A stretch of 64,000 nucleotides of DNA, from NCBI GenBank assembly GCA_903901335.1, contig CAIUQR010000065.1, positions 4,667 to 68,666 on the forward strand. The letters run 5' to 3'. The DNA is from an uncultured delta proteobacterium (GTDB lineage: Bacteria; Desulfobacterota; Desulfobulbia; Desulfobulbales; Desulfocapsaceae). Made by a program: the position numbers and the translations under genes. Shown in pieces: positions 1-64,000 of the stretch. Positions within the stretch are counted from its first letter, which is position 1, and each line of letters starts with the position of its first letter. Under the pieces are notes generated by a model that worked only from the letters and a program-made list of their open reading frames with translations, was not told where the DNA came from and did not search any database.

Positions 1-282
1 GTTAGAGTTGAAGGATCCACAAAGTCCACGATCGGATGTAATAACAACGAGTTCCAGATTTTTTAAATCGCGAACTTCCATTAAAGGAAAACTGCTCGTG
101 TTGGAACCACCAGATAAATTCGACATCGCCTCGTTGAACTTGGAGGTGTATGGCCGGAAATTCTCCATCTTCTCCTGAGCACTCCGCAATCTTGCAGAAG
201 CAACCATGTTCATGGCTTTGGTGATCTGAGCTGTCTTCTTGACACCACCGATCTTTGTTTTTACGTCTTTTAAACTGGGCAT
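1..282 (-). CDS. atpG: F-type ATP synthase gamma subunit, N-terminal part (gene runs off the left edge)
   Basis: Not in the ORF track because it is open at the window edge. The reverse complement from the ATG at 282 reads MPSLKDVKTKIGGVKKTAQITKAMNMVASARLRSAQEKMENFRPYTSKFNEAMS, a typical gamma N-terminus. It lies 19 nt downstream of the atpA stop. Confidence 0.85.
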   Translation of the reverse strand, partial: MPSLKDVKTKIGGVKKTAQITKAMNMVASARLRSAQEKMENFRPYTSKFNEAMSNLSGGSNTSSFPLMEVRDLKNLELVVITSDRGLCGSFNSN

Positions 283-301
283 AGCTTGGACCTATCTTTG
301 A

Positions 302-1825
302 TTAGTTAAGACCTTTAGTTGCCTTGAATGTATTACCAAAGCTGGTCAGTGCTTTATTCAGTTTCGCCTTAATTTCATCAGTGAATATTTTCTGTTCTTT
401 TAAATCCGTAAAGATAGAAGGCTCATTGGACTCGATATATGAATAGAGCTCCATCTCAAAACTAGCCAGGGTATTTACCGGCAGTTTATCCAAATATCCA
501 TTGGTTCCGGCAAAAAGGATCGTTACTTGTTTCTCCATGGGCAACGGCTGGTATTGCGGCTGTTTGAGTATTTCAACCAGGCGCTCACCTCTTGTCAACT
601 GGGCCTGGGTGGCCGCATCAAGATCGGAGCCGAAGGCTGCAAAAGCGGCAAGCTCACGATACTGGGCAAGGTCGAGACGAAGAGTACCGGCGACCTGTTT
701 CATGGCCTTAACCTGGGCACTACCACCTACGCGGGATACGGAAAGTCCAACATTGATTGCCGGTCGAACACCGGAGAAGAACAGGTTGGGCTCAAGATAT
801 ACCTGACCGTCGGTAATGGAGATAACGTTTGTCGGAATAAATGCAGAAACATCACCTGCCTGGGTTTCGATAATCGGCAGAGCCGTAAGCGAACCTGCGC
901 CTAACGCATCGTTCACCTTAGAAGATCTCTCCAGCAAACGCGAGTGGTTGAAGAAAATATCACCAGGATAGGCCTCACGTCCAGGCGGACGTCGCAAAAG
1001 CAGGGAAAGCTCACGATAGGCAACAGCCTGTTTCGACAGATCGTCGTATACAATCAACGCATGCATACCGTTGTCCCGAAAATATTCGCCCATCGAAGTA
1101 CCGGCAAACGGGGCAATGTACTGCATAGGTGCAGGATCGGAGGCACATGCCGCGACCACTGTTGTATAGGACATCGCGCCATGTTTTCTCAGCGCCTCAA
1201 CGACCAAGGCAACTGTTGATTTCTTCTGTCCGACGGCAACGTAGATACAATGCACATCGGTATCTTTCTGAGCGATAATTGCATCGACACAGAGGGCCGT
1301 TTTACCAATCTGACGGTCACCGATGACGAGCTCACGCTGGCCTCTGCCGACGGGAGTCATGGCATCGACAGCCTTGGCGCCGGTATAGCATGGTTCATGG
1401 ACGCCTTTACGGGCAATAACACCGGGGGCCAGAACCTCAATCTTAGAGCTCAGTTTGGCATTGATTGGCCCCTGTCCATCAATGGGGAATCCGATTCCAT
1501 CAACAACCCGGCCTTCCATCTCAGGTCCGACAGGTACCTCGGCAATTTTCCCGGTACGTTTGACGATATCACCTTCTTTGATTCCCTGAACACTTCCGAG
1601 GACCGCGCAACCGACATTGTCCTCTTCGAGGTTCAATGCGAGTCCCATAACTCCACCCGGGAACTCAAGAAGCTCCATGGCCATACAGTTCTGTACGCCA
1701 TAGATACGTGCGATACCGTCACCGACTGAGATAACGGTGCCGGTTTCATTAAGGTCAATACTTGTCTCGTACTCCCCAATCTGATCTTTGATAATCTGAC
1801 TGATTTCTTCGGCTTTGATCTGCAT
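302..1825 (-). CDS. atpA: F-type ATP synthase alpha subunit
   Basis: 507-aa ORF with Walker A GDRQIGKT and alpha-subunit sequence throughout. Sits in the delta-alpha-gamma gene order. Confidence 0.97.
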
Positions 1826-2371
1826 CTATTCTCTCCCCTTAATGGAATCTTTTAAACCTGCAAGCTGTGTCCTGATGCTGCCATCCAGTACCAGGTCTCC
1901 GACTTTAGCTATAATCCCGCCAATCAAAGATGGATCGACACTGGTCGACAGCTCAACTTTCTTGCCTGTTAATTTTTCAAGCGCGGCCTGAACACTGGCC
2001 TGCAATTCATCACTGAGTGCTACCGCTGAAATAACGGTTCCGTGGCTGACATTCTTTTCAATATCAACCAAAATCTGAAATGCTTCTGCAATCTCGGGGA
2101 GTATTTCAGCACGTTTTTTCTGCACCAGCAGGTTCAGAAAATTCCCCATGATTTTATCTACTCCGATAGAGTTGACAAGTCCAACCATGACCTTTTCCCT
2201 CACATCCAAAGGATAGAGTGGATTGGTCAAAGCGTCACCAACTTCCGGATGAGAGATATAAAGCCCGGCCACTCCCTGGAGAGCTTCATTATAGGCTTCG
2301 TAGTTATCGTTTTCCAAACCAACAGCAAAAAGTGCCTTGGCATATCTTCGCGCTAGGATTGTCTGTTTCAC
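1826..2371 (-). CDS. atpH: F-type ATP synthase delta (OSCP) subunit
   Basis: 181-aa ORF directly abutting the atpA start, with a 4-nt overlap with the b-subunit stop. N-terminus ARRYAKALF is OSCP-like. Confidence 0.9.
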   Translation of the reverse strand: MKQTILARRYAKALFAVGLENDNYEAYNEALQGVAGLYISHPEVGDALTNPLYPLDVREKVMVGLVNSIGVDKIMGNFLNLLVQKKRAEILPEIAEAFQILVDIEKNVSHGTVISAVALSDELQASVQAALEKLTGKKVELSTSVDPSLIGGIIAKVGDLVLDGSIRTQLAGLKDSIKGRE

Positions 2372-3084
2372 TGGACGGCCCCTACTTTAACTAGATAATC
2401 TTCAACGATCTTCACCTGATCGGCAGCTGTGAGGTTTTTGATAATCAATTCTTCAGCCATCGCTGCAGCCTGATCTGCAATCTCGTTCTTCAGCATCCTT
2501 CTGGCCTCAGTTATTTCATTCTGGATGGCCATCTCCGCCTGGCGTTGGATGTCGGCTGCCGTCTGCTCCGCTTTTTCAATGATTCTGGCCTTCTCAATCT
2601 GAGCCTGAGCAATGGCCTTCTCGACTATTGTGTCTATATCTTTCTCAACGCTTGCCAGTTTAGCCTCAAAATCTCTATAGGACTTTTCAGCCTCTGCTTT
2701 GCGCGCCTGGAGATCCTCGATCTCGGTCCTGATCTTGTTTTTTCGGCTGCTGAGTGCGGCTGCAATTGGTTTAGCAGCAAACTTTATCAAAATGATCATC
2801 AGGGCTATAAAGTTCATAACCCTGAAGCCCAGGTTCCACAATTTTTCTTTCGAGAGACTGTCATGATGAACGGGTCCATGCTCGGCGGCAGCATGTTCCG
2901 CCGCCTTACCCTCATGGACCGCTGCACCCGCCGTTGGTGCGCCTGCAGCAACTACCTGGCCGGCCTTTGCTTCCATATGGGGGTTGGCGGGCTCTGTCGC
3001 CCAAACCGTCCCACAGGACAAAGCAAACCAAAGTGTTGCCGCGACCAGAACCGTTCCCCTGGCTACTCGCTTCACTCCTTTCAT
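2368..3084 (-). CDS. atpF: F-type ATP synthase b subunit with N-terminal signal-like and Ala/His-rich extension
   Basis: 238-aa ORF. The C-terminal 160 aa have one TM helix (FIALMIILIKF) plus a long charged coiled coil typical of subunit b. The N-terminal 75 aa are extra (see findings). Confidence 0.85.
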   Translation of the reverse strand: MKGVKRVARGTVLVAATLWFALSCGTVWATEPANPHMEAKAGQVVAAGAPTAGAAVHEGKAAEHAAAEHGPVHHDSLSKEKLWNLGFRVMNFIALMIILIKFAAKPIAAALSSRKNKIRTEIEDLQARKAEAEKSYRDFEAKLASVEKDIDTIVEKAIAQAQIEKARIIEKAEQTAADIQRQAEMAIQNEITEARRMLKNEIADQAAAMAEELIIKNLTAADQVKIVEDYLVKVGAVQ

Positions 3085-3086
3085 CT

Positions 3087-3512
3087 CTAGAGACTCCTTC
3101 GCAGAATTTTACTGGCCATAGCGACGGCGAACCCATTGAGATTCCCCTGAAGACCTTTCGCAGCGGCGTCGATCTGAGACCGAATATCCGCCATCCTCTT
3201 CTCTTTGCCGGCTTCAACTTCAGCCTTTATCGCAGCAAGTTTCGCATTCCCTGCAGAAGCCGCCTCGGCTCGTGCAGAATCCAGGGCGGCCTTTGCCTTC
3301 CCGGATGCCTTGGCCATTTTTTTATCAACTTCTTCCTGCCGGAGACGCGCATTCTCCTGAATCCTCGCAACTTCAGACTGCATGCCTTGCATCTTTTCAG
3401 ATCTGTCACGCAAAATCTTCTTTACAGGCTTGTACAGGACTCCGTTCAGGATAAACATCAGGACAATGATGTTTATCATCTGAAACAACAAAGTAATATC
3501 CACCGTAACCAT
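3087..3512 (-). CDS. F-type ATP synthase b' subunit
   Basis: 141-aa ORF with an N-terminal TM helix (IIVLMFILNGVLYKP) followed by a charged helix. First gene of the b'-b-delta-alpha-gamma operon. Confidence 0.85.
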   Translation of the reverse strand: MVTVDITLLFQMINIIVLMFILNGVLYKPVKKILRDRSEKMQGMQSEVARIQENARLRQEEVDKKMAKASGKAKAALDSARAEAASAGNAKLAAIKAEVEAGKEKRMADIRSQIDAAAKGLQGNLNGFAVAMASKILRRSL

Positions 3513-3607
3513 GTTTGCATTCTCCTGATCAACTTAAGTTTATAAACTCAACATTCAGAATTGAATGAGGACATACTCTAAAATATATAAACTTGCAAGC
3601 ATTGAGA

Positions 3608-3644
3608 TGAATGGTCATTCATAACGAAAATGAATGGTCATTCA
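3608..3644. promoter_or_regulatory. Two tandem copies of the palindrome TGAATGGTCATTCA (3608-3621 and 3631-3644), candidate operator
   Basis: Read directly. The 23-nt unit ATGAATGGTCATTCA[T/C]AACGAAA occurs twice head to tail. The copies sit 11 nt and 34 nt downstream of the predicted -10 of the atp b' promoter. Confidence 0.55.
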
Positions 3645-3655
3645 CAACGAAAAAA

Positions 3656-3684
3656 TTTTTACTGTAAATAATCGGCCATGTCAA
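3656..3684 (-). promoter_or_regulatory. Sigma70-type promoter of the atp b'-b-delta-alpha-gamma operon
   Basis: The minus strand reads TTGACA (3684-3679), a 17-nt spacer, then TAAAAA (3661-3656). It lies about 145 nt upstream of the b' ATG. Confidence 0.45.
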
Positions 3685-3777
3685 CTAATTTATAAAATCT
3701 GCTCAACCTCAATTCTAATAAAATTCATAATGAAACTCGGAAGGAATTTTCTCCGTCCAAGGTGCCCGTTTCTGTCG

Positions 3778-6423
3778 TCAGACACCGAGTATATCAGCAA
3801 CATGTTTCTGCACCGATCTGACGGCTTCTCCGAGCTTGTCTACCATAGTGCCGCCGGCCTGGGCCATATCCGCTCTGCCCCCGCCCTTACCGCCGACGAT
3901 GGTCGCAACCCTGCCGATCAAATCACCGGCGCTGATCTTTGCGGTGAGGTCTTTAGTCACAATCGCCAACAACGCGACCTTGTCCTTGACAACCCCTCCC
4001 AGAACGGCCACCCCGGAATCAAGACCATCCCTGATTTTGTCACCAACCTCCCGCAGGGTCTTGGCACTGTCGAGGGGAATCTCGGCCGCAATAACCCTGA
4101 CGCCGGCAATAACTACAGCGCTCTTAAAGAGATCGTCAAGATCCGTGCTGGCAAGACGCGTAGACAGATCCGCAACCTGCTTTTCCAGGTTTTTCTGACT
4201 CGAAAACATATTTCTGATCTTGGTGGAAATTTCTTCTGCCGGTACATTTAAAAGTGCCGCAATTTCGGTCTCCCTGCGGCTTATCACCTGTAAATATTCG
4301 AAGGCAGCCCTCCCAGTCAGCGCCTCGATTCTTCTCACGCCTGATGCAATTCCAGACTCTGAGAGAATCTTGAACAGGCCTATATCACCGGTGGCCCTCA
4401 CATGCGTGCCTCCACAGAGCTCCTTTGAGAATTCTCCGACGGAAATGACCCGGACCGAATCTCCGTATTTCTCGCCAAAGAGTGCGGTTGCCCCCTCTTT
4501 GATCGCGTCATCCCGGGCCAGAATCCTCGTATTAACAGGGAGGTTTTCCCGGATCCTGGCATTAACCAGTCGCTCAATGGCCGTAATTTCTTCTGTGCTG
4601 AGCGGGGAAAAATGGGTGAAGTCAAAACGCAACCTCTGAGGCCCGACAAGAGAGCCGGCCTGTTTGATATGATCACCGAGGATACGTTTCATCGCCGCCT
4701 GCAAGAGATGCGTCGAGGTATGGTTTGCAGCAATCTCCGCCCGCGACATCTCCCCTACCGTCAGGCTTATCTTCTGACCGGAAACCAGTGTCCCTTCCTC
4801 TATCCGTATCTGATGGATGATAAGCGCTGCTTCCGCAAAGGTCGTAAGAACCGTGGCCTGTCCTTCTCGCCATTTCACTGTTCCAATATCACCGACCTGG
4901 CCGCCTGCTTCAGCATAAAAGGGGGTCACCGGGGCGAACAGTCTTCCCAGGCTTCCGGCAGTCAGTTTGTCAATTGCACTGCCGCTGTTGTCAAGAAGGG
5001 TGTCGCATATCGTCTGCACTTCAAGTTTCTCATACCCTGCAAAGTCTGTCTTCTTCCCTGAATCCAACAGCTTTTTCACCCCTTCATCACGGAGACGGAT
5101 ACCTTCGCCCTTCTGTGAGGCCCTCGATTTAGCCCGCTGTTTTTCCATGGCCCGGTTGAAGCCCGCCTCGTCAAAACCGACCTTCCTTTCAAAGGAAATA
5201 TCCCGGACAATATCTACAGGAAACCCATAGGTATCATAGAGTTTAAAAACAAAATCGCCCCCTATGATCCTTTCTTTGTTTTTCGTTATCCTGGAAATTT
5301 CCTGATCGAGAATTGTCAGTCCATTCTCCAGGGTCTCACGAAACCGCTCCTCTTCGTTATTCACGACCTTCTTTAACAGCTCACCGGCTCCGCTCAGATG
5401 TGGATAGGCATGCTCCATGGAACCAACAACGACTGCAGTTACGGTATCTAAAAACGGCCTTTCCAGGCCAAGATTCTTGCCGTAGCGGACCGCCCGGCGC
5501 ATAATGCGCCTGAGCACATACCCTCTTCCTTCGTTTGAGGGCAGAACACCGTCGGCAACGAGAAAGGAAGTGGCCCGAGCATGGTCGGCGATGACGCGCA
5601 TGGCCACATTGTCATCAGATTTTTTTCCATAGGGACGGCCGGAAAGCTGTTCCAGGCAGGAGAGGATCGGGGCAAACAGATCCGAATCGTAATTATTCGA
5701 TTTTCCCTGCAGCACGGCTGCCACCCGTTCCAGGCCCATACCGGTATCGATACTCGGCTTGGGCAATCTGGTCATGGTGCCGTCTTCGGCCCGGTTGAAC
5801 TGCATGAAGACCAGATTCCAGAGCTCGAGAAAGCGATCACAATCACAGCCCAGGGCACAGTCGGGTCTGCCGCAGCCGGCCTCTTTTCCCTGATCGATAT
5901 GGATCTCGGAACAGGGGCCGCAGGGACCGGTATCGCCCATGGCCCAGAAGTTGTCCTTTTCACCCATCCGGACTATACGTCCTTCCAACAGACCATCAAC
6001 CTTCTCCCAGAGGGCAAAGGCCTCGTCGTCATCTTCATAGATGGTGACCCAGAGTTTCTCTTTCGGTATCTGCAGTTCTTTGGTCAAAAACTCCCAGGCA
6101 TAACGGATCGCCTCGTCCTTAAAGTAGTCACCAAAGGAAAAATTACCCAGCATCTCGAAAAACGTATGATGTCTGGCCGTGTATCCGACGTTTTCAAGAT
6201 CGTTGTGTTTGCCGCCGGCCCGGACGCAGCGCTGACTGGTGGTGGCCCTTACGTAATCGCGGTGGTCTTCTCCCATGAAAACAGTTTTAAACTGGACCAT
6301 TCCAGCATTGGTAAACAGCAAGGTCGGATCATCAACCGGCACCAAGGAAGAGCTCTCGACTGCTGTATGACCGTTTTTCTGAAAATATTCTAAAAATTTC
6401 GCCCGTAATTCATTGCCAGTCAT
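3778..6423 (-). CDS. alaS: Alanine--tRNA ligase
   Basis: 881-aa ORF with a class II AlaRS N-terminus (FLEYFQKNGH), editing-domain HxxxH (HTSTHLL) and a C-terminal DHHA1-like GGGKGGGR motif. Confidence 0.97.
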   Translation of the reverse strand: MTGNELRAKFLEYFQKNGHTAVESSSLVPVDDPTLLFTNAGMVQFKTVFMGEDHRDYVRATTSQRCVRAGGKHNDLENVGYTARHHTFFEMLGNFSFGDYFKDEAIRYAWEFLTKELQIPKEKLWVTIYEDDDEAFALWEKVDGLLEGRIVRMGEKDNFWAMGDTGPCGPCSEIHIDQGKEAGCGRPDCALGCDCDRFLELWNLVFMQFNRAEDGTMTRLPKPSIDTGMGLERVAAVLQGKSNNYDSDLFAPILSCLEQLSGRPYGKKSDDNVAMRVIADHARATSFLVADGVLPSNEGRGYVLRRIMRRAVRYGKNLGLERPFLDTVTAVVVGSMEHAYPHLSGAGELLKKVVNNEEERFRETLENGLTILDQEISRITKNKERIIGGDFVFKLYDTYGFPVDIVRDISFERKVGFDEAGFNRAMEKQRAKSRASQKGEGIRLRDEGVKKLLDSGKKTDFAGYEKLEVQTICDTLLDNSGSAIDKLTAGSLGRLFAPVTPFYAEAGGQVGDIGTVKWREGQATVLTTFAEAALIIHQIRIEEGTLVSGQKISLTVGEMSRAEIAANHTSTHLLQAAMKRILGDHIKQAGSLVGPQRLRFDFTHFSPLSTEEITAIERLVNARIRENLPVNTRILARDDAIKEGATALFGEKYGDSVRVISVGEFSKELCGGTHVRATGDIGLFKILSESGIASGVRRIEALTGRAAFEYLQVISRRETEIAALLNVPAEEISTKIRNMFSSQKNLEKQVADLSTRLASTDLDDLFKSAVVIAGVRVIAAEIPLDSAKTLREVGDKIRDGLDSGVAVLGGVVKDKVALLAIVTKDLTAKISAGDLIGRVATIVGGKGGGRADMAQAGGTMVDKLGEAVRSVQKHVADILGV

Positions 6424-6489
6424 GGTTCTTTTCTTTTTTATGAATAAATTGAAGGTTTTTATCCGAATCCGTTATCGGTTTCGACGTCA

Positions 6490-7068
6490 TTACCTGATAT
6501 TTTTATTAAAATCCAGAATAAACGGTAATATCTCTTTGAACTGGGGGGTGCCTGCTTTACCCAGGAGTTCATAGATTATCATTTCAGCCGGCCCCACCCT
6601 CGCACCGGCTGAGCGCAATGCGGTCAGGCCCAATTCATGATTTTCGACACTCCTCGATGACACCCCATCGGCAACTATCCACGGAATCAACCCTCGCTCC
6701 AGTGCCCCCATCGCCGTCTGATAAATACAGATATGTGTTTCCACTCCGACCAGAATCATAGTGTTGACAGTGCCGGGTAGCGTATCAATCAGAGTCCTTG
6801 TCGCCGCATTGGCAATGGCGCTGAATTCGGTCTTATCAGGCCTGGGGATGCCCTCCATCAGCGGCTCCAGCAGGGGGACATAGCCACCGAGACCTTTTTT
6901 GTATTGTGTATTGGCAATAACAGGAATGTTCAGAATCCCGGTGCCGGCCAGCATGAGTTTAATAACGGCGGCAACCCTCTCGGCCCGATGTATATGGGCC
7001 ATCAAACTCTGTTGAGGATCTATAATATGGAGGTAACATTCGGCCGGTTTCACTAATGTCTTCTTCAT
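6490..7068 (-). CDS. Isochorismatase-family cysteine hydrolase
   Basis: The track ORF begins at TTG 7149. I prefer the ATG at 7068 (MKKTLVKP), preceded by GGGAGGAG. The fold signature ILVGVETHICI has the catalytic-type Cys. Confidence 0.8.
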   Translation of the reverse strand: MKKTLVKPAECYLHIIDPQQSLMAHIHRAERVAAVIKLMLAGTGILNIPVIANTQYKKGLGGYVPLLEPLMEGIPRPDKTEFSAIANAATRTLIDTLPGTVNTMILVGVETHICIYQTAMGALERGLIPWIVADGVSSRSVENHELGLTALRSAGARVGPAEMIIYELLGKAGTPQFKEILPFILDFNKNIR

Positions 7069-7358
7069 TTCTCCTCCCGTGATGCATGATTTAAAGCTTA
7101 TCCGTAAATAAGCTTTAAGTAAGAAAAAGGATCGGCAATTTTTCCACAATTAACCCTTTTTCCGGTTTGTATTCAAGCGGGAAACGGACTTCTTGATTTT
7201 TTTGCTCCATGATCGCATTCTCTACGACCATGAATGCCACCAATCCGCCCCTTCAATCATGCCCCTTCTTTGCAAAAAATGACAAAATGATCTTTACAAA
7301 ACCGTAACAGGTATTAAATTAAATGCTAAAATAATTTCGCTAAAGGAAAACGGAACAT

Positions 7359-7652
7359 ATGAAAGATGAACAAATAGATGCGTTGGCAAAAATCCTGAAA
7401 TCGATGTCCCATCCGATCCGTCTGAAGATCCTCTGTCTCCTGCAAAATCGGGAGTTATCGGTGGGTGATATCAGAAATCAGGTGGAGACGACCAATGCGA
7501 ACATCTCTCAACATCTGAATATCCTTCGTGCCCAGGGAATCATTGAATTCAGAAAAGAGGCCAATTTCATCTACAACAGGATTACCGACAGACGAATCCT
7601 CGACATGATCACAAAAATGCAGAAGCTGTTCTGTCCGGACCACAAGGAGTAG
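7359..7652 (+). CDS. ArsR/SmtB-family transcriptional regulator
   Basis: 97-aa ORF with HPIRLKILCLL...LSVGDI...NISQHLNILR, a typical winged-helix ArsR core. Confidence 0.85.
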   Translation: MKDEQIDALAKILKSMSHPIRLKILCLLQNRELSVGDIRNQVETTNANISQHLNILRAQGIIEFRKEANFIYNRITDRRILDMITKMQKLFCPDHKE

Positions 7653-7656
7653 TATT

Positions 7657-7869
7657 ATGATCGTTACAGACTGGGTTCACACTATTGCCGGCAGTTTTAT
7701 CCTGGTAAGTCTCGCTCTCGGCGTACCCGCAAGTCCTGTCTTCCACAGCCGGTACTGGCTGTTTTTTACCGCCTTTGTCGGGCTGAATCTCTTCCAGTAC
7801 GGAATCTCAAAATTCTGCCCGCTCGCCATTATCCTCAAGGCCTTAGGGGTGCCGGAAAACAGATCCTGA
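7657..7869 (+). CDS. Small YgaP-like (DUF2892-type) membrane protein
   Basis: 70-aa, two-TM ORF 4 nt after arsR. The motif LNLFQ..ISKFCP is typical of this family, which commonly pairs with ArsR regulators. Confidence 0.75.
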   Translation: MIVTDWVHTIAGSFILVSLALGVPASPVFHSRYWLFFTAFVGLNLFQYGISKFCPLAIILKALGVPENRS

Positions 7870-8064
7870 CGATTGTTGGACACACAACTTTTTTAGACGG
7901 GAATAAAGGGGAGGTTTGGTTGCCCTTAATTTTCTCAGACAGCAGAAAAAGGCAACCCATCAAGCCGGAAGAGAGGCAGGGAGAAGCCCGGACTGTTCAA
8001 TTCACCAAATCATTGCCCACACTCTGATACGCCGGAAAGGAGACGAGCAGACGAACATCAACTC

Positions 8065-8292
8065 TTATAACGCAAGCATCTCCGCACTACAGGACGCCTG
8101 CCAGCAGCACAAGGTCTCCGGGCAGGTCTTTTTTTTCCTGAAACAGACGGTATTGCCCTCTTTTTCCTGAACCTTGCAGATCAATTCCTCAAGCTTCAAA
8201 CCATCACTTTTCAGACCGACCTGTAATGCTTTTTGTTTCGCCAGTGCCAGGAGTTTCGATCCCTTGAAAAATTTTTCCTTAGCCATAGTCAT
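8065..8292 (-). CDS. Small HeH/SAP (Rho_N-like) domain protein with Cys-rich tail
   Basis: 75-aa ORF. LALAKQKALQVGLKSDGLKLEELICKVQ resembles a SAP/Rho-N helix-extended-helix, followed by EGNTVCF...CPETLCCWQASC. It competes with an overlapping plus-strand ORF that has no recognisable features. Confidence 0.55.
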   Translation of the reverse strand: MTMAKEKFFKGSKLLALAKQKALQVGLKSDGLKLEELICKVQEKEGNTVCFRKKKTCPETLCCWQASCSAEMLAL

Positions 8293-8515
8293 TCACCTCA
8301 TCCAATGATTCATACATGGAATAATTCGGATACCATCTGTCAAAGGCAGCAAGAAAAGAGATACATTACAAACCAGAAAGATATGTCGAACGCAAACAGC
8401 GTTCACCACTTCCTATCAACCTGCGGATTTTTCAATACTACCACTTTCCCTGGTCGGCTGTCCAATTTTTTCGATAAAACAACCCTATCAAAACACGATG
8501 TGCGTATCGGCGATA

Positions 8516-11500
8516 TCAAATCGGCAGTATGTGTGTCTCTTCCTGGATCTGGTGAACCCCCAGGAGGAGAAGACCGTTGCGCCCATCAATGGACACCCGG
8601 TCACCAAAATGGATCCTCTTGTCGCCGATCTCACAATACTGGCCCGTCTCGTAGACCTTCAAATGCTTGCAGCCAACCACGCAGGTCTTCTCCAATCGGA
8701 CTGCAACTACGGAGGCGTGGGAGGTCTGCCCACCCCGCGAGGTGATCAGGCCATCCGCCATGTCAATCACTTTGATATCCTCCGGCACCGTATCCTGGCG
8801 GAAAAGAATGAGCGGTGTACCAGGGTCGGATTTTCGTAGCTCTCTGATATTGCTCTCTGAAAATACCGCACGGCCTGCCAGGGCGGAACCGGAGACACCG
8901 ACACCTTTCCCTAGAATGTCCAGCGACAGGCTATCGGTCTCGACAAAGACATTCAGGTGCTCCTTTTTTTTGATGGTTATCATATCACGGGTCTGCAACA
9001 GATAGAGCTCATCCGGGGTTGGGCCTTCGAAGGTGAATTCCATCTCCTGCGGATTCCAGTTCTTTTCGTAAACCAGATCCCTCGAAATGGAGAGCAGCCT
9101 TTCATAGATAGCCGGAAACCTGCGCTCCAGAGTTTCGTTCACGTCCCTCCCATCCAGTTCCGCCTGCTCGACTGAGACTGCAAAACTGGTAACCAGCCCG
9201 GAAACGATATCTTCCCCCTGATCCCCATAGGCATAATCCCCCCAGAGGGCAACACGGGAGACCTTCCGGTAGGGATGGGCGGTGAAGAGGACCCCTGCTC
9301 CCGCCTCATCGGAACGGTTGCCGAAGACCATGGCCTGGACGATCACTGCGGTCCCCCAGGAGTCCGAGACATCCATGATCTTTCGATAATCCGAGGCCTT
9401 GAAGGTGTCCCAGGAATCCAGAACCATCTCGATGGCATTGACCAGCTGCAGCCAGGGATCATCGGGAATGCCATACCCGCGTTTCCGGATCAGTTTCTGA
9501 TAGGAAAGGGCCAGCTCCCTCATCTGTTCATGAGAAAATTCTCTTTTTAGATCAACATGATACTTGGCCTTAGCCTCATCCATCAAGCCCTGAAAATCCT
9601 CACGCTGCATCCCCGAAATCATCGCCCAGGACTGCAGAAAACGACGATAGTTATCCCAGGAAAGATAGGCATTGCCATGATCCCTTACATACTCTTCGAT
9701 CAGTTCCTCATTCATGCCGACGTTGTGGATCGTGGCCATCATCCCCGGCATCGAGATTGCCCCACCGCTGCGGACCGAAAGAAGAAGCGGCCGATCCGGA
9801 GAGCCATAGATTTTGCCGGTTATTTTTTCAATCTCGGAGAGAGAGGCGCGGATACGCTGCATGAACTCGTCCCGTGCCTTGGAAAAACCAAAGACCGCCT
9901 CCCGGCAGCGAAAGACCTCCGTCGTGATGATAAAGGCAGGAGGAACCGGTTTCTTTTCAGCGGCAAGGGTTATCAGATTATACCCTTTGTTTCCCAGATG
10001 AATCAGATCGTTTGTATAGGGATTGATTCGGTGCAGGGAGGAAATCGTTTTCTCAGGATTATAGGTCATAAGCAGGTCGAGGCCTTGCTTGTCCAGGATA
10101 TCCTTCTGATTCTCCAAAGTCTGAATTATCCTGACGATAAAGTTATCCAGATGCTGCAGACCGAAGGTGGAGGAGATCAGATCCCGGAAAAATGATTCAG
10201 ACAGGCGATAAATGGTATTGGTCATCTCATCACCATCCCATTGAGACCGGTATTTAGTCACCAGATCGCTCGGGCTGATCTGGGGGATAATAATGGACAG
10301 ATTGTTCTGATGGATGTTTGTATAGAAGGCATAGATGATATCTTTTACGCCCTCCGACAACCCACGGAAAATATCCATATACTGGGTATAGGAGAAGCGT
10401 CTGACCTTAAGAGAGTTGGTCAGCAATGACATATAGATATCAAGACGTCGTGAGGTTATTCCATCAATCCTTAAGGCCTGCAGGAAAAGCTTCAGGCATT
10501 TGACGATCCGAAAGAAGGTCGCCTGCGTGATAAAAGAGAGGTTGACGGTCTCGGGAAGCTTTTCCAGATAGATATTAGCCAGGTTTTCCAGACGAAATGT
10601 CAGGCCCAGACTGTCGAATTTCCGTTCCCGGTAGCGGCCGTAGACGGAAGGAATATCGACTGCAATATGCCGTTTATAATAGATATCCTCCCGTGCCTGG
10701 AAATGCTCGGGGGAGAGGATTATCTCTTTCAGACTTTCAAGACTCTTCAAGAGGGCCTCAAGACAACCGACCGTACCGCAGACCTCAAGCTCCGTAAGCA
10801 AACCCTCCATCTCCGGAAACCCTTCCTGGGCGGCCTGGAGCAGCTCCGTCTGCAGCTCCTGAAAGCCCAGATTGTATTTCCGGTGCAGGAGCTTGAACAT
10901 CTGCACCAGAAGCTCAAACCGACGGAGCTCCAGGGGATCGAGGTCAGCCTGGGAGGCCAGAAATTTTTTCAGATCGTCGTTTTCCCAATCAAGAATATCC
11001 TGCAAGCTGTGAAAATGAAGCTGCTCGATTATCCGCCCGGCAAGACGATTCTGATCATCGATAAACAGACCCTCTACCGCCACCTGATTGTACACCTCTT
11101 CCGGCAGATACGGCTGGAGCAGATGTTTCTTCCTTGTCTTCCAAAAAAGAAAGATGGCCTTGATAAAATCGACGATCAGGTTGGAGCTCTCGACGTGACT
11201 CTGTTTTCGTAAAAAATGGATCAGGACATCCTTGCGTTTATAGATCTCGTCAAGCTCGGTCGAGACGTCGCGCAATTCACCCTCTGCGCCGATTTCATTA
11301 AAGAAGACCGGCATAAGCTTGGTAAACTGTTTGGCAAGGTTATAGATCGGCTTGATAGGGTGATTCAACAATTCGGAGATATCCCTCTGGAAGAGATCCG
11401 TATCCTTGACACAGGTACCGGTGAGTTTCAGATTGATGATGAGGGCCGAAAAAAGCGTCGAGCACCATTTGGGCTCCTGCTCGATCAAGGTCAGCCAGAC

Positions 11501-12799
11501 CCGGATATTATTCAAATGGGCGGGATTGGTCAGCGGCTGCCAATCCTCATCCACACCTGCGACCTTGGCATATTGGAAGCCGAAACGGACCACGCCCCAC
11601 AGAAAGGCCTCCACCATGCGGCTATTGCCGCGGTTGAACACCTCTCCCCCAAGGACCTGGATGCATTGGAGAGAGGTATGGGGATATTTATTGACATTTG
11701 CTTTCAGCAGCTGAAAGGTCGTCAACAGAAATTCTTCAATCTCCTCAAAGCTCTGCTGCCTGATCAGCTGCACCAGACTGCGATTGATCTCTCTTAAGGT
11801 CTCTTCATGGATGAGGTACAGACCCTTCGTATCCATGATCTTGAAGAGGAAGAGCAGCTTCTGATTTTCGACAAAATGGTCCCCTGGACGATTTTGCCCC
11901 TGCCCTTCTTCTTCCGGCGTGGAGTCGATCTTCGCTAATCTCTCAGGTATTTCCTTATAAAATCGAACGATATCGATATGGGCCGGCAGATCGAGAATGC
12001 GGCTCAGTCCACCTCCCGGATCAGACTCGATATCAATTGCGACCAGGGTATCCCGGTGTTTCTGCATGGACTCGTGGGAGATCGAAGAAAAGAGCTGCTC
12101 CGAATGAAAATCGTTACGCAGAATGCCACACCGCTCCAGAAACCAGGGCATCGGATCGTCTTCCAGCAGCCAGTACTCATAATTTTTCAGAAGGATAGCA
12201 CGCATGAGCTGCGCAATCGGCCGATAATCAAAAGATGTCGGTTGCCGGGCACTGAAGGCAAGCAGATGGCCGGCAACTTTTTTCATCGGGTGCTGCCCCT
12301 GCACAATATGCATCAGGGCCGGTCCGTCGCCTTTTTCAAACTCCCGCATCATCGTAAAAATATGATTCAATGGTTTTTCAAACCTTTCGAGATCGCCAGC
12401 CTCCAGCAGACTGATCGTTTTCTCGATCCAGGCAATCTTCGCTTCAATGATCAGGGAGAGAAGGGTTTCATTTTTTTCCGAATCGTTGATCGCCTCGAAA
12501 AACAAGCGCGCAAACAGCTCAACGGCCGTAGGTCCTTCCTGATGACGAACAAAATGCCCAGTGTTTTTCAGCACAAAACTCCTGAAAACCGGCAAAATGA
12601 GACTCCAGTTCCGGAATGGATGGCAGATTTCATAGAGCAGACTCTCAAGACTTGAATACAACCCCTTAAATTTCTTCATCATATCCAAGAGAAGAAGCAG
12701 CTCCGGATCGATAACCACATTCTCGGCAGTCTCCAGGAGATTTGCCCTCAAGGCATCCGACTCGATTACCGCCGGCGAGGTGTGTATTTTCATTTCCAT
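8516..12799 (-). CDS. Large PEP-utilising-family protein: about 900-aa unknown helical N-domain, PPDK-type ATP-grasp and phosphohistidine swivel domain, with no PEP/pyruvate TIM barrel
   Basis: 1427-aa ORF. The C-terminal third carries VFGN..D.AGAGVLFTAHP...GDQGEDIVSG and LYLLQTRD (PPDK nucleotide domain) and LITSRGGQTSHASVVA (swivel His). The protein ends about 60 aa after that. Confidence 0.85.
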   Translation of the reverse strand: MEMKIHTSPAVIESDALRANLLETAENVVIDPELLLLLDMMKKFKGLYSSLESLLYEICHPFRNWSLILPVFRSFVLKNTGHFVRHQEGPTAVELFARLFFEAINDSEKNETLLSLIIEAKIAWIEKTISLLEAGDLERFEKPLNHIFTMMREFEKGDGPALMHIVQGQHPMKKVAGHLLAFSARQPTSFDYRPIAQLMRAILLKNYEYWLLEDDPMPWFLERCGILRNDFHSEQLFSSISHESMQKHRDTLVAIDIESDPGGGLSRILDLPAHIDIVRFYKEIPERLAKIDSTPEEEGQGQNRPGDHFVENQKLLFLFKIMDTKGLYLIHEETLREINRSLVQLIRQQSFEEIEEFLLTTFQLLKANVNKYPHTSLQCIQVLGGEVFNRGNSRMVEAFLWGVVRFGFQYAKVAGVDEDWQPLTNPAHLNNIRVWLTLIEQEPKWCSTLFSALIINLKLTGTCVKDTDLFQRDISELLNHPIKPIYNLAKQFTKLMPVFFNEIGAEGELRDVSTELDEIYKRKDVLIHFLRKQSHVESSNLIVDFIKAIFLFWKTRKKHLLQPYLPEEVYNQVAVEGLFIDDQNRLAGRIIEQLHFHSLQDILDWENDDLKKFLASQADLDPLELRRFELLVQMFKLLHRKYNLGFQELQTELLQAAQEGFPEMEGLLTELEVCGTVGCLEALLKSLESLKEIILSPEHFQAREDIYYKRHIAVDIPSVYGRYRERKFDSLGLTFRLENLANIYLEKLPETVNLSFITQATFFRIVKCLKLFLQALRIDGITSRRLDIYMSLLTNSLKVRRFSYTQYMDIFRGLSEGVKDIIYAFYTNIHQNNLSIIIPQISPSDLVTKYRSQWDGDEMTNTIYRLSESFFRDLISSTFGLQHLDNFIVRIIQTLENQKDILDKQGLDLLMTYNPEKTISSLHRINPYTNDLIHLGNKGYNLITLAAEKKPVPPAFIITTEVFRCREAVFGFSKARDEFMQRIRASLSEIEKITGKIYGSPDRPLLLSVRSGGAISMPGMMATIHNVGMNEELIEEYVRDHGNAYLSWDNYRRFLQSWAMISGMQREDFQGLMDEAKAKYHVDLKREFSHEQMRELALSYQKLIRKRGYGIPDDPWLQLVNAIEMVLDSWDTFKASDYRKIMDVSDSWGTAVIVQAMVFGNRSDEAGAGVLFTAHPYRKVSRVALWGDYAYGDQGEDIVSGLVTSFAVSVEQAELDGRDVNETLERRFPAIYERLLSISRDLVYEKNWNPQEMEFTFEGPTPDELYLLQTRDMITIKKKEHLNVFVETDSLSLDILGKGVGVSGSALAGRAVFSESNIRELRKSDPGTPLILFRQDTVPEDIKVIDMADGLITSRGGQTSHASVVAVRLEKTCVVGCKHLKVYETGQYCEIGDKRIHFGDRVSIDGRNGLLLLGVHQIQEETHILPI

Positions 12800-12864
12800 T
12801 CCAATTGCTTGTAGTTTACGGACAGGGAGGGAAAATTCGTGTCAAAAAAGACAGGGAAAGAGTG

Positions 12865-12895
12865 CAGATAAAAGCCCCGAAGTCGTCTCCGGGGC
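12865..12895 (-). terminator. Intrinsic terminator after gap
   Basis: The minus strand reads GCCCCGGAG-ACGA-CUUCGGGGC followed by UUUUAUCUG, 17 nt after the gap stop. Confidence 0.5.
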
Positions 12896-12911
12896 CTTCC
12901 ATCATGCGGAA

Positions 12912-13916
12912 TCAGAGAGGCCTGTTCGCATCCATATACAAGATGAGGTCAAGCATGCGATTTGAATATCCCCATTCGTTGTCATACCAGCTCATGACCT
13001 TGACTGATGTACCGATCACCTTGGTAGACTGGGCGTCAATGATCGAAGAGTGACTGTCACCCTGGAAATCAATGGAGACCAGCGGCAGATCGGTATAGCC
13101 CAGATAGCGGTTTGCCGCCTCCTTCAGGGCCTGGTTCACCTCTTCGACGCTGGTCTCTCTCTCCACCTCCATAACGGCATCGACCAGGGAGACATTCGGG
13201 GTCGGCACCCGGACGGCCAGCCCGTCAAACTTGCCCTTCAGTTCAGGGATAACCAGCGAGACGGCGGCGGCCGCCCCGGTCTTGGTCGGAATCATCGACA
13301 GACAGGCCGCCCGCGCCCGGCGGAGATCGGAATGCGGAAAGTCGAGAAGACGCTGATCCCCGGTATAGGAATGGATGGTTGTCATCAAGCCGCGTTTAAT
13401 GCCGAAATTATCCAGAATTACCTTCGCGAACGGGGCCAGGCAATTGGTCGTACACGAGGCATTGGAAACAATGTGATGTTGCGTCGCCTCATATTCGTCT
13501 TCATTGACTCCCATCACAAAGGTCTTCACATCGCCCTTGGCCGGGGCCGAGATTACCACTTTATGCGCCCCCGCATCGATATGGCCATGAGCGGTCTGGC
13601 CGTCATGAAAAAGACCGGTACATTCGGCCACATACTCGACCCCATGATTTCCCCAGGGAATATCGGCAGGATTCCGATGGCTGGTGACGGTAATATGACG
13701 CCCGTCGACCCAAACACCATGCTCATCACTTTTAACTTCTCCCCCGAATCGTCCCATCACGGAATCATACTTCAAAAGATGGGCCAAGGTGGCGTTATCC
13801 GTCAGATCGTTGATCGCGACGATCTCGACATCCTTGAAAAGTGGATCCAGGCTTGCAGCCCGAAAAATATTTCTGCCGATTCGTCCGAAACCGTTGATAC
13901 CGATTTTAATTGTCAT
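12912..13916 (-). CDS. gap: Glyceraldehyde-3-phosphate dehydrogenase
   Basis: 334-aa ORF with INGFGRIGR and active site ASCTTNCLAP. Confidence 0.95.
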   Translation of the reverse strand: MTIKIGINGFGRIGRNIFRAASLDPLFKDVEIVAINDLTDNATLAHLLKYDSVMGRFGGEVKSDEHGVWVDGRHITVTSHRNPADIPWGNHGVEYVAECTGLFHDGQTAHGHIDAGAHKVVISAPAKGDVKTFVMGVNEDEYEATQHHIVSNASCTTNCLAPFAKVILDNFGIKRGLMTTIHSYTGDQRLLDFPHSDLRRARAACLSMIPTKTGAAAAVSLVIPELKGKFDGLAVRVPTPNVSLVDAVMEVERETSVEEVNQALKEAANRYLGYTDLPLVSIDFQGDSHSSIIDAQSTKVIGTSVKVMSWYDNEWGYSNRMLDLILYMDANRPL

Positions 13917-13975
13917 GCCCAGCCTCCATTATGTTTTCTCGTTGGGGAAAAACAAGATATGTATCACAAGATCTG

Positions 13976-15583
13976 TCACATCCGCTGCTGTCTTGCCTTC
14001 TTATAGAGTTGCAGATACCGTTTCATCACCTTGTCCCAGGTATGATTTTCCTGAATCTGCCTCACCGCATCTTTCTGCATCCTGCGCACGCACCCAGGAC
14101 TTCTATAGCATTCGACAGCCCTCCGTATTGCCTCAACAAGGTCATCTCTGCTATCCTCCATGTAGGTAAACCCGGTCTTCCCATCCAGAACCTTGACCAG
14201 GCCGCCGACATAATGGACAATGGGGAGATTACCGAAGAGCTGTGCTATATAGTCCGTCAAGCCGCAGGGTTCATAACGGGACGGAATGAGAAAAAAATCA
14301 CCGGCAGCGTAGACCTGGTTGGCCATGGCCGGACTGAATCCGCGCAGAAAGCAGACCCTTCCTTTGTTCCCCCGCTGTTCAGTCAGACCAACTATCTGAT
14401 CTTCTTCCCAGACCCCGCCGCTCCCCAGTAACAGTATCCGGAAGTCTTTGTTTTGATGGAGCATATATCGGATGGAGCTGATCAGTACATCGACTCCCTT
14501 CTGATCGTTTAAACGACCGATAAAGGTAAAAAGCGGTTTGTCCGTATCCGGCTGCAGTTGCCCGAACTGCCATACTCCTGAAAGTATCTCATTTCCGGAA
14601 AGCTTTTGCAACATTGCCAGCTTACAATTTTTCTTCCCCTCCAGTTCGTCGTCGTGAAGGGGGTCAAAACCGGCGGAGATCCCGCTCTGCTCAGCCCGGC
14701 CGGGATCAAAATCAGCCGGATCGATGCCGTTGGTCACCCCTTCCAGCACTATCCCCATTTCGGACAGGCGGTGCCCAAGCCAGCCGGTCAGATGATCATC
14801 CCGTGTTTCCTGCAATTCCCGAGCGTAGTTTTCACTCACCGTATTCAGGACTGCATGACGACCGGCAGCGATGAACGGATCGAAATTATCCCCAAGTCGG
14901 TTTGCAAGAACACTCTTCAGGGAAAGCCCGGTTATCGCCTGAGCAAAGGGCAGATCCGCCACCTCCTGATGATATCCGATCCCGGCATTATGAATCGTGA
15001 CGACGACCCCGGTTCCACGGAAATAATGCCGAAAGCCATCGATCTCCCGGATCATTGCCGCAAGAACGGCGGTATGACCATCATGACAATGGATGATATC
15101 GGGATGTTCGTTCAGGATCTGCATCAAGGCCAGGGCACCTTTTTGCAGCAGGATGTTCATCGCAAAATAATCAACATGCCCCGCCCCCTGTTTTTTCCAG
15201 GGTGTCCGCCCCTCTTCCGCCGAGGTATAGGTATAGACATCGGCCTTTTCCCGGAAACGTTCGGCCGCCAGGAGATAGACATGCACCCTACCTAACTTCC
15301 TGTACCAGACGCCGACCGTCTCCTGACGCTCGATATCGGGGTAATTCATGTTCACTGCATACTCAAGGTTCACTCCTGTTTGCGAGGGATCCTCAAGGGG
15401 CAGAAATCCATGATCGCGAGGCTGGATAAATCCGTAGAGCGGTAAAACCACACATACCTTCCGTCCACTCCAGCCAGCCAGGGTTCCCGCCAGCTGCTTG
15501 ACTACATCCTTGACACCGCCTGCTCCCGCCAGGCCGCTAAATTCACGCGTCAGCATCCAGATGTTCTTGATGGCTCCTTTCAT
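13976..15583 (-). CDS. glgA: Glycogen/starch synthase (GT5)
   Basis: 535-aa ORF with N-terminal E..GLAGAGGVKDVV and GT-B C-terminal motifs (IPSRYEPCGLT). The start overlaps the aroC stop by 4 nt. Confidence 0.9.
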   Translation of the reverse strand: MKGAIKNIWMLTREFSGLAGAGGVKDVVKQLAGTLAGWSGRKVCVVLPLYGFIQPRDHGFLPLEDPSQTGVNLEYAVNMNYPDIERQETVGVWYRKLGRVHVYLLAAERFREKADVYTYTSAEEGRTPWKKQGAGHVDYFAMNILLQKGALALMQILNEHPDIIHCHDGHTAVLAAMIREIDGFRHYFRGTGVVVTIHNAGIGYHQEVADLPFAQAITGLSLKSVLANRLGDNFDPFIAAGRHAVLNTVSENYARELQETRDDHLTGWLGHRLSEMGIVLEGVTNGIDPADFDPGRAEQSGISAGFDPLHDDELEGKKNCKLAMLQKLSGNEILSGVWQFGQLQPDTDKPLFTFIGRLNDQKGVDVLISSIRYMLHQNKDFRILLLGSGGVWEEDQIVGLTEQRGNKGRVCFLRGFSPAMANQVYAAGDFFLIPSRYEPCGLTDYIAQLFGNLPIVHYVGGLVKVLDGKTGFTYMEDSRDDLVEAIRRAVECYRSPGCVRRMQKDAVRQIQENHTWDKVMKRYLQLYKKARQQRM

Positions 15584-16668
15584 ATCCCGGCCCCGGTCCT
15601 CTCTTTGCTGGCCCTGTCACGAAGCAGATAATCAGCCAGGGTCAGACGCACCATGGCCTCACAGACGGGAATAATCCGGGGAATGGCCGAGATGTCATGC
15701 CGCCCACCCACCCGGATTGTAACCTCTTCGTTGGCCAGGTTGACCGTCTTCTGCTCCCTGGAGATGGACGGAATGGGTTTTACCGCCACCCTGATCACAA
15801 TGTCCTCGCCATTGGATATTCCTGCCAGGATGCCTCCGGCATTGTTCCCCAAAAACCCGGCCTGCCCAATGGCGTCATTGTTCCGGGAGCCGAGCATCTC
15901 CGCCGCCGCAAATCCTGCGCCGATCTCGATCCCTTTCACCGCGCCGATGGACATCAGGGCATGGGCAAGCCCCGCCTCAAGCTTGTCGAACACCGGCTCC
16001 CCGAGGCCTGCAGGACATGTAGCCCGGATCTCGACAATCCCTCCCAGCGTATCGCCTTGCGTCCGGACTTCCTGCACACGCGCCTCCATCCGTTTTGCAG
16101 CGACCGGATCAGGACAGAAGTAGCTGTTTTCGTGAATCTTTGCAAGATCGCAGGACTCAATGCGGATCCCGCCCAACGCCACGGTATAGGCACAGACCTC
16201 TATCCCGTGTTTTTTTAGAAGCTGTTTTGCGATGGCGCCAGCGGCGACACGTGCCGCTGTTTCCCTGGCCGAGGCACGTCCACCTCCCCGATGATCCCTG
16301 ATCCCGTATTTGGCAAGATAGGTCCTGTCGCCATGTCCCGGCCTGAAGATGTCCCTGAGCGTATCATAGGACTTTGAATGGGCGTCCTTATTATATATCG
16401 CGAGAGAAATCGGGGTCCCTGTGGTTTTCGGCATCTCTTCGCCGTGGGGGGTGAAGATACCGGAGAGGATCTCCACCTTATCAGGCTCTTTCCGGGGACT
16501 TGACGCCCCGCCCTGTCCGGGACGCCTTCGCGCCATTTCATGATCGATATCGGCCTGATCAATAATCAGCCCCGGCGGGCAACCGTCAATGACGGCCCCG
16601 ATTGCCGTTCCGTGTGACTCTCCCCAGGTGGTCACCCGGAAGGCCTCGCCAAATGTATTCCCTGCCAT
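15580..16668 (-). CDS. aroC: Chorismate synthase
   Basis: The track ORF starts at TTG 16674. The ATG at 16668 gives MAGNTFGEAFRVTTWGESHG, the canonical N-terminus. Confidence 0.93.
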   Translation of the reverse strand: MAGNTFGEAFRVTTWGESHGTAIGAVIDGCPPGLIIDQADIDHEMARRRPGQGGASSPRKEPDKVEILSGIFTPHGEEMPKTTGTPISLAIYNKDAHSKSYDTLRDIFRPGHGDRTYLAKYGIRDHRGGGRASARETAARVAAGAIAKQLLKKHGIEVCAYTVALGGIRIESCDLAKIHENSYFCPDPVAAKRMEARVQEVRTQGDTLGGIVEIRATCPAGLGEPVFDKLEAGLAHALMSIGAVKGIEIGAGFAAAEMLGSRNNDAIGQAGFLGNNAGGILAGISNGEDIVIRVAVKPIPSISREQKTVNLANEEVTIRVGGRHDISAIPRIIPVCEAMVRLTLADYLLRDRASKERTGAGI

Positions 16669-16681
16669 TCCCAACCCTGCC

Positions 16682-17212
16682 TTATTCTAGAATTTTTCCT
16701 GCTCTTTCGTAAATATAGTCAACAGCCTCAACGACCTTCAACCGCCCCGTATCAACGGTAAATTGAGCGAGTTCCCGGTAGAGGGGTTCCCGTTCTTTCA
16801 ATATCTGGGCCATCTCTTCAGCGACCCCTTTTCCTGTCAAGGACGGTCGATTGTCTTTAGTCGCATCATCTTTATAGATACGCTGCATCAAGATGGCAGT
16901 ATCGGCCGTAAGCCAGAAGATCATCGCGTTTTTTTTCAGCTCCTGCCATGCTTGGCGATGCACTACGGCGCCCCCACCTGTTGCAACCACACTTCCGGTC
17001 ACGCCTGCCAACTCTTGCAAAACCTCTTCTTCACAGCGGCGGAACCCCTCCCAGCCTTCCTTCTCGACGATCATTTTGACGGAAGCCCCTTTTCTCTGAC
17101 AGATTTGTTGATCCGTATCAACAAAGGTCCAACCGCATCTTTGCGCCAGCAGTTCTCCCACTGTCGTCTTGCCCGTCCCCCGAAAGCCGATGAGAATAAT
17201 CAGTCCGTTCAT
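16682..17212 (-). CDS. aroK: Shikimate kinase
   Basis: 176-aa ORF with P-loop GFRGTGKTTVG, immediately upstream of aroC. Confidence 0.9.
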   Translation of the reverse strand: MNGLIILIGFRGTGKTTVGELLAQRCGWTFVDTDQQICQRKGASVKMIVEKEGWEGFRRCEEEVLQELAGVTGSVVATGGGAVVHRQAWQELKKNAMIFWLTADTAILMQRIYKDDATKDNRPSLTGKGVAEEMAQILKEREPLYRELAQFTVDTGRLKVVEAVDYIYERAGKILE

Positions 17213-17407
17213 TTAATTTTTCCCTTTAAATGTTTACAGTATACGGTAAAATAGGGTTGTCAACAAAGGATCTTTGCCGATATTTTAAAATCCTTTTCCT
17301 TTTTTTTACCCTGATCAGCTATAATTTTTCACAACCGGCATCGGAATCATACAGCCATCTGATCATGCTTCTCTCCTCAATATTACGTGATGCGTCAAGG
17401 TGAATAA

Positions 17408-18352
17408 ATGAAGTTCAAGGACTATTATGAGATCCTCGGGTGTAAAAAAGATGCCGGCCAGGACGACATAAAAAGGGCCTATCGGCGGCTGGCGAGAAAA
17501 TTCCATCCTGATGTGAACAGGGATCCTAGTGCGGAGGAACGATTCAAGGAGATAGGTGAAGCCTACGAAGTTCTTCATGATCCGGAAAAGCGGAAAGCCT
17601 ATGACCGCTTCGGCAGCAACTGGAAGGCAGGCCAGGATTTCGAACCACCCCCCGGTTGGGATACGGGTTTTGACTTCGGCGGCAGCAGGCAGAGTTCTGC
17701 CGGAACGAGCGATTTCAGTGATTTTTTCGAGACACTCTTTGGCGGACACACGTTTCAAACGGATGCCGGACCTCATTTCGGCCAGCGCACTTTCACAGCC
17801 AAGGGCCAGGATATACGAGCAAAGATCGTCATCAATCTGGAGGACAGCGCTGCCGGAAGCAGTCGTACCATCACCTTGAACAGAACCGTTCCTGAACCGG
17901 GAGGGCGTATTGTTACCCGGCCCACCTCGCTCCAGGTCACTCTTCCCAAGGGTATCATTGAAGGGCAGCAGATCAGGCTTGAAGGCCAGGGCTCACCAGG
18001 TCATCAAGGCCCGAATGGCGACCTCTTTCTTGAGATCCTCTTTGCCCCCCATCCGCTCTTCACCGTCCGGAAACGGGATATCCTGCTCACTCTCCCGGTA
18101 TCTCCATGGGAAGCGGCCCTTGGCGCCACCATAAAAGTACCGACTCTGGGAGGCCTGGTCGACCTGAAAATCCCCCCGAATTCTCAAAATGGGAGGAGGT
18201 TACGTCTGAAAGGGCGCGGTCTTTCCTCGAAAAGCCAGAGCGGCGACCAGTATATCACCCTTACTGTCATGACTCCGCCGGCCAAGACCCAGGCACAGAG
18301 AGAATTCTATGAGCAGATGTCCAGAATATTCCCTTTTAACCCGAGAAAATAA
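17408..18352 (+). CDS. cbpA: Curved-DNA-binding DnaJ homolog (J domain plus DnaJ C-terminal domains, no zinc finger)
   Basis: 314-aa ORF with DYYEILG...AYRRLARKFHPDVN. No CxxCxGxG repeats. Confidence 0.85.
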   Translation: MKFKDYYEILGCKKDAGQDDIKRAYRRLARKFHPDVNRDPSAEERFKEIGEAYEVLHDPEKRKAYDRFGSNWKAGQDFEPPPGWDTGFDFGGSRQSSAGTSDFSDFFETLFGGHTFQTDAGPHFGQRTFTAKGQDIRAKIVINLEDSAAGSSRTITLNRTVPEPGGRIVTRPTSLQVTLPKGIIEGQQIRLEGQGSPGHQGPNGDLFLEILFAPHPLFTVRKRDILLTLPVSPWEAALGATIKVPTLGGLVDLKIPPNSQNGRRLRLKGRGLSSKSQSGDQYITLTVMTPPAKTQAQREFYEQMSRIFPFNPRK

Positions 18353-18367
18353 AGAGGAAAAAGTAGC

Positions 18368-18676
18368 ATGGACGAACACTTCTCCACTCTCATTATCGAC
18401 GAATCTACCTGGTGCTCACTGAGTGAGGCCTGCAGTCTCTGCAGGGTGGATGATGAACGTATCCAGGAAATGATCCGGGAGGGGGTTCTCTCGCCGTCCG
18501 GCTCTTCCGCTCAGGAATGGCGTTTTGGTGCCCAGGAGTTGAAGCGTATCCAGATTGCTGTCCGGCTGCAGCGCGATCTGGGGGTGAACCTGCCTGGGGC
18601 GGCCTTGGCCCTGGACCTTCTGGATGAGCTGGAGCGCCTGCGAAATCTTACAAAAAACCTGGACATTACCGGGTAG
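18368..18676 (+). CDS. cbpM: MerR-like chaperone modulator CbpM
   Basis: 102-aa ORF 15 nt after cbpA. The C-terminal LQRDLGVNLPGAALALDLLDELERLR pattern is typical of CbpM. Confidence 0.75.
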   Translation: MDEHFSTLIIDESTWCSLSEACSLCRVDDERIQEMIREGVLSPSGSSAQEWRFGAQELKRIQIAVRLQRDLGVNLPGAALALDLLDELERLRNLTKNLDITG

Positions 18677-18752
18677 TTCCTGTACAGAATGCACATTCAG
18701 CGGGCTTTGAACAAGACCTTTACAACTCCATCCACCTTTATTGAGGGGAAGA

Positions 18753-19157
18753 ATGATTGCTGGAAAATTTTCAATAACTACAAGAAGTTCTATGGAGTTG
18801 ATCGACATCACCGCCATGGTCGGCGACAAGGTGCAGACTGCCGGCCTCAAGCAGGGGGTATGCACGCTGTTCAATCCCCATACCACTGCCGGCCTGACCA
18901 TCAACGAGGGAGCGGATCCGGCTGTCAGGCAGGATATCATCACCGGTCTGCAGAAAATTGTCCCGATGGCCCACCCCTTCAAACATCTGGAAGGAAATTC
19001 ACCGGCGCATATCATGGCCTCCCTGATGGGGAGTTCTCTTGCCGTTTTTATTGAAGACGGCAGACTCGTCCTCGGCACCTGGCAAAAGATCTTTTTCTGT
19101 GAGTTTGACGGCCCTCGGACTCGATCGCTTCACTGGCGGATCGCTGCATGCAACTGA
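18753..19157 (+). CDS. YjbQ-family (UPF0047) secondary thiamine-phosphate synthase-like protein
   Basis: The track ORF starts at TTG 18741; the ATG at 18753 follows GAGGGGAAG. Motifs HTTAGLTINE and HLEGNSPAHI match the family. Confidence 0.85.
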   Translation: MIAGKFSITTRSSMELIDITAMVGDKVQTAGLKQGVCTLFNPHTTAGLTINEGADPAVRQDIITGLQKIVPMAHPFKHLEGNSPAHIMASLMGSSLAVFIEDGRLVLGTWQKIFFCEFDGPRTRSLHWRIAACN

Positions 19158-19258
19158 TTCCACCATCTGTGGCGATTCCTCCCCTTCGGGGATTACTGAA
19201 CTATTTGAAATTTATTGATTGAACTTCATCTATCATTTATACATTCTTCATTAACGCC

Positions 19259-19498
19259 ATGACTATCCAACCAGACCAGATATGCTTCGGCCTTTCCAGT
19301 CAACTTGACAAGGAATCATTATCCTGTTTTCTCCAGCTGGCTGGAAGACGGGAATTTGCCGATTTTTTTGCCGCCCGCCTCTCCAGCACCGAGATCGATA
19401 CCCTTGTTGAATCGTTTATGGTCCTGATGCGACGCCACCTTTCCGAGGATGACTATCATCGGTTGTTTCTCCAGGATACGGCCCCACATGACCATTAA
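19259..19498 (+). CDS. Hypothetical 79-aa protein
   Basis: ORF 18 nt upstream of the UbiD-family gene with no motif I recognise. Coding status is inferred from position and length only. Confidence 0.4.
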   Translation: MTIQPDQICFGLSSQLDKESLSCFLQLAGRREFADFFAARLSSTEIDTLVESFMVLMRRHLSEDDYHRLFLQDTAPHDH

Positions 19499-19516
19499 GC
19501 GCAGGACAAAGAAGAT

Positions 19517-21295
19517 ATGAGCCGGAGCAAACTTTACGATTTACGTTGTTATATTGATCTCTTACGTCGTAATAACGAACTTCTGGTCATTGACGAAGAG
19601 GTAGATCCCTACCTGGAGATTGCTGAGATCCATAGGCGGATGATCGAAAGGCAAGGGCCGGCACTGCTGTTCACCCGGGTGAAGGGGTCTTCCTTTCCGG
19701 TAACTACCAACCTTTTCGGCACCAACAGGCGTTTGGAACTCGCCTTTGGCGATAAACCCCAGCAGTTTGTCCGCGACCTGGTCCGGCTGGCGGAATCAAT
19801 TATGCCGCTTTCAATCGGCAAGCTCTGGGAAAACCGCCGATTTTTCCTGGAAGGCCTCAAGATTGGTCTGAAAAACCGGCCGAGAGGTCCCATTCTTGAC
19901 GTCTGTCAATCACCGCCACGGCTCTCCAGCCTGCCGATGCTGACCTCCTGGCAAAGCGACGGCGGCCCCTTCGTGACCCTGCCTCTCGTCTATACCGAAC
20001 ACCCCGAAGGGCGAGGACATAATCTCGGGATGTATCGGATCCAGCGCTTCGACGACAGCACCACCGGTATCCACTGGCAGATCCATAAAGGCGGCGGCTA
20101 CCATTACTTCGAGGCGGAGCGAAGAAACAAAGCACTGCCGCTGACCCTCTATATCGGCGGACCGCCCGCTCTGATGCTCGCAGCCATTGCCCCGCTCCCC
20201 GAGGATATCCCGGAACTGATTCTCACCTCGCTGCTCTTAGGCGACAAACTGGATATGACCGCCGACCCGCGGGGTGGACACGATCTTGTCGCCCATGCCG
20301 AATTTGCGATTAAAGGCGAGGTGCCGCCGCATATCCGCAGGCCGGAGGGACCGTTCGGCGATCATTACGGTTATAACTCCCTGCAACATGACTATCCGGT
20401 CTTTCAGGTCAGCCATCTCTATCATCGCCGGGACGCGATCTATCCGGCTACAGTGGTCGGCAGGCCCAGACAGGAGGACTTTTTTATCGGCGATTTTCTC
20501 CAGGACCTGCTGTCTCCTCTCTTTCCGCTGGTTATGAAAGGGGTGAAGGAGCTGAAGACCTTCGGCGAGACCGGCTTCCACTGCCTGGCAGCCGCCCGGG
20601 TTGCCGACCGCTACCCGCGGGAGGCCTTCGCCTGCGGCCTCAGGATCCTGGGTGAAGGGCAACTCTCTTTGACCAAGTTTCTGATTGCCACCGACGGGGA
20701 TATTGATATCACCGATTTCGGCAGACTGTGGACACATGTCCTGGAGCGGGTTCAGTGGGACCGGGATCTCTTTATCTTCGCCAACGTCTCCCAGGACACA
20801 CTCGACTATACCGGTCCATCGGTCAATAAGGGCTCGAAGGCCATGCTCCTCGGGCTCGGGAAAGAAAAACTGCGGGAACTGCCTCAATCCTTCACCGGCA
20901 CCCTGCCGCCGGGCTGCAGCCGTCCGACGGTCTTTCTTCCCGGCACCCTCGTTCTGCAGGGGACCGGCTATCAGGACAGTCCCGATCTCGCCGACAGGAT
21001 TGCCACCTCGGAATTTCTAAGCACATGGCCGGTCATTATCCTTGTCGATAATACCGCCGAGGCAACCTGTTCGACGCAGGAGTTTCTGTGGACGTTCTTC
21101 ACCCGATTTGAGCCCGCTGCTGATATCCACGCTGCAGGAACAACCATCAAAAGGTTTCATATCGGACTCATTGCGCCCATCGTCTTTGATTGCCGGATGA
21201 AACCCTGGTATACCGATATTCTGGAGGTTGATAAAGCAACCAGGATAAAAGTCGATGCCCTCTACAGCAAAATTATCCCGGCCGGATGGAGATGA
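19517..21295 (+). CDS. UbiD-family (prenyl-FMN dependent) decarboxylase, long menaquinone-associated type
   Basis: 592-aa ORF with N-terminal LRCYIDLL...LLVIDEEVDP..EIAEIHRR and UbiD-family similarity throughout. Confidence 0.88.
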   Translation: MSRSKLYDLRCYIDLLRRNNELLVIDEEVDPYLEIAEIHRRMIERQGPALLFTRVKGSSFPVTTNLFGTNRRLELAFGDKPQQFVRDLVRLAESIMPLSIGKLWENRRFFLEGLKIGLKNRPRGPILDVCQSPPRLSSLPMLTSWQSDGGPFVTLPLVYTEHPEGRGHNLGMYRIQRFDDSTTGIHWQIHKGGGYHYFEAERRNKALPLTLYIGGPPALMLAAIAPLPEDIPELILTSLLLGDKLDMTADPRGGHDLVAHAEFAIKGEVPPHIRRPEGPFGDHYGYNSLQHDYPVFQVSHLYHRRDAIYPATVVGRPRQEDFFIGDFLQDLLSPLFPLVMKGVKELKTFGETGFHCLAAARVADRYPREAFACGLRILGEGQLSLTKFLIATDGDIDITDFGRLWTHVLERVQWDRDLFIFANVSQDTLDYTGPSVNKGSKAMLLGLGKEKLRELPQSFTGTLPPGCSRPTVFLPGTLVLQGTGYQDSPDLADRIATSEFLSTWPVIILVDNTAEATCSTQEFLWTFFTRFEPAADIHAAGTTIKRFHIGLIAPIVFDCRMKPWYTDILEVDKATRIKVDALYSKIIPAGWR

Positions 21296-22008
21296 GTGAG
21301 CCGCTGCGACTGCAGAAATTTCTTGCCCAATGCGGACTGGCTTCACGGCGCAGCGCTGAGGAGATGATCCGGCAGGGACGGGTCACCGTTGATGGAATCA
21401 AAATCACGGATATGGGCACGAAGATCACGCCTGAAATGCAGGCGGTATGCCTGGACGGGGTACCGGTCACTTTTACGGAGAAGCCGGTCACCCTGCTCCT
21501 GAACAAACCCAAAGGATATGTCACCACCCTGTCCGATCCGCAGGGACGCCCCATTGTTACCTCGTTATTGCAAGGCATTACAGCACGAGTCTTCCCGGTG
21601 GGACGGCTCGACCTCGACACGGAGGGGGCCTTGATCATGACCAATGACGGCATGCTTGCCGAGAGGATCCAGCACCCGCGTCACGAGGTTAAAAAGACCT
21701 ATGAGGCGCTGGTACGAGGACGCCCCAACCGGTCCGATCTCCACCACCTGGAAAAAGGGATCGTCCTCGAGGGGAAAAAGACCTACCCGGCCGCAATTGC
21801 CATTGTCGGGAAAATGCCCCAATCCACACTTGTCAAAATTACCATCCATGAAGGAAGGAAGAGACAGGTGAAAAAAATGTTTGCAGCCATTGGAAATCCT
21901 GTTCTTTCCCTTAAACGCACAGCCTATGGTCACCTTTTTTTACGGGACCTTCCGACCGGTGCATACAGGATTTTATCGGCTAATGATCTTAAAAATATTT
22001 TTTTATAG
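21286..22008 (+). CDS. rluB: RsuA/RluB-family pseudouridine synthase with S4 domain
   Basis: 240-aa ORF with S4 motif LQKFLAQCGLASRR and catalytic GRLDLDTEGALIMTNDG. Overlaps the UbiD gene end by 10 nt. Confidence 0.85.
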   Translation: MEMSEPLRLQKFLAQCGLASRRSAEEMIRQGRVTVDGIKITDMGTKITPEMQAVCLDGVPVTFTEKPVTLLLNKPKGYVTTLSDPQGRPIVTSLLQGITARVFPVGRLDLDTEGALIMTNDGMLAERIQHPRHEVKKTYEALVRGRPNRSDLHHLEKGIVLEGKKTYPAAIAIVGKMPQSTLVKITIHEGRKRQVKKMFAAIGNPVLSLKRTAYGHLFLRDLPTGAYRILSANDLKNIFL

Positions 22009-22247
22009 AAATTTCTTTACAAACGACAAAATAGCTGATTAAATCTAGACAGTTATAAGAATCAAAAGGTGATCTGGCCGGTCGACTCTCTGTAACATGC
22101 CGGTATTAAAAGAAATTTAACACACCCATTCATCCGTAACGGTTGAAAATTGCTTTATTTATTCTTTTAACCAAATCACACACTAACCCATAAACAGTGA
22201 ACGGACCCTCGGGGGGGCAACCAATCTTCCGGAAACAGGAGCGAAGT

Positions 22248-22541
22248 ATGAACAAATCAGAACTCATTGAGGCCCTGGCGCAAGACATCAGCATACCTCA
22301 TCGCGAAGCTGCTGCTATTACAAACACTGTTATTGAAACGATGACAGAGGCACTTGCAAAAGGTGAGAGTATCGAAATCCGGGGATTTGGCAGTTTCGTA
22401 ATTAAAAAATACGATTCGTACGAAGGCCGCAACCCGAAAACAGGCAAAAAAATCAAAGTAAAGCCGAAAAAACTGCCATTTTTCAAGGTCGGAAAGGACC
22501 TGCGGGAACAGGTAAACACCAACAGGAAGAAGAAGAAATAA
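22248..22541 (+). CDS. HU/IHF-family DNA-binding protein (IHF beta-like)
   Basis: The ATG at 22248 follows AGGAGCG. The protein MNKSELIEALA...IRGFGSF...RNPKTGK is the HU/IHF signature. Confidence 0.85.
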   Translation: MNKSELIEALAQDISIPHREAAAITNTVIETMTEALAKGESIEIRGFGSFVIKKYDSYEGRNPKTGKKIKVKPKKLPFFKVGKDLREQVNTNRKKKK

Positions 22542-22553
22542 GGTCAGACCACG

Positions 22554-22591
22554 TTCAGACGTTGGAATCTCGTTTATATCCAACGTCTGAA
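22554..22591. terminator. Perfect 13-bp stem-loop shared by the convergent ihf-like and rimO genes
   Basis: TTCAGACGTTGGA, a 12-nt loop, then TCCAACGTCTGAA. It starts 13 nt after the ihf-like stop and lies inside the last 12 codons of rimO. No clear U-tract on either strand. Confidence 0.4.
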
Positions 22592-23958
22592 AAATGTTTG
22601 CCTTCCGGACCTGAGTCCTCATTTCTGCCTCTCTCGATTCCCCCAATAAGATCATATACCTGGGTGTCGTCTATCCGGACCAGCACAATATCACCGGGGT
22701 GTGCTTCGCCCTCGTTTATATAGACACAGCCATCGATATCGGGTGCCTGAAATCTTGTTCTACCTTCCAGAAGAAGATCCGTCTCCCGGCTGAGACCTTC
22801 AACTAACACAGGCTCTAATTTGCCGATATATTTTTTCAATATTTCCGTGGAAATACCGGTCTGCAGCGAAAGGATATGTTCAAGCCTTCCGCTTTTCTCC
22901 TCCTCCGAACACTGATCCGGAAAGAATTCTGCAGGACACCCCTCTTCATTGGCGTACGGGAAAACACCCACATGTTCGATTTTCACATCTTTAAGGAATT
23001 GCTCCAACAGAACGATATCACTTTCGGTTTCTCCTGGGAATCCAACCAGAAAGGTCGTTCGCAACGCAATATCGGGAAGACTTGAGCGGATTTTGTCAAT
23101 CAACCGGTACAAATCATCACCGGTATAGCGACGATTCATTTTCTTCAGGATATGGTCACTGACATGCTGGAAAGGGATATCGAGATAGGGAACGATCCTG
23201 GGATGGGCCGCCATCAGATCAAAAAGCATATCCGGGATCCCGGTAGGGTAGAGATACATCAAGCGAATCCAGGGGATAGAACTCTGAGTAAGTATTGCCT
23301 GAAGAAGGTCAATCAGTTTGTTGCTTCCGCCTGTCTCGTTGCCGAAGGCCGTCAAATCCTGGGCAATAAGGGTAAGTTCCTGCACGCCCAGTTGCTCAAG
23401 GCGGATGGTCTCCTCCACAAGGTCCCGAACTGCCCTGCTGCGCAGCCCTCCCCTGATGGAAGGAATCATGCAATAGGTACAATGGTTGCTGCAACCTTCG
23501 GTGATTTTCAACCAGGACCTGAAAAAGGGGGTCGCAAGCTGGCGCGGCATCCTGGCATTCATCAGAAAACGTTCTGGAATCTGGAGTGTTTTTGTTAAGT
23601 TACCGGCCATACAGCCATGAATCAAGCTGGCGATATCAGGAACACCTTCCGTACCAATAAAAAGATCGACCTCCGGAAACTCCTTCTGCAACTTTTCCTG
23701 ATACCGCTGCACAAGACATCCTGTGACGACAAGGAGTTTTTCAGGGAATTGTTCTTTAATTTTAATCAGGTCAAGAATTTCATTGATTGCCTCTTCCACT
23801 GCCGGTTGAATAAAGCCGCAGGTATTGATCAACAGGACATCACTTTGTGATGGGTCATCCTCAACAATCCATCCGTCCTCCTGCAAAATCCCGAGCATGA
23901 CCTCGGAATCGACCATATTTTTAGGGCAGCCAAGGCTTATTACATGGACTTTTTTCAT
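22555..23958 (-). CDS. rimO: Ribosomal protein S12 methylthiotransferase (radical SAM MTTase)
   Basis: 467-aa ORF with N-terminal ISLGCPKNMVDSE, radical SAM CSNHCTYC and a C-terminal TRAM region. Confidence 0.88.
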   Translation of the reverse strand: MKKVHVISLGCPKNMVDSEVMLGILQEDGWIVEDDPSQSDVLLINTCGFIQPAVEEAINEILDLIKIKEQFPEKLLVVTGCLVQRYQEKLQKEFPEVDLFIGTEGVPDIASLIHGCMAGNLTKTLQIPERFLMNARMPRQLATPFFRSWLKITEGCSNHCTYCMIPSIRGGLRSRAVRDLVEETIRLEQLGVQELTLIAQDLTAFGNETGGSNKLIDLLQAILTQSSIPWIRLMYLYPTGIPDMLFDLMAAHPRIVPYLDIPFQHVSDHILKKMNRRYTGDDLYRLIDKIRSSLPDIALRTTFLVGFPGETESDIVLLEQFLKDVKIEHVGVFPYANEEGCPAEFFPDQCSEEEKSGRLEHILSLQTGISTEILKKYIGKLEPVLVEGLSRETDLLLEGRTRFQAPDIDGCVYINEGEAHPGDIVLVRIDDTQVYDLIGGIERGRNEDSGPEGKHFSDVGYKRDSNV

Positions 23959-23959
23959 G

Positions 23960-24694
23960 TTATTTATGCAAAGGAACTTCTTTCAGAAGGATATCGATAA
24001 GCAATCGACTTTTCATTTTAAACTCCTGTTTGGAAAATCCGGGATTCCAGTTCGTTCCCCAGACTTCATCGGATACCAGAAGGAGGGCCGCAAACTCTAT
24101 CTTCCGAAAAAAAGCTGCGCTGCATAAGGCCGCATACTCCATATCCACCGCCGACACATCCCTTTCCTGCTGTAGTGTTTTCAGATAACTCCTTTTCTCC
24201 CGATATGGGGCGTCGGTGGACCAGACACATCCCTCCTGCCAGGGCAGGCTGTAACGTTCCAAAAGCTTTTTAACCTCATCGATCACAAAGGGGGAGGGCC
24301 CGGGTTGAGAGCCTGAAACGTAATAGGATGAAGTCCCCTCACCGCTCATGGCACTTGTCGGCAGGAGCAGATCACCAATCGCCAGAGAGCCTTTCATTGA
24401 ACCGCACCAGCCAAAAAGAATAATCTTCCGGGCGCCAAGAGCTATCAATTTTTCCATGGTCATTACTGCCATCGGTGCCCCGATAGCCGGGCCGGCGACA
24501 AAATATCCCTGTGACGCAAGCACGCAGAGATGCGAATTGTAGAGATTCCGCACCTCGCCACCGGCAGCCTGAGCCGCCTGCAAACCATATCGAGCCTCGG
24601 ACGGATTGACCAGCAGCAGGCCAGTTTCCGGAATTGAACTTTCTCTTTTTAACCGTACAGGATGAATGACAATATCATCATCATTGATATCCAT
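23960..24694 (-). CDS. Nucleoside phosphorylase-family protein (PNP_UDP_1 fold)
   Basis: 244-aa ORF. GPAIGAPMAVMTMEKLIALGARKIILFGWCGS and GDLLLPTSAMSGEGTS resemble DeoD/Udp-type phosphorylases. Substrate unknown. Confidence 0.72.
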   Translation of the reverse strand: MDINDDDIVIHPVRLKRESSIPETGLLLVNPSEARYGLQAAQAAGGEVRNLYNSHLCVLASQGYFVAGPAIGAPMAVMTMEKLIALGARKIILFGWCGSMKGSLAIGDLLLPTSAMSGEGTSSYYVSGSQPGPSPFVIDEVKKLLERYSLPWQEGCVWSTDAPYREKRSYLKTLQQERDVSAVDMEYAALCSAAFFRKIEFAALLLVSDEVWGTNWNPGFSKQEFKMKSRLLIDILLKEVPLHK

Positions 24695-24754
24695 ATCGTT
24701 TCAACTTTTGCAGTATCTTTTGCCCAACTCTTAAAAAAATCTCTATATCCAAAA

Positions 24755-24790
24755 TACAAAAAGGCCGCAGATTACTCTGCAGCCTTTTTG
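24755..24790 (-). terminator. Intrinsic terminator after atpE
   Basis: GGCUGCAG-AGUAAU-CUGCGGCC on the minus strand followed by UUUUUGUAUUUU, 37 nt after the atpE stop. A-run and T-run flanks make it potentially bidirectional. Confidence 0.6.
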
Positions 24791-24826
24791 TGATCCTTCC
24801 GAAGAAAGGAACGCAGTGATCCGAAA

Positions 24827-25087
24827 TTACACTATTGCCTTTGATATAGGATTGGCATAGAGCAGAATCAGAGAAATAACCAGACCGTAAATAGCACAGG
24901 ACTCAGCAAGGGCCATACCAAGGATCATGAAAACCATCAATTTCGGCTGAACTTCAGGATTACGGGCAAGACCCTGGGTGGCACCCTGGCCAACCAGACC
25001 AATTCCGATACCTGCACCAAGACCGGCCAGACCGATTGAAAGTGCTGCGCCTACACAGATCAATGCTACTTGTAAATTACCTTCCAT
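24827..25087 (-). CDS. atpE: F-type ATP synthase c subunit
   Basis: 86-aa hairpin protein with GxGxGxG helix 1, ARNPE loop and carboxylate E62 in ALAES. Confidence 0.93.
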   Translation of the reverse strand: MEGNLQVALICVGAALSIGLAGLGAGIGIGLVGQGATQGLARNPEVQPKLMVFMILGMALAESCAIYGLVISLILLYANPISKAIV

Positions 25088-25207
25088 TGTTTTCTCCTTA
25101 TAAATGTAGTTATTATTTTGGCCTTCTTCCTATATATACAAACTCTTCTTTCAATTATAACAATCACAGTACTCCCCACCCAGTGCAGCGGCGGACCCTT
25201 TTAGGTA

Positions 25208-25930
25208 TCAATGGGCATGCTCCTGAGCCTGGGCACAGTAGACAACCGCAAGCAACACAAAGACCATTGCCTGAACCAGAGAAACTAGAACACCCAGCAT
25301 CATGATGGGCAGCGGCGCGAAAAAAGCACCTGCCAGCATGAACAGGATTGCCAGAAGGGTCTCTTTGGCCATGATATTACCGAAAAGACGAACAGAGAGT
25401 GAAACTAAGCGGGCAATATTACTAATCAACTCGATGGGCAGCATCAAGGGAACCAGCCACCAGAGGGGCCCCATGAAATGTTTATAATATTTTAAGCCAT
25501 GGGCACGTAAACCGATCACATGGTGGGTAGCCCAGACGATGATGGTCAAGGCAAGGGTTGTATTGATGCTGGATGTTGGAGACATCAGACCGGGAATGAG
25601 GCCGATCAGGTTGCCAACTGCGATATATAAAGCAAAGGTCGACAGCATCGGAAAGAGTGCATCAGCCATTTCTCTGCCCATATTCTCAACAAAGAAATCA
25701 TCCATGCCACCAATAAGAATTTCCCAGAAATTCTGACCGCTTCCAGGAACCATCTCCAGATTGCCGAGGGTCATTTTGGAGACAACAATGAGAAATATCA
25801 TTACCAGCCAGGTATAGGTCATATACGGTTCACACAACTTTTCCAGTAAAGTATGCCCGACAAAGTCATGCGGCACTGGAAGTCCCAACTTCTCCAGAAT
25901 AATTGATATAAAAAGTATCGGATGTTCCAT
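25208..25930 (-). CDS. atpB: F-type ATP synthase a subunit
   Basis: 240-aa polytopic ORF with the essential Arg motif LSVRLFGN. Confidence 0.93.
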   Translation of the reverse strand: MEHPILFISIILEKLGLPVPHDFVGHTLLEKLCEPYMTYTWLVMIFLIVVSKMTLGNLEMVPGSGQNFWEILIGGMDDFFVENMGREMADALFPMLSTFALYIAVGNLIGLIPGLMSPTSSINTTLALTIIVWATHHVIGLRAHGLKYYKHFMGPLWWLVPLMLPIELISNIARLVSLSVRLFGNIMAKETLLAILFMLAGAFFAPLPIMMLGVLVSLVQAMVFVLLAVVYCAQAQEHAH

Positions 25931-25939
25931 AACCCCTTA

Positions 25940-26398
25940 TTACCTCCTCCCACTGAAAAAATAGTGCCTGGCCACGCCCAATGCCGTGAATGTGACAGTA
26001 AACACTACTGTTGACAACCCCAGAAGCAAACCAATGATATTATCTCTGCTGATTTTATGACTCTTGATAATAACCAGCAAAACAATACCAATGATAAGAA
26101 TCCGGAACCAGAACTTGATTATTAGGCCAAATTTTCTTTTCTTGATTTCCTTTTTCTCGCTTTCGCCTTCCTGAACCGTAGTCATGGATTCAAGGAATCC
26201 AACGACATCCTTATGTGAGACCCGAAAACTCAGGATGGAGATAATCCCTCCCGCCAATACGGGCCAGGCAAACGACCACGAAAAAATAATCCAGGAACCA
26301 ACCGTTAACATCAGAAGATATAGCCAACTTAAAAGCTGTATCTTCTGCGGGGACAGCAAATCATCAACCACGTCATCCTCTATCGTCTTTTCCGTCAT
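25940..26398 (-). CDS. atpI: ATP synthase protein I-like membrane protein
   Basis: The track ORF is 178 aa. I prefer the ATG at 26398 (MTEKTIEDD). It is a multi-TM protein directly upstream of atpB. The call rests mainly on position. Confidence 0.55.
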   Translation of the reverse strand: MTEKTIEDDVVDDLLSPQKIQLLSWLYLLMLTVGSWIIFSWSFAWPVLAGGIISILSFRVSHKDVVGFLESMTTVQEGESEKKEIKKRKFGLIIKFWFRILIIGIVLLVIIKSHKISRDNIIGLLLGLSTVVFTVTFTALGVARHYFFSGRR

Positions 26399-26642
26399 TC
26401 TTGTTGTTTTTGTCGTTTTTGTCTTTAACACGCCAGAGGATTTGAAGCAACGTCTTAAAGCCTGCAACAATACCAAATGCCAGCCCTATAAAAGTAAACC
26501 AGGGAGCAGTACGACCATTAAATACTTTCTGGTCCAGAAGAATCCCGCCTCCCAGACCGACAAATATACATGCGACAAAGGTAAAACCGATATGCCCATA
26601 ATTTGCAAGTAAGTCGATCATCTCATTCTTTAAATCAGACAT
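26373..26642 (-). CDS. atpZ: AtpZ/AtpI2-like small membrane protein
   Basis: The track ORF starts at GTG 26654; the ATG at 26642 gives MSDLKNEM. It has two TM helices with the GLGGG.LLD and GLAFGIVAG pattern of the AtpZ family. First gene of the atpZ-I-B-E operon. Confidence 0.6.
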   Translation of the reverse strand: MSDLKNEMIDLLANYGHIGFTFVACIFVGLGGGILLDQKVFNGRTAPWFTFIGLAFGIVAGFKTLLQILWRVKDKNDKNNKNDGKDDRG

Positions 26643-26677
26643 CCTGATCACCACCCCTTGTTATGGACACTTCCCAT

Positions 26678-26686
26678 ATTATAGCA
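26678..26686 (-). promoter_or_regulatory. Extended -10 element (TGCTATAAT) upstream of atpZ
   Basis: The minus strand reads TGCTATAAT, 36 nt upstream of the ATG at 26642. There is no good -35, consistent with the extended -10 type. Confidence 0.35.
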
Positions 26687-26729
26687 GGCTTTTTGGTAGC
26701 ATGCCTACTCCCCAAAGTCAACGATTTTT

Positions 26730-28022
26730 TTATATTTCCAGTAATTTTTTGAATGACCATTCAGTCATTTCGGCCGTCTTTTCAAGATCATCAATCGTGT
26801 GAGCTGCTGAAATAAAAGCAACTTCAAACTGAGAGGGAGCAAGATAGATTCCCCGGCTCAACATCTGCCGATAATGGCGGCCGTACAAATCCGTGTTCGA
26901 CTTTATCGCCGAGGTAAAATCAGTGACCGGCTCGGAGGTGAAAAATAAGGTCATCAATGAACCGGCTCTGTTGATCTGCACGGAAAGGCCGACTCTTTCA
27001 GCAATGTCCTGTAACCGACCGGCCAGCCAGGCAGATTTTCTGTCAAGTTCATTGTAAAAATCCTGCTTCTGCAGCAATTTGAGTGCAGCAATCCCCGCCG
27101 CCATCGCCAGAGGATTCCCGGACAGGGTTCCTGCCTGATATACAGGGCCATCCGGGGCAATGCAATCCATTATCTCCGCCTTTCCTCCATAGGCGCCTAC
27201 CGGCAGTCCGCCACCGATAATCTTTCCAAGACAGGTCAGGTCGGGGGATACACCGTAGACTTCCTGGGCGCCGCCATACGACAGCCTGAATCCGGTGATG
27301 ACCTCATCAAAGATCAGGACAATCCCCAACACCCTGGTCAACGCCCTGAGTGTGGAAAGAAAATCCGGAGCCGGAAGCACACATCCCATATTGCCGGCCA
27401 CAGGTTCAACGATGACGCAGGCAATCTCAAGGGAGGCGTTGCGAAGTGTCTTTTCGAGTATATCTAAATTGTTATAGGGGATAGAAACGGTATTCCTGAC
27501 AATATCCTCAGGAACACCTGGACTGCCCGGTATCCCCAAGGTAATCACACCGGACCCGGCCTTGACCAAGAAGGAATCAGCATGCCCATGATAGCAACCG
27601 TCAAATTTCACAACTGTTTTTCTACCTGTATATCCCCGGGCAAGACGAACGGCACTCATCGTGGCTTCCGTACCTGAATTGACAAACCGGACCTTTTCAA
27701 TGGAGGAAACAGCCTCCACTACCAGGGATGCCAGGTCTATTTCGGCAGGAGTCGGTGCCCCGAAACTGGTTCCATCCTGGGCTGCCTGGCATATCGCCTT
27801 GATTATGGCAGGGTGGGCATGCCCCATGATCATCGGCCCCCAGGAGCCGACAAAGTCGAGGAACTCGTTCCCGTCTACATCAAAGAGGGATGCCCCTGCA
27901 GCCCTTTTTATAAATAAAGGATCACAGCCGACGGAACGGCAGGCTCTGACCGGACTGTTGACTCCTCCCGGAATCACCTTCCGTGCCTTTTGAAACATAC
28001 TTCCGGAAATCCTGGTTTCCAT
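26730..28022 (-). CDS. hemL: Glutamate-1-semialdehyde 2,1-aminomutase
   Basis: 430-aa ORF with N-terminal [13 protein letters not shown], class III aminotransferase features and a GSA-AM pattern throughout. Confidence 0.95.
26750..26763. promoter_or_regulatory. Exact copy of the palindrome TGAATGGTCATTCA (minus-strand reading) upstream of atpZIBE
   Basis: The plus strand reads TGAATGACCATTCA. It lies inside the last codons of hemL (..TEWSFK..), 96 nt upstream of GTG 26654. Confidence 0.5.
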
Positions 28023-28197
28023 GCGTACTCCTTGTTCAACATTTAGGATAAAATTTGAGACTATAGCATGAGAGACAAAATACTGTCAAACATGTTTCCT
28101 CCCTTGACTTTTCTCGAGTCATACACAAATTACCCGACTTTGACCGGCGAGTGAGCCAATCGACTCCGGACAAGACTCCAGACAAAGCACATTTTAC

Positions 28198-28226
28198 TTG
28201 TCTTGTAAAAAATCTAAAGGTAAACT
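28198..28226 (+). promoter_or_regulatory. Candidate sigma70 promoter of trxA
   Basis: TTGTCT (28198-28203), a 17-nt spacer, then TAAACT (28221-28226), about 95 nt upstream of the trxA ATG. Confidence 0.3.
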
Positions 28227-28322
28227 AGGCCGGAATTGTGGTCGTTCCCCGTTATCTCGAGCCGGATTAAGATTGGTCATTCAAAGTTTATATATCAATT
28301 TCTATAGTTAAGGAGATACACA

Positions 28323-28649
28323 ATGGCAACCGACAAAGTCCAACAGGTAAGTGACGCTGAGTTTGATGTCAAAATCGGCTCTGAACAACCCTCTCTGGTC
28401 GACTTCTGGGCTCCCTGGTGTGGACCATGTAAAGCTATTGGACCGGTTGTCGAAGATCTAGCCAATGAATATGACGGAAAAGTAAGTATCTACAAGATGA
28501 ATGTTGACGACAATCCAGTTACACCTGGCAAGTTTGGTATCAGGGCGATTCCCACGCTCATCCTCTTTAAAAAAGGAGAGGTTATTGACCAGATTACCGG
28601 AGCAGTTGGAAAGACCCAGTTGGTGAGCCTCATTAACAAGGCTCTATAG
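28323..28649 (+). CDS. trxA: Thioredoxin
   Basis: 108-aa ORF with the WCGPC active site. Confidence 0.93.
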   Translation: MATDKVQQVSDAEFDVKIGSEQPSLVDFWAPWCGPCKAIGPVVEDLANEYDGKVSIYKMNVDDNPVTPGKFGIRAIPTLILFKKGEVIDQITGAVGKTQLVSLINKAL

Positions 28650-28920
28650 AAGCGTTGTCTTTTTTTCCGGCGCTGCATTCGTTTCCTGACGTTATGCGCA
28701 TGGAAGCTTCCGGAGACAACGCAAACTACAAAAATCTGCTCTTATAACCTGCTGGTCTTTTCCGGTACATCGATTGGCCCCCAACCCAATCTACCTCGAA
28801 GACAAGCAGATATCTGGCAAAAGATGCGTAACGTGTTTAAATAGCGGACAGGGTCTACACTTCGCCTTGCCGCAGAAATCATTTCCGGACAGCTATGCTG
28901 ATCCCGTCTTCGGTCTGACC

Positions 28921-29742
28921 ATGCGATTACTTACAAGAAAGCCGTACACTATGCCCCTGCAGCGCCGTTTTTCTTCAGTTCATGTCTTTTGCGCGGTCCT
29001 GCTGCTCCTCACCTTGAGCGGTTGTGCCACCATTAAGGACTTTTTTGATTTTTCAGGGAAAAAAGTTGATGTTCATCTGCCTGCGGAAAATCTCATCGCC
29101 AAAGGTCTTGATGATTTCAACGTTGGCCGGTACGACCTGGCGGAACAGTATTTCACCGAAATCCTTGATCGGCATCCCTTCAGTCCCCAGGCCATACTTG
29201 CCGAATTGAAAGCGGCCGATTGCAAATACTTCATGGAAAAATATTACGAGGCACTGCTGCTCTACAAGCAATTTGAAGAAAGGCACCCGACGAATGAGGC
29301 AATGCCGTATGTGATGTATCAAAAGGCAATGTGTAATTATAACCGCATTGATACCGTTGATCGGGACCCGGACGGGGCTGTTCAGGCAATTCAGGATTTT
29401 TCTCTATTATTACGGGCCTTCCCAGTTTCACCCTATACAGAAGAAGCCACAGCGCGAACCAAGGCAGCCAAAGAATTCCTCGTCAATCACGAATTTTTTA
29501 TCGTCAAATTCTACCTGAGAACGGAAAAATACAGCGAGGCTGAAACCCGGCTCAAGTATCTGATCGCCATGTACCCGGATGCGATTATAACACCGAAGGC
29601 CAAGGATATTCTCGAAAAGATCCAGGCAGGACATCCCCCGCATTCCGGATTCGCCGAGTGGTTCTCCGAGCTCTCCTTGCCAAGCTGGAGGGAATTCACA
29701 AGCAGAGGAGCTCTGCCGCCGGCAAAGAAAACGAAAGAGTAA
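28921..29742 (+). CDS. bamD: Outer membrane protein assembly factor BamD (TPR lipoprotein)
   Basis: The track ORF starts at 28774. The internal ATGs at 28921 or 28951 precede a lipoprotein signal (LLLLTLSGC). TPR-like repeats and the BamD pattern follow. The start is uncertain. Confidence 0.78.
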   Translation: MRLLTRKPYTMPLQRRFSSVHVFCAVLLLLTLSGCATIKDFFDFSGKKVDVHLPAENLIAKGLDDFNVGRYDLAEQYFTEILDRHPFSPQAILAELKAADCKYFMEKYYEALLLYKQFEERHPTNEAMPYVMYQKAMCNYNRIDTVDRDPDGAVQAIQDFSLLLRAFPVSPYTEEATARTKAAKEFLVNHEFFIVKFYLRTEKYSEAETRLKYLIAMYPDAIITPKAKDILEKIQAGHPPHSGFAEWFSELSLPSWREFTSRGALPPAKKTKE

Positions 29743-29748
29743 ATTCAG

Positions 29749-29785
29749 CCACGTGCCACACGGCAGAGCCGACGATGGCACGTGG
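29749..29785. terminator. Stem-loop between convergent bamD and the NIL-ferredoxin gene
   Basis: CCACGTGCCA, a 17-nt loop, then TGGCACGTGG: perfect 10-bp arms, 7 nt after the bamD stop. Confidence 0.45.
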
Positions 29786-29800
29786 TCTGAAAAATTGGGA

Positions 29801-30247
29801 TCATGCGCTCATCCCTCCGTCCGTCAAGGCCCAATTCTGACCAAGAGATACCTCCATCGCCCTGACCGGGCAGATCGTTACACACTGGCTACAGCCGGTG
29901 CATTTATCCGGATCAAAAATAACTGCCATATCCGGACGATGGAGAGCCAGGGCGCCGGACGGACAGATACCGGTACAGGCCCCGCACTGGAAACATTTCT
30001 CATCGTCACGTCGAATGCCTGCTGCCAGACGTTCGACCCGCACCCCGAACCCCTGCAGGTATTCCAGCCCCGCCTTGACATTACTTTTGCTTCCCTTCAG
30101 GCCGAGAATCATCATTCCTTCCCGATGCGGCAGGATATCCGCCTTCAGGATATTCGACTCAATATCATACTGCTTCACCAGTTGGTAAATAAAGGGTTGT
30201 TCGCTGGTATCTTTTGGAAATCTCAAAATATAAATTCGCGTATACAT
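29801..30247 (-). CDS. NIL domain fused to a 2x[4Fe-4S] ferredoxin
   Basis: 148-aa ORF with an N-terminal NIL-type domain (ILRFP....QPFIYQLVKQY) and two CxxCxxCxxxCP motifs (CFQCGACTGICP, CTGCSQCVTICP). Confidence 0.8.
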   Translation of the reverse strand: MYTRIYILRFPKDTSEQPFIYQLVKQYDIESNILKADILPHREGMMILGLKGSKSNVKAGLEYLQGFGVRVERLAAGIRRDDEKCFQCGACTGICPSGALALHRPDMAVIFDPDKCTGCSQCVTICPVRAMEVSLGQNWALTDGGMSA

Positions 30248-30308
30248 GTGTTTTCCTTTTCTTCGAAAGACAGAAGAAGCCTCTCTTCCACTGAATCTTT
30301 CAGTTGTA

Positions 30309-30899
30309 TTAATGCTCTGGTTCTACATCTTCAAGTTTCCGCAGGTTTTCCTCCAGCAGTCGGAGCAGGTCTGCCGGGGGTCGGTCGGTATCAAAGGTCA
30401 ACAACTGCCCGGGAGGAAGCTCGACTGGCATCTCAAAACGTTTTTTCTGCTGCAGATAGATCTCCCAGCGTCCATCTGAAACGGCGCGCGGGTTTTTCAA
30501 TCTCCGGTCCATACGTTTTTTCATCACGGTTTCGGAACACTGGCAGTGAACGAACACTACGCGGTGCTGTTTTCCGATCTTTTGACAAAGAAGTTGCCGC
30601 TCACTGCGTGACTGATAGGATCCATCCAGAACAACACAGGCGTACCTTTTCTGCTTGAGATCGTTTTGAGCCCTGGCAAGCACCGCATCATAGGTGCGAC
30701 GGGAGAATTCGCTGCTGTAGATTCCGGTGTCGACGGTATTGATCTGCCGACTGTCGGCGGCAAGCCCGGCCAGCTCCTTGCGGACAATATCAGAATTATG
30801 ATACGCACATCCCCACTTCTTTGCAAAAGCCGCTGCCAGATGACTCTTGCCGGTGGCTATCATCCCGAAAAAAATCAGCAGCAGTTTTTTCTCTGACAT
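30309..30899 (-). CDS. P-loop (AAA_33-like) kinase-family protein
   Basis: I prefer the ATG at 30899 (MSEKKLLLIFFGMIATGKS, Walker A), 10 nt after the upstream phosphotransferase gene. Confidence 0.7.
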   Translation of the reverse strand: MSEKKLLLIFFGMIATGKSHLAAAFAKKWGCAYHNSDIVRKELAGLAADSRQINTVDTGIYSSEFSRRTYDAVLARAQNDLKQKRYACVVLDGSYQSRSERQLLCQKIGKQHRVVFVHCQCSETVMKKRMDRRLKNPRAVSDGRWEIYLQQKKRFEMPVELPPGQLLTFDTDRPPADLLRLLEENLRKLEDVEPEH

Positions 30900-30909
30900 C
30901 TTAACATCC

Positions 30910-31923
30910 CTACATTTCAGTATATTCTTTCGCCAGTCGAAAATATTTCCCTGCCTGCGCCAGGCACCTTTCGGCTGTCTGGGGATCGACAGCAGGATCA
31001 CCGGCCGTGAAAAGACCTATTTTCCCTCGCACATAGGCTCGATAGCATTTATAGAAGTTAAGCATTTCCAGGATTCCGTCATCACCTGATGCAGCAATAA
31101 ATCGGCTAATGAAGTAGGACGACAGCTCAGCCAGGCCGTGGAAATCAAGGTCCATCGCCAAAAAGGCAATATCGGCCGCAACATCCGAATAGCGAAATCG
31201 TTCATTAAACTCAATGCAGTCAAAGATAAAAACCTTCGGGGCCAGACAGATATTTGCCGAATACAGGTCTCCATGGCAATCCCGTATCCGCTCCGCCGCC
31301 ACCCTGCGATCAAATAGTTTGCTGTCGGCCAGAACCCTCTGTGCATACCCTTTAATCTGCTCGAAGGCCGGACGGCTCAAGACGCCCTTGCCGATAAAGC
31401 CTTCCGTCTGCTCAAAATTTTCCAGCACATTGATCGACACCGCCTCGGACCTACCGAATTCTCGAATCGTCTCCCCGGCCTCGGCAGTTGTATAAAAGGG
31501 GATCAAGGTGGTGATAATCGCATCGAGATGCGCCTTGGTCAGCCCACCCGTCTGTATGATCGTCGACATCATCCGATCCTCGGGCATTCGGGCCATTTTG
31601 ATTCCGTATTCAACGATTTCTCCATCTCCCCCAAGAGAATAACGGCCATCGGCAATCGTGATGGTGACCATATCCAGATACACTTCCGGACACAGCCGAC
31701 GATTCAGAACCAATTCCCGTTCGCAATAAAATTTCCTCTTCTCCAGGGTCGAGAAATCGAGAAAGCCGAAATTTACGGGTTTTTTCAGTTTATAGACATA
31801 CTCTCCTGCAATCACCACAAAAGAGATATGGGTTTGAATCAGTCTGATCTCTTCAACAGCATGGGGATAACTGCCGTGTTGTAATAAATGCTGTATGCAG
31901 GGCGGAAAATTTTCCTGATGCAT
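30910..31923 (-). CDS. APH/choline-kinase-like phosphotransferase-family protein
   Basis: 337-aa ORF with the Brenner motif HGDLYSANI and a downstream DCIEF (DxxE/D). Its pairing with a P-loop kinase mirrors proteins annotated as bifunctional phosphotransferase/ATP-binding. Confidence 0.75.
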   Translation of the reverse strand: MHQENFPPCIQHLLQHGSYPHAVEEIRLIQTHISFVVIAGEYVYKLKKPVNFGFLDFSTLEKRKFYCERELVLNRRLCPEVYLDMVTITIADGRYSLGGDGEIVEYGIKMARMPEDRMMSTIIQTGGLTKAHLDAIITTLIPFYTTAEAGETIREFGRSEAVSINVLENFEQTEGFIGKGVLSRPAFEQIKGYAQRVLADSKLFDRRVAAERIRDCHGDLYSANICLAPKVFIFDCIEFNERFRYSDVAADIAFLAMDLDFHGLAELSSYFISRFIAASGDDGILEMLNFYKCYRAYVRGKIGLFTAGDPAVDPQTAERCLAQAGKYFRLAKEYTEM

Positions 31924-32124
31924 CGGCTGCTCCTGAATTTCTGAAAATCATTTTTCTGGATCAATCAATCGACCAGCGATCCATAGTAACAGAATCGACA
32001 CTATCAGTAAACCACCTCGAATCCCCTTTACCTTATTTTCTAATCATGGTAATGTTTGTGGTCGTTATTTCAGCGGAAATTTCAACCCGCGCCTCTCAAC
32101 ATCCCACAGATTCTTAAACTACCT

Positions 32125-32883
32125 ATGGATCAGACGAAACTCATCCAGTTACTCTCTTGCGTTAAACTCGGCCAATGCAGTGTCGAGGACGCAGTCAGCC
32201 AACTGCAATATCTCCCGTCCGAGATTGTTGTTGATGCCTGTATCGACCACCACCGTACGATCAGAACGGGAATGCCTGAGGTCATCTATGGAGAATCAAA
32301 GACGGCTGAACAGATAGCCGTGATCGCCGCCGCCATCCTGATACGCAAGACCATTCTGATTGCAACACGGATAGATAAAGGCAAGGCTGAACAGGTTCAG
32401 GCCCTCGTCCCCGGACTCCAGTATCACCCAAAGGCCCGTATTCTTACCGGCAACGTCAAAGACCCGGATATCACTGCCTGTCGTGGCACTGTCGTTGTTC
32501 TCTGCGCCGGGACATCCGATATTCCGGTTGCCGAAGAGGCAAGGATAACAGCCTTAAGTCTCGGCCATCCTGTGGAGGCCGCCTATGATATCGGTGTCGC
32601 AGGGTTGCACCGGCTTCTGGACAATCAGCCTCTGCTGAAGAAGGCCTCGGTGATTATCGTCGCCGCCGGCATGGAAGGTGCGCTCCCCAGTGTCGTCGGC
32701 GGACTGGTGAGCTGCCCGGTGATCGGGGTTCCAACATCCATCGGCTATGGCGCAAGTTTTGGTGGTCTTGCCGCCCTGCTTGGCATGTTGAACAGTTGTG
32801 CTCCCGGATTAGCGGTAGTCAATATTGACAATGGTTTCAGCGCCGGCTGTCTTGCGGCATCGATTAACCGAAAAACAGAGTGA
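32125..32883 (+). CDS. larB: LarB-type (PurE-like) nickel-pincer cofactor biosynthesis carboxylase/hydrolase
   Basis: ATG at 32125 (MDQTKLIQ). Motifs VDHHRTIRTGMPEVIYG, AGTSDIPVAEEA and AGMEGALPSVVGGLV..PVIGVPTS.GYGA are LarB hallmarks. Confidence 0.85.
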   Translation: MDQTKLIQLLSCVKLGQCSVEDAVSQLQYLPSEIVVDACIDHHRTIRTGMPEVIYGESKTAEQIAVIAAAILIRKTILIATRIDKGKAEQVQALVPGLQYHPKARILTGNVKDPDITACRGTVVVLCAGTSDIPVAEEARITALSLGHPVEAAYDIGVAGLHRLLDNQPLLKKASVIIVAAGMEGALPSVVGGLVSCPVIGVPTSIGYGASFGGLAALLGMLNSCAPGLAVVNIDNGFSAGCLAASINRKTE

Positions 32884-33035
32884 GTGGGCACTTGCCTTCT
32901 CCCCCGGTATTTTTTCGGGCCCTGAAGGATGCCTCGGATTTCCTGCAGGATCTCAATCCATCATGGCTCCCGCCCCGTTGACCTGCATTCTTTTTCATAA
33001 AATGGGTCTTTCAGGGATTAATTTCCAGCAGAACC

Positions 33036-33063
33036 TTGCAAGATTCGGGCATTGCGTTATAAT
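33036..33063 (+). promoter_or_regulatory. Candidate sigma70 promoter of secDF
   Basis: TTGCAA (33036-33041), a 16-nt spacer, then TATAAT (33058-33063), about 85 nt upstream of the secDF ATG. Confidence 0.35.
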
Positions 33064-33147
33064 CGCGAAGCTGTTGGCGTCGGTCTACTGCAATATGGCT
33101 GCAATGAGGCAACATCGATTTTTCTTAAGAAGCCACCAAGGACATTC

Positions 33148-35709
33148 ATGAATACTTCACTTAAACTCAAGCTCGGCTTAGTCGTTTTTCTTATATGCTC
33201 CTCTATTCTCACTATCATTCCGTCGTTTTACTCTGCAACGCCAAGCTGGTGGAAGAAATATATGGCACCAGGCGGATTGCATCTGGGGCTCGATCTCCAG
33301 GGCGGCATGCATCTGGTCTTGAAGGTGGATCTTGATAAAGCCGCCCAAAATTCTCTTGAGTTTGCGGCCAACGACCTGAAGGAACGTCTCTCCGAGCAGT
33401 CGATCAGCATCGTCCAGACCAAATCGGAACAGCCCGGGACGCTTATGTTCACACTGCCCAATACCAGCGCGGTAGACAAAATTAATGCCATCGTCAAAGA
33501 CGATCCTGACATTAAGGTCCGGATCGAGGCAAAAGAAGGAAGCTTCCCGCGTATTTTCCTGACCTTATCGAAAACAAAAATCGACTATATCCGGACAAAC
33601 GCGGTCAACCAGTCCCTGGAGATCCTGCGCAATAGAATTGATCAATTCGGTGTTGCCGAGCCTATTATCATCCGTCAGGGCAATGATGAAATCGTGATCC
33701 AGCTTCCCGGAGTCAAGGATCCGAAACGGGCAATGAAGCTGCTCGGCGACACCGCCCAGCTCGAATTTAAAATGGTAGCCGATTTGGAGGGAGTAAACCT
33801 TCCCGAACTTATCGGCAAGGCCATCAGCTCCGGCAAATGGCATGACGGGGAAGACACGAAAAAGCTCAACCGGGCTCTGGAAAATCTGCTGCCCAAAGAT
33901 ACCTCCATCTACTTTGAAAAGGACGTCGATAAAAAGACCAAAAAAGAGACGACCCGGCCGCTGCTTCTGCAGAACAAGGTCCTGATGACGGGAGACATGA
34001 TCAAGGATGCCCAGGTCCGGATCGGCGGCAACTTTAATGAGCCCTATGTCAGTATCGAGATGACCGGCAGGGGGGCGAGGGTATTCGGCACCCTCACCGA
34101 AAAGAACGTCGGGAAAAGGATGGCCATCGTCCTCGATGATATCGTCCGCTCCGCCCCGGTGATCCGGGAAAAGATCTTGGGCGGATCCGCCCAGATCTCC
34201 GGGAGCTTTACCCATGAAGAGGCAACCGATCTGGCCATCGTCCTGCGGGTCGGTGCCCTTCCCGCCCCTGTCGATATCATCCAGAATATGACGGTGGGCG
34301 CAAGCCTGGGACAGGACTCCATCCAGAAAGGCCTCTTGTCCGGCATACTCGGTTCTATTCTCGTAGTCGGCTTCATGTTGATATACTACCGTCTGTCAGG
34401 ACTCATTGCCAATACGGCCATGGTTCTCAATATCCTGTTTCTTTTCACCGGCCTTGCTGTTCTCAGTGCCACCCTGACCATGCCGGGTATCGCAGGCATC
34501 GTCCTTTCCATCGGCATGGCAGTGGATTCGAACGTTCTTATCTTCGAGCGGATACGGGAAGAAAATGCTCTCGGGAAGTCGATCAAATCGAGTGTTGATG
34601 GAGGTTTCAGCAAGGCCTTTCTGACCATCATTGATGCTCATGTAGCCACCCTGATAACCGCCCTGGCTCTGTTTCTGTTTGGGACAGGGCCGGTTAAAGG
34701 TTTTGCAGTTACCCTTTCCCTGGGTATAATTTTTAACATTTTCACATCCATTTATTTTTCCCACTGGATCTTCGATACCATCAACTCATTTAAGAAATTA
34801 ACAAAAATTAAGTACATGCACTTTATCGAAAAACCGAATCTCGATTATATGAAGCTGAGAAAGGTCGCCTTTGTATTTTCTGGAATACTCTGTCTTTTGG
34901 GAACATTCGCCTTTGTTCAGATTCTCTTCGGCAATGCCAACATGGGTGTCGACTTCTCGGGTGGTTCCCTTCTGCAATACAAAGCAGACAAGGCTTTTTC
35001 AATGAATGAGATACGTGCCGCCATTGACAAGAGCCATCTGGAGGGCGTTGAACTGCAGCAGGTCGAGAACGAAAATCGTCTGATGGTCAAGGTTAAAAAA
35101 TCGTCGAAGGTCGTTGCCTCAAATCTTAGCGAACAGATCACCGAGGTTCTCTCGACCCAGCTTCCCGATAAAAAATTCTCTTTGGAAAGCCAATCTGAAA
35201 TAGGCTCCTCGGTAAGCGCCGTTCTTCGAAATAAGGCGATATTGGCTATTGTCCTGTCCATGGCCGGAGTGGTTGTGTATCTCAGATTTCGTTTCAACCT
35301 CAGTTTCGGTATCGGCGCCGCCATCGCCACCTTCCATGATGTCCTTGCCGTCCTGGGTATATGCTGGATTCTGCATATTGAAATGACCCTGCTGATCGTG
35401 ACGGCCTTGCTGACCCTGGCTGGCTATTCTCTCAATGATACCGTGGTTATTTTTGATCGTATCAGGGAAAATATGAACAAGTCGGAAGCCTCTTCTATAT
35501 TTGCGGTAATCAACGACAGTGTCAATCAGGTGCTCAGCCGTTCGATCGTGACCTCGTTTGCCACCTTTCTGAGTGTCCTCGCCCTCTTCATGTTCGGCGG
35601 TTCGGTAATCCATGATTTCTCCTTTGCCCTGCTGCTCGGAATTATCATCGGGACATATTCATCAATTTTTGTCGCCAGCCCGATCGTGACGCTTTGGGAA
35701 AAAAAATAG
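33148..35709 (+). CDS. secDF: Fused protein-export membrane protein SecDF
   Basis: The track ORF starts at TTG 33052; the ATG at 33148 gives MNTSLKLKLGLVVF. The SecD periplasmic domain and 6 TM are followed, with no stop, by a SecF-like half. Confidence 0.9.
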   Translation: MNTSLKLKLGLVVFLICSSILTIIPSFYSATPSWWKKYMAPGGLHLGLDLQGGMHLVLKVDLDKAAQNSLEFAANDLKERLSEQSISIVQTKSEQPGTLMFTLPNTSAVDKINAIVKDDPDIKVRIEAKEGSFPRIFLTLSKTKIDYIRTNAVNQSLEILRNRIDQFGVAEPIIIRQGNDEIVIQLPGVKDPKRAMKLLGDTAQLEFKMVADLEGVNLPELIGKAISSGKWHDGEDTKKLNRALENLLPKDTSIYFEKDVDKKTKKETTRPLLLQNKVLMTGDMIKDAQVRIGGNFNEPYVSIEMTGRGARVFGTLTEKNVGKRMAIVLDDIVRSAPVIREKILGGSAQISGSFTHEEATDLAIVLRVGALPAPVDIIQNMTVGASLGQDSIQKGLLSGILGSILVVGFMLIYYRLSGLIANTAMVLNILFLFTGLAVLSATLTMPGIAGIVLSIGMAVDSNVLIFERIREENALGKSIKSSVDGGFSKAFLTIIDAHVATLITALALFLFGTGPVKGFAVTLSLGIIFNIFTSIYFSHWIFDTINSFKKLTKIKYMHFIEKPNLDYMKLRKVAFVFSGILCLLGTFAFVQILFGNANMGVDFSGGSLLQYKADKAFSMNEIRAAIDKSHLEGVELQQVENENRLMVKVKKSSKVVASNLSEQITEVLSTQLPDKKFSLESQSEIGSSVSAVLRNKAILAIVLSMAGVVVYLRFRFNLSFGIGAAIATFHDVLAVLGICWILHIEMTLLIVTALLTLAGYSLNDTVVIFDRIRENMNKSEASSIFAVINDSVNQVLSRSIVTSFATFLSVLALFMFGGSVIHDFSFALLLGIIIGTYSSIFVASPIVTLWEKK

Positions 35710-35730
35710 CTCAGAGAGTATGGGTATCAC

Positions 35731-36489
35731 ATGAGGACATGCACGCAACAATTACGGCTGCCAAAAAATGTTAGAAAGGTGGGAACTGAGGAGACCTTCT
35801 CTTTCCTCTGCCACCCCGGTATTCCCTGTTTCACCCATTGCTGCCGACAGCTGGAACTTGCGCTTACCCCGTACGATGTCCTGCGTTTGAAAAACGCTGC
35901 CGGACTTACTTCATCCGACTTTCTCGAACGGTATGTGATTATTGAAAGAGAAGAGCAGGACACCTTTCCCCGCCTCTACCTGACCATGGTCGATGACGGC
36001 AAGGCAAGTTGCGTCTTTGTCTCCGATCATGGCTGCACCGTCTATGCAGACCGGCCGGGCGCCTGCCGGGCATACCCGATAGGACGTGCCGCCATACTGA
36101 AAGACCAGAACACCCCTGAGGAATTTTATGTCCTTCTCGAAGAAAACCATTGTCAGGGCTTCGGTCAAGACCGGCACCAGAGCCCGAAACAGTACTGTCA
36201 GGACCAAGGCCTTTCTTCCTATAACCGCTTTAACGATGCCGTGGCAGCCATTCTCCAGCATGAAAAGATCAGACAGGGCATGATTTTGTCTGAGGAACAG
36301 ATTGAGACATACGTTCTCGCCCTTTATGATCTTGACACCTTCCGGACAAAACTGCTGACCGGTCAGATGCCCGATGTTATCTTGGACGCCCCCCGAAAAC
36401 AGTCATTGGAAGAGGATGAGGAACTGCTTTTTTTTGCTATAGACTGGCTGAGAAACTTTCTTTTTGGCCGATATTCATCAAACCGATAA
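35731..36489 (+). CDS. YkgJ-family (UPF0153) cysteine-cluster protein
   Basis: 252-aa ORF with CHPGIPCFTHCC plus a second cluster, CVFV...GCTVYADRPGACRAYP. Confidence 0.72.
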   Translation: MRTCTQQLRLPKNVRKVGTEETFSFLCHPGIPCFTHCCRQLELALTPYDVLRLKNAAGLTSSDFLERYVIIEREEQDTFPRLYLTMVDDGKASCVFVSDHGCTVYADRPGACRAYPIGRAAILKDQNTPEEFYVLLEENHCQGFGQDRHQSPKQYCQDQGLSSYNRFNDAVAAILQHEKIRQGMILSEEQIETYVLALYDLDTFRTKLLTGQMPDVILDAPRKQSLEEDEELLFFAIDWLRNFLFGRYSSNR

Positions 36490-36507
36490 TGATCTCATCC
36501 CCTGTTT

Positions 36508-37131
36508 ATGCTTAAACTTATTATCTTTGATTGCGATGGCGTCATGTTTGACTCCCGGATCGCCAATCGCGAATACTACAATCACCTGCTCGTTCACTTC
36601 GGCAGACCGATTATGGATGAAGATGAACTTACCTATGTGCATATGCATAATGTAAGAGAATCGGTCCTCTATATCTTCCGCCATTATCCCGATCAGGATT
36701 TGGCCGCAGTGGACACCTATCGCAGGAACCTGGATTACACTCCCTTTTTCCGCTTCATGCACACGGAAAAGGATTTAGTTCAATTCCTGGAATTTGCAAA
36801 GAAGAGATTTAATCTGGCGATTTCCACGAACCGCACAACCACCATGACGCCGCTGCTAAAGGAATTCAACCTCCAAGGATATTTTGGCAAGGTTATGACT
36901 GCTGAAAATGCAAGGAAGCCGAAACCGGCCCCCGATGCCCTTTTCGAAATTCTTGAACATTTTGGCTGTCAGACTGACGAGGCACTCTATATCGGAGATT
37001 CGATCATAGACAGGCAACATACCGAAGCCGCGGGCATGCGACTTATTGCCTTTAAAAACCCGACACTTCCAGCTGAATTTCATGTTTCCAGTTTTATGGA
37101 AATCTGCTCCTTGGAGCCATTCATGCAATAG
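36508..37131 (+). CDS. HAD-superfamily phosphatase
   Basis: 207-aa ORF with motif I FDCDGVMFDS, motif II ISTN and motif IV YIGDSIID. Confidence 0.85.
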   Translation: MLKLIIFDCDGVMFDSRIANREYYNHLLVHFGRPIMDEDELTYVHMHNVRESVLYIFRHYPDQDLAAVDTYRRNLDYTPFFRFMHTEKDLVQFLEFAKKRFNLAISTNRTTTMTPLLKEFNLQGYFGKVMTAENARKPKPAPDALFEILEHFGCQTDEALYIGDSIIDRQHTEAAGMRLIAFKNPTLPAEFHVSSFMEICSLEPFMQ

Positions 37132-37144
37132 ACCGACAGTACAA

Positions 37145-38293
37145 TCAGGACAAGGAGCCTTCAGACTCGTTCACCTCATCCACCCGTTTCACCCCTTCCA
37201 TCAAGAGCATCATAAAATCCCCGATCTCAGCGGCCTTCATCTCTTGAGGTGAAAGACCAACTGTAAATCGATAAACGCCTTCCTTCTCGGCGAGTATAGA
37301 AAAAATTGCATCCTGGTTGTGCTTATCGGCATAACTTGCATTGATGATACACCCTTCACGGAAAGAAACCTTGGCATTTCCTCTGGAGAGCTCGAGGGAG
37401 AGCGCCCCTGTCTTTTGATGCATATGGAATATCTGAAAAAGTTCGGCCGGGGCCATATCCTTGATTCTCCCATGCATACAGGCCTCGAATTCACGCGTGC
37501 GGACCGTATTGGACTTGGCGAGCCTTTCTGCCAGTAACTTGGCCATAAAAAGCTGTACTGAGGCGGCCTCGCCCATCAAGCGGCCGAAATCATCGCCACT
37601 GATACCAAGGACTTTGGTTTCCCTCGTGGCCCTGATGGATGATTTGGCAATTTTATTTCCGAAATAACTCATCTCGCCACAGACATCACCTTCTCGCAAG
37701 GTCGTAATCTTAACCTGATCGTCCTCGACACTCACCTCACCCGACAGGATAATATAGAGATGTTCGTTGATTTCACCTTTTATGATAAGATACGAACCGG
37801 AATAAACGACCTGTTCCTGCAGACAATCGACGAACCGCTTCAATTGAGTCTGGGGAAAGGCCTTCACCAACGGATAACCGGATATCTTGGCCATAAGTAC
37901 CTGTTGTACGGCAGTAAGCAAGGAACCCTCTTGAACACCATACTCACTTGCGTCAGAGTCGACCCGGATAAATTTGATCAAACCTGTACAGCCGCTGCAG
38001 GTAAACACCCGTGGCTTTTTTCCACCGGCGTCCTCCTTTTCCGTCTCATCAAGAAGTTCGAAAAGCAATTGGGTCATCTCCCGGACCAGGATCAAACACC
38101 CCTCTTTGTCTTTTGGAAAGGTTAACGCCTTCTCCGACAGAACAAGGTGCTCTTCAAGCCTGTACAGAGGGCAGTTATTGTCTTCAATTATTTTGAATAC
38201 GGCTTTAAACGATCCCATACAATGGCAGAGAAGAAAAGAGTTTGAAACAGGTTTCCGGAGACCTTTCCAATCCTCCAAGGAAGTTCTTTGCAC
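37145..38293 (-). CDS. Three-domain signalling protein: Cys-containing N-domain, cyclic-nucleotide-binding domain and PATAN (DUF4388) domain
   Basis: 382-aa ORF. The cNMP module has GEINEHLYIILSGEV...REGDVCGEMSYF. The C-terminal ELFQIFHMHQKTGALSL....AKVSFREG.II.A matches DUF4388. The start is uncertain (GTG 38293 or ATG 38218). Confidence 0.72.
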   Translation of the reverse strand: MQRTSLEDWKGLRKPVSNSFLLCHCMGSFKAVFKIIEDNNCPLYRLEEHLVLSEKALTFPKDKEGCLILVREMTQLLFELLDETEKEDAGGKKPRVFTCSGCTGLIKFIRVDSDASEYGVQEGSLLTAVQQVLMAKISGYPLVKAFPQTQLKRFVDCLQEQVVYSGSYLIIKGEINEHLYIILSGEVSVEDDQVKITTLREGDVCGEMSYFGNKIAKSSIRATRETKVLGISGDDFGRLMGEAASVQLFMAKLLAERLAKSNTVRTREFEACMHGRIKDMAPAELFQIFHMHQKTGALSLELSRGNAKVSFREGCIINASYADKHNQDAIFSILAEKEGVYRFTVGLSPQEMKAAEIGDFMMLLMEGVKRVDEVNESEGSLS

Positions 38294-38512
38294 CCAATAT
38301 ACTAATTGTCCTGTTGATAGCGAGAAATTTTTCCATATAAAAAAGGATTTTATAAAAACCCCCTTTTAAAAGCAAATTTTCAAATTCTTTGCTATGCTAT
38401 TTTTTGTTTTTGTTATTTCATCATAATTCTGCTATGTTTTGATTGTTTCCAGAAATCAGTATAACGGTAATAATTCATCATATTTTCTCAACACCTTATC
38501 AAGTGATTTCTT

Positions 38513-40987
38513 ATGGGCGTCGCAACCAAACAGCTTGAGACCATCTTCAAGGAAATCAATGACCGTTTCAGAACACATCGTTATATCTCAATAAAGCCTG
38601 GGGATGGCGATCCACCGGAACGGTATGAGGTGACATATACTATCGCCGGACTCCACCAGAACAAGAATAAAGAGATTCATGAGGCAAAACATCACTCCAT
38701 TGCCATAACTATTCCATTCGGTTTTCCTCATTTTCCTCCTAATTGTAAACCCATATCACCTGTTTTTCATCCGGATTTTGATCAGGCAGCCATCTGCATT
38801 GGTGATTTCTGGAACAAAGAAAGCACCCTGACCGATCTGATTTTCCATATCGGGCAAATGATCTCCGGAGAAGTCTTTTCAACAGAAAACGCCTTTAATG
38901 AAGAGGCTGTTATCTGGTACAGACAACATAAGGACCGTCTTCCTTTTGAAGTTCTTGATATTTCGAAAGAATCCCCTGCATCTGCGCTCCCCGTTCACGA
39001 AGAGGATTCTTTTACTGCACTGGAGTCTCTTGAGATCGATACCATTGAGGAATCTGATTTTAAGTCGGACTTCGATTCCTTTGCCCCCGGTACAGCTACC
39101 GAGCCTCAAGAAAAGTCACCACAGGCAATGGAAGTCGATATTGATCTTCTGCAGTTAATGGTCAAGCAAAAGCGTTTTTATACCCTCTATAAACACCTAC
39201 AAGCTCTCCCGGTCGACAAGCAATTCAGCAATTTTGATACATTAAAAAATGATGCCTATCTTGAATTGACCAAAGCGAAACAGCTCTTTCAGCAGGGCCT
39301 CGATTATGAACATAAAGGCCAGCCGGGCAAGGCCTTGGAAAAATTTCAACTGTTGACAGCAGCCGTTTCGGACTATCCTGAAATCGAGGAGAGTGTCAAT
39401 CGGGCCAAAAGCGCTTCCAACCTCCTCTACGATTATCTAGAAGAACCCGAAAATAAACCTAAGCAGGCAAGCATGCCGGAGATTGATGTAAGCTCCAAAA
39501 ATGTTCCGAAAAACGAGAAGCTTACTTTTTTTAATGAGAAACCGGAAATACGACTTCCCGTTTTCCCTATCGTTATTGCCGGTGCCTCAGTCATCCTTTT
39601 GAGTTTAGTGATCTTTGTCTTATCTTCCAGTAATTCCCAATTCAAACATGCGGAAGACATGTATTCAGATTGTCAGGTTCTTCTTGAAAAAAACAACTTT
39701 ATCGGCGCTGAACAAAAATGTAACGAGGCTCTCTCCACCGTTAAAAGCATCCAATTCTTAAAAGGTACGGAAAGGGTTGTACTCGCAAATACCATTCAGA
39801 CAACACTTAATTCTCCAAAATTGCGTCAGGGCCTTACAGGCATGGTTTTGAGAAATGGTCGGTATGTCCCCAAAAGCGATGAAGACGCCTTGATTGCTTT
39901 TAATAAGGCGAGCGATGAGGGGGATGCATTCATGGCTAATCTTTCATGGAAAGAGGCAAAGGACCGTTATCAACTCGCCATTACTATCCATTCCAAGATC
40001 GGCACGATAGATACGTCTGCTCTTGAAAAGATCGGCAGGATCAAAAAAAACATGGCACTTGCCCAGGTGAACCTCTTTATTGAAGAGGGAAGGCAATTAA
40101 AAGAATCAGGGGATCTTGAGAAGGCCCTGATCACCCTTGAAAAGGCGCAGGAAACTGCAAAATCTTTGGACGATGCGGTAATGCCTGCCACAATCAAATC
40201 AATCGAGCCTCTCTTATTCATCACCCGGTTCCTTAGATCAAAAAAGGTCGGGGATACCTATTTTGCTGCGGGAGACTGGCAGAATGCCGCTGAACTCTAT
40301 CAAAAAGCTACTGATACTGTAAAAAACATTTCGCCCCCACCGGCGGCAGAATTAGCTGAATTAAATCAAAATAAGGCCAAAGCGGACCTCTTTGCCGCTA
40401 TACAAAGCGGGAAGGAAGCTTTTAACAATGCCCAATGGGATGAAGCTATACGCAGTTATGAATCTGCGATCAGACTGCTGAAAGAAAACAGTGAAATTCT
40501 CAAACAGGTAAACTCCGACGAGAACCGCCAGAAAATCTCCCGGATTATGCTGCAGGCATCTATTATCAGGGATAAGCAGGATGTTGCCAGAAAACTGAAA
40601 GAGGGAAAGAATAAACAGGCTATTGAGAAACTCCAGTCAATCATTGATACGGTTACTAAGAGTTCTTTCAACAGGGAAGAAGAATTTCAACAGGTAGCCA
40701 AAGAGGCAAACCTTTCCATCGCAGAAGCGAAGAAGAATCAGCTTATCTCTGAGAGCGTTGCTTATCTGGTAGAAAATTACAAAGATATCATCTTAAAGAA
40801 TTATTCGGCTGCAAAGAACGATTCTTTGAGCGACCCGAAGGCAACATTTGTAAAAAAACTTGACGAACGGCTGCTTTTCAAGATTGAATGCACTGACAAC
40901 GGGCAAGGAAAACCGCTCCGCCTGATTATGAACTACATCTATGATCCGGCCAACAAACAGTGGAAATTCTATAGTGAAACTCAATAG
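38513..40987 (+). CDS. Single-pass membrane protein with N-terminal UBC/E2-like domain and TPR-like repeats
   Basis: 824-aa ORF. Residues 1-150 follow the E2 core pattern (ITIPFGFPHFPPNCKPISPVFHPDFDQAAICIGDFW). There is one TM helix (PIVIAGASVILLSLVIFVL). The following 450 aa hold repeated W/Y..A...Y..A TPR-like units. Confidence 0.7.
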   Translation: MGVATKQLETIFKEINDRFRTHRYISIKPGDGDPPERYEVTYTIAGLHQNKNKEIHEAKHHSIAITIPFGFPHFPPNCKPISPVFHPDFDQAAICIGDFWNKESTLTDLIFHIGQMISGEVFSTENAFNEEAVIWYRQHKDRLPFEVLDISKESPASALPVHEEDSFTALESLEIDTIEESDFKSDFDSFAPGTATEPQEKSPQAMEVDIDLLQLMVKQKRFYTLYKHLQALPVDKQFSNFDTLKNDAYLELTKAKQLFQQGLDYEHKGQPGKALEKFQLLTAAVSDYPEIEESVNRAKSASNLLYDYLEEPENKPKQASMPEIDVSSKNVPKNEKLTFFNEKPEIRLPVFPIVIAGASVILLSLVIFVLSSSNSQFKHAEDMYSDCQVLLEKNNFIGAEQKCNEALSTVKSIQFLKGTERVVLANTIQTTLNSPKLRQGLTGMVLRNGRYVPKSDEDALIAFNKASDEGDAFMANLSWKEAKDRYQLAITIHSKIGTIDTSALEKIGRIKKNMALAQVNLFIEEGRQLKESGDLEKALITLEKAQETAKSLDDAVMPATIKSIEPLLFITRFLRSKKVGDTYFAAGDWQNAAELYQKATDTVKNISPPPAAELAELNQNKAKADLFAAIQSGKEAFNNAQWDEAIRSYESAIRLLKENSEILKQVNSDENRQKISRIMLQASIIRDKQDVARKLKEGKNKQAIEKLQSIIDTVTKSSFNREEEFQQVAKEANLSIAEAKKNQLISESVAYLVENYKDIILKNYSAAKNDSLSDPKATFVKKLDERLLFKIECTDNGQGKPLRLIMNYIYDPANKQWKFYSETQ

Positions 40988-41012
40988 ATAGAGAAACAAA
41001 CCAAAATCAAGG

Positions 41013-41070
41013 CATTGAGTACGGGAAGAACAACAGGGCGGTTTACGCCCGTGTCTGCCTGTACTCAATG
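41013..41070. terminator. Long composite stem-loop between the convergent E2-like gene and the cooJ-like gene
   Basis: Outer arms CATTGAGTAC/GTACTCAATG enclose GGGCG-GTTTA-CGCCC. On the minus strand it is followed by CCUUGAUUUUGGUUUGUUU. Confidence 0.45.
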
Positions 41071-41116
41071 AAGCAGTGGAGGTCGGCATCCGTCTTTAGT
41101 GGTTCATCTCAGGACA

Positions 41117-41377
41117 TTAATGCTCATGATGATGATTGTGATGATGATGGTGTCCGCACTCCCCACCATGCTCGTGACCGCCTGCCTCCCGTAGGGCCAT
41201 TTCAAGCAGTTCATTGACCTTGATCATTGCCTTGACAGCAGCATCAATATGTTCGGCGATTTTTTCCCGTCCTTCTTCGCGTGCTACCGCGGACCACTTC
41301 CGGCACTCTTCTCCGTGGCCGAGGTTATGCTCAATCCAATGCGGCAACAAAACCCGCAATTTCTCCGTCTGATTCAT
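41117..41377 (-). CDS. CooJ-like histidine-rich nickel metallochaperone
   Basis: 86-aa ORF with residues 13-21 HWIEHNLGH (H-W-x2-H-x3-H), a helical middle and a C-terminal GGHEHGGECGHHHHHNHHHEH tail. Confidence 0.62.
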   Translation of the reverse strand: MNQTEKLRVLLPHWIEHNLGHGEECRKWSAVAREEGREKIAEHIDAAVKAMIKVNELLEMALREAGGHEHGGECGHHHHHNHHHEH

Positions 41378-41398
41378 GCTCTTACCCCTTCAAAAAAA

Positions 41399-41590
41399 TT
41401 ATTGTTTTTGCAGAAAGACTTTTCCGGTCAAAAAATCTATATAATGAATCGTCATACCAGCCAGTTCTGTCGGTCCTTCAAAAAGGGTGCTTATCCGTAC
41501 ACCCGTGGTCAGCACGTCCAGCCTGGTAATATTTTCCTTCACCAATTCCGCCTTTCCATCACGCTCAACCACCGCACTCATCTGGCACAT
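41399..41590 (-). CDS. cooT: CooT-family small nickel-binding protein
   Basis: 63-aa ORF starting MC (Cys2), with the pattern V.V....G......I..L.........TLF.......I..ID...G.V.L as in R. rubrum CooT. Confidence 0.72.
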   Translation of the reverse strand: MCQMSAVVERDGKAELVKENITRLDVLTTGVRISTLFEGPTELAGMTIHYIDFLTGKVFLQKQ

Positions 41591-41614
41591 GGTACATTCT
41601 CCTTACATAGAAAA

Positions 41615-42586
41615 CTACACAAGAAAACGGAATTCCCCTTTACCCAGAAGGTCATGCAGGTGGAGTAGCCCCACCAGTTTCCGTTTATGATCAACTATCG
41701 GCAGGACTGTTACCTCATGACGTTGCATGATGCTCAAGGCATCTGCTGCAAGTATCTCACCATCAATGCTGATGGGATCTGCCGTCATAATATCTCTCGC
41801 CCTCAACCCCTGGAAATCCAGCTCACCAACAACATACCGACGGACATCTCCATCGGTTACGATACCGGTTACATGTCGATCTCCATTGACAATAATCACG
41901 GCGCCAATATTTTTTTCGTTAAGTATCTGAATGGCCCTGAGTGCCGACTCGTCTCCATTAACGACAGGAATCCGATCATCGGTCAGCATCACCTCACCAA
42001 CCTTGACTTTCAATCGTTCCCCCAGGCTCCCACCCGGATGGTTTTCCCGAAAATCGGCGACTTGAAATTGTTTTCTGTTCTGCAGGACAACGGACAGCGC
42101 ATCCCCCATCGCCAGCGTTGCCGTCGTACTGGCCGTCGGCGCCAGTCCCAGAGGGCATGCCTCTCTTGGAACACCAATATCGAGGACTATATCGGAGGCC
42201 TTGGCCAGGGTCGAATCCATGCCACCCGTCATCGCAATAATTGCTGTTCCCCTTTTTTTCAGACTGGCCAGAAGGGCATTGAGCTCATACGTTTCGCCGG
42301 AATACGAAATAGCAATAACGACATCGGTCGACATGACCATACCAAGATCCCCATGCATGGCCTCTACCGGATGAAGAAAAAAAGACGGGGTACCGGTGCT
42401 GTTTAAGGTGGCGGTGATCTTCTGGCCTATGATCCCCGATTTCCCTATACCGGTTATCACCAACCTGCTTGGACAATCTACGATGAGATCAACAGCTTGA
42501 ATAAATTCGTCACCAATACGTTCGCGAACGCTTGCCAGCCCCTGCTCTTCAATGAGAAATACTTTCTGTGCTTCCTGAATTGACAT
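41615..42586 (-). CDS. kpsF: Arabinose-5-phosphate isomerase (SIS plus tandem CBS domains)
   Basis: 323-aa ORF with GIGKSG, the LHPVEAMHGDLGM SIS motif and two CBS repeats. Confidence 0.9.
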   Translation of the reverse strand: MSIQEAQKVFLIEEQGLASVRERIGDEFIQAVDLIVDCPSRLVITGIGKSGIIGQKITATLNSTGTPSFFLHPVEAMHGDLGMVMSTDVVIAISYSGETYELNALLASLKKRGTAIIAMTGGMDSTLAKASDIVLDIGVPREACPLGLAPTASTTATLAMGDALSVVLQNRKQFQVADFRENHPGGSLGERLKVKVGEVMLTDDRIPVVNGDESALRAIQILNEKNIGAVIIVNGDRHVTGIVTDGDVRRYVVGELDFQGLRARDIMTADPISIDGEILAADALSIMQRHEVTVLPIVDHKRKLVGLLHLHDLLGKGEFRFLV

Positions 42587-43031
42587 TATTTAGCTCATTT
42601 TTCTTCTACTTCGCATTACCCTGTCCCTTATATCGGCAGTAAAGGGTACCATATTTCGATTCAGTCCTCTTGTTATTTATCCAAAGAGAGATACTTGTCC
42701 CAATCATTAAATGAACCCATCCGGAAATGCCCATAGCTCATCAAGGGCCTGTATCATGCCTTATGCCCCCCCAAAGTAATCACCTGCCCATAGATTATCA
42801 AGCTCGGAGTCAGAGAATTGCCTTAACTATTCCGTCAATTTTCAGATACCAAACTGACGCTCCTGCCTGTTTCGGTCGTTTCCTCACGTATTTCCTTAAT
42901 TTTCCTTGACATCGTTTCTACTGCGGTTTCAATATAAAACTCATTTTCTAAAATAATCCTTGCAGGATTTCTTATCATAGCTACCTTACAGGGATGATTT
43001 TTTCAAGCTAACGTCATAACGGAGATATCAC

Positions 43032-44198
43032 ATGTCAAATTATCTTTTTACATCGGAATCTGTTTCAGAAGGACATCCTGATAAAGTTGCAGACCAGATT
43101 TCCGATGCCATCCTGGACGCCATTCTTACCCAGGATAAATATGCCCGTGTTGGTTGCGAGACTATGGTCACTACCGGTATGGCCATCATCGCCGGAGAGA
43201 TTACCACTACCGCATGGGTCGATTTACCCGAGGTCGTCCGTCATACTATTCGTGACATCGGCTACAATTCTTCCGATATGGGCTTTGACTGGCAATCCTG
43301 TGCCGTCCTTTCCTCCATCGATAAACAGTCTGCGGATATTGCCCAAGGGGTCAATGAGGGGTCCGGTCTGGACCTTGAGCAGGGGGCAGGCGACCAGGGA
43401 CTGATGTTCGGGTATGCCTGCAACGAGACCGACGTCCTCATGCCCTTGCCGATTACCCTTGCGCATCGTCTGATGAAGAAACAATCTGAGGTTCGAAAAT
43501 CACATCGCCTGCCCTGGCTCAGACCGGATGCCAAGAGTCAGGTAACGGTCGAATATGAAGACAACTGCCCCAAACGTATCGAGGCTGTAGTCCTGTCTAC
43601 CCAGCATAATCAGGATATCAGCTATAACGACCTGAAAGAGGCGGTGATGGAAGACATTATCAAGCCCATTCTCCCCTCCGACATGCTCGATGCTCAGACG
43701 AAATTTTTCATCAATCCGACCGGCAGATTCGTCATCGGAGGTCCTGTTGGAGACTGCGGCGTTACCGGACGGAAAATCATCGTCGACACCTATGGCGGCA
43801 AAGGTTCTCACGGTGGCGGTGCCTTTTCCGGCAAGGATCCTTCCAAGGTCGACAGGTCTTCTTCCTATATGGGACGGTATGTGGCTAAAAATATCATTGC
43901 AGCAGGTATAGCAACCGAGGTGGAGGTCCAGATTGCCTATGCGATAGGTATCTCCAGGCCTGTTTCGATCAATGTCAACAGTTTCGGCACCGGTCGGATT
44001 TCCGATCAGAAGATCAAAGAGCTCATCACTGAATTTTTCGATCTCCGTCCAAAGGCTATTATTCAGCATCTCGATCTGCTTCGTCCCATCTATAAGGCAA
44101 CCGCCGCTTATGGCCATTTCGGCAGAAAACATGCCAATTTTACCTGGGAACAAACCGATAAGGCAGCGGAATTAAAGGCTGCGGCTGGTTTAGTCTGA
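43032..44198 (+). CDS. metK: S-adenosylmethionine synthase
   Basis: 388-aa ORF with [20 protein letters not shown] and [16 protein letters not shown]. Confidence 0.97.
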
Positions 44199-44213
44199 TT
44201 TTTTTACTCTCTA

Positions 44214-44248
44214 GCCCATCCTTGCTAAAAGGGTGGGCCTTCTTTTTT
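44214..44248 (+). terminator. Strong stem-loop plus U-tract between metK and ahcY
   Basis: GCCCATCCTT-GCTAA-AAGGGTGGGC followed by CTTCTTTTTT. It ends 22 nt before the ahcY ATG. Confidence 0.6.
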
Positions 44249-44270
44249 GAACGAAACAGAGGCGTCCATT

Positions 44271-45569
44271 ATGACAACATCTGAAAATGATTACAAAGTA
44301 GCTGATATTTCTCTGGCAGAATGGGGCCGAAAAGAAATTGCCATCGCTGAGACAGAAATGCCGGGATTGATGTCAATGCGCGAGGAATATCACATATCCC
44401 AACCCCTGAAAGGTGCTCGCATCGCCGGTTGCCTGCATATGACTATCCAGACAGCCGTACTCATGCAAACCCTGGTTGATCTGGGGGCTCAAATCCGCTG
44501 GTCCTCCTGCAATATCTTTTCTACCCAGGATCACGCTGCTGCTGCGATGGCGGCCGCCGGTATTCCAACATTTGCCTGGAAAGGGGAAAACGAAGAGCAG
44601 TTCTGGTGGTGCATCGATCAGACCATCTTCGGTCCAAACAACTGGCGTCCCAATATGATTCTTGATGACGGCGGCGATCTGACCCTCGTGATGCATGAAA
44701 AGTATACAAAAGAGATGGCCGCCGTCAAAGGCATCAGCGAAGAAACCACCACGGGAGTGCATCGGCTGAACGAGATGGCCAAAACCGGCAGACTGATGTG
44801 CCCGGCCTTTAATGTCAATGACTCCGTGACCAAATCCAAATTCGACAACCTGTATGGTTGCCGGGAATCCCTTATCGACGGCATCAAACGCGCCACCGAT
44901 GTGATGATTGCCGGGAAGAATGCTGTTGTTGTCGGATATGGCGATGTCGGCAAAGGATGTGCTCAGGCCCTTCGAGGCATGGGAGCAACAGTGTATATTA
45001 CCGAGATTGATCCTATCTGTGCCCTGCAGGCTGCGATGGAAGGATATCGGGTGGTGACCATGGAAGAGGTGGCCGCCATTGGTAATATCTTTGTTACCTG
45101 CACAGGCAATCTCAAGGTCATTACCAGGGAGCATATGGAACAGATGCCTGCTCAGGCTATTGTTTGCAATATTGGGCACTTCGACTCTGAGATTGACATT
45201 GCAGGTATCAGGAATCTGCCCTGGGAAAACATCAAGCCTCAGGTTGACCATGTCATTTTCCCAAACGGCAAGAGACTGATCGTTCTTGCCGAGGGCCGAC
45301 TTGTGAATCTGGGCTGCGCGACCGGCCACCCAAGTTTTGTGATGAGCAATTCCTTTACAAATCAGGTTCTTGCCCAGATTGAACTTTGGAAAAATCCAAA
45401 TAAATACGAAAACAAGGTTTATTTCTTACCGAAAAAACTCGACGAGATGGTGGCACGGCTTCATCTCAAAAAAATCGGGGCGAACCTGACTGTTTTGACC
45501 GCTAAGCAGGCTGACTATATAGGAGTTACCATCGAAGGTCCCTATAAACCGGAATATTATCGCTATTGA
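44271..45569 (+). CDS. ahcY: Adenosylhomocysteinase
   Basis: The track ORF starts at TTG 44247; the ATG at 44271 gives [26 protein letters not shown] motif GYGDVGKG. Confidence 0.97.
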
Positions 45570-45596
45570 TTCCAAACGGATTGGTATCACATCGAC

Positions 45597-45631
45597 AGGC
45601 CTGGACCTCAATTGAGTTTCAGGCCTTTTTT
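45597..45631 (+). terminator. Intrinsic terminator after ahcY
   Basis: AGGCCTG...CAGGCCT stem followed by TTTTTT, 28 nt after the ahcY stop. It abuts the birA stop. Confidence 0.55.
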
Positions 45632-45632
45632 G

Positions 45633-46409
45633 TCAGGAACAACTACATCCTTTGCTTCCGAATTTCTCCGCCAGACTTATGTCACCGGACAATATCTGAT
45701 GCATATTTCCCTCCTGGTCTTTCGCCATTAACCGGCCTGCATCATCCGGTCCCTCTGACTGTCCATAGATGATCTCTCCGGAAGTTGATACCCATTGCAA
45801 CCACTTGCCGGAAAGCATATCTCTTTTTCGCCAGTCCTTCAGTATTGCTCCAAATCCGAATGATTCAAACAGTCTCAGTTTTTCAAGGAGATGCATTCTC
45901 ACCCGATGGAATATTTCCTGAATATCATATTCGGTCCCAGTCAGGAGCCGAAGAGAGGTGGCCTTACTTTGCAAGTCCAGCGGAAAATCTCTGTTTTCAG
46001 TATTCACATTGATACCGATACCGACAATCGCAAAACGTTTTTCTCTCTCTTCGGTCAAGGATGAGGATTCCGTCAAGATTCCGCAGCATTTTTTTCCATC
46101 CGCATAGACATCGTTAGGCCATTTCAATCTCATTTCCAGTCCTGTTATCTCTTCTAAAGCAATCGCCACTGCCAGGCCTGCTGTCAATGTAATCTTCGGA
46201 TAGTCTTCAAGGGCCAGGTGGGGACGAACAATTATCGAACAATAGAGCCCCTTGCCTGGGGGAGACTGCCAGACCTTTCCCAGTCGTCCACGGCCCTCTC
46301 CTTGGGACACTGCTATGACTGCTGTCCCGGAGGGTTCCCCGTTCAAGGCCAGATCATAAGCAACTTTATTGGTAGAGGAGGTTTCTTGTAAATAATGAAT
46401 CCTGACCAT
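45633..46409 (-). CDS. birA: Biotin--[acetyl-CoA-carboxylase] ligase (no N-terminal HTH)
   Basis: ATG at 46409 (MVRIHYLQETSSTN). The longer track start at 46469 would run through the dsrD terminator. GRGRLGKVW motif present. Confidence 0.85.
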   Translation of the reverse strand: MVRIHYLQETSSTNKVAYDLALNGEPSGTAVIAVSQGEGRGRLGKVWQSPPGKGLYCSIIVRPHLALEDYPKITLTAGLAVAIALEEITGLEMRLKWPNDVYADGKKCCGILTESSSLTEEREKRFAIVGIGINVNTENRDFPLDLQSKATSLRLLTGTEYDIQEIFHRVRMHLLEKLRLFESFGFGAILKDWRKRDMLSGKWLQWVSTSGEIIYGQSEGPDDAGRLMAKDQEGNMHQILSGDISLAEKFGSKGCSCS

Positions 46410-46436
46410 TAACCTATCACTCCATTTCCATAAAGC

Positions 46437-46467
46437 AAAAAAAAAGCGCGGAGTAAAAATACCCCGC
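46437..46467 (-). terminator. Intrinsic terminator of the dsrABD operon
   Basis: The minus strand reads GCGGGGU-AUUUUU-ACUCCGC followed by GCUUUUUUUUU, about 30 nt after the dsrD stop. Confidence 0.65.
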
Positions 46468-46498
46468 ACTTTCCAAACTTCAAATGAAAAAAGACCTT

Positions 46499-46744
46499 CT
46501 AATTAACGCCTTCGGCTCCCTCTTCATTTTTAATACGAGATTTCAGCGCATACATGGTGGTAGAACCGGAAGACCAAAACATCAGCTTCCCTTCTTTTAC
46601 CAGATCATTTGCTGCATTCTTCACAACACGAGGCTTTGAGTCAACATCGCATTCGTAGAAATCTTTAATATACAACTGAGGCTTCGGAGATTTTGTTGCT
46701 TTCTCCAAAATTGCAAGTTTGAGATCTTCAATGCTTAAGGCCAT
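46499..46744 (-). CDS. dsrD: Dissimilatory sulfite reductase protein D
   Basis: 81-aa ORF directly after dsrB. It is a Lys-rich winged-helix-like small protein of typical DsrD size and position (..KPRVVKNAANDLVKEGKL..WSSGSTTMY). Confidence 0.85.
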   Translation of the reverse strand: MALSIEDLKLAILEKATKSPKPQLYIKDFYECDVDSKPRVVKNAANDLVKEGKLMFWSSGSTTMYALKSRIKNEEGAEGVN

Positions 46745-46787
46745 AACAAATCTCCTTTTTGATTTTTTGAGAAGAAAGCATCAAGGT

Positions 46788-46820
46788 TTCCGACCGGTCC
46801 GACATTCGAGCCGGTCGGAA
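46788..46820 (-). other. Intercistronic perfect 10-bp stem-loop between dsrB and dsrD
   Basis: TTCCGACCGG, a 13-nt loop, then CCGGTCGGAA, 14 nt after the dsrB stop. There is no U-tract, so it is unlikely to be a full terminator. Confidence 0.4.
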
Positions 46821-46833
46821 AATATCACTTTAA

Positions 46834-47961
46834 TTACTTAATATGGCTTGTGTACTTGAACTGAGTTGTAGTACGCCAGGTGTCATATGCAAGGCGATAG
46901 TCGTCGATGCTTTTCTCTGTAAACGGTATATCACATTTCTCGAAAAATTTCTCCCAGCCGATACGCTCGGCCCATTCACCGACGCGCTCATATTTCTTGG
47001 CGTCTCCAGCATAGGCAACAAGAATCTTCTTGATGGCTGCAACGGTCTCAGGCCAGCGAGGAGTAGTATTCGGCAGAAATGGAATAACAAGTTTAGAGAA
47101 TTTCGGCGCACTTATACGGTTGGAAACCTTTCCACCAACAAGGATCGCGATACCGTCTCCTTCCGGATCAGCGAGAGGCATAGCCGGACACATGGTGTAG
47201 CAGTTACCGCAGAACATGCACCGCTCATTGTTAACCTTAACGGTCTTGATCTCTTTTCCGTCAATCTCGATTTTTGCAGGTTTGACAGCGCCAAGGGGAC
47301 AGGAAGCGATAGCCAGAGGCAGCTCGCAGACACCGGTGATACGACTGTGGTCGATCATCGGCGGCTTACGATGCACACCAAGGATGGCAATGTCGGATGC
47401 ATGTACAGCGCCGCACATATTCAGACAACAGGCCAGGGCGATACGGCATTGCGCAGGCAGGGTCATGGAGGTGAAGTAGTCGAACAACTCATCCATAACG
47501 GCCTTGACAACACCGGAGGCATCCGTTGCCGGAGTGTGGCAATGAACCCATCCTTGCGTATGAACGATATTGGTCACACCGGCTCCGGTTCCACCAACGG
47601 GGAACTTATTGCCGCGACTCTTCAGATCGTCCAGCAAAGGCTGAACCTTCGCCTTGGAATCGACCATGAACTCTATATTGTTCCTGGTAGTAAAGCGCAT
47701 GAAGCCATCACAATGTTTATCGGCGATATCACAGATCTCGCGAACAAACTCAACTGACATCAAACGCACACCGCCGGCTCGAATCGTGTAGACCTCGGCC
47801 CCTGTCTCGGACTTATGCAACAGGACACCGGGCTGAAGAATCTCATGCCAGAGCCATTTGCCTTTGTTTTCCTTGATGACAGCGGGGAAAAACTGCTCAT
47901 AATAGAGCGGACCGAGATCGGAAATCCTTCCTTCCATCGGTTTTTCTGGATTATATCCCAT
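46834..47961 (-). CDS. dsrB: Dissimilatory sulfite reductase beta subunit
   Basis: 375-aa ORF with ferredoxin-insert cysteines [12 protein letters not shown] and siroheme/FeS Cys motifs. Follows dsrA. Confidence 0.95.
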
Positions 47962-48015
47962 GATGTAAAACTCCTTATAGTATCATTGATAAAAACGAAT
48001 CAAATCATAACAGCA

Positions 48016-49296
48016 TCAAGCTGCATGTTTCTTTCGGAATTCGACGACATCACGCTCAAATCCGCCGGGAACCTCTTCATCCTGCCAGAAAACATAAGGG
48101 TTGGACCGAGGCTCTTTAACATGCTGCGGAATCGGCTCAATGCCCATGACCTTGATAAAGGTAGGCAGACCGACACGCTGCATGGTCTCACCGACACGCT
48201 CACGGTTCTTGCCGACTTCCATCCACCAATCCCAAACGGTTTCAATAAAGTTTACCAGTTCTTCGAAGTCATTGTCCTTGGAAACCTTCATGAAAGGTAC
48301 GATCAGGGTTGCAAACTGGGCGCCGTCCAGGATCGGGGCCTTGGCGCCGACACAGATGGTAGCGCCGGTGTCAACACCGGGGCGAAGGGCACGCGGCATA
48401 ACATTGATACAATGCATGCAACGGGTACACTCTTTATCATCTATCTTCAGCTGGCCGCCTTCCATCCACATACATTCTGTCGGACAAAGGCCGATGACCT
48501 CTTTCTGGATGTCGAACTTACCCCAATCACGTCCACTGTGAGCACCGCCGTTTGCCGGATAATTGCCGGCGATATATTCTTTTACGGCTGCCTGGTCGAT
48601 ACGGATATTATCCCTCCAGGTGCCGATAACGGCAATATCGGAGCGGGCAATTGCTGCTACGCAGTCATTGGCGCAACCGGAAAATTTAAACTTAAACTTA
48701 TAGGGGAAGGCAGGGCGATGAATCTCGTCCTGATATTTCATGGTCAGGAAATAACAGCACTCTTCTGTGTCATAGCAGGACCACTCGCAGCGGGACTGGC
48801 CGATACAGTTGGCCGGAGTACGCAGATTGGAGCCTGAGCCGCCGAGATCCTGATTCAGGTCATGGGTCATATCCCAGAATAAGGGCTCAAGATTTTCAGT
48901 CCGGGTACCGAGGAGGATGATATCACCGGTGGACCCATGGAAGTTGGTCATACCGGATCCATATTTCTCCCAGAGATCCATCAACGCGCGGAGATGCTTT
49001 GTGGAATAGTATTTCGATGACGGCTGGGCAACACGAACAGTATGAAAATGCTCAACACCCGGGAACCGCTTCGGTAGATCCGAATACCGTCCGACAATAC
49101 CACCACCGTAGCCAAAAACACCTACGATCCCACCGTGTTTCCAGTGGGAAATCCTGTCCGTATAAGACAATTCAAGCTGACCAAGAATATCCCAAACCTC
49201 GGGCTTGGTTTCGGCCTGGTGCTTCATGTCGGTAACGAAGCTTGGCCACGGGCCACTCTCCAATTGATCCAACAAGGGCGTTTCATGCTTTGCCAT
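48016..49296 (-). CDS. dsrA: Dissimilatory sulfite reductase alpha subunit
   Basis: The ATG at 49296 follows AAGGAGGAAATC and gives MAKHETPLLDQLESGPWPSFV. CTRCMHCINV ferredoxin-like insert. Confidence 0.95.
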   Translation of the reverse strand: MAKHETPLLDQLESGPWPSFVTDMKHQAETKPEVWDILGQLELSYTDRISHWKHGGIVGVFGYGGGIVGRYSDLPKRFPGVEHFHTVRVAQPSSKYYSTKHLRALMDLWEKYGSGMTNFHGSTGDIILLGTRTENLEPLFWDMTHDLNQDLGGSGSNLRTPANCIGQSRCEWSCYDTEECCYFLTMKYQDEIHRPAFPYKFKFKFSGCANDCVAAIARSDIAVIGTWRDNIRIDQAAVKEYIAGNYPANGGAHSGRDWGKFDIQKEVIGLCPTECMWMEGGQLKIDDKECTRCMHCINVMPRALRPGVDTGATICVGAKAPILDGAQFATLIVPFMKVSKDNDFEELVNFIETVWDWWMEVGKNRERVGETMQRVGLPTFIKVMGIEPIPQHVKEPRSNPYVFWQDEEVPGGFERDVVEFRKKHAA

Positions 49297-49561
49297 GATT
49301 TCCTCCTTTGAATTTCTATTAAACTGCAACCTTTACCTAACAAATAGACTATAACCAGATTCCGTCTCTAAACAACAGGCCGGATATGGTTGTACACCAG
49401 CCCAAACGACAAGAGAACTATGAAAAAATTACAGTATATTTCCCTGCAACTTAACATTTATGTATACTACATTGAGTAAATACCAGCCGATCCGCTGTCA
49501 GAACAACTCCGCTGGTTTTGCTTTGAGTTACTCGTAGATCACAACACATACAGTGTTCTAC

Positions 49562-49575
49562 TGAATAACCATTCA
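49562..49575. promoter_or_regulatory. Palindrome TGAATAACCATTCA (one mismatch to the atp operator), promoter-proximal dsrA site
   Basis: Read directly. On the minus strand it begins 7 nt downstream of the predicted dsrA -10. Confidence 0.5.
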
Positions 49576-49582
49576 GCGCGTG

Positions 49583-49611
49583 AGAATATCCGTGAACATC
49601 TCTTTTGTCAA
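49583..49611 (-). promoter_or_regulatory. Sigma70-type promoter of dsrABD
   Basis: The minus strand reads TTGACA (49611-49606), a 17-nt spacer, then TATTCT (49588-49583). This implies a leader of about 280 nt. Confidence 0.45.
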
Positions 49612-49641
49612 CAAAAAACCGAATTTGACTTATGCACAAAA

Positions 49642-49655
49642 TGAATGGTTATTCA
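49642..49655. promoter_or_regulatory. Palindrome TGAATGGTTATTCA, promoter-distal dsrA site
   Basis: Exact reverse complement of the 49562 site, 80 bp away. It lies 31 nt upstream of the -35. Confidence 0.5.
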
Positions 49656-49672
49656 TTGTTTATTCATACCTC

Positions 49673-51274
49673 TTATATCAGTTTGGTCGCCTGCAAAACG
49701 GCCATCTCCAAGGTGTTAGCCTGCGTCTTCCGCCCGTTCATATGCTTCAGAAATCGGCCTGCCAACACCTTGCCCAGCTGCACCCCTTCCTGATCGAATG
49801 AATTAATATCCCACAAGAATCCCTGAAAGACAATTTTGGCCTCGTAGAGCGCCAGAAGCGCCCCCATGGTGAGAGGGTTGAGTTGATCGGCCAAGATTAT
49901 GGAATTCGGACGGTTTCCCGGAAAATTTCGGTTCGGGTTGTCACTCGTTTGACCAGTGGCCATCGCAACCGATTGGGCCAGGAGGTTGGCAAGCAACTTG
50001 TGCTGGGAGGTAGTTCCGTCGATCACCAGATCCTCAGAATATTGGCTCTTCCGAAAGCCGATGAACTCCACCGGCACAATTTCTGTCCCCTGGTGGAGAA
50101 GTTGATAAAAGGCATGCTGTCCATTGGTCCCCGGCTCTCCCCAGAGTACGGGCCCGGTCTTAGCGGAAACAGGCCTGCCCTGCCGCGTTACCGATTTACC
50201 GTTGCTTTCCATATCGCACTGCTGCAGATGAGCAGGGAACCTGTGCAGGGCCTGACTGTACGGGAGCACGGCCAGGGTAGGTGCCTCCAGAAAATTATGG
50301 TTCCAGACACCCAGCAGGGCCAGGAGAAGGGGCATGTTCTCTTTAATGTGCGGGTTTTCCGCCACCATATCCATCATGGATGCCCCACGCAGAAAGTCCA
50401 TCACCTGGTCAAGGCCAAGGTAAAACCCCAGCATAACAACACCGACCATCGACGTAACACTGTAGCGACCACCGATATAATCGTACATATGAAAGGATCT
50501 CAGATACTTCTCAGGGTTATCCATTGGACTCCCCTCCCCGGTGACGGCAAGACAGTGAAGGGAGGGATCAAGGCCTGCATCGGTAAAGGCCCGGCGGATG
50601 ATCGTCTCGTTAGCCAGGGTTTCAAGCGTTGTCCCGCTCTTGGAGACGATATTGACAAGGGTCCTGCGAAGATCAACCTTCCTGAGGACACCTGCAGCAT
50701 CATCCGGATCCACATTGGAAATAAAAAAGACTTCCCGCCCTTGCAGTCCAAAAGGCCGCAAGGCCTCAAACATCGAGCGGGGGCCAAGATCGGAGCCGCC
50801 TATGCCGATATGGACCATAGTAGTGAAAGCTTCTTTTTGTTTGTTGCAGAGTTTGCCCTTCTCCACCTCTTCCAGAAAGGTTTTCACCTTCTCAATTTCT
50901 TTTCTCGCCTGGCCGGAGGCAGCCGGTTCCGCTGGCTTATCCGAGAAAAGATCCCGGCAGGCTGTATGCAACACCTGCCTGTTCTCGCTGGCAAATCCGG
51001 CAATGCTGTTCATGACCGCCCCTCTTCGCATAGCAGCGAACTGATGGATCAGCCCGCATTCATCAGCCAGTTCCTGCAGGCAGGCAAGCACCTGATCATC
51101 CACCCTTTGAGTCGCATAGTGAAGGGAGAGAACATCCGTCCGGCAGATATATCTGGTGAGTCTGCCGTCTTTAATCAGAGCATCGGGGGCCGTAAGATCA
51201 TAGGGGTTCCGCGCCAGTTCCAGCAGCCTTCGATAGGCTCCGGTATTCTGCCAGTCTTTCCAGTCGCTTTCCAT
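49673..51274 (-). CDS. pgi: Glucose-6-phosphate isomerase
   Basis: 533-aa ORF with IGIGGSDLGP, the GTLETL region and PGI family signatures. Confidence 0.93.
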   Translation of the reverse strand: MESDWKDWQNTGAYRRLLELARNPYDLTAPDALIKDGRLTRYICRTDVLSLHYATQRVDDQVLACLQELADECGLIHQFAAMRRGAVMNSIAGFASENRQVLHTACRDLFSDKPAEPAASGQARKEIEKVKTFLEEVEKGKLCNKQKEAFTTMVHIGIGGSDLGPRSMFEALRPFGLQGREVFFISNVDPDDAAGVLRKVDLRRTLVNIVSKSGTTLETLANETIIRRAFTDAGLDPSLHCLAVTGEGSPMDNPEKYLRSFHMYDYIGGRYSVTSMVGVVMLGFYLGLDQVMDFLRGASMMDMVAENPHIKENMPLLLALLGVWNHNFLEAPTLAVLPYSQALHRFPAHLQQCDMESNGKSVTRQGRPVSAKTGPVLWGEPGTNGQHAFYQLLHQGTEIVPVEFIGFRKSQYSEDLVIDGTTSQHKLLANLLAQSVAMATGQTSDNPNRNFPGNRPNSIILADQLNPLTMGALLALYEAKIVFQGFLWDINSFDQEGVQLGKVLAGRFLKHMNGRKTQANTLEMAVLQATKLI

Positions 51275-51298
51275 TTCAATTCTTGTCTCCGAAAAAAT

Positions 51299-51979
51299 TC
51301 ACCTGCGTCTGGCCGCTCCGGCAATCGCCAGGCCCTTCAGCTCATCAATGACCGTTGCATAGTCCGGGCTGCCGTAGACCGCCGATCCGGCAACAAAAAT
51401 ATTCACCCCGGCCTCAGCCGCAGCACCTATGGTCTGTCGGCTGATCCCTCCGTCCATTTCAATCCCCATCTGCAGACCAAGGGCATCGATTTGCTTCTTC
51501 AAGGCTCGTGCCTTGACAAGACTGGACGGGATGAAGGACTGGCCGCCGAAACCCGGATTGACGCTCATCAACATCACCAGGTCGACCTCCGGCAGGATAT
51601 AGTCGATGGTGGCAAGCGAGGTGGCCGGATTAAGCACGACGCCTGCCTTTTTCCCCAGTTCCTTGATACGGGAGATCGTCCGGTGCAGATGAGGGCAGGC
51701 CTCGACATGGACTGTTATCCAGTCTGCACCGGCATCCGCAAAAGAGTCTATATACAAGTCAGGATTTGCGATCATCAGATGGACGTCAAGGACCTTTCTT
51801 GTGGATTTCCTGGCAGCTGCCACCACCAGGGGCCCAATGGTGATATTCGGAACGAAATGACCGTCCATCACATCGATATGAATCACCTCGGCCCCGGCCT
51901 GATCGACCGCACCGATTTCTTCACCCAGACGGGAAAAATCAGCCGACAGGATGGAGGGTGCAATTTGAATTGACTGCAT
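51299..51979 (-). CDS. rpe: Ribulose-phosphate 3-epimerase
   Basis: The ATG at 51979 gives MQSIQIAPSILSADF. Also has HIDVMDGHFVPN. Confidence 0.93.
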   Translation of the reverse strand: MQSIQIAPSILSADFSRLGEEIGAVDQAGAEVIHIDVMDGHFVPNITIGPLVVAAARKSTRKVLDVHLMIANPDLYIDSFADAGADWITVHVEACPHLHRTISRIKELGKKAGVVLNPATSLATIDYILPEVDLVMLMSVNPGFGGQSFIPSSLVKARALKKQIDALGLQMGIEMDGGISRQTIGAAAEAGVNIFVAGSAVYGSPDYATVIDELKGLAIAGAARRR

Positions 51980-52033
51980 GTTGTTACCTATTAGTAAAAG
52001 AAAAACCCCGCTCAAAACCTGCCGGACAACTCA

Positions 52034-53164
52034 TCAAACTGCCTTGTGAGTGATGGAAGGCTCCTTCACACGCCGTACTTCGTCACCAGGGAGAATTTCT
52101 ACGAAACCGTCCAGCTCCAGAAACAACAGGAGTTCGTTTACCCGCCCAGTCGAAAAACCGGATTTTGTGATCAACGCATCTCTTGAGCAGGCATAGGAAT
52201 CAAGAGAGTTCAACAGAAAAAGGGCATCGGGCTCCAATATCGGAGAGATCTCCGCTCTGTTATCCGGAAAATCAGCCTTCTCCAGAGGTCTTCCGGGTCG
52301 CAATTCCTCCAGGACATCCTCAGCGGTCTGCACCAGTTTTGCCCCCTGCTTCAATAGCCAGTGTGTTCCTTCACTCTTGAAAGAGTCCACCTGCCCCGGA
52401 ACGGCGAAGACCTCTCTGCCTTCATCAAGGGCAAACTGAGCAGTGATCAAGGATCCGGATTTCCTGGCAGCCTCAACCACCACCACCCCCTGGCTCATCC
52501 CCGCTATTATACGGTTTCTGGCAGGAAAGCGAAAGCCTTCCGGACGGGTAGCGAGAGGATATTCACTGACCAGGGCGCCACTTTCCCGAATGCTGCGAAA
52601 AATCTTCGTGTTCTGAGCTGGGTAGACGACATCAAGCCCGCATCCCAGGACAGCAACTGTCCCCCCGCCAACCGAAAGGGCGCCGTTATGCGCCTCCACA
52701 TCGACCCCCAGGGCCAGACCGGAGACGATGGTCACCGACATCTCGGCAAGGTGTGCAGCAAGCGAAAAGGCGACGCGGCGGCCATACCCGCTTGCAGCCC
52801 TTGAGCCGACGATGGCAAGACAGCACCCGTTCAGCAGTTCCGTCCGTCCGTAGACATAGAGGACCGGCGGCGGATCGCTGATCTGTCTGAGCAGGTTTGG
52901 ATAGGCTTCATCCTCAGGGTTAATCGCCTGTCCGCCAAATCCAGCCAGCTGCACCAATTCCTGTTCCCCTCTTCGATAAAGAGGCCCCGATTGTCCAAGA
53001 CCGGCGACTTGACCCGCCCTGATCCCGGGGACCTGGAGAAGATCATGCCGGGAGGAGGACAACACCCGGTCCGGACCGCCGAGGTGATCCACCAGCCGCC
53101 AGTATCCTGAAACGCCGAGGCCCGGGGTGAGACTCAGGCTCACCCAATCAAGAATTTCAGCCAT
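52034..53164 (-). CDS. dprA: DNA-processing protein DprA
   Basis: 376-aa ORF with a Rossmann-like core (AIVGSRAASGYG, VSGLALGVD) and a C-terminal winged-helix-like tail. Confidence 0.9.
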   Translation of the reverse strand: MAEILDWVSLSLTPGLGVSGYWRLVDHLGGPDRVLSSSRHDLLQVPGIRAGQVAGLGQSGPLYRRGEQELVQLAGFGGQAINPEDEAYPNLLRQISDPPPVLYVYGRTELLNGCCLAIVGSRAASGYGRRVAFSLAAHLAEMSVTIVSGLALGVDVEAHNGALSVGGGTVAVLGCGLDVVYPAQNTKIFRSIRESGALVSEYPLATRPEGFRFPARNRIIAGMSQGVVVVEAARKSGSLITAQFALDEGREVFAVPGQVDSFKSEGTHWLLKQGAKLVQTAEDVLEELRPGRPLEKADFPDNRAEISPILEPDALFLLNSLDSYACSRDALITKSGFSTGRVNELLLFLELDGFVEILPGDEVRRVKEPSITHKAV

Positions 53165-53379
53165 ACCGTCACCTTCTCTCGAGCAGGAGCATGTTTATCA
53201 GCAGATGTCGTCCTGATCCAATCAGGTAAAAAAAACGAGGCCACATCATTGTTGCAAGACCAGGTGATAACCAACATTCACCTGCAACCCGTGAGGAAAG
53301 GAAAGCCGACAGCCATCCGAAAAGTACCCGGAGGGCATGGAGAGGAACTACCGAAAAGCTGATGGGTAACTACAATACC

Positions 53380-55023
53380 CTATCTGTCGACCATAAAAAC
53401 CCGCAACTCCTCAATCCTGGAGGGATGCTTCAGCTTTTGAATAGCCTGTGCCTCAATCTGCCGGATGCGCTCCCTTGTCACGGCAAAACACCGTCCGACC
53501 TCCTCCAGAGTATGATCACAGTCCAGATTGATACCGTACCGCATCCTCAGGACCTTCGCCTCTCGGGGCGAGAGTGAAGACATCACCTGACTCAGACATT
53601 CACGCAGACTTTCCACCATTGAGGCCTCATGCGGCCCAATCCGGCCGGCATCTTCAATGAAATCTCCAAGGAATGTCTCACCATCGTCGCCAACCGGCGT
53701 ATCCAGAGAAATCGCATCCTTGGCAATCTTCAGTGCCAGCTTGACCTTGCTCACTTCGGTCCCCAGGTGTTCTGCCATCTCTTCGGGGGTCGGCTCACGA
53801 TGCTCCTCAATAAGAAAATCTTTCGAGACCCTGAGCAGACGGTTAATGGTTTCAATCATATGAACGGGAAGACGGATCGTTCTGCCCTGATCGGCAATCC
53901 CCCTGGTTATCGATTGCCTGATCCACCAGGTTGCATAGGTACTGAACTTATAGCCCCGGTGATAGTCGAATTTCTCCACCGCCTTCATCAAGCCGATGTT
54001 CCCTTCCTGAATCAGATCCGAAAACTGCAGCCCGCGATTGACAAACTTTTTCGAAACCGAGATCACCAGACGCAGATTTGCCCGAACGAGGGATTCCTTC
54101 GCATGTCGTGCCATATCGCGTCCGGCCTCTATTTCATGGAGAACCTCCTTCAGAGTCTGATGGTCGATAGCTGCCTCATCCTGCAGCTGCCGGTTGACCT
54201 TGCGTTCAATTATCAGAGGGCTGAATTCCCTATCCACGCCCTTCACCGCCAGCTTATACTCCTGCATGACATCCACAAGGACCTGACGGAATCGCTGCGA
54301 CAGCTCCTCCAGACCGGAGGCCACGGTATTGATACAACTTGCGCAGAGTATCTTGTCCTGGAAAAGACGGGAGATATCCCGACCTGCGGCAATGATCTTC
54401 TGATATACCCCATCAGCCTCGATGGAACCATCTTCCAGGGAGAAAAACTCCTTGCGCAATGTCTCTCGTGACTCATCCAGCGCTATAGCCTTCTCAGCTC
54501 GATCCTGAAAATCCTGAAACTCCTTATCGATCAAACCTGTCTGACCATCCGGAATACCCAGGACCACATCATAAATCTTTCGCTGTCCATTTTTCAGCTC
54601 TTTGACAATTTCCTTAATGGCCGGAAGTGCAAGGGGGGTTGCCAGAACCGCATCCTGCACCCGGCGTTTCCCCTCCTCCATCATCCTCGCCAGCTTTAAT
54701 TCCTCTTCGTGGCTGAGCAGGGTGAGTGTCCCCATTTCCCGCAGATAGATATTCATAGGATCAATAGAATGCTTACTCTGCTTGGTCGAGGCCCGCGCAG
54801 TGCGCCTGCGATCGATTTTTCTACGATCGCTGAATATGTTGCTGCGTCTATCAGCTGCTTTGGGCGCGCTTCTCTCCTCATGACCATCCGGATCCGCTGA
54901 GCCATAACGATCAAAGTCGATAATTCCGGCCCAATCATCTATGGAAGACTCTTCTTCAACCGGATACAACTCATCACTGCTGGTCGATTCAGCATATTCC
55001 GGTCCATCCTTCTTGTGTACGGC
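53380..55023 (-). CDS. rpoD: RNA polymerase primary sigma factor
   Basis: Regions 1.2-4.2 are present ([35 protein letters not shown]). The track start is 55089. The ATG at 55023 follows AAAGGGGAT, so the start is uncertain within about 66 nt. Confidence 0.92.
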
Positions 55024-55203
55024 CATGATATCCCCTTTCATCAATTTTTCCGACTTCCGCATGCCCGATAAAGCGCACATTGTATCCATCGCCTCCGCAA
55101 CTTCAACTGGTATCGACTCTACACTATAGCAAATTAAATTTATTATTCAATAACCTCTTGAAAAATTTACCGGAAAATGAAATTTTCCTGGATGAGGGGC
55201 ACC

Positions 55204-57018
55204 TCAACCGACTATCCCCCGCAGTTCTCTGTCCACCTTCTGTTTCTGCTGCAGCAGGACTTCCAGAGCCCCAGGATCGGAATCCCGCTTGATATCATTG
55301 ATTTTTTTAAGCAATTCATCAGACAGTCGCTTCAACTGCTCCATCTTCAACCATTCCATCAATTCACCGATCTCACTCTCCGGGCCATCTTCATCAGGAC
55401 TGTGATGATTCAACGACGGTGCCTTCAACAGCATTTCGGTCACAAAATCGCGTTCCGCCCCGTCCGGCAGGACCGTTAACAGGTCTTCCGGCTGCACCTC
55501 TCCTCCTCTTTCCAGCAAAGTTCGAATCTGTAAAAAGAGAACCTCGCCGATCCCGCCAGCCAGATATTCCCTGATCCCCACCGCCTCCAACCGGGGCAAG
55601 GCAAAGGGATACATGACCAGAAAACCAGCCAGACGTTTCTGGGCAGGGCTGAGCGCCATCTCCTTCTTTGAAACAATGGAGGAGACAAGAGGCGGATTTA
55701 TCTCCCTTTCGCCAGCCAGCGACACAGCAAGCTGCTCCGCTGAAATTCCCAGTTTCTCGCCGAAGTGGGATATCACCACGGAACGTTGCAAAGGAGATTC
55801 CGCCGCCTTCACCAGAGGGCGCAGTTCTTCAATGATCCGGCTTTTACCGGTCAGGGTCAGGCCATGTTCCTTGACCAGCTGGGTGAAGATAAATTCGGCC
55901 AGCGGCTCAGAGTGGTCGAGAAGGGCGGTGAGCTCGCCCAGCCCCTTTTCCCGAATAAAGGTATCCGGGTCGTGCCCTGAAGGCAGGAGAGCCACTCTTC
56001 CTTCCATCTGCTCGGCCAGAAAAAGGGGAACAGACCGGACCGCAGCCTTCATGCCGGCAGCATCGCCATCGAAGAGGAGAATGACCGTATCCGCCAGGTG
56101 TTTCAGTATTCGAATCTGCGCCTTCGTAAGCGCAGTCCCGAGGGGTGCCACCACGTTATCGCAACCATTGGCCACAAGCGAGATCATATCGAAATTGCCT
56201 TCAACCAGAACAACCCGCCGCCGCTGGCGGATGGCCTCCTTCTGTTGAAAAAGGCCCAGTAACAATTTGCTCTTGTTGAAAACCGGACTTTCCGGAGAGT
56301 TCATATACTTCGGCTGCCCTTCGCCGACGATACGCCCGCCGAAACCGGCTATACGCCCGTCACTCTCATAAATCGGGAAAAGAATACGATCACGGAAACG
56401 GTCATAGTCGCCACCTCGTTCTTTTTTTACCAGAAGGCCGGCCTCGACAGCCGCCGCCCGCTCCTCCGGGCCAAGCTGCCTGCCGAGAAAATCCCAGCCT
56501 GCCCTGTCCGCTGCAGGTGCATACCCAATGCCGAATCTCTGCTGGATTTCAGCCGAAACAGCCCGCTTCTGCAGATAGGCACGGGCCGGGGCCGCCTCCT
56601 GAGAATGCAGCAGACAGTGGCGAAAGATTTCCGCCGCCTTTTCATTGACCCGGTAGATGAGCTGACGCAGGTGTTTTCTTTTCTGCTCTTCAGGAGATAT
56701 CTGTTTTTCAGGTAACTCGATCTGATACCGGCGGGCCAGCTCTTTCAGTGCCCCCTGAAAATCGAGACTGTAGTACTTCATCATGAAGGAAAAGACATCT
56801 CCGGACTCTCCACAACCGAAGCAATGAAAAAACTGCTGCCCGGAATGCACCGAAAACGACGGGGTCTTTTCACCGTGGAAAGGGCAGAGGCCCAGATATC
56901 GCACACCACTGCGTTTCAGGTCAACACACTCGCTGATAATCTGCACGATATCGGCCCGTTCCTTCACCAGCGTCGCTATTTCTTCCCGTGTTTCTGTGTA
57001 TGCCATGTATTCGACCAT
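55204..57018 (-). CDS. dnaG: DNA primase
   Basis: 604-aa ORF with zinc ribbon CPFHGEKTPSFSV...CFGCG and a TOPRIM domain (LVEGNFD). An alternative ATG lies at 57006. Confidence 0.93.
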   Translation of the reverse strand: MVEYMAYTETREEIATLVKERADIVQIISECVDLKRSGVRYLGLCPFHGEKTPSFSVHSGQQFFHCFGCGESGDVFSFMMKYYSLDFQGALKELARRYQIELPEKQISPEEQKRKHLRQLIYRVNEKAAEIFRHCLLHSQEAAPARAYLQKRAVSAEIQQRFGIGYAPAADRAGWDFLGRQLGPEERAAAVEAGLLVKKERGGDYDRFRDRILFPIYESDGRIAGFGGRIVGEGQPKYMNSPESPVFNKSKLLLGLFQQKEAIRQRRRVVLVEGNFDMISLVANGCDNVVAPLGTALTKAQIRILKHLADTVILLFDGDAAGMKAAVRSVPLFLAEQMEGRVALLPSGHDPDTFIREKGLGELTALLDHSEPLAEFIFTQLVKEHGLTLTGKSRIIEELRPLVKAAESPLQRSVVISHFGEKLGISAEQLAVSLAGEREINPPLVSSIVSKKEMALSPAQKRLAGFLVMYPFALPRLEAVGIREYLAGGIGEVLFLQIRTLLERGGEVQPEDLLTVLPDGAERDFVTEMLLKAPSLNHHSPDEDGPESEIGELMEWLKMEQLKRLSDELLKKINDIKRDSDPGALEVLLQQKQKVDRELRGIVG

Positions 57019-57149
57019 GAAAAAGAAAGATGAATCTCCTGACGAAAAGCACTATAATAGGCATGCGGCCCGTCTGCCAGACATTAAATGAGCGGCATCC
57101 CCTTCCCGCCCGGGGCCGACACCCTGATCACAGGCACAAGAGGGATGAT

Positions 57150-57869
57150 ATGGAAGACCTGAGCAATATTCTGACCTTCGAGGTAAAAAAAGAGATCGCG
57201 GACCGTTATTTCGGCTTCCGGAAGATCATCGAGGAGGACACAAACCTCTACCGGCAGAAGATCATCGCCCTCTCCCTTGACCTGGAAAACAGCATCGGCT
57301 TCGATCTGGTCCGGATCTACACCCTCCTCCAGGAAGACGATCTGATCTATAGTTTTTTCAAGATATCCGGCCTCTCGGAGAGATTTTTCTACGATTCCTA
57401 TATCAACAAATCGCCAGCCGTCCGCAAGCGCATCTTCTGCGGCCGGAAGATCCGCGGCCTGACCAGGTGGTCCTGTTTTAAAAACATGTTCTTCGACACC
57501 TATACCATCCTGCACGACCATATCATCGACTACAGGACAGCACTCTGCCGCCTGATCGAGGACCATGATACCCTCCGTGAGCAGATCAACCTTTTCTACA
57601 GGAAGAACGACATCACCGGAATCATGCAGTTCCTGCGCGGACTCGACAGATGCTCGACCGGGGACACCGAAGCACTCAAGCCTGCACCGGAGGCGAATTT
57701 TCAATGCTGCCTCGATGATAAGCTGCGCCTGCATCCTCCGGACCCGGTAGAAGAACTCCTGCCGATCATCCCTGCAATCCCGCCGTTAAAAGAGGTCCGT
57801 GCAGCCTTAAAAGAGATCCTCCTTCTGTCATGGTCGAGACAACCGGACCTTGACCTGCGCCACATGTGA
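57150..57869 (+). CDS. Hypothetical protein
   Basis: The track ORF starts at 57030. The ATG at 57150 (MEDLSNILTFEVKKEIADRYFG) removes an Arg/His-rich extension. No motif recognised. Confidence 0.5.
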   Translation: MEDLSNILTFEVKKEIADRYFGFRKIIEEDTNLYRQKIIALSLDLENSIGFDLVRIYTLLQEDDLIYSFFKISGLSERFFYDSYINKSPAVRKRIFCGRKIRGLTRWSCFKNMFFDTYTILHDHIIDYRTALCRLIEDHDTLREQINLFYRKNDITGIMQFLRGLDRCSTGDTEALKPAPEANFQCCLDDKLRLHPPDPVEELLPIIPAIPPLKEVRAALKEILLLSWSRQPDLDLRHM

Positions 57870-57973
57870 TCATGCACCTCCGGCGGTATCCCTGATAAGC
57901 ATTCCGCCGATTAACGGCTGTCTCAAGACAGGCGATTTTGTGACAGGAAACTGACAGGCAACCGCAGGCTGGA

Positions 57974-58666
57974 TCAGTAGACAGCCATCTCCTTACAGAT
58001 AGCCGCAAATGATGCGGCCTCCAGGCTTGCAGCCCCGACGAACAGACCAGATATCCCTGGCAGAGATGCATACTGCCGGGCATTTTCAGGGATTATGGAA
58101 CCGCCGTAGACAATGGGCCGATGAGGATGGGCCCGCGAGATCAGGTCTGCCGCCTCGACAACCTCCTTCGGGGATTGGGGGATCCGGAAACTCAACGCAT
58201 CAACAGGTCCATAGGCGATGATCATCTTTTCACAGTCGATATCAGTCAAAGCAGTGAGTTGCGACATCGCAGAGGGCCGATCGACACAGACGATAGGCAC
58301 TAGCCCCGCATCCACCGTTTCATTCACCTTGTTGGCGACATCCTGCGAGGTCTCATGAAAGTAGCGTCTGCGATCGGAATGCCCGATAATCACATAATCG
58401 ACCATCCCCTTCACCATGTCCGCAGCCACTGCCCCGGTATAAGAGCCCTTCGGGAACGGAGAAACATCCTGGGCAGCTAAAGAGACATTGTCCAGACAGA
58501 GTCTCTTGACATACCCGGAGAGGCCGTCCAGGCAGACAAAAGAGGGGGCCAGGATCACGGACACCTCCGGGACCGGCTCGTACATGCCCGCAAACGCATC
58601 GAACCAGCTCTCTGCATCCGCGAGTGTCTTATGACATTTCCAGTTCCCTATCACAAACCGTTTCAT
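57974..58666 (-). CDS. Triosephosphate isomerase-like protein lacking the catalytic Glu
   Basis: The ATG at 58666 follows GGGAGGAG; the track start at 58759 would overlap yggU. Has GNWK, IGHSDRR, YGGS and VGAASL, but IIAYGPVDALSF replaces AYEPVWAIGTG. Confidence 0.8.
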   Translation of the reverse strand: MKRFVIGNWKCHKTLADAESWFDAFAGMYEPVPEVSVILAPSFVCLDGLSGYVKRLCLDNVSLAAQDVSPFPKGSYTGAVAADMVKGMVDYVIIGHSDRRRYFHETSQDVANKVNETVDAGLVPIVCVDRPSAMSQLTALTDIDCEKMIIAYGPVDALSFRIPQSPKEVVEAADLISRAHPHRPIVYGGSIIPENARQYASLPGISGLFVGAASLEAASFAAICKEMAVY

Positions 58667-58686
58667 CTGTCTCCTCCCGTTGAGCA

Positions 58687-58995
58687 TCAACCCTTCAATC
58701 CGATCTTTGAGGCAATCCGCACCCTCGCCTCGTCTTCGGTCAACGCACCGATTCTGCATCTTTTGGTCCTGGATTGCGCACCGCTTACAATCGTGATATC
58801 TTTCCTGGGAATCTTCAGAAGGGCCGCTAAAAAGGCAACAACCTCTTTATTTGCCTTTCCCTCCACGGGCGGTGCAGTAATGGTCATCTTCAGGGCGTTG
58901 CCATGAATCCCGCAGAGACAGGTCCTCGATGACCTGGGCTGCACATGGATGGTCAGGGCCAGACTGCCGTCTCCTTGCGTAGCCAGAAAAGGCAT
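58687..58995 (-). CDS. yggU: YggU (DUF167) family protein
   Basis: 102-aa ORF with V.PRSSR......HG..LK..ITAPPVEGKAN. Confidence 0.8.
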   Translation of the reverse strand: MPFLATQGDGSLALTIHVQPRSSRTCLCGIHGNALKMTITAPPVEGKANKEVVAFLAALLKIPRKDITIVSGAQSRTKRCRIGALTEDEARVRIASKIGLKG

Positions 58996-59034
58996 GCTCT
59001 CAATGCTCTCTAGAGGGACGGGGAATACCGGCTT

Positions 59035-59937
59035 CTATAAAACATCGGCCGCCTCACTATCGAAGGCATCCGCCTCCTCGGGATCGGAACCGGCATGAAA
59101 GGAGTCGGGCAAGTCAAGTTCCATATCGAGGTTTGCCATGTCTTCACTGCTCACGGTGCCGTCATCGGCCACCACCACACTCTGGAACAGGTCGGAAAAA
59201 TCCTCTGCATCGGCTTCAACGGTATTGAATATATCGAGATTCTCCAGGCACAGGGTAAGCACCGTCTTCAAATCATCTCGAACCCTGTCTCGTTTTTTCT
59301 TTAATCGTTCTATCTCGTTTGGATAGCGGGCCAATTCCTGGAAGGTCTCCTCTCGGAGTTTCAGGGCTTCGGTCCGGGCTGATTCGAGAATCTGCCCGGC
59401 TTCCTCTTCACTCTTCTTTTTCAGGTCTTTGCAGAATTTCTGGCCTGCAATCAGGGTCTCTTTGAAATCAATCTCAGCTTCCTGCTGTTCACCCCACTGT
59501 TTTTCCAGGGTCATCAGCCGGGAATTCAGGGCCTCTTTTTCCTTTCTCTCATCTTCAAGCAGCCCGGTCACTGCAGTCAACTTTTCTTCCTTTTCCTTCC
59601 CCTCCCATTCCAGGTTGGCTACCTGTGCCTTTAGGTCTTCAATCTCCTTGAGCAGCGTTGTATTTCCTGCATTGGTCTGTCCAGCCTCAGCGGAAATCTG
59701 ATCATATTTTCTCTGCAGGGCGGTCATATCACCTTCAAGCAATGAACGCAGCTCAATCAAATCTTCCTTCTCTTCGATCAGACCTTCAATGTCCTCAGAC
59801 TGCCGTCTGACCTGCTCGGACAACTCGAAAAATTCCTCTGCGATCAACTCCAGATAGGCTTTAACCTCAATTTCATCATACCCCCTGAATTTAACCCGGA
59901 ATTCCTGGTCCTTAATAGCCTGTGGAGTGATAGCCAT
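59035..59937 (-). CDS. divIVA: DivIVA-domain protein
   Basis: 300-aa ORF with N-terminal ITPQAIKDQEFRVKFRGYDEIEVKAYL, followed by a long coiled coil and an acidic tail. Confidence 0.85.
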   Translation of the reverse strand: MAITPQAIKDQEFRVKFRGYDEIEVKAYLELIAEEFFELSEQVRRQSEDIEGLIEEKEDLIELRSLLEGDMTALQRKYDQISAEAGQTNAGNTTLLKEIEDLKAQVANLEWEGKEKEEKLTAVTGLLEDERKEKEALNSRLMTLEKQWGEQQEAEIDFKETLIAGQKFCKDLKKKSEEEAGQILESARTEALKLREETFQELARYPNEIERLKKKRDRVRDDLKTVLTLCLENLDIFNTVEADAEDFSDLFQSVVVADDGTVSSEDMANLDMELDLPDSFHAGSDPEEADAFDSEAADVL

Positions 59938-60001
59938 GTGGGATCTCCATTCAACGAAAAGGTTTATATTTTAGTGATAACATACAGTTCTGCATGCACC
60001 T

Positions 60002-60292
60002 TCACATCGCAAGATGTCTCAAGGTAGGTACCAGAAAACTCTGCAGGAAAATAATGACCATTATGACAATAACCGGAGAGAAATCGACTCCTCCGACACT
60101 TATGGGCAGAATACCCCTGATCCGGCTCAATACCGGTTCGGTTGCCTCGTAGAGGAAACGAACGATCGGGTTGTATGGATCGGCACTGACCCAGGAAACC
60201 ACCGCCCTGCCGATAATGATCCACATATAGGCAGTGAGGAGAAAGTCGATCAGCTGGGCCACGGCCAGGATAAAATTATGTGCGACAAACAT
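60002..60292 (-). CDS. yggT: YggT-family membrane protein
   Basis: 96-aa ORF with IIGRAVVSW.....YNPIV.FLY..TEP.L..IR. Confidence 0.85.
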   Translation of the reverse strand: MFVAHNFILAVAQLIDFLLTAYMWIIIGRAVVSWVSADPYNPIVRFLYEATEPVLSRIRGILPISVGGVDFSPVIVIMVIIFLQSFLVPTLRHLAM

Positions 60293-60313
60293 CTTACACT
60301 CCTGATTTTTTTC

Positions 60314-62260
60314 TTATGAAACCTTACTCCCGGCCTCAACCCGATCTCCGACAGTGGAGAGAACCAGCCGCTGTTTTCCATCCACCTCCGTCTTCGCCGC
60401 CAGCAGCATCCCGTGGGATGTCACCCCCATCAGCTGGGCCGGCTTCAGGTTCGCAACCATCAGGACCAGACGCCCGACCATCTCCTCCGGGGTATAGAAT
60501 TCAGCAATTCCGGCCACGACGATCCGCTCTTCCGGGACTTTGACTGTCAATTTCAAGAGCTTGTCCGAATTCTTGAGCCTTTCGGCGGCGACAACCTCGG
60601 CCACGCGCAGATCGACGGTCCGGAACTGCTCAAAGGTGATCAGACCTTCCTCATCTTTATTTTCCTGGACATTCCCTTTTTTCTGCTTTTTTGGTTGCGA
60701 CGGACTCTTATCCTCGACAGTCTTGATCTTTTCGATCCTTGGGAACAAGGCCTCGATCTTCTGCAGGCATGTCCCTGCCGGAAAAAGTCCCCAGGCTCCG
60801 CCCTGATCAAGATTTCCGACAAGCGCATTTCCGGCCCCAAGCCCCAGTCCAACGGCCATCTTCACCGCCGTCTCCGGCATGACCGGAGAGAGCACAAGGG
60901 TCAGCAGGCGCAGACACTCGGCCAGATTATACAGAACCGTGTCGAGCCGGTCTTTTTTCTCCGGAGCCACGGCCAGGACCCAGGGTTCATTTCGGACGAT
61001 ATATTTATTGGCATAGCTGATCAGCTCCCAGATCGACTGCAACCCCAGGTGAAACTGAAAATTGGTAAAGGTTTCCCGGTAGCGGGAGAGCATCACTGTG
61101 GCCACCAGCCGGAGGTCCTCGTCCAGCGGATCATCAGAATCCGACGGCTGCGGCACGACCCCGTTCGAATATTTCAACAGCATCGCAGTGGAACGGCTGA
61201 ACAGATTGCCAAGATCATTAGCCAGATCCGAATTCTTCCGGGCGACGATCGCCTCATGGCCAAAACTTGCATCAAGCCCGAAGGACATTTCCCTGAGGGT
61301 AAAATATCTGAGCGTATCGATCCCGTATTCCGCCACCAGTTCCCCCGGCCGAACGACGTTGCCGATGCTTTTGGACATTTTCGTATCATCAATATTCCAG
61401 TAACCATGGACATGCAGCCGAATAAACGGGGTCAGGCCGATGGCCATCAACATCGTCGGCCAGTAGATCGCATGCGGCTTCAGGATATCCTTGGCGATCA
61501 GATGTTCCGCCACCGCCCAGTACCTGGCAAAATCTGGTCCGTCCGGATAGCCGATGCCGGTCAGATAATTGATCAGCGCATCAAACCAGACATAGGTCAC
61601 AAAGGACTGGTCGAAGGGCAGTCTGATCCCCCAGGTGAGCCGCGAGGTCGGCCGGGAGATACAGAGATCCTCCAGCGGCTCCTGTAAAAACGACAGGACC
61701 TCGTTCCGGTAGCGTTCAGGGGTGATGAATTCCGGATGGGTATGGATATAGTCGATCAAGCGTTGCTGGTATTTCGACATCCGGAAAAAATAGTTCTGCT
61801 CCGTGATCTCCTTGGGTGGGACCTGATGATCCGGGCAATTGCCGTCAACCAGTTCTTTTTCAGTCAGGAACCGTTCACAGCCTTTGCAGTACAGACCGGA
61901 ATACTCATCAAAATAGATATCCCCTTGATCGTACACATATTGGAGAATATCCTGAACCGTCTTGATGTGCTCACTGTCGGTCGTGCGGATAAAGGTATCT
62001 GGGAAGACCTGCAGGAGCGGCCAGGTATTTCTGAATACGGCGCTTATCCTGTCCACATACTCTTTCGGCCCGACGCCTTCCTTGCCGGCCGCCTCGGCAA
62101 TCTTGTCCCCATGCTCATCGGTCCCGGTCTGAAAACGGACCTCGTCACCGCACAGGCGGCGAAAGCGGCTGTAGGTGTCGGCAACAATGGTCGTAAAGGC
62201 ATGACCCAGGTGCGGCTCGGCATTCACATAATAAATCGGGGTGGTAATATAGGTAGTCAT
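60314..62260 (-). CDS. metG: Methionine--tRNA ligase with C-terminal tRNA-binding (Trbp111-like) domain
   Basis: 648-aa ORF with HIGH-type PHLGHAFT, KMSKS and a C-terminal DLRVAEVV...OB-fold domain. Confidence 0.97.
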   Translation of the reverse strand: MTTYITTPIYYVNAEPHLGHAFTTIVADTYSRFRRLCGDEVRFQTGTDEHGDKIAEAAGKEGVGPKEYVDRISAVFRNTWPLLQVFPDTFIRTTDSEHIKTVQDILQYVYDQGDIYFDEYSGLYCKGCERFLTEKELVDGNCPDHQVPPKEITEQNYFFRMSKYQQRLIDYIHTHPEFITPERYRNEVLSFLQEPLEDLCISRPTSRLTWGIRLPFDQSFVTYVWFDALINYLTGIGYPDGPDFARYWAVAEHLIAKDILKPHAIYWPTMLMAIGLTPFIRLHVHGYWNIDDTKMSKSIGNVVRPGELVAEYGIDTLRYFTLREMSFGLDASFGHEAIVARKNSDLANDLGNLFSRSTAMLLKYSNGVVPQPSDSDDPLDEDLRLVATVMLSRYRETFTNFQFHLGLQSIWELISYANKYIVRNEPWVLAVAPEKKDRLDTVLYNLAECLRLLTLVLSPVMPETAVKMAVGLGLGAGNALVGNLDQGGAWGLFPAGTCLQKIEALFPRIEKIKTVEDKSPSQPKKQKKGNVQENKDEEGLITFEQFRTVDLRVAEVVAAERLKNSDKLLKLTVKVPEERIVVAGIAEFYTPEEMVGRLVLMVANLKPAQLMGVTSHGMLLAAKTEVDGKQRLVLSTVGDRVEAGSKVS

Positions 62261-62321
62261 TGATTTTCTGAGCAGTATTTCTGCTTTCGGTTTTCTTTCT
62301 CTTAACGGAAAGGGGATCAGA

Positions 62322-63299
62322 TCATTCGTCTTCCGGTTTTTTTCGTTTGCCCGACTTCTCGGTCTTCAACTGTTCACAGTTCTGCCACTCTTTTTTTATA
62401 AGCAATCGCTCTTCACCAGCCTGATTGCCGACGAGGATGGATTCCTGCAGTGGATTCTGCCTCTTCACCAGGAGCTGTTCATCACCAATTTTAATGAATC
62501 CGCCCGGTTTCGGCATCCCTTTTCTTTGTCTGCGGTACGTATCGTACTCATAGGTAAGACAGCAGAGCAGACGGTTACAGACACCGGAGATTTTGGACGG
62601 GTTCAGCGGCAGGTCCTGTTCCTTGGCCATCTTGATTGAAACCGACTCGAATTTTTTCATAAAAAGGGAACAGCAGAGTTCTCGGCCGCAGGTCCCCATG
62701 CCACCGAGCATTTTTGTCTCGTGCCGGACACCGACCTGCCGCATCTCCACCCGGGTGCGAAACTCCTGAACCAGATCCTTGACAAGTTCCCTGAAGTCGA
62801 CCCTGTTATCGGCGGTAAAGTAAAAGATCATCTTGCTGCCGTTGAAAAACCGCTCCACCCGGACAAGACTCATCTCCAGAGAGTGCTTTTCGATAAGTCC
62901 GTCGCATACCGTAAAGGCATGTTCTTCCTGGGAAGCGAGGCTGAGATATCTCTGCGACTCTTCAGGGGTAGCCTGCCGCCCGATCACCCAGGTGGCCCGC
63001 CTCTCGCAGCCGCTGTTCTTGCAGGCCGGGGCACCGCCGATCACGACAGCCGGCTCAAAACCGTGATCCGTCCGCACCATCACGCCCTCATCTCTGACGA
63101 GATCCGCGACCTGAGATACGGCAGTAAATTCCTGTCCTTCCCGGCGAAAACGAATCCGATAAAACGCAAGATTCCCCTCCAGCCCTTTAAGGCTTGTTTC
63201 CGCATCGATCCCCATATCCGTTCCGGTATCTATGCCGACATCGATCACCACATCCGGCAGCGGGCCCGGCACAACATCCTTATTATCCCCATCATTCAT
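62322..63299 (-). CDS. PSP1-domain protein (RicT/YaaT-like)
   Basis: 325-aa ORF with the PSP1 C-terminal pattern GGMGTCGRELCC...ISGVCNRLLCCLTYE. The conserved holB-PSP1-metG neighbourhood supports the call. Confidence 0.85.
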   Translation of the reverse strand: MNDGDNKDVVPGPLPDVVIDVGIDTGTDMGIDAETSLKGLEGNLAFYRIRFRREGQEFTAVSQVADLVRDEGVMVRTDHGFEPAVVIGGAPACKNSGCERRATWVIGRQATPEESQRYLSLASQEEHAFTVCDGLIEKHSLEMSLVRVERFFNGSKMIFYFTADNRVDFRELVKDLVQEFRTRVEMRQVGVRHETKMLGGMGTCGRELCCSLFMKKFESVSIKMAKEQDLPLNPSKISGVCNRLLCCLTYEYDTYRRQRKGMPKPGGFIKIGDEQLLVKRQNPLQESILVGNQAGEERLLIKKEWQNCEQLKTEKSGKRKKPEDE

Positions 63300-63316
63300 T
63301 ATAAAAAACTCTATGG

Positions 63317-64000
63317 TTATTTCCTTTCCTGTTGCTGTAAACGAAAAAGAAGAATTTCACATACTAAGGTACGGTTGCAATTCCGACCCAGCTCCTGCTC
63401 GGCCCTGTCAATGGCCCGCAGTTTATTAAAAAGTTCCTCCGGTGCCCTGTTTCCGAGCCAATCCCGGCCGGTCCAGCGAGTGTTGCCCATGGCCCCGTCT
63501 CGTTTCTCCTGCCCGACGGGATAAACCAAGGCATCGCGTATCCAGATCCGCAACAGCCCCAGAAATGGAAAAAGATTTTCCTTCAGTCCGGCCATCACCT
63601 CCGCCATCTGGAGCAACAACCCGACCTGACTGTCCCCGCTTGCACTGGAATCCATGACAACAGTAATCACTTTTTCCCAGGTCTCTACCATTTCCGTTTT
63701 CCTGAAAAGCAGCGCCCGGCCGGGGCTGCCCTCGGAGAGTCTCGCCAGCAGTACGGCCGTTTTCTCCTCCATGCCCTTTTCGAGCAGAATCCTGACCGTA
63801 TCTCCTTGGCTCAACTGGAAAAACGGGATAGTCTGGCACCTGGAAGAGATGGTTGACAGGATACTCTTTGAGGACTCCACAGTCAGGATTAAAAGGTTAT
63901 TCTCCGGCGGTTCCTCCAGGGTCTTCAGCAGGCTGTTGGCTGCCTCCCGCCGCATGGTGTGGATATCCTCCAGGAGCACCACCCGTGTCGCCGATTCATA
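63317..64000 (-). CDS. holB: DNA polymerase III delta' subunit, C-terminal part (gene continues past the right edge)
   Basis: The reading frame stays open to position 64000 (..YESATRVVLLEDIHTM..EAANSLLKTLEEPP). Confidence 0.85.
   Translation of the reverse strand, partial: YESATRVVLLEDIHTMRREAANSLLKTLEEPPENNLLILTVESSKSILSTISSRCQTIPFFQLSQGDTVRILLEKGMEEKTAVLLARLSEGSPGRALLFRKTEMVETWEKVITVVMDSSASGDSQVGLLLQMAEVMAGLKENLFPFLGLLRIWIRDALVYPVGQEKRDGAMGNTRWTGRDWLGNRAPEELFNKLRAIDRAEQELGRNCNRTLVCEILLFRLQQQERK

Follow-up and report, generated by a model that had tools for sequence, protein, structure and literature searches.

The window, by which we mean the whole 64-kb stretch of DNA analyzed here, holds two ATP synthase operons and the dsrAB genes on its minus strand, and one or two copies of the same short dyad lie upstream of each (Table 1). 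The first of these operons, atpF'-atpF-atpH-atpA, has its ATG at 3512 and matches the Pfam families ATP-synt_B (twice), OSCP and ATP-synt_ab, while the orthologous operons of Desulfomarina profundi (L205) and Desulfoprunum benzoelyticum (L207) go on with atpG, atpD and atpC. The DsrA encoded in the window is 89-90% identical to DsrA of Desulfocapsaceae/Desulforhopalus. The window also encodes a cNMP-binding/DUF4388 protein.

Read on the minus strand, the region upstream of atpF' carries TTGACA, a 17-nt spacer and TAAAAA, followed 11 nt later by TGAATGACCATTCA (3644-3631) and, after another 9 nt, by a second TGAATGACCATTCA (3621-3608). This is the arrangement described in the first-pass annotation, and it was borne out both by direct reading and by a promoter scan, which finds the same -35 element and gives AAAAAT with an 18-nt spacer as an alternative -10 (10/12 matches). 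The placement of the atpF'FHA dyads directly downstream of a sigma-70-type promoter is thereby supported. Tandem Repeats Finder likewise confirms the reported duplication of a 23-nt unit (ATGAATGGTCATTCAYAACGAAA, 2.0 copies, 95% identical). The 14-mer had also been called an exact palindrome, and here the description needs correction: only 12 of its 14 positions are self-complementary, because the central GT becomes AC in the reverse complement, and the dyad is properly written TGAATG-NN-CATTCA. All start sites were deduced from conserved promoter hexamers, and the plus and minus positions given throughout are relative to these predicted starts.

Table 1. Promoters, dyads and putatively regulated genes in the window.
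Feature	Coordinates	Strand	Remarks
-35 hexamer TTGACA of the atpF'FHA(GDC) promoter	3679..3684	-	Read directly; promoter scan
-10 element of the atpF' promoter	3655..3661	-	TAAAAA at 3661-3656, spacer 17 nt
Promoter-proximal atpF' dyad TGAATGACCATTCA	3631..3644	-	~+4 to +18 from predicted start
Second atpF' dyad TGAATGACCATTCA	3608..3621	-	~+27 to +41; lineage-specific duplicate
23-nt tandem duplication holding both atpF' dyads	3607..3653	.	Tandem Repeats Finder
Putatively regulated operon atpF'-atpF-atpH-atpA	302..3512	-	Runs off the window start
Dyad TGAATGGTCATTCA upstream of atpZ-atpI-atpB(-atpE)	26750..26763	-	Last hemL codons; center ~-71
atpZ promoter TTGACT-17-(TG)cTACCAA	26693..26721	-	Begins 28 nt downstream of the dyad
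Putatively regulated genes atpZ (ATG 26642), atpI, atpB	25208..26642	-	Pfam ATP-synt_I, ATP-synt_A
dsrA promoter TTGACA-17-TATTCT with T-tract in front	49583..49611	-	Read directly
Putative dsrA operator dyad TGAATGGTTATTCA	49562..49575	-	7 nt past -10, ~+1 to +14
Upstream dsrA dyad TGAATAACCATTCA	49642..49655	-	30 nt upstream of -35, center ~-73
Putatively regulated genes dsrA, dsrB	46834..49296	-	Pfam NIR_SIR, NIR_SIR_ferr

Written as TGAAYNNNNRTTCA (TGAAY-N4-RTTCA), the motif has five exact matches in the window compared to 0.38 expected, and none of 100 shuffled sequences reached this number. All five sites (3608, 3631, 26750, 49562 and 49642) are located at the atpF', atpZ or dsrA promoters, in support of the earlier observation that the motif recurs at dsrA and atpZIBE, and both dsrA copies are one base off the atpF' 14-mer. 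When 1-3 mismatches are allowed, the window counts are near expectation (16 vs 8.2, and 8 vs 4.1). Across 979 kb of Desulfobulbales DNA we found 74 strict matches, where about 3.7 are expected by chance, and 71 of them lie at dsrA, atpF' or atpZ promoters. The remaining three comprise one before sat (L051), one before a dsrN-like gene (L050) and one that is unexplained, i.e., the 73 explained sites all precede dsrA, atpF', atpZ, sat or the dsrN-like gene. Motif density and phylogenetic footprinting had been named in the first-pass annotation as checks on the proposed motif. Within the 979 kb covered here, the strict matches concentrate at these promoters and the dyad is conserved upstream of atpF', atpZ, dsrA and sat orthologs, which speaks in its favor.

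The strand-symmetrized consensus of the sites is aC-TGAAT-RRYY-ATTCA-Gt. The arms are invariant and the center is variable, which is what recognition by a protein would predict. Of the four central positions, the outer two (6 and 9) have a G+C content of 62% and the inner two (7 and 8) one of 46%, and the information content is at most 0.35 bits outside the 14-bp core, with little beyond approximately 8 bp from the dyad center.

The atpF' promoter was compared with those of D. profundi, D. benzoelyticum and a metagenome contig (L100) that encodes an AtpF' of 72% identity in the same alaS-atpF' order. All three keep the -35 element as tataaattRgTTGACA and have TAAAGA/TAAGAA(T) as -10 element, and the proximal dyad follows 12-13 nt past the -10. 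The metagenome contig has kept both dyads, with an 8-nt gap between them, whereas D. profundi and D. benzoelyticum have a single dyad and lack the second copy. In each of these two genomes, the atpF' dyad is the sole match in 20 kb. Since the one dyad they retain is the proximal site, the proximal dyad is the conserved operator candidate and the 23-nt duplication is lineage-specific. Among the matches listed in a metagenome scan for tandem dyads, this contig alone is orthologous to the atpF' site; the others mostly belong to unrelated systems such as AT-centered ARG-like boxes, GTGAATCCTGATTCAC pairs in high-GC contigs, and TetR- or puu-type divergent promoters. The two-dyad geometry that had been taken as typical of a repressor operator thus stands for atpF' in the window, but the tandem pair is confined to the window and this one contig.

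At dsrA the conservation could be followed over many more genomes. We compared dsrA loci from 80 species, 52 of them Desulfobulbales-like (71-90% DsrA identity) and 28 outgroups (~65%). The pattern TGAA[TC]N4[AG]TTCA has 59 matches in the 23.4 kb directly upstream of dsrA, distributed over 46 of the 52 ingroup loci, compared to three matches in the other 800 kb of the same loci, which corresponds to an approximately 670-fold enrichment at the dsrA promoter. Only 4 of the 28 outgroup loci have a match. The promoter itself, a T-tract followed by TTGACAAA-17-TATTCT/TATGCT/TAAGTT, is kept at 48 of the 52 loci, and a strict dyad lies 7-10 nt past the -10 element in 36 of 51 Desulfobulbales promoters. 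A second dyad is found 27-31 nt upstream of the -35 element in 20 of 51 loci, including the window, and successive dyads are spaced 78-81 bp center to center in 11 of 13 pairs. In a clade of Desulforhopalus, Desulfotalea and some Desulfopila (L006, L008-L012, L014, L016 and L052), the dyad at the start site is degenerate, which leaves the upstream copy as the one strict dyad. The dsrA loci of cable bacteria (L024, L027 and L035) have kept the promoter, and the dyad is absent.

The atpZ site differs from the others in its position. The dyad at 26750 lies within the 3' codons of a class-III aminotransferase (hemL-like) gene, 108 nt before atpZ-atpI-atpB, and the claim that the dyads sit on the transcription start does not hold here, as the site is approximately 71 nt upstream of the predicted start. 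Four relatives (L208-L211) share the order trxA / hemL-atpZ-atpI-atpB-atpE, encode ATPase_gene1, atpI, atpB and atpE, and conserve the atpZ promoter; three of them (L208, L210 and L211) have the exact TGAATGGTCATTCA, again 28 nt ahead of this promoter. The hemL codons under the dyad read M-T-E-W-S-F-K-K, and all six degenerate codons across it are identical in the four genomes, compared to a background of 16% (conserved-residue degenerate hemL codons that are identical in all four). The dyad is also the only invariant stretch of at least 22 nt in the 1293-nt hemL gene. Therefore, the frozen synonymous positions show that the DNA itself is under selection. The same comparison removed trxA, which the first-pass annotation had listed among the genes with the motif. 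At 28270, the degenerate site (AGATTGGTCATTCA) departs from the core at two positions and has no counterpart in any of the four relatives (0/4), and we reject it as best taken as chance.

Beyond the window, sat has a dyad 12-23 nt past TTGACAA-17-TATAcc/TATAGG in four of five genomes. Desulfurivibrio alkaliphilus has only two matches in 21 kb, one at sat and one at dsrA, and the stray match of Desulfurivibrio dismutans (L051) falls within the sat leader. In one dsr cluster (L050), the dyad precedes a CobB/CbiA-like (dsrN-like) gene, and one outgroup locus shows the same dyad-dsrN arrangement. Judging from these sites, the regulon appears to extend from dsrA and both atp operons to sat and the dsrN-like gene, and the motif is conserved across Desulfocapsaceae, Desulfobulbaceae, Desulfurivibrionaceae and relatives. 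A DUF2582 winged-helix gene adjoins sat in three genomes; no dyad lies upstream of it and the gene is absent from the other genomes, and we rejected its product as the regulator.

Several explanations of the dyad can be weighed against these data. That an A/T-rich palindrome recurs in intergenic DNA by chance would fit the near-expectation counts with mismatches and the non-conserved trxA site, but we regard it as practically negligible, as the exact-match count in the window, the fixed position and enrichment at dsrA in about 50 species, and the specificity over 979 kb all refute it. An element acting in RNA, where dyad hairpins in 5' leaders would affect stability, termination or translation, is also very improbable. 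Transcripts of atpF', dsrA and sat are predicted to include the dyad, and in the atpF' leader (-31.3 kcal/mol, z=-2.2) the two copies can pair to a hairpin of two 7-bp helices. However, a single dyad yields only a 5-bp A/U-rich stem, the dyad-to-dyad hairpin is impossible in D. profundi and D. benzoelyticum with their one copy, and at atpZ, as for the upstream copy at dsrA, the dyad precedes the promoter by about 70 nt. The arms are invariant around a variable center, mismatches in degenerate copies are not compensated, and the dyad-bearing sequences have no Rfam match. The lack of compensation, the sites far upstream, the absence of an Rfam match and a hairpin that needs two copies argue for protein-DNA recognition over RNA structure. 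Among DNA-binding proteins, Rex is the obvious one to consider. Rex boxes are reportedly highly conserved across phyla, and atp operons are said to be among the predicted Rex targets. The Rex of Desulfobulbales, sensing NADH/NAD+, might read half-sites that have each moved 1 bp outward, i.e., CTGAAT-N4-ATTCAG in place of TTGTGAA-N4-TTCACAA, and we consider this unlikely. The sites at sat, dsrAB and atp promoters match the predicted and partly validated Desulfovibrio Rex regulon, which includes sat, qmoABCD, dsrABD, apsAB and dsrMKJOP; in a rex mutant sat was up-regulated and dsrABD was not induced (PMC4045070). Both motifs have TGAA/TTCA in common, no classical Rex box competes at the dyad-bearing promoters, as none was found in the window or at any Desulfobulbales dsrA promoter examined, and the sat promoter of Halodesulfovibrio, used as control, has Rex-type boxes (TTGTCTAATTTTTCACAA) and no dyad where Desulfobulbales carry the dyad. 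Nevertheless, the spacing of the half-sites is off by 2 bp (TGA-N8-TCA vs TGA-N6-TCA in the 18-bp Rex box), the flanking TTGT/ACAA is missing, and the reported conservation of Rex boxes speaks against such a shift. Rex boxes with up to three mismatches are not enriched in the window (4 found vs 3.2 expected), so that the first-pass conclusion that the dyad is not a Rex box was upheld. No Rex-type regulator gene was found within the 64-kb window and no rex gene in any locus examined (~1.5 Mb), and tblastn with Bacillus subtilis Rex and Escherichia coli ArgR queries gave nothing in the window or in the Desulfobulbales loci. CRP/FNR sites are TGTGA-N6-TCACA or TTGAT-N4-ATCAA, that is TGA-N6-TCA, and the dyad does not have this spacing either.

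The core of the dyad is identical to that of the ARG box, TGAAT-N4-ATTCA. One could accordingly read the sites as ARG boxes of an ArgR/AhrC-type hexamer through which arginine status controls these promoters (cf. the ArgR site AGTGAATAATAAGG, PMC11172107). The atpF' pair does resemble paired ARG boxes, and many of the unrelated AT-centered matches among the metagenome matches listed look like classical tandem ARG boxes. We find this reading improbable, as the dyad centers are RRYY with about half G/C and ARG-box centers are A/T-rich, most promoters have a single box, and paired dyads are spaced 22-25 or 78-81 bp center to center compared to 20-21 bp for ARG boxes, which are 18 bp long and stand in tandem with 2-3 bp between them. 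No argR gene is present in any locus examined and there are no arginine genes among the targets; the 73 explained sites precede dsr, atp and sat genes, which agrees with the first-pass remark on an ARG-box-like core without arginine targets. A further candidate is encoded in the window itself. A BigR-like ArsR protein with two cysteines (7359-7652), acting as a sulfite/persulfide sensor, could exert sulfur feedback on sat, dsr and atp. No other classical repressor gene lies near a target, and the order arsR-ygaP / isochorismatase-alaS-atpF' is common to three genera. Among solved structures, the protein matches BigR best (3pqj, E=7e-17), and the two sensor cysteines align. In E. coli, anaerobic respiratory genes are under the control of the homologue YgaV (PMC9774250), and the dyad can broadly be counted among ArsR-family operators. 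However, the promoter of this arsR gene has no dyad and conserves CTTTACAAA then TATTAAATTAAAT in its place, the SqrR/YgaV subgroup binds ATTC-N8-GAAT, and no cross-talk was seen between ArsR clusters. The recognition helix is SQHL as in BigR and HlyU, which would place Gln at the specificity position where the TGAA-binding metal sensors have His. With a promoter lacking the dyad and the wrong operator class, we consider this syntenic protein an unlikely regulator and rejected it.

Collectively, our results make it likely that the dyad is the operator of a sequence-specific DNA-binding protein that co-regulates sat, dsrAB(D), the dsrN-like gene and both ATP synthase operons. The first-pass annotation had proposed one regulator for sulfite reduction and ATP synthase, and the dyad conserved in about 50 Desulfobulbales species points in the same direction; such a regulator probably exerts joint control over sat, dsrAB and both ATP synthase operons in Desulfobulbales. 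It would most likely be a dimeric winged-helix repressor, with its gene outside the window, that recognizes an operator of the form C-TGAAT-RRYY-ATTCA-G, and its putative targets in Desulfobulbales (sat, dsrAB(D), the dsrN-like gene, atpF'FHAGDC and atpZIBE) would cover core energy conservation. At atpF', dsrA and sat, the predicted operator lies between -10 and approximately +40 of promoters with a consensus -35, where a bound protein would keep RNA polymerase from binding or from escaping the promoter, and sites at +1 to approximately +40 of such promoters indicate repression. An effector that reports redox, energy or sulfur status would then free the operator. The extra dyads, i.e., the duplicate at atpF' and the copy at about -73 at dsrA, probably raise occupancy by cooperative binding or looping, and the lone atpZ dyad about 71 nt upstream could also stop read-through from hemL. 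The atpZ (~-71) and upstream dsrA (~-73) positions are typical of activators, and given these positions the factor could act in both directions.

The family of the regulator can only be given as estimates. A family other than those compared here receives the largest share, although short of an even chance, and an ArsR/SmtB-like protein is a plausible but less probable candidate. A diverged Rex is estimated as rather unlikely, and an ArgR-type protein as more unlikely still. We tentatively suggest that Desulfobulbales might use a lineage-specific master repressor in the place of Rex, from a family new to central energy metabolism, e.g., a repurposed ArsR/SmtB "metal-type" or ArgR-type winged-helix redox/sulfur sensor. 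It would switch sat, dsrAB and both atp operons, with its dsrA operator lost in cable bacteria.

As a kind of element, a repressor operator that defines a regulon is ordinary. Neither the motif nor the regulon was found described in the searchable literature, and the operator itself, its association with the sat, dsr and atp genes of Desulfobulbales, and the contrast with the Rex box at the same genes in Desulfovibrionales appear to be new. To our knowledge, little is known about the control of sulfate-reduction genes outside Desulfovibrio, genes on which much of the marine sulfur cycle depends. The dyad offers a precise 14-16 bp handle that links sat, dsrAB and both ATP synthase operons; therefore, the regulator can be fished directly by DNA-affinity purification and the signal can be tested by EMSA. 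One regulon may thus be wired via different operators in sister orders. The motif could also be used as a metagenomic marker, and could supply a regulatory part for the engineering of Desulfobulbales. Cable bacteria are thought to run the sulfate-reduction pathway in reverse, and the loss of their dsrA dyad hints at regulatory rewiring with a change of lifestyle.

Three known systems can be compared with the one proposed here. SqrR, BigR and YgaV are winged-helix repressors through which respiratory or energy genes respond to sulfur (YgaV: PMC9774250), as suggested for the dyad-binding protein, and the gene of a homologue lies 3.7 kb from the atpF' promoter, but the half-sites of their operator stand in the opposite arrangement to those of the dyad. 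By sequence and placement, the ArsR/SmtB-type operators appear to be the best match among published classes; this class was absent from the considerations of the first-pass annotation. The 12-2-12 operators of SmtB, CzrA, AztR and AzuR, which include TGAACA-GA-TGTTCA and TGAATA-GT-TGTTCA, share the inner core TGAAY-N4-RTTCA with the dyad (cf. AATACCTGAACA-GA-TGTTCAAGTATT and TACAATTGAATA-GT-TGTTCAATTGTT) and likewise occur, singly or as two repeats, at the start site or from -10 to the start codon (PMC8790569). The outer arms (AATA... ...TATT) of the 12-2-12 repeat are not conserved in the dyad, and the known targets are metal-resistance genes whereas the genes here are central energy genes. 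Moreover, the cognate repressor is usually adjacent and autoregulated via the very site it binds, and no cognate gene is adjacent here; a distant one is conceivable, with AzuR as a precedent for a remote regulator (PMC8790569). In function, the proposed system would be the counterpart of the Desulfovibrio Rex regulon with a different operator. The half-sites of the dyad are 2 bp further apart than those of the Desulfovibrionales Rex box and lack the outer TTGT/ACAA, but the two systems are alike in their target logic (sat, dsrABD) and in an operator at or near the promoter.

In the dsrA upstream regions of the cable bacteria Ca. Electronema halotolerans, Ca. Electrothrix aarhusensis and one related MAG (L024, L027 and L035), the conserved T-tract and TTGACAAA-17-TATGTT/TAAGTT promoter are retained. 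The dyad, the predicted TGAAT-N4-ATTCA-type operator, has been lost from all three regions, and a remnant, cTAAATAAGTAATCAa, is still present in L027. As the promoter is kept while the dyad is lost, the sequences suggest that dsrAB has been freed from the putative dyad-binding regulator in this lineage, which is thought to run the pathway oxidatively.

At atpZ, the operator lies in the 3' end of hemL and its DNA encodes the residues MTEWSFKK. These are the last conserved HemL residues within an otherwise variable C-terminal tail. Because all synonymous positions of these codons are frozen in the four genomes compared, the operator appears to constrain the HemL protein sequence. At dsrA, the leader is about 285 nt long when counted from the predicted promoter, and it hardly varies among Desulfocapsaceae-like loci over its final ~45 nt upstream of the ATG (...ggtaaaggttgcagtttaatagaaattcaaaggaggaaatcATG). 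An Rfam search of the leader gave no family match, and the conserved end may be an RNA-level or translational control element.

Coordinates of the features discussed, in the window or in comparison loci (L-numbers)
Feature	Location	Remark
3' end of hemL carrying the atpZ operator	window 26730-26790	
dsrA leader	window 49297-49582	basis: predicted promoter
Near-dyad AGAATGCACATTCA	window 18686-18699	one mismatch to dyad core
ArsR-family regulator gene, then YgaP-like gene	window 7359-7869	two-gene unit
1427-aa protein gene	window 8516-12799	
Cable-bacteria dsrA upstream regions	L024:9830-10000, L027:980-1152, L035:9830-10000	
TGAAT-N4-ATTCA arrays	L147:1735-1852, L152:1049-1223, L096:958-1021, L098:10044-10101, L094:1126-1191	at least these
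Dyad at dsrN-like gene promoters	L050:16303, L063:9353	
DUF2582 winged-helix protein genes adjoining sat	L213:11889-12359, L215:11867-12391, L214:11413-11883	
Halodesulfovibrio aestuarii sat promoter	L216:7640-7860	

Similar arms also occur elsewhere. Among the matches listed, many high-GC metagenome contigs (62-72% GC; at least L090, L091, L110, L112, L124, L134, L186, L188, L190 and L193) carry GTGAATCCTGATTCAC / GTGAATCAGGATTCAC pairs, 8-12 nt apart, which are a distinct putative operator or repeat family with TGAAT/ATTCA arms in common with the dyad. In other unrelated metagenome contigs among these matches, at least three TGAAT-N4-ATTCA units follow one another with a regular period of 22-26 nt, and these arrays look like multi-box or iteron-like operators. 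Within the window, the near-dyad is flanked by a CbpM/HspR-like MerR-type gene (18368-18676) and a YjbQ-like ORF (18689-19054), with a DnaJ-like gene upstream, and is probably a chance match or a different operator.

Two further loci of the window are conserved in Desulfomarina and Desulfoprunum. The regulator of the syntenic arsR-ygaP-like pair is an ArsR-family protein of the two-Cys, BigR-like kind: 3pqj BigR is its best match in the PDB, followed by HlyU, SqrR-type and YgaV. The second gene encodes a 70-aa YgaP-like membrane protein. The promoter of the pair contains CTTTACAAA and then TATTAAATTAAAT, both conserved, and the two genes probably form a sensor system of their own that responds to a sulfur species. 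The 1427-aa protein gene is conserved beside gap in both genera; the PPDK_N and PEP-utilizer domains are confined to the C-terminal third (Pfam), and the N-terminal ~970 residues have no Pfam match.

The dyad also follows a TTGACA-type promoter belonging to a CobB/CbiA-like (dsrN-like) gene, which is situated downstream of dsrABD in two deep-branching lineages (L050 and L063). The DUF2582 protein encoded beside sat in three Desulfurivibrionaceae-like genomes (156-174 aa) has a lysine-rich N-terminus, and the promoter of its gene is without the dyad in all three. The Sat proteins of Halodesulfovibrio (Desulfovibrionales) and Desulfurivibrio (Desulfobulbales) are 84% identical, whereas their sat promoters carry different operators, i.e., Rex-type boxes in Halodesulfovibrio and the TGAAT dyad in Desulfurivibrio. 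The gene may have moved between the two orders, with local re-fitting of its regulation.

Follow-up and report, generated by a model that had tools for sequence, protein, structure and literature searches.

A gene near dsrAB in the bacterial order Desulfobulbales encodes a membrane protein whose cytoplasmic N-terminal domain has a true UBC (E2) fold. The domain descends from the E2s of bacterial ubiquitin-like (Ubl) operons, and no E1, Ubl or E3 gene is found near it. The cysteine at the catalytic position is kept in one clade and replaced by arginine in another at the same locus. The family gives the impression of an enzyme on its way to becoming a docking module. It appears modestly probable that its conserved role is UEV-like docking on a transmembrane TPR scaffold and not Ub-like conjugation, with residual thiol chemistry possible in the clade studied here.

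The gene was analysed within a 64,000-nucleotide stretch of DNA from an uncultured delta proteobacterium, referred to below as the window. The features discussed are the following, with positions counted from the first nucleotide of the window.

37145..38293, minus strand: divergent gene for a protein with cNMP-binding and PATAN (DUF4388/PatA_N) domains, identified with Pfam; a candidate partner.
38294..38512, no strand: AT-rich divergent intergenic region of 219 bp common to both genes, seen in the sequence.
38513..40987, plus strand: complete ORF of 824 aa, with UBC-like domain, linker, helical domain, transmembrane (TM) helix, TPR-like ectodomain and C-terminal beta domain.
38513..38947, plus strand: cytoplasmic UBC (E2) fold domain, residues 1-145, from Pfam UQ_con, a PDB profile search, AF2 and Foldseek.
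38744..38746, plus strand: codon of Cys78, a second, conserved cysteine that co-varies with Cys95.
38768..38776, plus strand: His86-Pro87-Asp88 motif, aligned to the HPN motif of E2s.
38795..38797, plus strand: codon of Cys95, which aligns with the catalytic cysteine of E2s.
38972..39130, plus strand: acidic disordered linker, residues 154-206 (AF2 pLDDT <50), variable in length and poorly conserved among orthologues.
39140..39427, plus strand: cytoplasmic helical (TPR-like) domain, residues 210-305 (AF2 pLDDT ~90), with invariant E266, D287, P289 and R297.
39563..39631, plus strand: single TM helix, residues 351-373, from a hydropathy scan, K/R bias on the N-terminal side and an AF2 helix at 354-392.
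39638..40807, plus strand: predicted periplasmic helical-hairpin (TPR-like) solenoid, residues 376-765, from Pfam TPR_2, AF2 and Foldseek.
40808..40984, plus strand: small beta-rich C-terminal domain, residues 766-824, a sheet of four strands in which C793, Y808 and W817 are invariant.

The E2 resemblance of residues 1-145 exceeds chance. The Pfam family UQ_con (PF00179) matches the full protein with E=9e-5 (22.5 bits) and residues 1-150 with E=5.7e-6 (26.4 bits, just below the gathering cutoff of 27). It is matched at E<=0.01 by 28/28 orthologous N-domains, the best of them at E = 9e-9. When a profile of the N-domain is compared with the PDB, only E2s are retrieved (best E 1.2e-5), and the alignment sets HPD opposite HPN and C95 opposite the catalytic Cys (2pwq, UBE2C). 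The AF2 model of residues 1-150 has a pLDDT of 85.8 and a pTM of 0.82; it comprises a helix at 2-19, strands at 25-29, 37-49, 55-66 and 77-80, and helices at 106-118 and 130-138. Compared with the PDB by Foldseek, this model finds classical E2s in all of the top 50 matches, each with probability 1.00 and with TM values of 0.61-0.69 over about 145-150 columns.

The first-pass annotation had described an 824-aa ORF with a eukaryotic-E2-like N-terminal domain expected to superpose on the UBC fold, and the sequence and structure searches agree with it on each point. It had also placed HPD at residues 86-88 and a cysteine at 95, as translation of 38744-38812 confirms: CKPISPVFHPDFDQAAICIGDFW. Its outline of the remaining protein (acidic linker, one TM helix, TPR-like ectodomain and a terminal beta domain) holds as well, except that what it called linker hid the helical domain at 210-305, which is conserved in the Cys95 and Arg95 clades alike.

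The Asn of the HPN motif has become Asp in most of the family: HPD is found in 237/262 members and HPN in 21/262, with His-Pro invariant. Since members of the E2 superfamily do not all have this Asn, HPD does not bar membership.

The protein crosses the inner membrane once (bitopic), and its N-terminus lies in the cytoplasm. In most orthologues Lys and Arg are in excess on the N-terminal side of the TM helix, which indicates the N-in orientation. The full-length AF2 model (pLDDT 80.4) is disordered at 154-206 and 308-352; helical hairpins are repeated from 396 to 763, and residues 772-819 fold into a sheet of four strands. Within the modelled ectodomain, residues 454-763 form six to seven hairpins of one long and one short helix. 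The Pfam TPR_2 profile reaches 40 bits (cutoff 27), the strong match being limited to residues 580-600, and Foldseek pairs the ectodomain with Sti1, LGN and P58IPK at E ~2e-4, the global TM being poor. As modelled, the ectodomain is a series of degenerate TPR helical-hairpin repeats. The solenoid also contains a Cys387/Cys403 pair and a conserved S434..G440-L441 beta-hairpin motif. The C-terminal beta domain is conserved across all clades and duplicated in some orthologues; in a full-length Foldseek search generic TPR matches dominate, and none is specific to this domain.

Evidence for the origin of the UBC domain is provided by its nearest non-orthologous relatives, which are HPN/Cys E2s encoded in operons with YukD, ThiF, JAB and Prok-RING genes. 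A computational description of such YukD-like Ubl/ThiF-E1/JAB/Prok-RING operons was reportedly given by Burroughs, Iyer and Aravind in 2011. Prok-RING_1 is a Pfam-defined domain. The N-domain aligns with one of these E2s (P0248) at 34% identity, ungapped over 144 residues (E=1e-35). The operon of that relative encodes YukD, ThiF, JAB, VWA/FHA, two Prok-RING and two UQ_con proteins, and a second relative (P0251) belongs to a similar operon. The window protein's UBC domain thus goes back to E2s whose operons also specify a YukD-like Ubl, a ThiF-type E1, JAB and RING proteins.

Ubl-operon E2s share further features with the window protein. These are C78 and C95 (100% in the HPN-type), W100 and the N129/A132 motifs. 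Their C-terminal extension is likewise long, in some cases with TM segments and with a helical domain that closes on a D-[FY]-P motif. Bacterial E2s had been taken in the first-pass annotation to be soluble, which does not hold for these relatives, several of which have predicted TM segments. One of them (P0236), which has HPN and Cys, already shows the E2-TM-TPR arrangement, with a TM helix, a TPR-like ectodomain and the C-terminal domain found here, and lies directly after a gene for a membrane Prok-RING/RDD protein. The operon E2s have HPN and lie beside E1, Ubl, JAB, RING, FHA and VWA genes (e.g. at loci L087 and L090), whereas the window protein has HPD and its gene lies in a housekeeping block, with no such partners in the 38 kb upstream and 23 kb downstream that the window covers.

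Since the nearest non-orthologous relatives are operon E2s, the protein is a domesticated bacterial E2 and not a eukaryotic import. Horizontal transfer of an E2 from a eukaryote, for instance as an effector-like protein, is scarcely credible. The best PDB and Pfam matches are indeed eukaryotic classical E2s, but identity to these is only 10-18%, and the operon E2s are far closer. The gene also belongs to the syntenic chromosomal core of an order whose members are free-living anaerobes, no mobile-element genes lie nearby, and its G+C fraction (0.42-0.46 in 2-kb windows) is only modestly lower than that of its flanks (~0.48).

Full-length orthologues are found in at least 183 GTDB species. The gene order is SecDF, CxxCxxCC, HAD, [PATAN], the gene itself, [DUF8180, CooT], SIS-CBS, MetK, AhcY, BirA, DsrD, DsrB and DsrA, and it recurs across loci at 31-89% protein identity. 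The gene belongs to the vertically inherited syntenic core of Desulfobulbales and invariably occupies one slot near dsrAB. Literature searches returned nothing on the family.

The 64-kb window is housekeeping chromosome. In its scanned major ORFs (mostly of at least 150 aa) there is no ThiF, beta-grasp, JAB or RING domain, and 85 orthologous loci, each covered up to +/-10 kb, are also free of E1, Ubl, JAB and RING genes. The first-pass annotation had likewise seen no E1 or Ub partner nearby. Because the search covered flanks, an E1/Ubl pair could still act in trans. Homologues of the operon E1 give 7780 matches; the named best 120, reaching down to ~57% identity, come from Planctomycetota, Hydrogenedentes and Sumerlaeota with no Desulfobulbales among them, which is weak evidence about that order.

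The immediate neighbours are those named in the first-pass annotation. Upstream lies the divergent gene with cNMP_binding and DUF4388/PATAN domains, whose true start is probably an ATG 25 codons downstream of the GTG. Downstream are two convergent genes, CooT at 41399-41590 and one whose His-rich product corresponds to the DUF8180 gene in orthologous loci. The intergenic region has one weak sigma-70-like match at 38446-38474 (+), a promoter and terminator scan gave nothing above the shuffled expectation, and an Rfam scan of 36000-43200 found no RNA element. PADLOC matches of the divergent neighbour come from its cNMP-binding domain only.

A PATAN gene adjoins the UBC gene in 60 of 75 informative GTDB loci. 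In the other 15 it is absent and HAD abuts the gene. Among loci of the Arg95 clade, a PATAN-only protein is adjacent in three of four and absent from the fourth (L088). The pairing persists despite insertions that cut off the upstream block (L036, L092). The cNMP/PATAN protein was rejected as an obligate partner on account of the 15 loci without it, and is kept as a candidate. As the whole region is syntenic housekeeping DNA, adjacency alone is a weak sign of a functional link. A preprint (bioRxiv 10.1101/2021.06.11.447907) reports that proteins interact with the type IV pilus motor through PATAN domains.

The state of the two cytoplasmic cysteines divides the family. Conservation of Cys95 and HPD, on which the first-pass annotation had staked its reading, holds within the window's own clade; that of Cys95 fails beyond it. 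Both are invariant in an alignment of 33 orthologues of this clade, and in the full set of 170 Desulfocapsaceae proteins Cys95 is present in 167 and Cys78 in all. Among the Desulfobulbaceae-type orthologues, 110 of 111 have Arg95 and carry Val or Ala in place of Cys78, and these proteins fill the same dsrAB-proximal slot as the Cys95 proteins. Cultured strains are available for both forms: Desulfofustis glycolicus, Desulfopila aestuarii and Desulfoprunum benzoelyticum have Cys95, and Desulfolithobacter dissulfuricans has Arg95.

Changes between Cys and non-Cys occurred independently at least 10 times in the TM-TPR lineage, and none is found among 18 HPN-type proteins. C78 and C95 occur together in 200 proteins; 43 have neither, 19 have C78 only and none has C95 only, so Cys78 is never lost before Cys95. 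In orthologues without the cysteines, H86, P87, W100, P72, P76, N129 and A132 are still ~100% conserved, which indicates that fold and groove remain under selection. The presence of Arg95 at the same locus and the repeated loss of Cys push the family-wide role toward a non-catalytic one, without thioester chemistry. Both of the alternatives offered in the first-pass annotation, a competent orphan E2 and a UEV-like module, were rightly posed; loss of the cysteine favours the second for the family as a whole. The Arg95 proteins are nevertheless auto-annotated in databases as 'ubiquitin-conjugating enzyme E2', which is a problem.

Retention of Cys95 and Cys78 in the window's clade is purifying selection on residues that a pure docking module would not need. 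It is possible, if rather unlikely, that the protein is an active orphan E2. Cys95 of Desulfocapsaceae would then be charged by an E1 encoded elsewhere. This E1 could be a ThiF of the operon type, or a housekeeping MoeB/ThiF whose carrier resembles MoaD, ThiS or YukD. The modifier would be passed to inner-membrane targets under the control of the periplasmic TPR region, and the Arg95 proteins would be later pseudo-enzymes. The near-complete conservation of both cysteines in this clade is consistent with such an enzyme, and so are the intact His-Pro and groove residues. The two-Cys signature is universal in HPN-type E2s, and the three genomic contexts of these that were looked up all contain Ubl-system genes. 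The E2-TM-TPR relative beside a membrane RING protein makes conjugation at the membrane plausible. Against this, the 64-kb window and the looked-up orthologous loci contain no E1, Ubl, JAB or RING gene, and Desulfobulbales are missing from the named best 120 operon-E1 homologues, although this last point is weak evidence. In eukaryotic E2s, substitution of the HPN Asn impairs isopeptide formation; the Asp found in its place in 237 of the 262 members argues against canonical isopeptide catalysis. Moreover, on at least 10 occasions the cysteine disappeared from an otherwise retained protein, and same-locus orthologues have Arg95.

A related but improbable reading gives the arginine a function of its own. 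The Desulfocapsaceae protein would be a working membrane-bound E2 of a housekeeping Ubl (or MoaD/ThiS-type) pathway with E1 and modifier encoded elsewhere, and its periplasmic TPR region would control when inner-membrane or PATAN-linked targets are modified. The Arg95 of Desulfobulbaceae would stand in for the charged state through non-covalent binding of the modifier's C-terminal carboxylate. If so, a transition from enzyme to receptor would be captured within one orthologous locus.

The cysteines could also serve as a thiol/redox switch or metal site, in which Cys78/Cys95 and the periplasmic Cys387/Cys403 act as pairs and the UBC fold is a mere scaffold. This is very unlikely. It would suit a sulfur-cycling anaerobe with nickel-chaperone genes nearby, since CooT and the His-rich protein are encoded immediately downstream. 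In the window's clade each of the four cysteines is 100% conserved, in the Arg95 clade all are missing, and the order of loss of Cys78 and Cys95 fits as well. However, the two pairs were lost independently in scattered lineages, and strict coupling of the cytoplasmic to the periplasmic pair was rejected for this reason. No variation at Cys78 or Cys95 is seen in HPN-type E2s either, and there the catalytic role is expected to fall to Cys95. A nickel link was likewise rejected: the CooT and DUF8180-like genes are convergent, and the latter is missing from many orthologous loci (L001, L012).

Other E2-type systems resemble the window protein in part. Eukaryotic classical E2s (UBE2D/UbcH5, UBE2K, UBE2C, UBE2N) have the same fold, with His-Pro and Cys at the catalytic positions. 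The window protein differs from them in its HPD motif, in a His-to-Cys spacer that is one residue shorter, in the fusion to a TM helix and an extracytoplasmic region of ~450 aa, and in having no E1/Ub context.

UEV-type pseudo-E2s (Mms2/Uev1a, the Tsg101 UEV) are soluble eukaryotic, non-catalytic UBC-fold modules that bind ubiquitin. A comparable state, a UBC fold without the catalytic Cys, is found in the Arg95 Desulfobulbaceae orthologues and in at least 10 independent lineages; the window protein, in contrast, keeps its Cys, and it is membrane-anchored, unlike UEVs.

Ubc6 and UBE2J1/2 are E2s with a C-terminal tail anchor. Like the window protein, they hold an E2 domain at a membrane, facing the cytoplasm, and have a non-canonical active-site motif (PMC11649903, on the J2 family). 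They have no ectodomain and work with E1, Ub and ER E3s, whereas the window protein is of the N-in type II and has a large TPR-like ectodomain.

The defence E2s CBASS Cap2, BilB and BubB are bacterial UBC-fold proteins, as here (PMC11601596, PMC10557695), and BubB has no catalytic Cys (PMC11601596). The C-terminal UBC helices are missing from the defence E2s, whereas the window domain has them at 106-118 and 130-138. Unlike the Cap2, Bil and Bub genes, the window gene lies off defence islands, in a syntenic core, and has no E1/Ubl/JAB neighbour. No PADLOC defence E2 model matched the protein; there was one weak hit (E=0.0097), in the TPR region, to the unrelated 'chat' model.

At the Desulfobulbales locus the UBC domain has been freed from E1, Ubl and E3 genes. 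Under the docking role favoured here, it may form a UEV-like binding platform together with the adjoining cytoplasmic helical domain. Through the one TM helix, this platform would link a periplasmic TPR-like sensor or scaffold to a cytoplasmic partner, for which the best candidate is the divergent PATAN-domain regulator, with its cNMP-binding domain present in the window's clade. Desulfocapsaceae keep the ancestral Cys78/Cys95 and His-Pro-Asp, so that some thiol chemistry may persist there, as a thioester carrier or a redox switch. The conserved role does not need this chemistry.

Bacterial UBC-fold proteins otherwise come almost entirely from mobile, sparsely distributed E1/Ubl/JAB operons, many of them for phage defence. 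Here an E2 domain has become fixed as a single-locus core gene of a sulfur-cycling order, on a transmembrane TPR scaffold and without conjugation partners. Sister families at the same locus represent the 'before' (Cys95) and the 'after' (conserved Arg95) of the loss of a catalytic cysteine. They are a natural, genetically tractable pair for the study of how an E2 becomes a UEV-like binding module.

The open reading frame at 38513..40987 (+) is real and encodes 824 residues. Translation of 38744-38812 gives CKPISPVFHPDFDQAAICIGDFW, which puts Cys78, His86-Pro87-Asp88, Cys95 and Trp100 exactly where the first-pass annotation had them. Its claim of an E2/UBC-like domain is borne out by both profile matches and structure prediction. 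Pfam UQ_con matches the whole protein at E=9e-5 and residues 1-150 at 5.7e-6 (26.4 bits, against a cutoff of 27), and it is matched by 28/28 orthologous N-terminal domains (N-domains; best E = 9e-9). E2s in the PDB are matched by phmmer at E ~5e-4, and a PDB search with a profile of 28 orthologous N-domains returns E2s only, aligning HPD over HPN and Cys95 over the catalytic cysteine. As modelled by AlphaFold2 (pLDDT 85.8, pTM 0.82), residues 1-150 have one helix at 2-19, a meander of four strands with a long flap, and two further helices at 106-118 and 130-138. The best 50 Foldseek matches of this model in the PDB are all classical E2s (UbcH5, Ube2K, UbcH7, Ubc13), at probability 1.00 and TM 0.61-0.69 over ~145-150 columns. 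The likeness is weak in score but specific. Because these lines of evidence agree, the UBC fold of residues 1-145 is confirmed, and the protein is by fold a member of the UBC superfamily.

A single transmembrane (TM) segment is found by hydropathy at residues 351-373. In most orthologs Lys and Arg are richer on its N-terminal side, and a signal peptide is absent; therefore the E2-like domain is cytoplasmic and the C-terminal 450 residues lie outside, in agreement with the membrane anchor first proposed. The full-length model (pLDDT 80.4) is arranged as follows.

Parts of the protein in the full-length model
Residues 1-145: UBC domain
Residues 154-206: acidic linker, disordered
Residues 210-305: five-helix domain, well predicted
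Residues 308-352: disordered stretch
Residues 354-392: TM helix continuing into the periplasm
Residues 396-763: helical hairpins, including a small beta hairpin at 444-453
Residues 772-819: four-stranded sheet

The acidic linker had been recognized from the sequence; the five-helix domain that follows it had been missed. The TPR-like ectodomain with a small beta-rich end stands: besides the hairpins and the sheet, Pfam TPR_2 scores above threshold, but only around residues 580-600, and Foldseek with the whole model finds generic TPR proteins and E2s. Immediately outside the membrane, the motif LxSxKLxQGLxGxxLxxGxYV (residues 434-453, window 39812-39871) makes up the small beta hairpin. Kept throughout the TM-TPR family, the HPN-type homolog P0236 included, it is a candidate site for binding a ligand or partner. 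The C-terminal helix-plus-beta domain is tandemly duplicated in P0024, P0032, P0042, P0062, P0072 and P0090 (ortholog alignment A1, columns 945-1056).

All major ORFs of the 64-kb window are housekeeping genes. They encode ATP synthase subunits, AlaRS, GAPDH, chorismate synthase, DnaJ, UbiD, a MiaB-like protein, BamD, SecDF, MetK, AhcY, BirA, DsrD/B/A, PGI, Rpe, DprA, RpoD, DnaG, TIM, DivIVA and MetRS. The ORFs scanned (mostly >=150 aa) contain no domain of the ThiF/E1, beta-grasp, JAB or RING type, and there is no E1, ubiquitin-like protein (Ubl) or JAB gene at any orthologous locus examined (flanks up to +/-10 kb), as the claim of an orphan had it. Rfam finds no element in the gene region, and no PADLOC defence model matches the protein, save a weak unrelated hit to the TPR region (E=0.0097). 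Elsewhere in the window, ORF 8516-12799 (-) encodes 1427 residues, with Pfam matches (PPDK_N, PEP-utilizers mobile domain) on the C-terminal third only and none at E<=1e-5 in the ~970 N-terminal residues. The ATP synthase genes are split between two loci ~22 kb apart.

302-3084 (-): atpA, atpH and atpF, at one window end
25208-26476 (-): atpB (subunit a) and atpI

The immediate neighbours are those first described. The divergent gene (37145-38293, -) encodes cNMP_binding and DUF4388/PATAN domains (Pfam). As listed it starts with GTG and has 382 residues, against 345-352 in orthologs; translation more probably begins at an ATG 25 codons further on (MGSFKAV...). The N-terminal ~100 residues carry a CSGC motif and have no Pfam match. 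Between the E2-like gene and SIS-CBS lie two convergent genes, for a His-rich, DUF8180-like protein of 86 residues (41117-41377, -; tail GHHHHHNHHHEH) and for CooT (41399-41590, -), a putative small nickel-chaperone pair. The His-rich gene is missing at many orthologous loci.

Hundreds of full-length orthologs (34-89% identity) are found by homology search, the named ones in Desulfocapsaceae, Desulfofustis and Desulfoprunum. Among GTDB species genomes, relatives occur in at least 183 species; the best 80 of these are nearly all labelled Desulfobulbales or broader parent taxa, and include Desulfofustis glycolicus DSM 9705, Desulfopila aestuarii DSM 18488, Desulfoprunum benzoelyticum DSM 28570 and Desulfosediminicola flagellatus. 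The conserved order is SecDF, CxxCxxCC, HAD, [cNMP/PATAN, divergent], the gene, [DUF8180, CooT], SIS-CBS, MetK, AhcY, BirA, DsrD, DsrB, DsrA, PGI. Because this order holds even where identity of the E2-like protein falls to 31-39%, the gene is a vertically inherited core gene. In the MAG of Desulfocapsa sp. NORP205, a copy with the same neighbours occurs on each of two contigs (L033 and L045), probably reflecting strain heterogeneity in the bin, not paralogy.

An exhaustive search with the N-domain profile, against clusters at the 50% identity level, returned 1134 representatives at E<=1e-3, of which 605 reach E<=1e-10. These are bacterial relatives, because eukaryotic E2s, which reach only ~28 bits, would miss the threshold in a library so large. 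When 262 relatives were aligned to the profile, position 95 was Cys in 200, Arg in 38, Ser in 6, Ala in 3 and Lys in 3, with others in the remainder, and the His-Pro-x motif was HPD in 237 and HPN in 21. The family splits into the window's HPD/Cys clade, an Arg95 group and an HPN/Cys group.

The HPN/Cys proteins differ in their C-terminal parts: some have Cys clusters resembling Zn ribbons, the number of TM segments ranges from zero to three, and some lack an extension altogether. P0248 belongs to an operon with a YukD-like Ubl, ThiF, JAB, VWA/FHA, two Prok-RING and two large UQ_con proteins; P0251 clusters with YukD, ThiF, FHA, Prok-RING, UQ_con and trypsin. P0236 combines HPN and Cys with a TM helix and an ectodomain like that of the window protein, and its gene comes directly after one for a membrane-bound Prok-RING/RDD protein. 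Among the matches listed, homologs of the operon E1 that bear names come from Planctomycetota, Hydrogenedentes and Sumerlaeota. The P0248 operon is large (locus L087, 248-12451): beside the YukD-like Ubl, ThiF and JAB it encodes an unassigned 175-aa protein, VWA+FHA, Prok-RING+RDD and Prok-RING, and its giant UQ_con proteins, in tandem, measure 932 aa and 816 aa, the latter with predicted TM segments. Membrane-associated E2 pairs like these are not known to have been characterised.

The window N-domain shares 34% identity with P0248 (144 residues, gap-free, E=1e-35) and 41% with the Arg95 ortholog P0199. The protein thus descends from the bacterial Ubl-operon E2 lineage. Import from a eukaryote is barely credible, since eukaryotic E2s are only 10-18% identical to the window protein and the gene is a syntenic core gene.

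The Arg95 group is large and has the E2-TM-TPR-beta architecture of the window protein. On the contigs looked up its genes occupy the same slot, adjoining CooT, SIS-CBS, BirA and DsrDBA, as they do in the complete Desulfolithobacter dissulfuricans chromosome and one Desulfobulbus genome. Three of its proteins (P0392, P0290, P0323) are named 'ubiquitin-conjugating enzyme E2' or 'UBC core domain-containing protein' in public records, some by automatic annotation; lacking the catalytic Cys, Arg95 proteins are probably misnamed as enzymes.

Conservation of Cys95 and HPD, on which a catalytic reading turns, therefore holds in part. In the ortholog alignment H86, P87, D88, C95 and C78 are invariant in the window's clade, and Cys95 is kept in 167/170 members of that clade and 18/18 of the HPN clade. 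In Desulfobulbaceae Cys95 is not kept: a second homology search added 111 orthologs of this type, with Arg95 in 110, His95 in one, and Val or Ala at position 78. Cys78 and Cys95 co-vary (n=262; both 200, neither 43, Cys78 alone 19, Cys95 alone 0). On a distance tree of 388 N-domains, built with both columns excluded, Fitch parsimony requires at least 10 Cys/non-Cys changes. The Cys-less orthologs nevertheless keep H86, P87, W100, P72, P76, N129 and A132 (fold and groove) at ~100%, and retain E266, D287, P289 and R297 of the cytoplasmic helical domain and C793, Y808 and W817 of the C-terminal domain. Because the cysteine was lost repeatedly while fold, groove and other domains stayed, a Cys95 thioester is not needed family-wide, and the conserved function of the E2-TM-TPR architecture cannot depend on it. 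Cys95 has been under relaxed constraint since it was parted from E1, Ubl and RING genes, but the UBC fold itself is still selected for.

The main rival is that the Desulfocapsaceae protein is a working E2 with E1 and Ubl supplied in trans. The search for partner genes covered the window and the orthologous flanks, and a supply from elsewhere in the genome may exist. That both cysteines are near-perfectly kept in the window clade is real evidence for this rival; the repeated Cys/non-Cys changes and the same-locus Arg95 orthologs make it the less likely reading. A second pair, Cys387/Cys403 (codons 39671-39673 and 39719-39721), is periplasmic and membrane-proximal, 16 residues apart on adjacent helices, and may form a disulfide staple. 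It is present in 100% of the Cys95 clade and in none of the Arg95 clade, with scattered losses independent of Cys95. A redox or metal switch is improbable, as this pair and the cytoplasmic one are lost independently and the nickel-chaperone genes are dispensable at the locus.

The best-supported reading, held with modest confidence, makes the protein a scaffold or sensor that spans the membrane, in which the UBC domain on the cytoplasmic side would serve as a UEV-like docking surface, coupled by the single TM helix to the periplasmic TPR-like domain. The divergently transcribed PATAN protein is, by inference, the most plausible partner. The pairing is found at 60/75 informative Desulfocapsaceae-type loci and 3/4 Arg95 loci, where the Desulfobulbaceae neighbour is PATAN-only (210-229 aa), and it outlasts insertions that part the pair from the upstream block (L036, L092). 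The partnership is weakened because the PATAN gene is missing at 15 loci and the whole region is syntenic. In its favour, a preprint reports that PATAN domains act through protein-protein interaction with the motor of type IV pili (bioRxiv 10.1101/2021.06.11.447907).

Bacterial Ubl-operon E2s have their operon context and HPN, whereas the window protein has no such context and HPD. UEVs are defined by lack of the catalytic Cys; the window protein, with Cys95, is not one, whereas its Arg95 orthologs are by definition. It is none of the CBASS, Bil or Bub E2s, as no PADLOC E2 model matches. A literature search found no paper mentioning the E2-TM-TPR family, for which databases carry automatic names only. 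What is new is an orphaned, membrane-anchored bacterial E2 domain, domesticated order-wide, with a natural Cys95/Arg95 ortholog pair.

Follow-up and report, generated by a model that had tools for sequence, protein, structure and literature searches.

Outside Desulfovibrio, little is understood of how dissimilatory sulfate and sulfite reduction is controlled at the level of transcription. The closest described counterpart of the system presented here is the Rex regulon predicted for Desulfovibrio and the Desulfovibrionales, in which dsrABD and other genes of sulfate reduction are governed by a single repressor; in a Desulfovibrio rex mutant, however, no such control of dsrABD was evident (PMC4045070). 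The corresponding sites are listed under the name “HcpR” in PMC545781. At the level of the DNA element, the operators of SmtB/ArsR repressors are 12-2-12 imperfect inverted repeats, e.g., at smtA, ziaA, aztA, and nmtA, and operators that share the core of the boxes described below and overlap the transcription start site (TSS) are typical of characterized repressors (PMC8790569). Sites of the arginine repressor ArgR occur in pairs or singly, and ArgR activates or represses (PMC11172107). A palindromic operator that defines a small regulon is, in itself, an ordinary kind of object.

Here we describe such a putative operator in the Desulfobulbales, a lineage of sulfate reducers, sulfur disproportionators, and relatives of the cable bacteria. 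Like the Rex regulon of the Desulfovibrionales, it features one palindromic sequence on several promoters of sulfate reduction and energy conservation, so that the predicted regulon is functionally analogous to that of Rex in Desulfovibrio, with a different motif and in a different order. Unlike Rex sites, the boxes read GAA-N6-TTC, and they are present in nearly all sampled dsrA loci of the Desulfobulbales type and in 0 of 26 loci of the Desulfobacterales type. The concept of a clade-restricted repressor that coordinates ATP synthase with respiratory genes recalls HgtR of Geobacter, which Ueki and Lovley reportedly described in 2010 as a lineage-specific repressor of energy-generation genes, although the lineage is unrelated and the motif is different. 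What is defined here is a highly conserved dsrA promoter, an operator that is sharply delimited in nearly all sampled Desulfobulbales dsrA promoters, and a link from this operator to both ATP synthase operons. Its conservation across a whole order of sulfur bacteria points to an undescribed, predicted regulator of energy metabolism, which should be of moderate to high interest to researchers working on sulfur-cycle microbes. Neither the motif nor its targets and phylogenetic range seem to have been described: in line with the initial annotation of this DNA, which considered the motif uncharacterized, a full-text search for the motif strings, with the subscription literature and RegPrecise lying outside it, returned no match. 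A 16-bp bait for DNA-affinity capture would offer a handle on both the regulator and its signal.

The dsrABD promoter and its boxes

In the window (the whole 64-kb stretch of DNA analyzed), two 14-nt boxes, TGAATAACCATTCA at positions 49562 to 49575 and TGAATGGTTATTCA at 49642 to 49655, lie on either side of the minus-strand dsrA promoter. The initial annotation had described them as exact reverse complements, each one mismatch away from the operator of the ATP synthase genes. Both statements were borne out, the boxes forming a 14-nt inverted pair with 100% complementary arms (66 nt between the arms, or 80 nt from start to start), each of which differs at one position from the atp box TGAATGGTCATTCA. 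While the 80-bp spacing stands, its rendering as about 8 helical turns does not, given that it amounts to 7.6 turns at 10.5 bp per turn and ranges from 78 to 81 bp in Desulfocapsaceae-like genomes with two boxes.

The promoter between the boxes, TTGACA (49611 to 49606), a 17-nt spacer, and TATTCT (49588 to 49583), had likewise been read correctly, and it is the only σ70-like site between positions 49290 and 49700. It is located about 280 nt 5′ of dsrA, whose ATG is at 49296. Its −35 hexamer (49606 to 49611, minus strand) is near-invariant among 46 anchored promoters and is abutted on its upstream side by a UP-element-like T-tract, TTTTTT (49613 to 49618), the combination TTTTTTGTTGACAAA being kept in both Desulfobulbales and Desulfobacterales; the −10 hexamer (49583 to 49588) follows after the 17-nt spacer. 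The putatively regulated operon extends from 46499 to 49296 on the minus strand and comprises dsrA (48016 to 49296), dsrB (46834 to 47961), and dsrD (46499 to 46744), preceded by an inferred 5′ leader of about 280 nt. The proximal box (49562 to 49575; cTGAATGGTTATTCAg on the gene strand) begins 7 nt after the −10 hexamer, as annotated, and would cover roughly +2 to +15 of the predicted transcript. The distal box (49642 to 49655; aTGAATAACCATTCAt on the gene strand) is 30 nt upstream of the −35 hexamer, not 31 nt as previously noted, with its center near −72.5 and 18 nt past the stop codon of the co-directional upstream gene pgi; no terminator was predicted between pgi and dsrA. Abutting the distal box is a further half-site-like element, an 11-nt direct repeat (TGGTTATTCAT/TGTTTATTCAT; repeat pair at 49646 to 49667, extra copy at 49657 to 49667).

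To place these elements in a wider context, we compared 80 dsrA loci from different genomes, 54 Desulfobulbales-like and 26 Desulfobacterales-like; the DsrA of the window is at most 90% identical to that of any of them, its nearest relatives being Desulfocapsaceae. The promoter, TTTTTT(G/A)TTGACAAA-17-(g)ATATTCT, hardly varies in Desulfobulbales, where 47 of the 54 loci match its pattern, and a clearly related form is found in Desulfobacterales. Since TTGACA-17-TATTCT and the T-tract are conserved across two orders, this is very likely the real dsrA promoter, from which we infer the TSS. The strength of this conservation, spanning about 60 nt around the −35 region (T-tract, TTGACAA, 17 nt, and TAT...; L001 to L080), is unusual over two orders.

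The proximal box, in the form TGAA-N6-TTCA, occurs in 39 of the 47 Desulfobulbales promoters and begins 30 to 33 nt after the −35 hexamer, i.e., 7 to 10 nt after the −10 hexamer; four further loci (L019, L022, L029, and L052) carry a box though they fail the promoter pattern. The upstream box, 27 to 31 nt 5′ of the −35 hexamer, was found in 21 dsrA loci and is confined to Desulfocapsaceae-like genomes; both boxes are present in 14 Desulfobulbales-like loci. Neither box occurs in any of the 26 Desulfobacterales-like loci, though 15 of these still show the T-tract/TTGAC promoter. As background, 509 kb of related loci contained eight relaxed TGAA-N6-TTCA matches and no strict one. Conservation of the dyads in relatives had been named beforehand as the test of their relevance, and it proved strong at both dsrA and atp loci.

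The comparison also changes how the pair is to be read. The bracketing of the promoter by two inverted copies, emphasized by the initial annotation, is real in the window, but the distal box is a Desulfocapsaceae-like feature and exact complementarity is specific to this genome: in the 14 two-box relatives, the centers are complementary at 0 to 3 of 4 positions and the whole boxes at 8 to 13 of 14. Judged from these alignments, the two dsrA boxes are copies of one palindrome that do not form a conserved stem, and the ancestral, order-wide site is the TSS-proximal box alone, with the bracketing pair no part of the ancestral design. Other arrangements occur as well. In some Desulfobulbaceae (L019, L026, and L029), a second dsrA box lies 25 bp downstream of the first, and in seven Desulfocapsaceae genomes the proximal box is degenerate with the distal box kept 29 to 30 nt from the −35 hexamer.

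Three further observations concern the dsrA region. Two cable-bacteria loci (L020, “Candidatus Electronema halotolerans,” and L023, “Candidatus Electrothrix aarhusensis”) and a similar metagenome-assembled genome (MAG; L031) keep the TTGACAAA promoter about 110 to 180 nt upstream of dsrA; at the operator position, the cable bacteria read CTGAGAGTAAGCAAT (L020) and CTAAATAAGTAATCA (L023), so that the box is lost or degenerate there, unlike in the sister dsrA loci of Desulfobulbus, which have perfect boxes. The dissimilatory sulfur pathway of cable bacteria is thought to run in reverse, and this apparent loss offers a natural comparison. Second, a 40-nt segment directly preceding the start codon of dsrA (GGTAAAGGTTGCAGTTTAATAGAAATTCAAAGGAGGAAATC; 49297 to 49340 in the window and the equivalent in L001 to L016) is highly conserved among Desulfocapsaceae, unlike the other parts of the 170- to 280-nt leader, and may serve translational control or as a standby site. 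Third, the genes upstream of dsrA in relatives are mostly pgi-rpe-dprA, a CoA-disulfide-reductase/rhodanese gene, biotin carboxylase, or proS, with no regulator gene among these usual neighbors.

One motif at three promoters

The true unit is not the pair but a single near-palindrome, TGAAT-N4-ATTCA (6-2-6: TGAATG-GT-CATTCA). The corresponding pattern TGAATNNNNATTCA is matched exactly at five places in the window, where 0.15 matches would be expected; none of 100 shuffles reached this number, and all five are located at three promoters: those of dsrABD, atpF′FHA, and atpZIBE. This agrees with the earlier proposal that dsr and ATP synthase share operator-type sites. A weight-matrix scan of the window scored these five sites at 21 to 25 bits, with the next best site at 13.6 bits. 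In a matrix of 80 distinct sites, TGAA and TTCA are fixed by the selection pattern; T/A reaches 82% at positions 5 and 10, a purine/pyrimidine preference is seen at positions 6 to 9, and information drops to at most 0.16 bit at positions beyond ±2 of the 14-mer. Arms that are invariant (TGAA/TTCA by selection) next to a center and flanks that drift are the signature of a site for a dimeric protein. The other sulfur and energy genes at the inspected loci carried no box. A half-site-like match, AGATTGGTCATTCA at 28270 to 28283, precedes trxA (28323 to 28649) by 53 nt and is probably due to chance, since no box occurs at the equivalent place in three related loci (L208 to L210).

At the atpF′FHA... 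operon, the minus-strand promoter (3655 to 3684) consists of TTGACA (3684 to 3679), a 17- or 18-nt spacer, and TAAAAAT. Box 1 (3631 to 3644) is nearest to it, starting 10 to 11 nt after the −10 element, and box 2 (3608 to 3621) follows in tandem 23 bp downstream of box 1. We compared this region with Desulfomarina profundi, a Desulfoprunum benzoelyticum-type contig, a Desulfocapsaceae MAG, and a metagenome contig: promoter and first box are kept in all four (L137, L205, L206, and L207), the second box in two (L137 and L207).

The atpZIBE operon is organized differently. Its single box (26750 to 26763) is embedded in the final codons of hemL, at a distance of 28 nt from the downstream −35 hexamer, and is centered near −70.5. 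The minus-strand promoter (26693 to 26721) reads TTGACT (26721 to 26716), a 17-nt spacer, and TACCAA (26698 to 26693), hexamers that are conserved in L208 to L210; an alternative TATAAT as the −10 element is not conserved in these loci. Over the four loci the promoter takes the form TTGACT-17-TAyCAA, with the box 28 to 29 nt upstream of the −35 hexamer. Four genomes, of which two represent named genera, share without any difference (100% identity) a stretch of 24 nt comprising the box, ATGACTGAATGGTCATTCAAAAAA, hemL third-codon positions included, while adjacent codons vary. Identity at synonymous positions indicates that selection acts here on the DNA. The claim that the dsrA operator is placed like that of the atp b′ operon, however, does not hold: the atpF′ boxes are in tandem and both downstream of the −10 element, and the atpZ box is upstream of the −35 hexamer.

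A putative repressor and its possible family

We propose, with a probability of roughly 0.6, that the dsrA and atp boxes genuinely serve as an operator bound by one dimeric transcription factor, which would most likely be a repressor that makes use of auxiliary sites. A homodimeric (or higher-order) factor would recognize the 14- to 16-bp palindrome aCTGAAT-RRYY-ATTCAGt and co-regulate a small Desulfobulbales regulon of energy conservation, including at least dsrABD and both F-type ATP synthase operons. The order-wide ancestral site lies directly 3′ of the −10 hexamer, over the inferred TSS, where a bound protein would block open-complex formation or promoter escape; it is this predicted block of initiation that makes repression the most likely sign of regulation. 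Likewise, a palindrome that sits just past the −10 element in two independent promoters and is kept over an order is best read as the operator of a repressor. The extra boxes, near −72 at dsrA in Desulfocapsaceae and 23 to 25 bp downstream at atpF′ and at dsrA of some Desulfobulbaceae, would raise occupancy or act on RNA polymerase. Simple occlusion cannot explain atpZIBE, which has the upstream box only.

It is attractive, if tentative, to go further and to see in this factor a lineage-specific master regulator of energy conservation in the Desulfobulbales, distinct from Rex and from known ArsR and ArgR proteins, that would bind aCTGAAT-RRYY-ATTCAGt, repress at the TSS, act on RNA polymerase from about −71, and thereby couple ATP synthase with dissimilatory sulfite reductase; cable bacteria would have lost its operator at dsrA. 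Among the candidate regulator genes examined, none had a box upstream of itself. As rough odds for the family, we place an ArsR/SmtB-like factor first, an ArgR-like factor well below it, and Rex lower still, with the remainder going to some other family.

A factor of the ArsR/SmtB family, possibly the BigR/SqrR-like protein encoded at 7359 to 7652 of the window, would make the expression of dsr and atp responsive to thiols, persulfides, or a metal; we regard this as possible but doubtful. In the 80-site matrix (with TGAA/TTCA preset), the boxes share with SmtB/ArsR operators the core TGAAYR-NN-YRTTCA, as in TTGAATA-GT-TGTTCAA, and like these they occur in one or two copies near or over the TSS, as predicted from the placement of the proximal dsrA box (7 nt) and atpF′ box 1 (10 to 14 nt) after the −10 elements, a position from which SmtB/ArsR proteins act by repression. 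Moreover, the only classical regulator gene of the window encodes an ArsR protein, both cysteines of which align with BigR, and this gene holds its position near alaS-atpF′ in three other genomes; synteny of the region is conserved generally, however, so that proximity is weak evidence. The outer AATA/TATT arms of the extended 12-2-12 symmetry are not conserved here (at most 0.16 bit beyond ±2 of the 14-mer). The putative regulon consists of core bioenergetic operons instead of metal-resistance genes, and no adjacent ArsR gene carries the box. In particular, the promoter of the 7359-to-7652 gene lacks a TGAAT box and features a different conserved AT-rich element, TATTAAATTAAAT, leaving this BigR-like protein unsupported as the factor.

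The locus of this gene deserves a description of its own. The segment from 7359 to 7869 (plus strand) encodes a 97-amino-acid BigR/HlyU/SqrR-type ArsR regulator, likely a persulfide or redox sensor, followed by a YgaP-like membrane protein of 70 amino acids. The promoter region (7270 to 7358) reads TTTACA...TATTAAATTAAAT and is conserved in four genomes, and the gene pair adjoins isochorismatase-alaS-atpF′ in Desulfomarina, Desulfoprunum, and a MAG.

A metagenome scan for paired boxes returned mostly unrelated repeats and AT-rich pairs resembling ARG boxes. Beyond these, it picked up an orthologous atpF′ promoter (L137) and a CadC-like ArsR gene (L126), and no autoregulated candidate for the dsr/atp factor. 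The promoter of this ArsR gene, on a low-GC contig, contains two TTGAATAnnTATTCAA boxes (425 to 480), one in the spacer and the other directly past TATAAT; a metal-sensor repressor here uses the same core in textbook fashion, which speaks for the ArsR/SmtB reading to that extent. Several unrelated high-GC metagenome contigs (L094, L166, L170, L197, and L102) share recurring paired boxes, GTGAATCAGGATTCAC/GTGAATCCTGATTCAC, which look like a different widespread operator family with TGAAT arms.

A second candidate protein was a DUF134 (UPF0251) helix-turn-helix protein related to σ70 region 4. The protein has a Cys-rich motif at its N terminus. In one subclade of the Desulfobulbales (L034, L038, L039, L041, and L046), its gene is oriented divergently from dsrA, and in another genome (L213/L214, 6001 to 12288) the gene lies beside genes for NifX-like, DsrE, TusA, and FlpD/HdrA-like proteins. 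Its association with sulfur-energy genes is recurrent, but no TGAAT box was found nearby: DUF134 genes in six other Desulfobulbales loci had none within 6 kb, leaving DUF134 unsupported as the factor.

Alternative readings of the boxes

Returning to the putative repressor with auxiliary sites, its main competitor on the mode of action, which we rank second and consider unlikely, is a dual regulator. According to this model, the same factor on the same sites would activate from near −71 by contacting RNA polymerase in the style of class I activators and repress from over the TSS, resulting in a concentration- or ligand-dependent window of expression. It draws on the tight spacing of the upstream boxes from the −35 hexamer, 29 to 31 nt in 20 of 21 dsrA loci and 28 to 29 nt in four atpZ loci, with centers between −70.5 and −72.5. 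A distance fixed to within 1 to 2 nt speaks for an interaction with either RNA polymerase or another bound dimer, and its persistence at loci with a decayed proximal box is a hint that the upstream position may have a function of its own, possibly activation. ArgR-type factors, which use this half-site, both activate and repress (PMC11172107). However, the fixed distance is equally compatible with looping to the proximal site, and most Desulfobulbales have the TSS-proximal dsrA box only. Moreover, dual action would mean that atpZIBE, with its upstream box, and atpF′FHAGDC, with its downstream boxes, are regulated in opposite directions, yet both encode parts of one enzyme. We also considered the upstream boxes as roadblocks to read-through from pgi or hemL, since they lie at the end of a preceding co-directional gene with no predicted terminator; such a roadblock is disfavored, as it would not need the fixed distance to the −35 hexamer.

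Reading the boxes as ARG boxes, with ArgR/AhrC (the arginine repressor) or one of its paralogues as the binding protein, appears improbable. The TGAAT/ATTCA arms and 4-bp center do fit the consensus WWTGMATWWWWATKCANW, and the occurrence of single or multiple sites and the dual potential of the factor are further likenesses to the ArgR/AhrC system (PMC11172107). In contrast to the A/T-rich center (WWWW) of ARG boxes, however, an all-A/T center was found in none of the 80 distinct sites, in which the A/T fraction of the center equals background (0.47). Neither does the arrangement agree: boxes here are single or 23 to 25 or 78 to 81 bp apart, vs the tandem ARG boxes usual in front of arginine metabolism genes, with a spacing of about 21 bp (two helical turns), and the targets are dsr and atp, with no link to arginine genes.

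Even less probable is that they are divergent Rex operators, through which Rex would sense NADH/NAD+ and control dsr and atp as predicted in Desulfovibrio. The gene set does match the predicted Desulfovibrio Rex regulon (PMC4045070), and one atp site, reading TTGTGAAT..., matches a Rex half-site. The boxes, however, do not form the 18-bp Rex palindrome TTGTGAA-N4-TTCACAA, in which GAA and TTC are 4 bp apart rather than the 6 bp of the boxes. A search of the window allowing up to 3 mismatches gave four weak Rex matches where 3.2 would be expected, all of them away from the dsr and atp promoters, and no Rex gene (CoA-binding domain plus N-terminal winged helix) was found among the scanned open reading frames of the window or within 10 kb of the atp operons. 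The half-site spacing and the lack of a Rex-like site at the three promoters speak strongly against Rex as the factor binding there. Two other operator classes differ from the boxes in their geometry: CRP/FNR-type sites have a TGA-N6-TCA core (TGTGA-N6-TCACA or TTGAT-N4-ATCAA), the boxes TGA-N8-TCA, and the central CG of the 14-bp LacI-family or cre palindrome is present in 1 of the 80 sites.

Least credible of all is a structural role of the exact 14-nt inverted repeat, as a cruciform or as a long-range RNA stem in pgi read-through transcripts, which we reject because the 100% complementarity of the arms in this genome, albeit with no terminator between pgi and dsrA, shows no covariation and is lost in relatives, the motif elsewhere is single or in tandem direct orientation, and the 280-nt leader neither matches an Rfam family nor folds significantly (z = −1.36), results that also speak against an RNA element within it.

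Finally, two neighboring genes of the window stood out by their domain content. The gene at 38513 to 40987 (plus strand) encodes an 824-amino-acid protein with weak matches to a ubiquitin-conjugating enzyme (UQ_con), TPR, and MIT domains, which is an unusual combination, and the adjoining gene at 37145 to 38293 (minus strand) encodes a protein in which a cNMP-binding domain is, equally unusually, combined with DUF4388.
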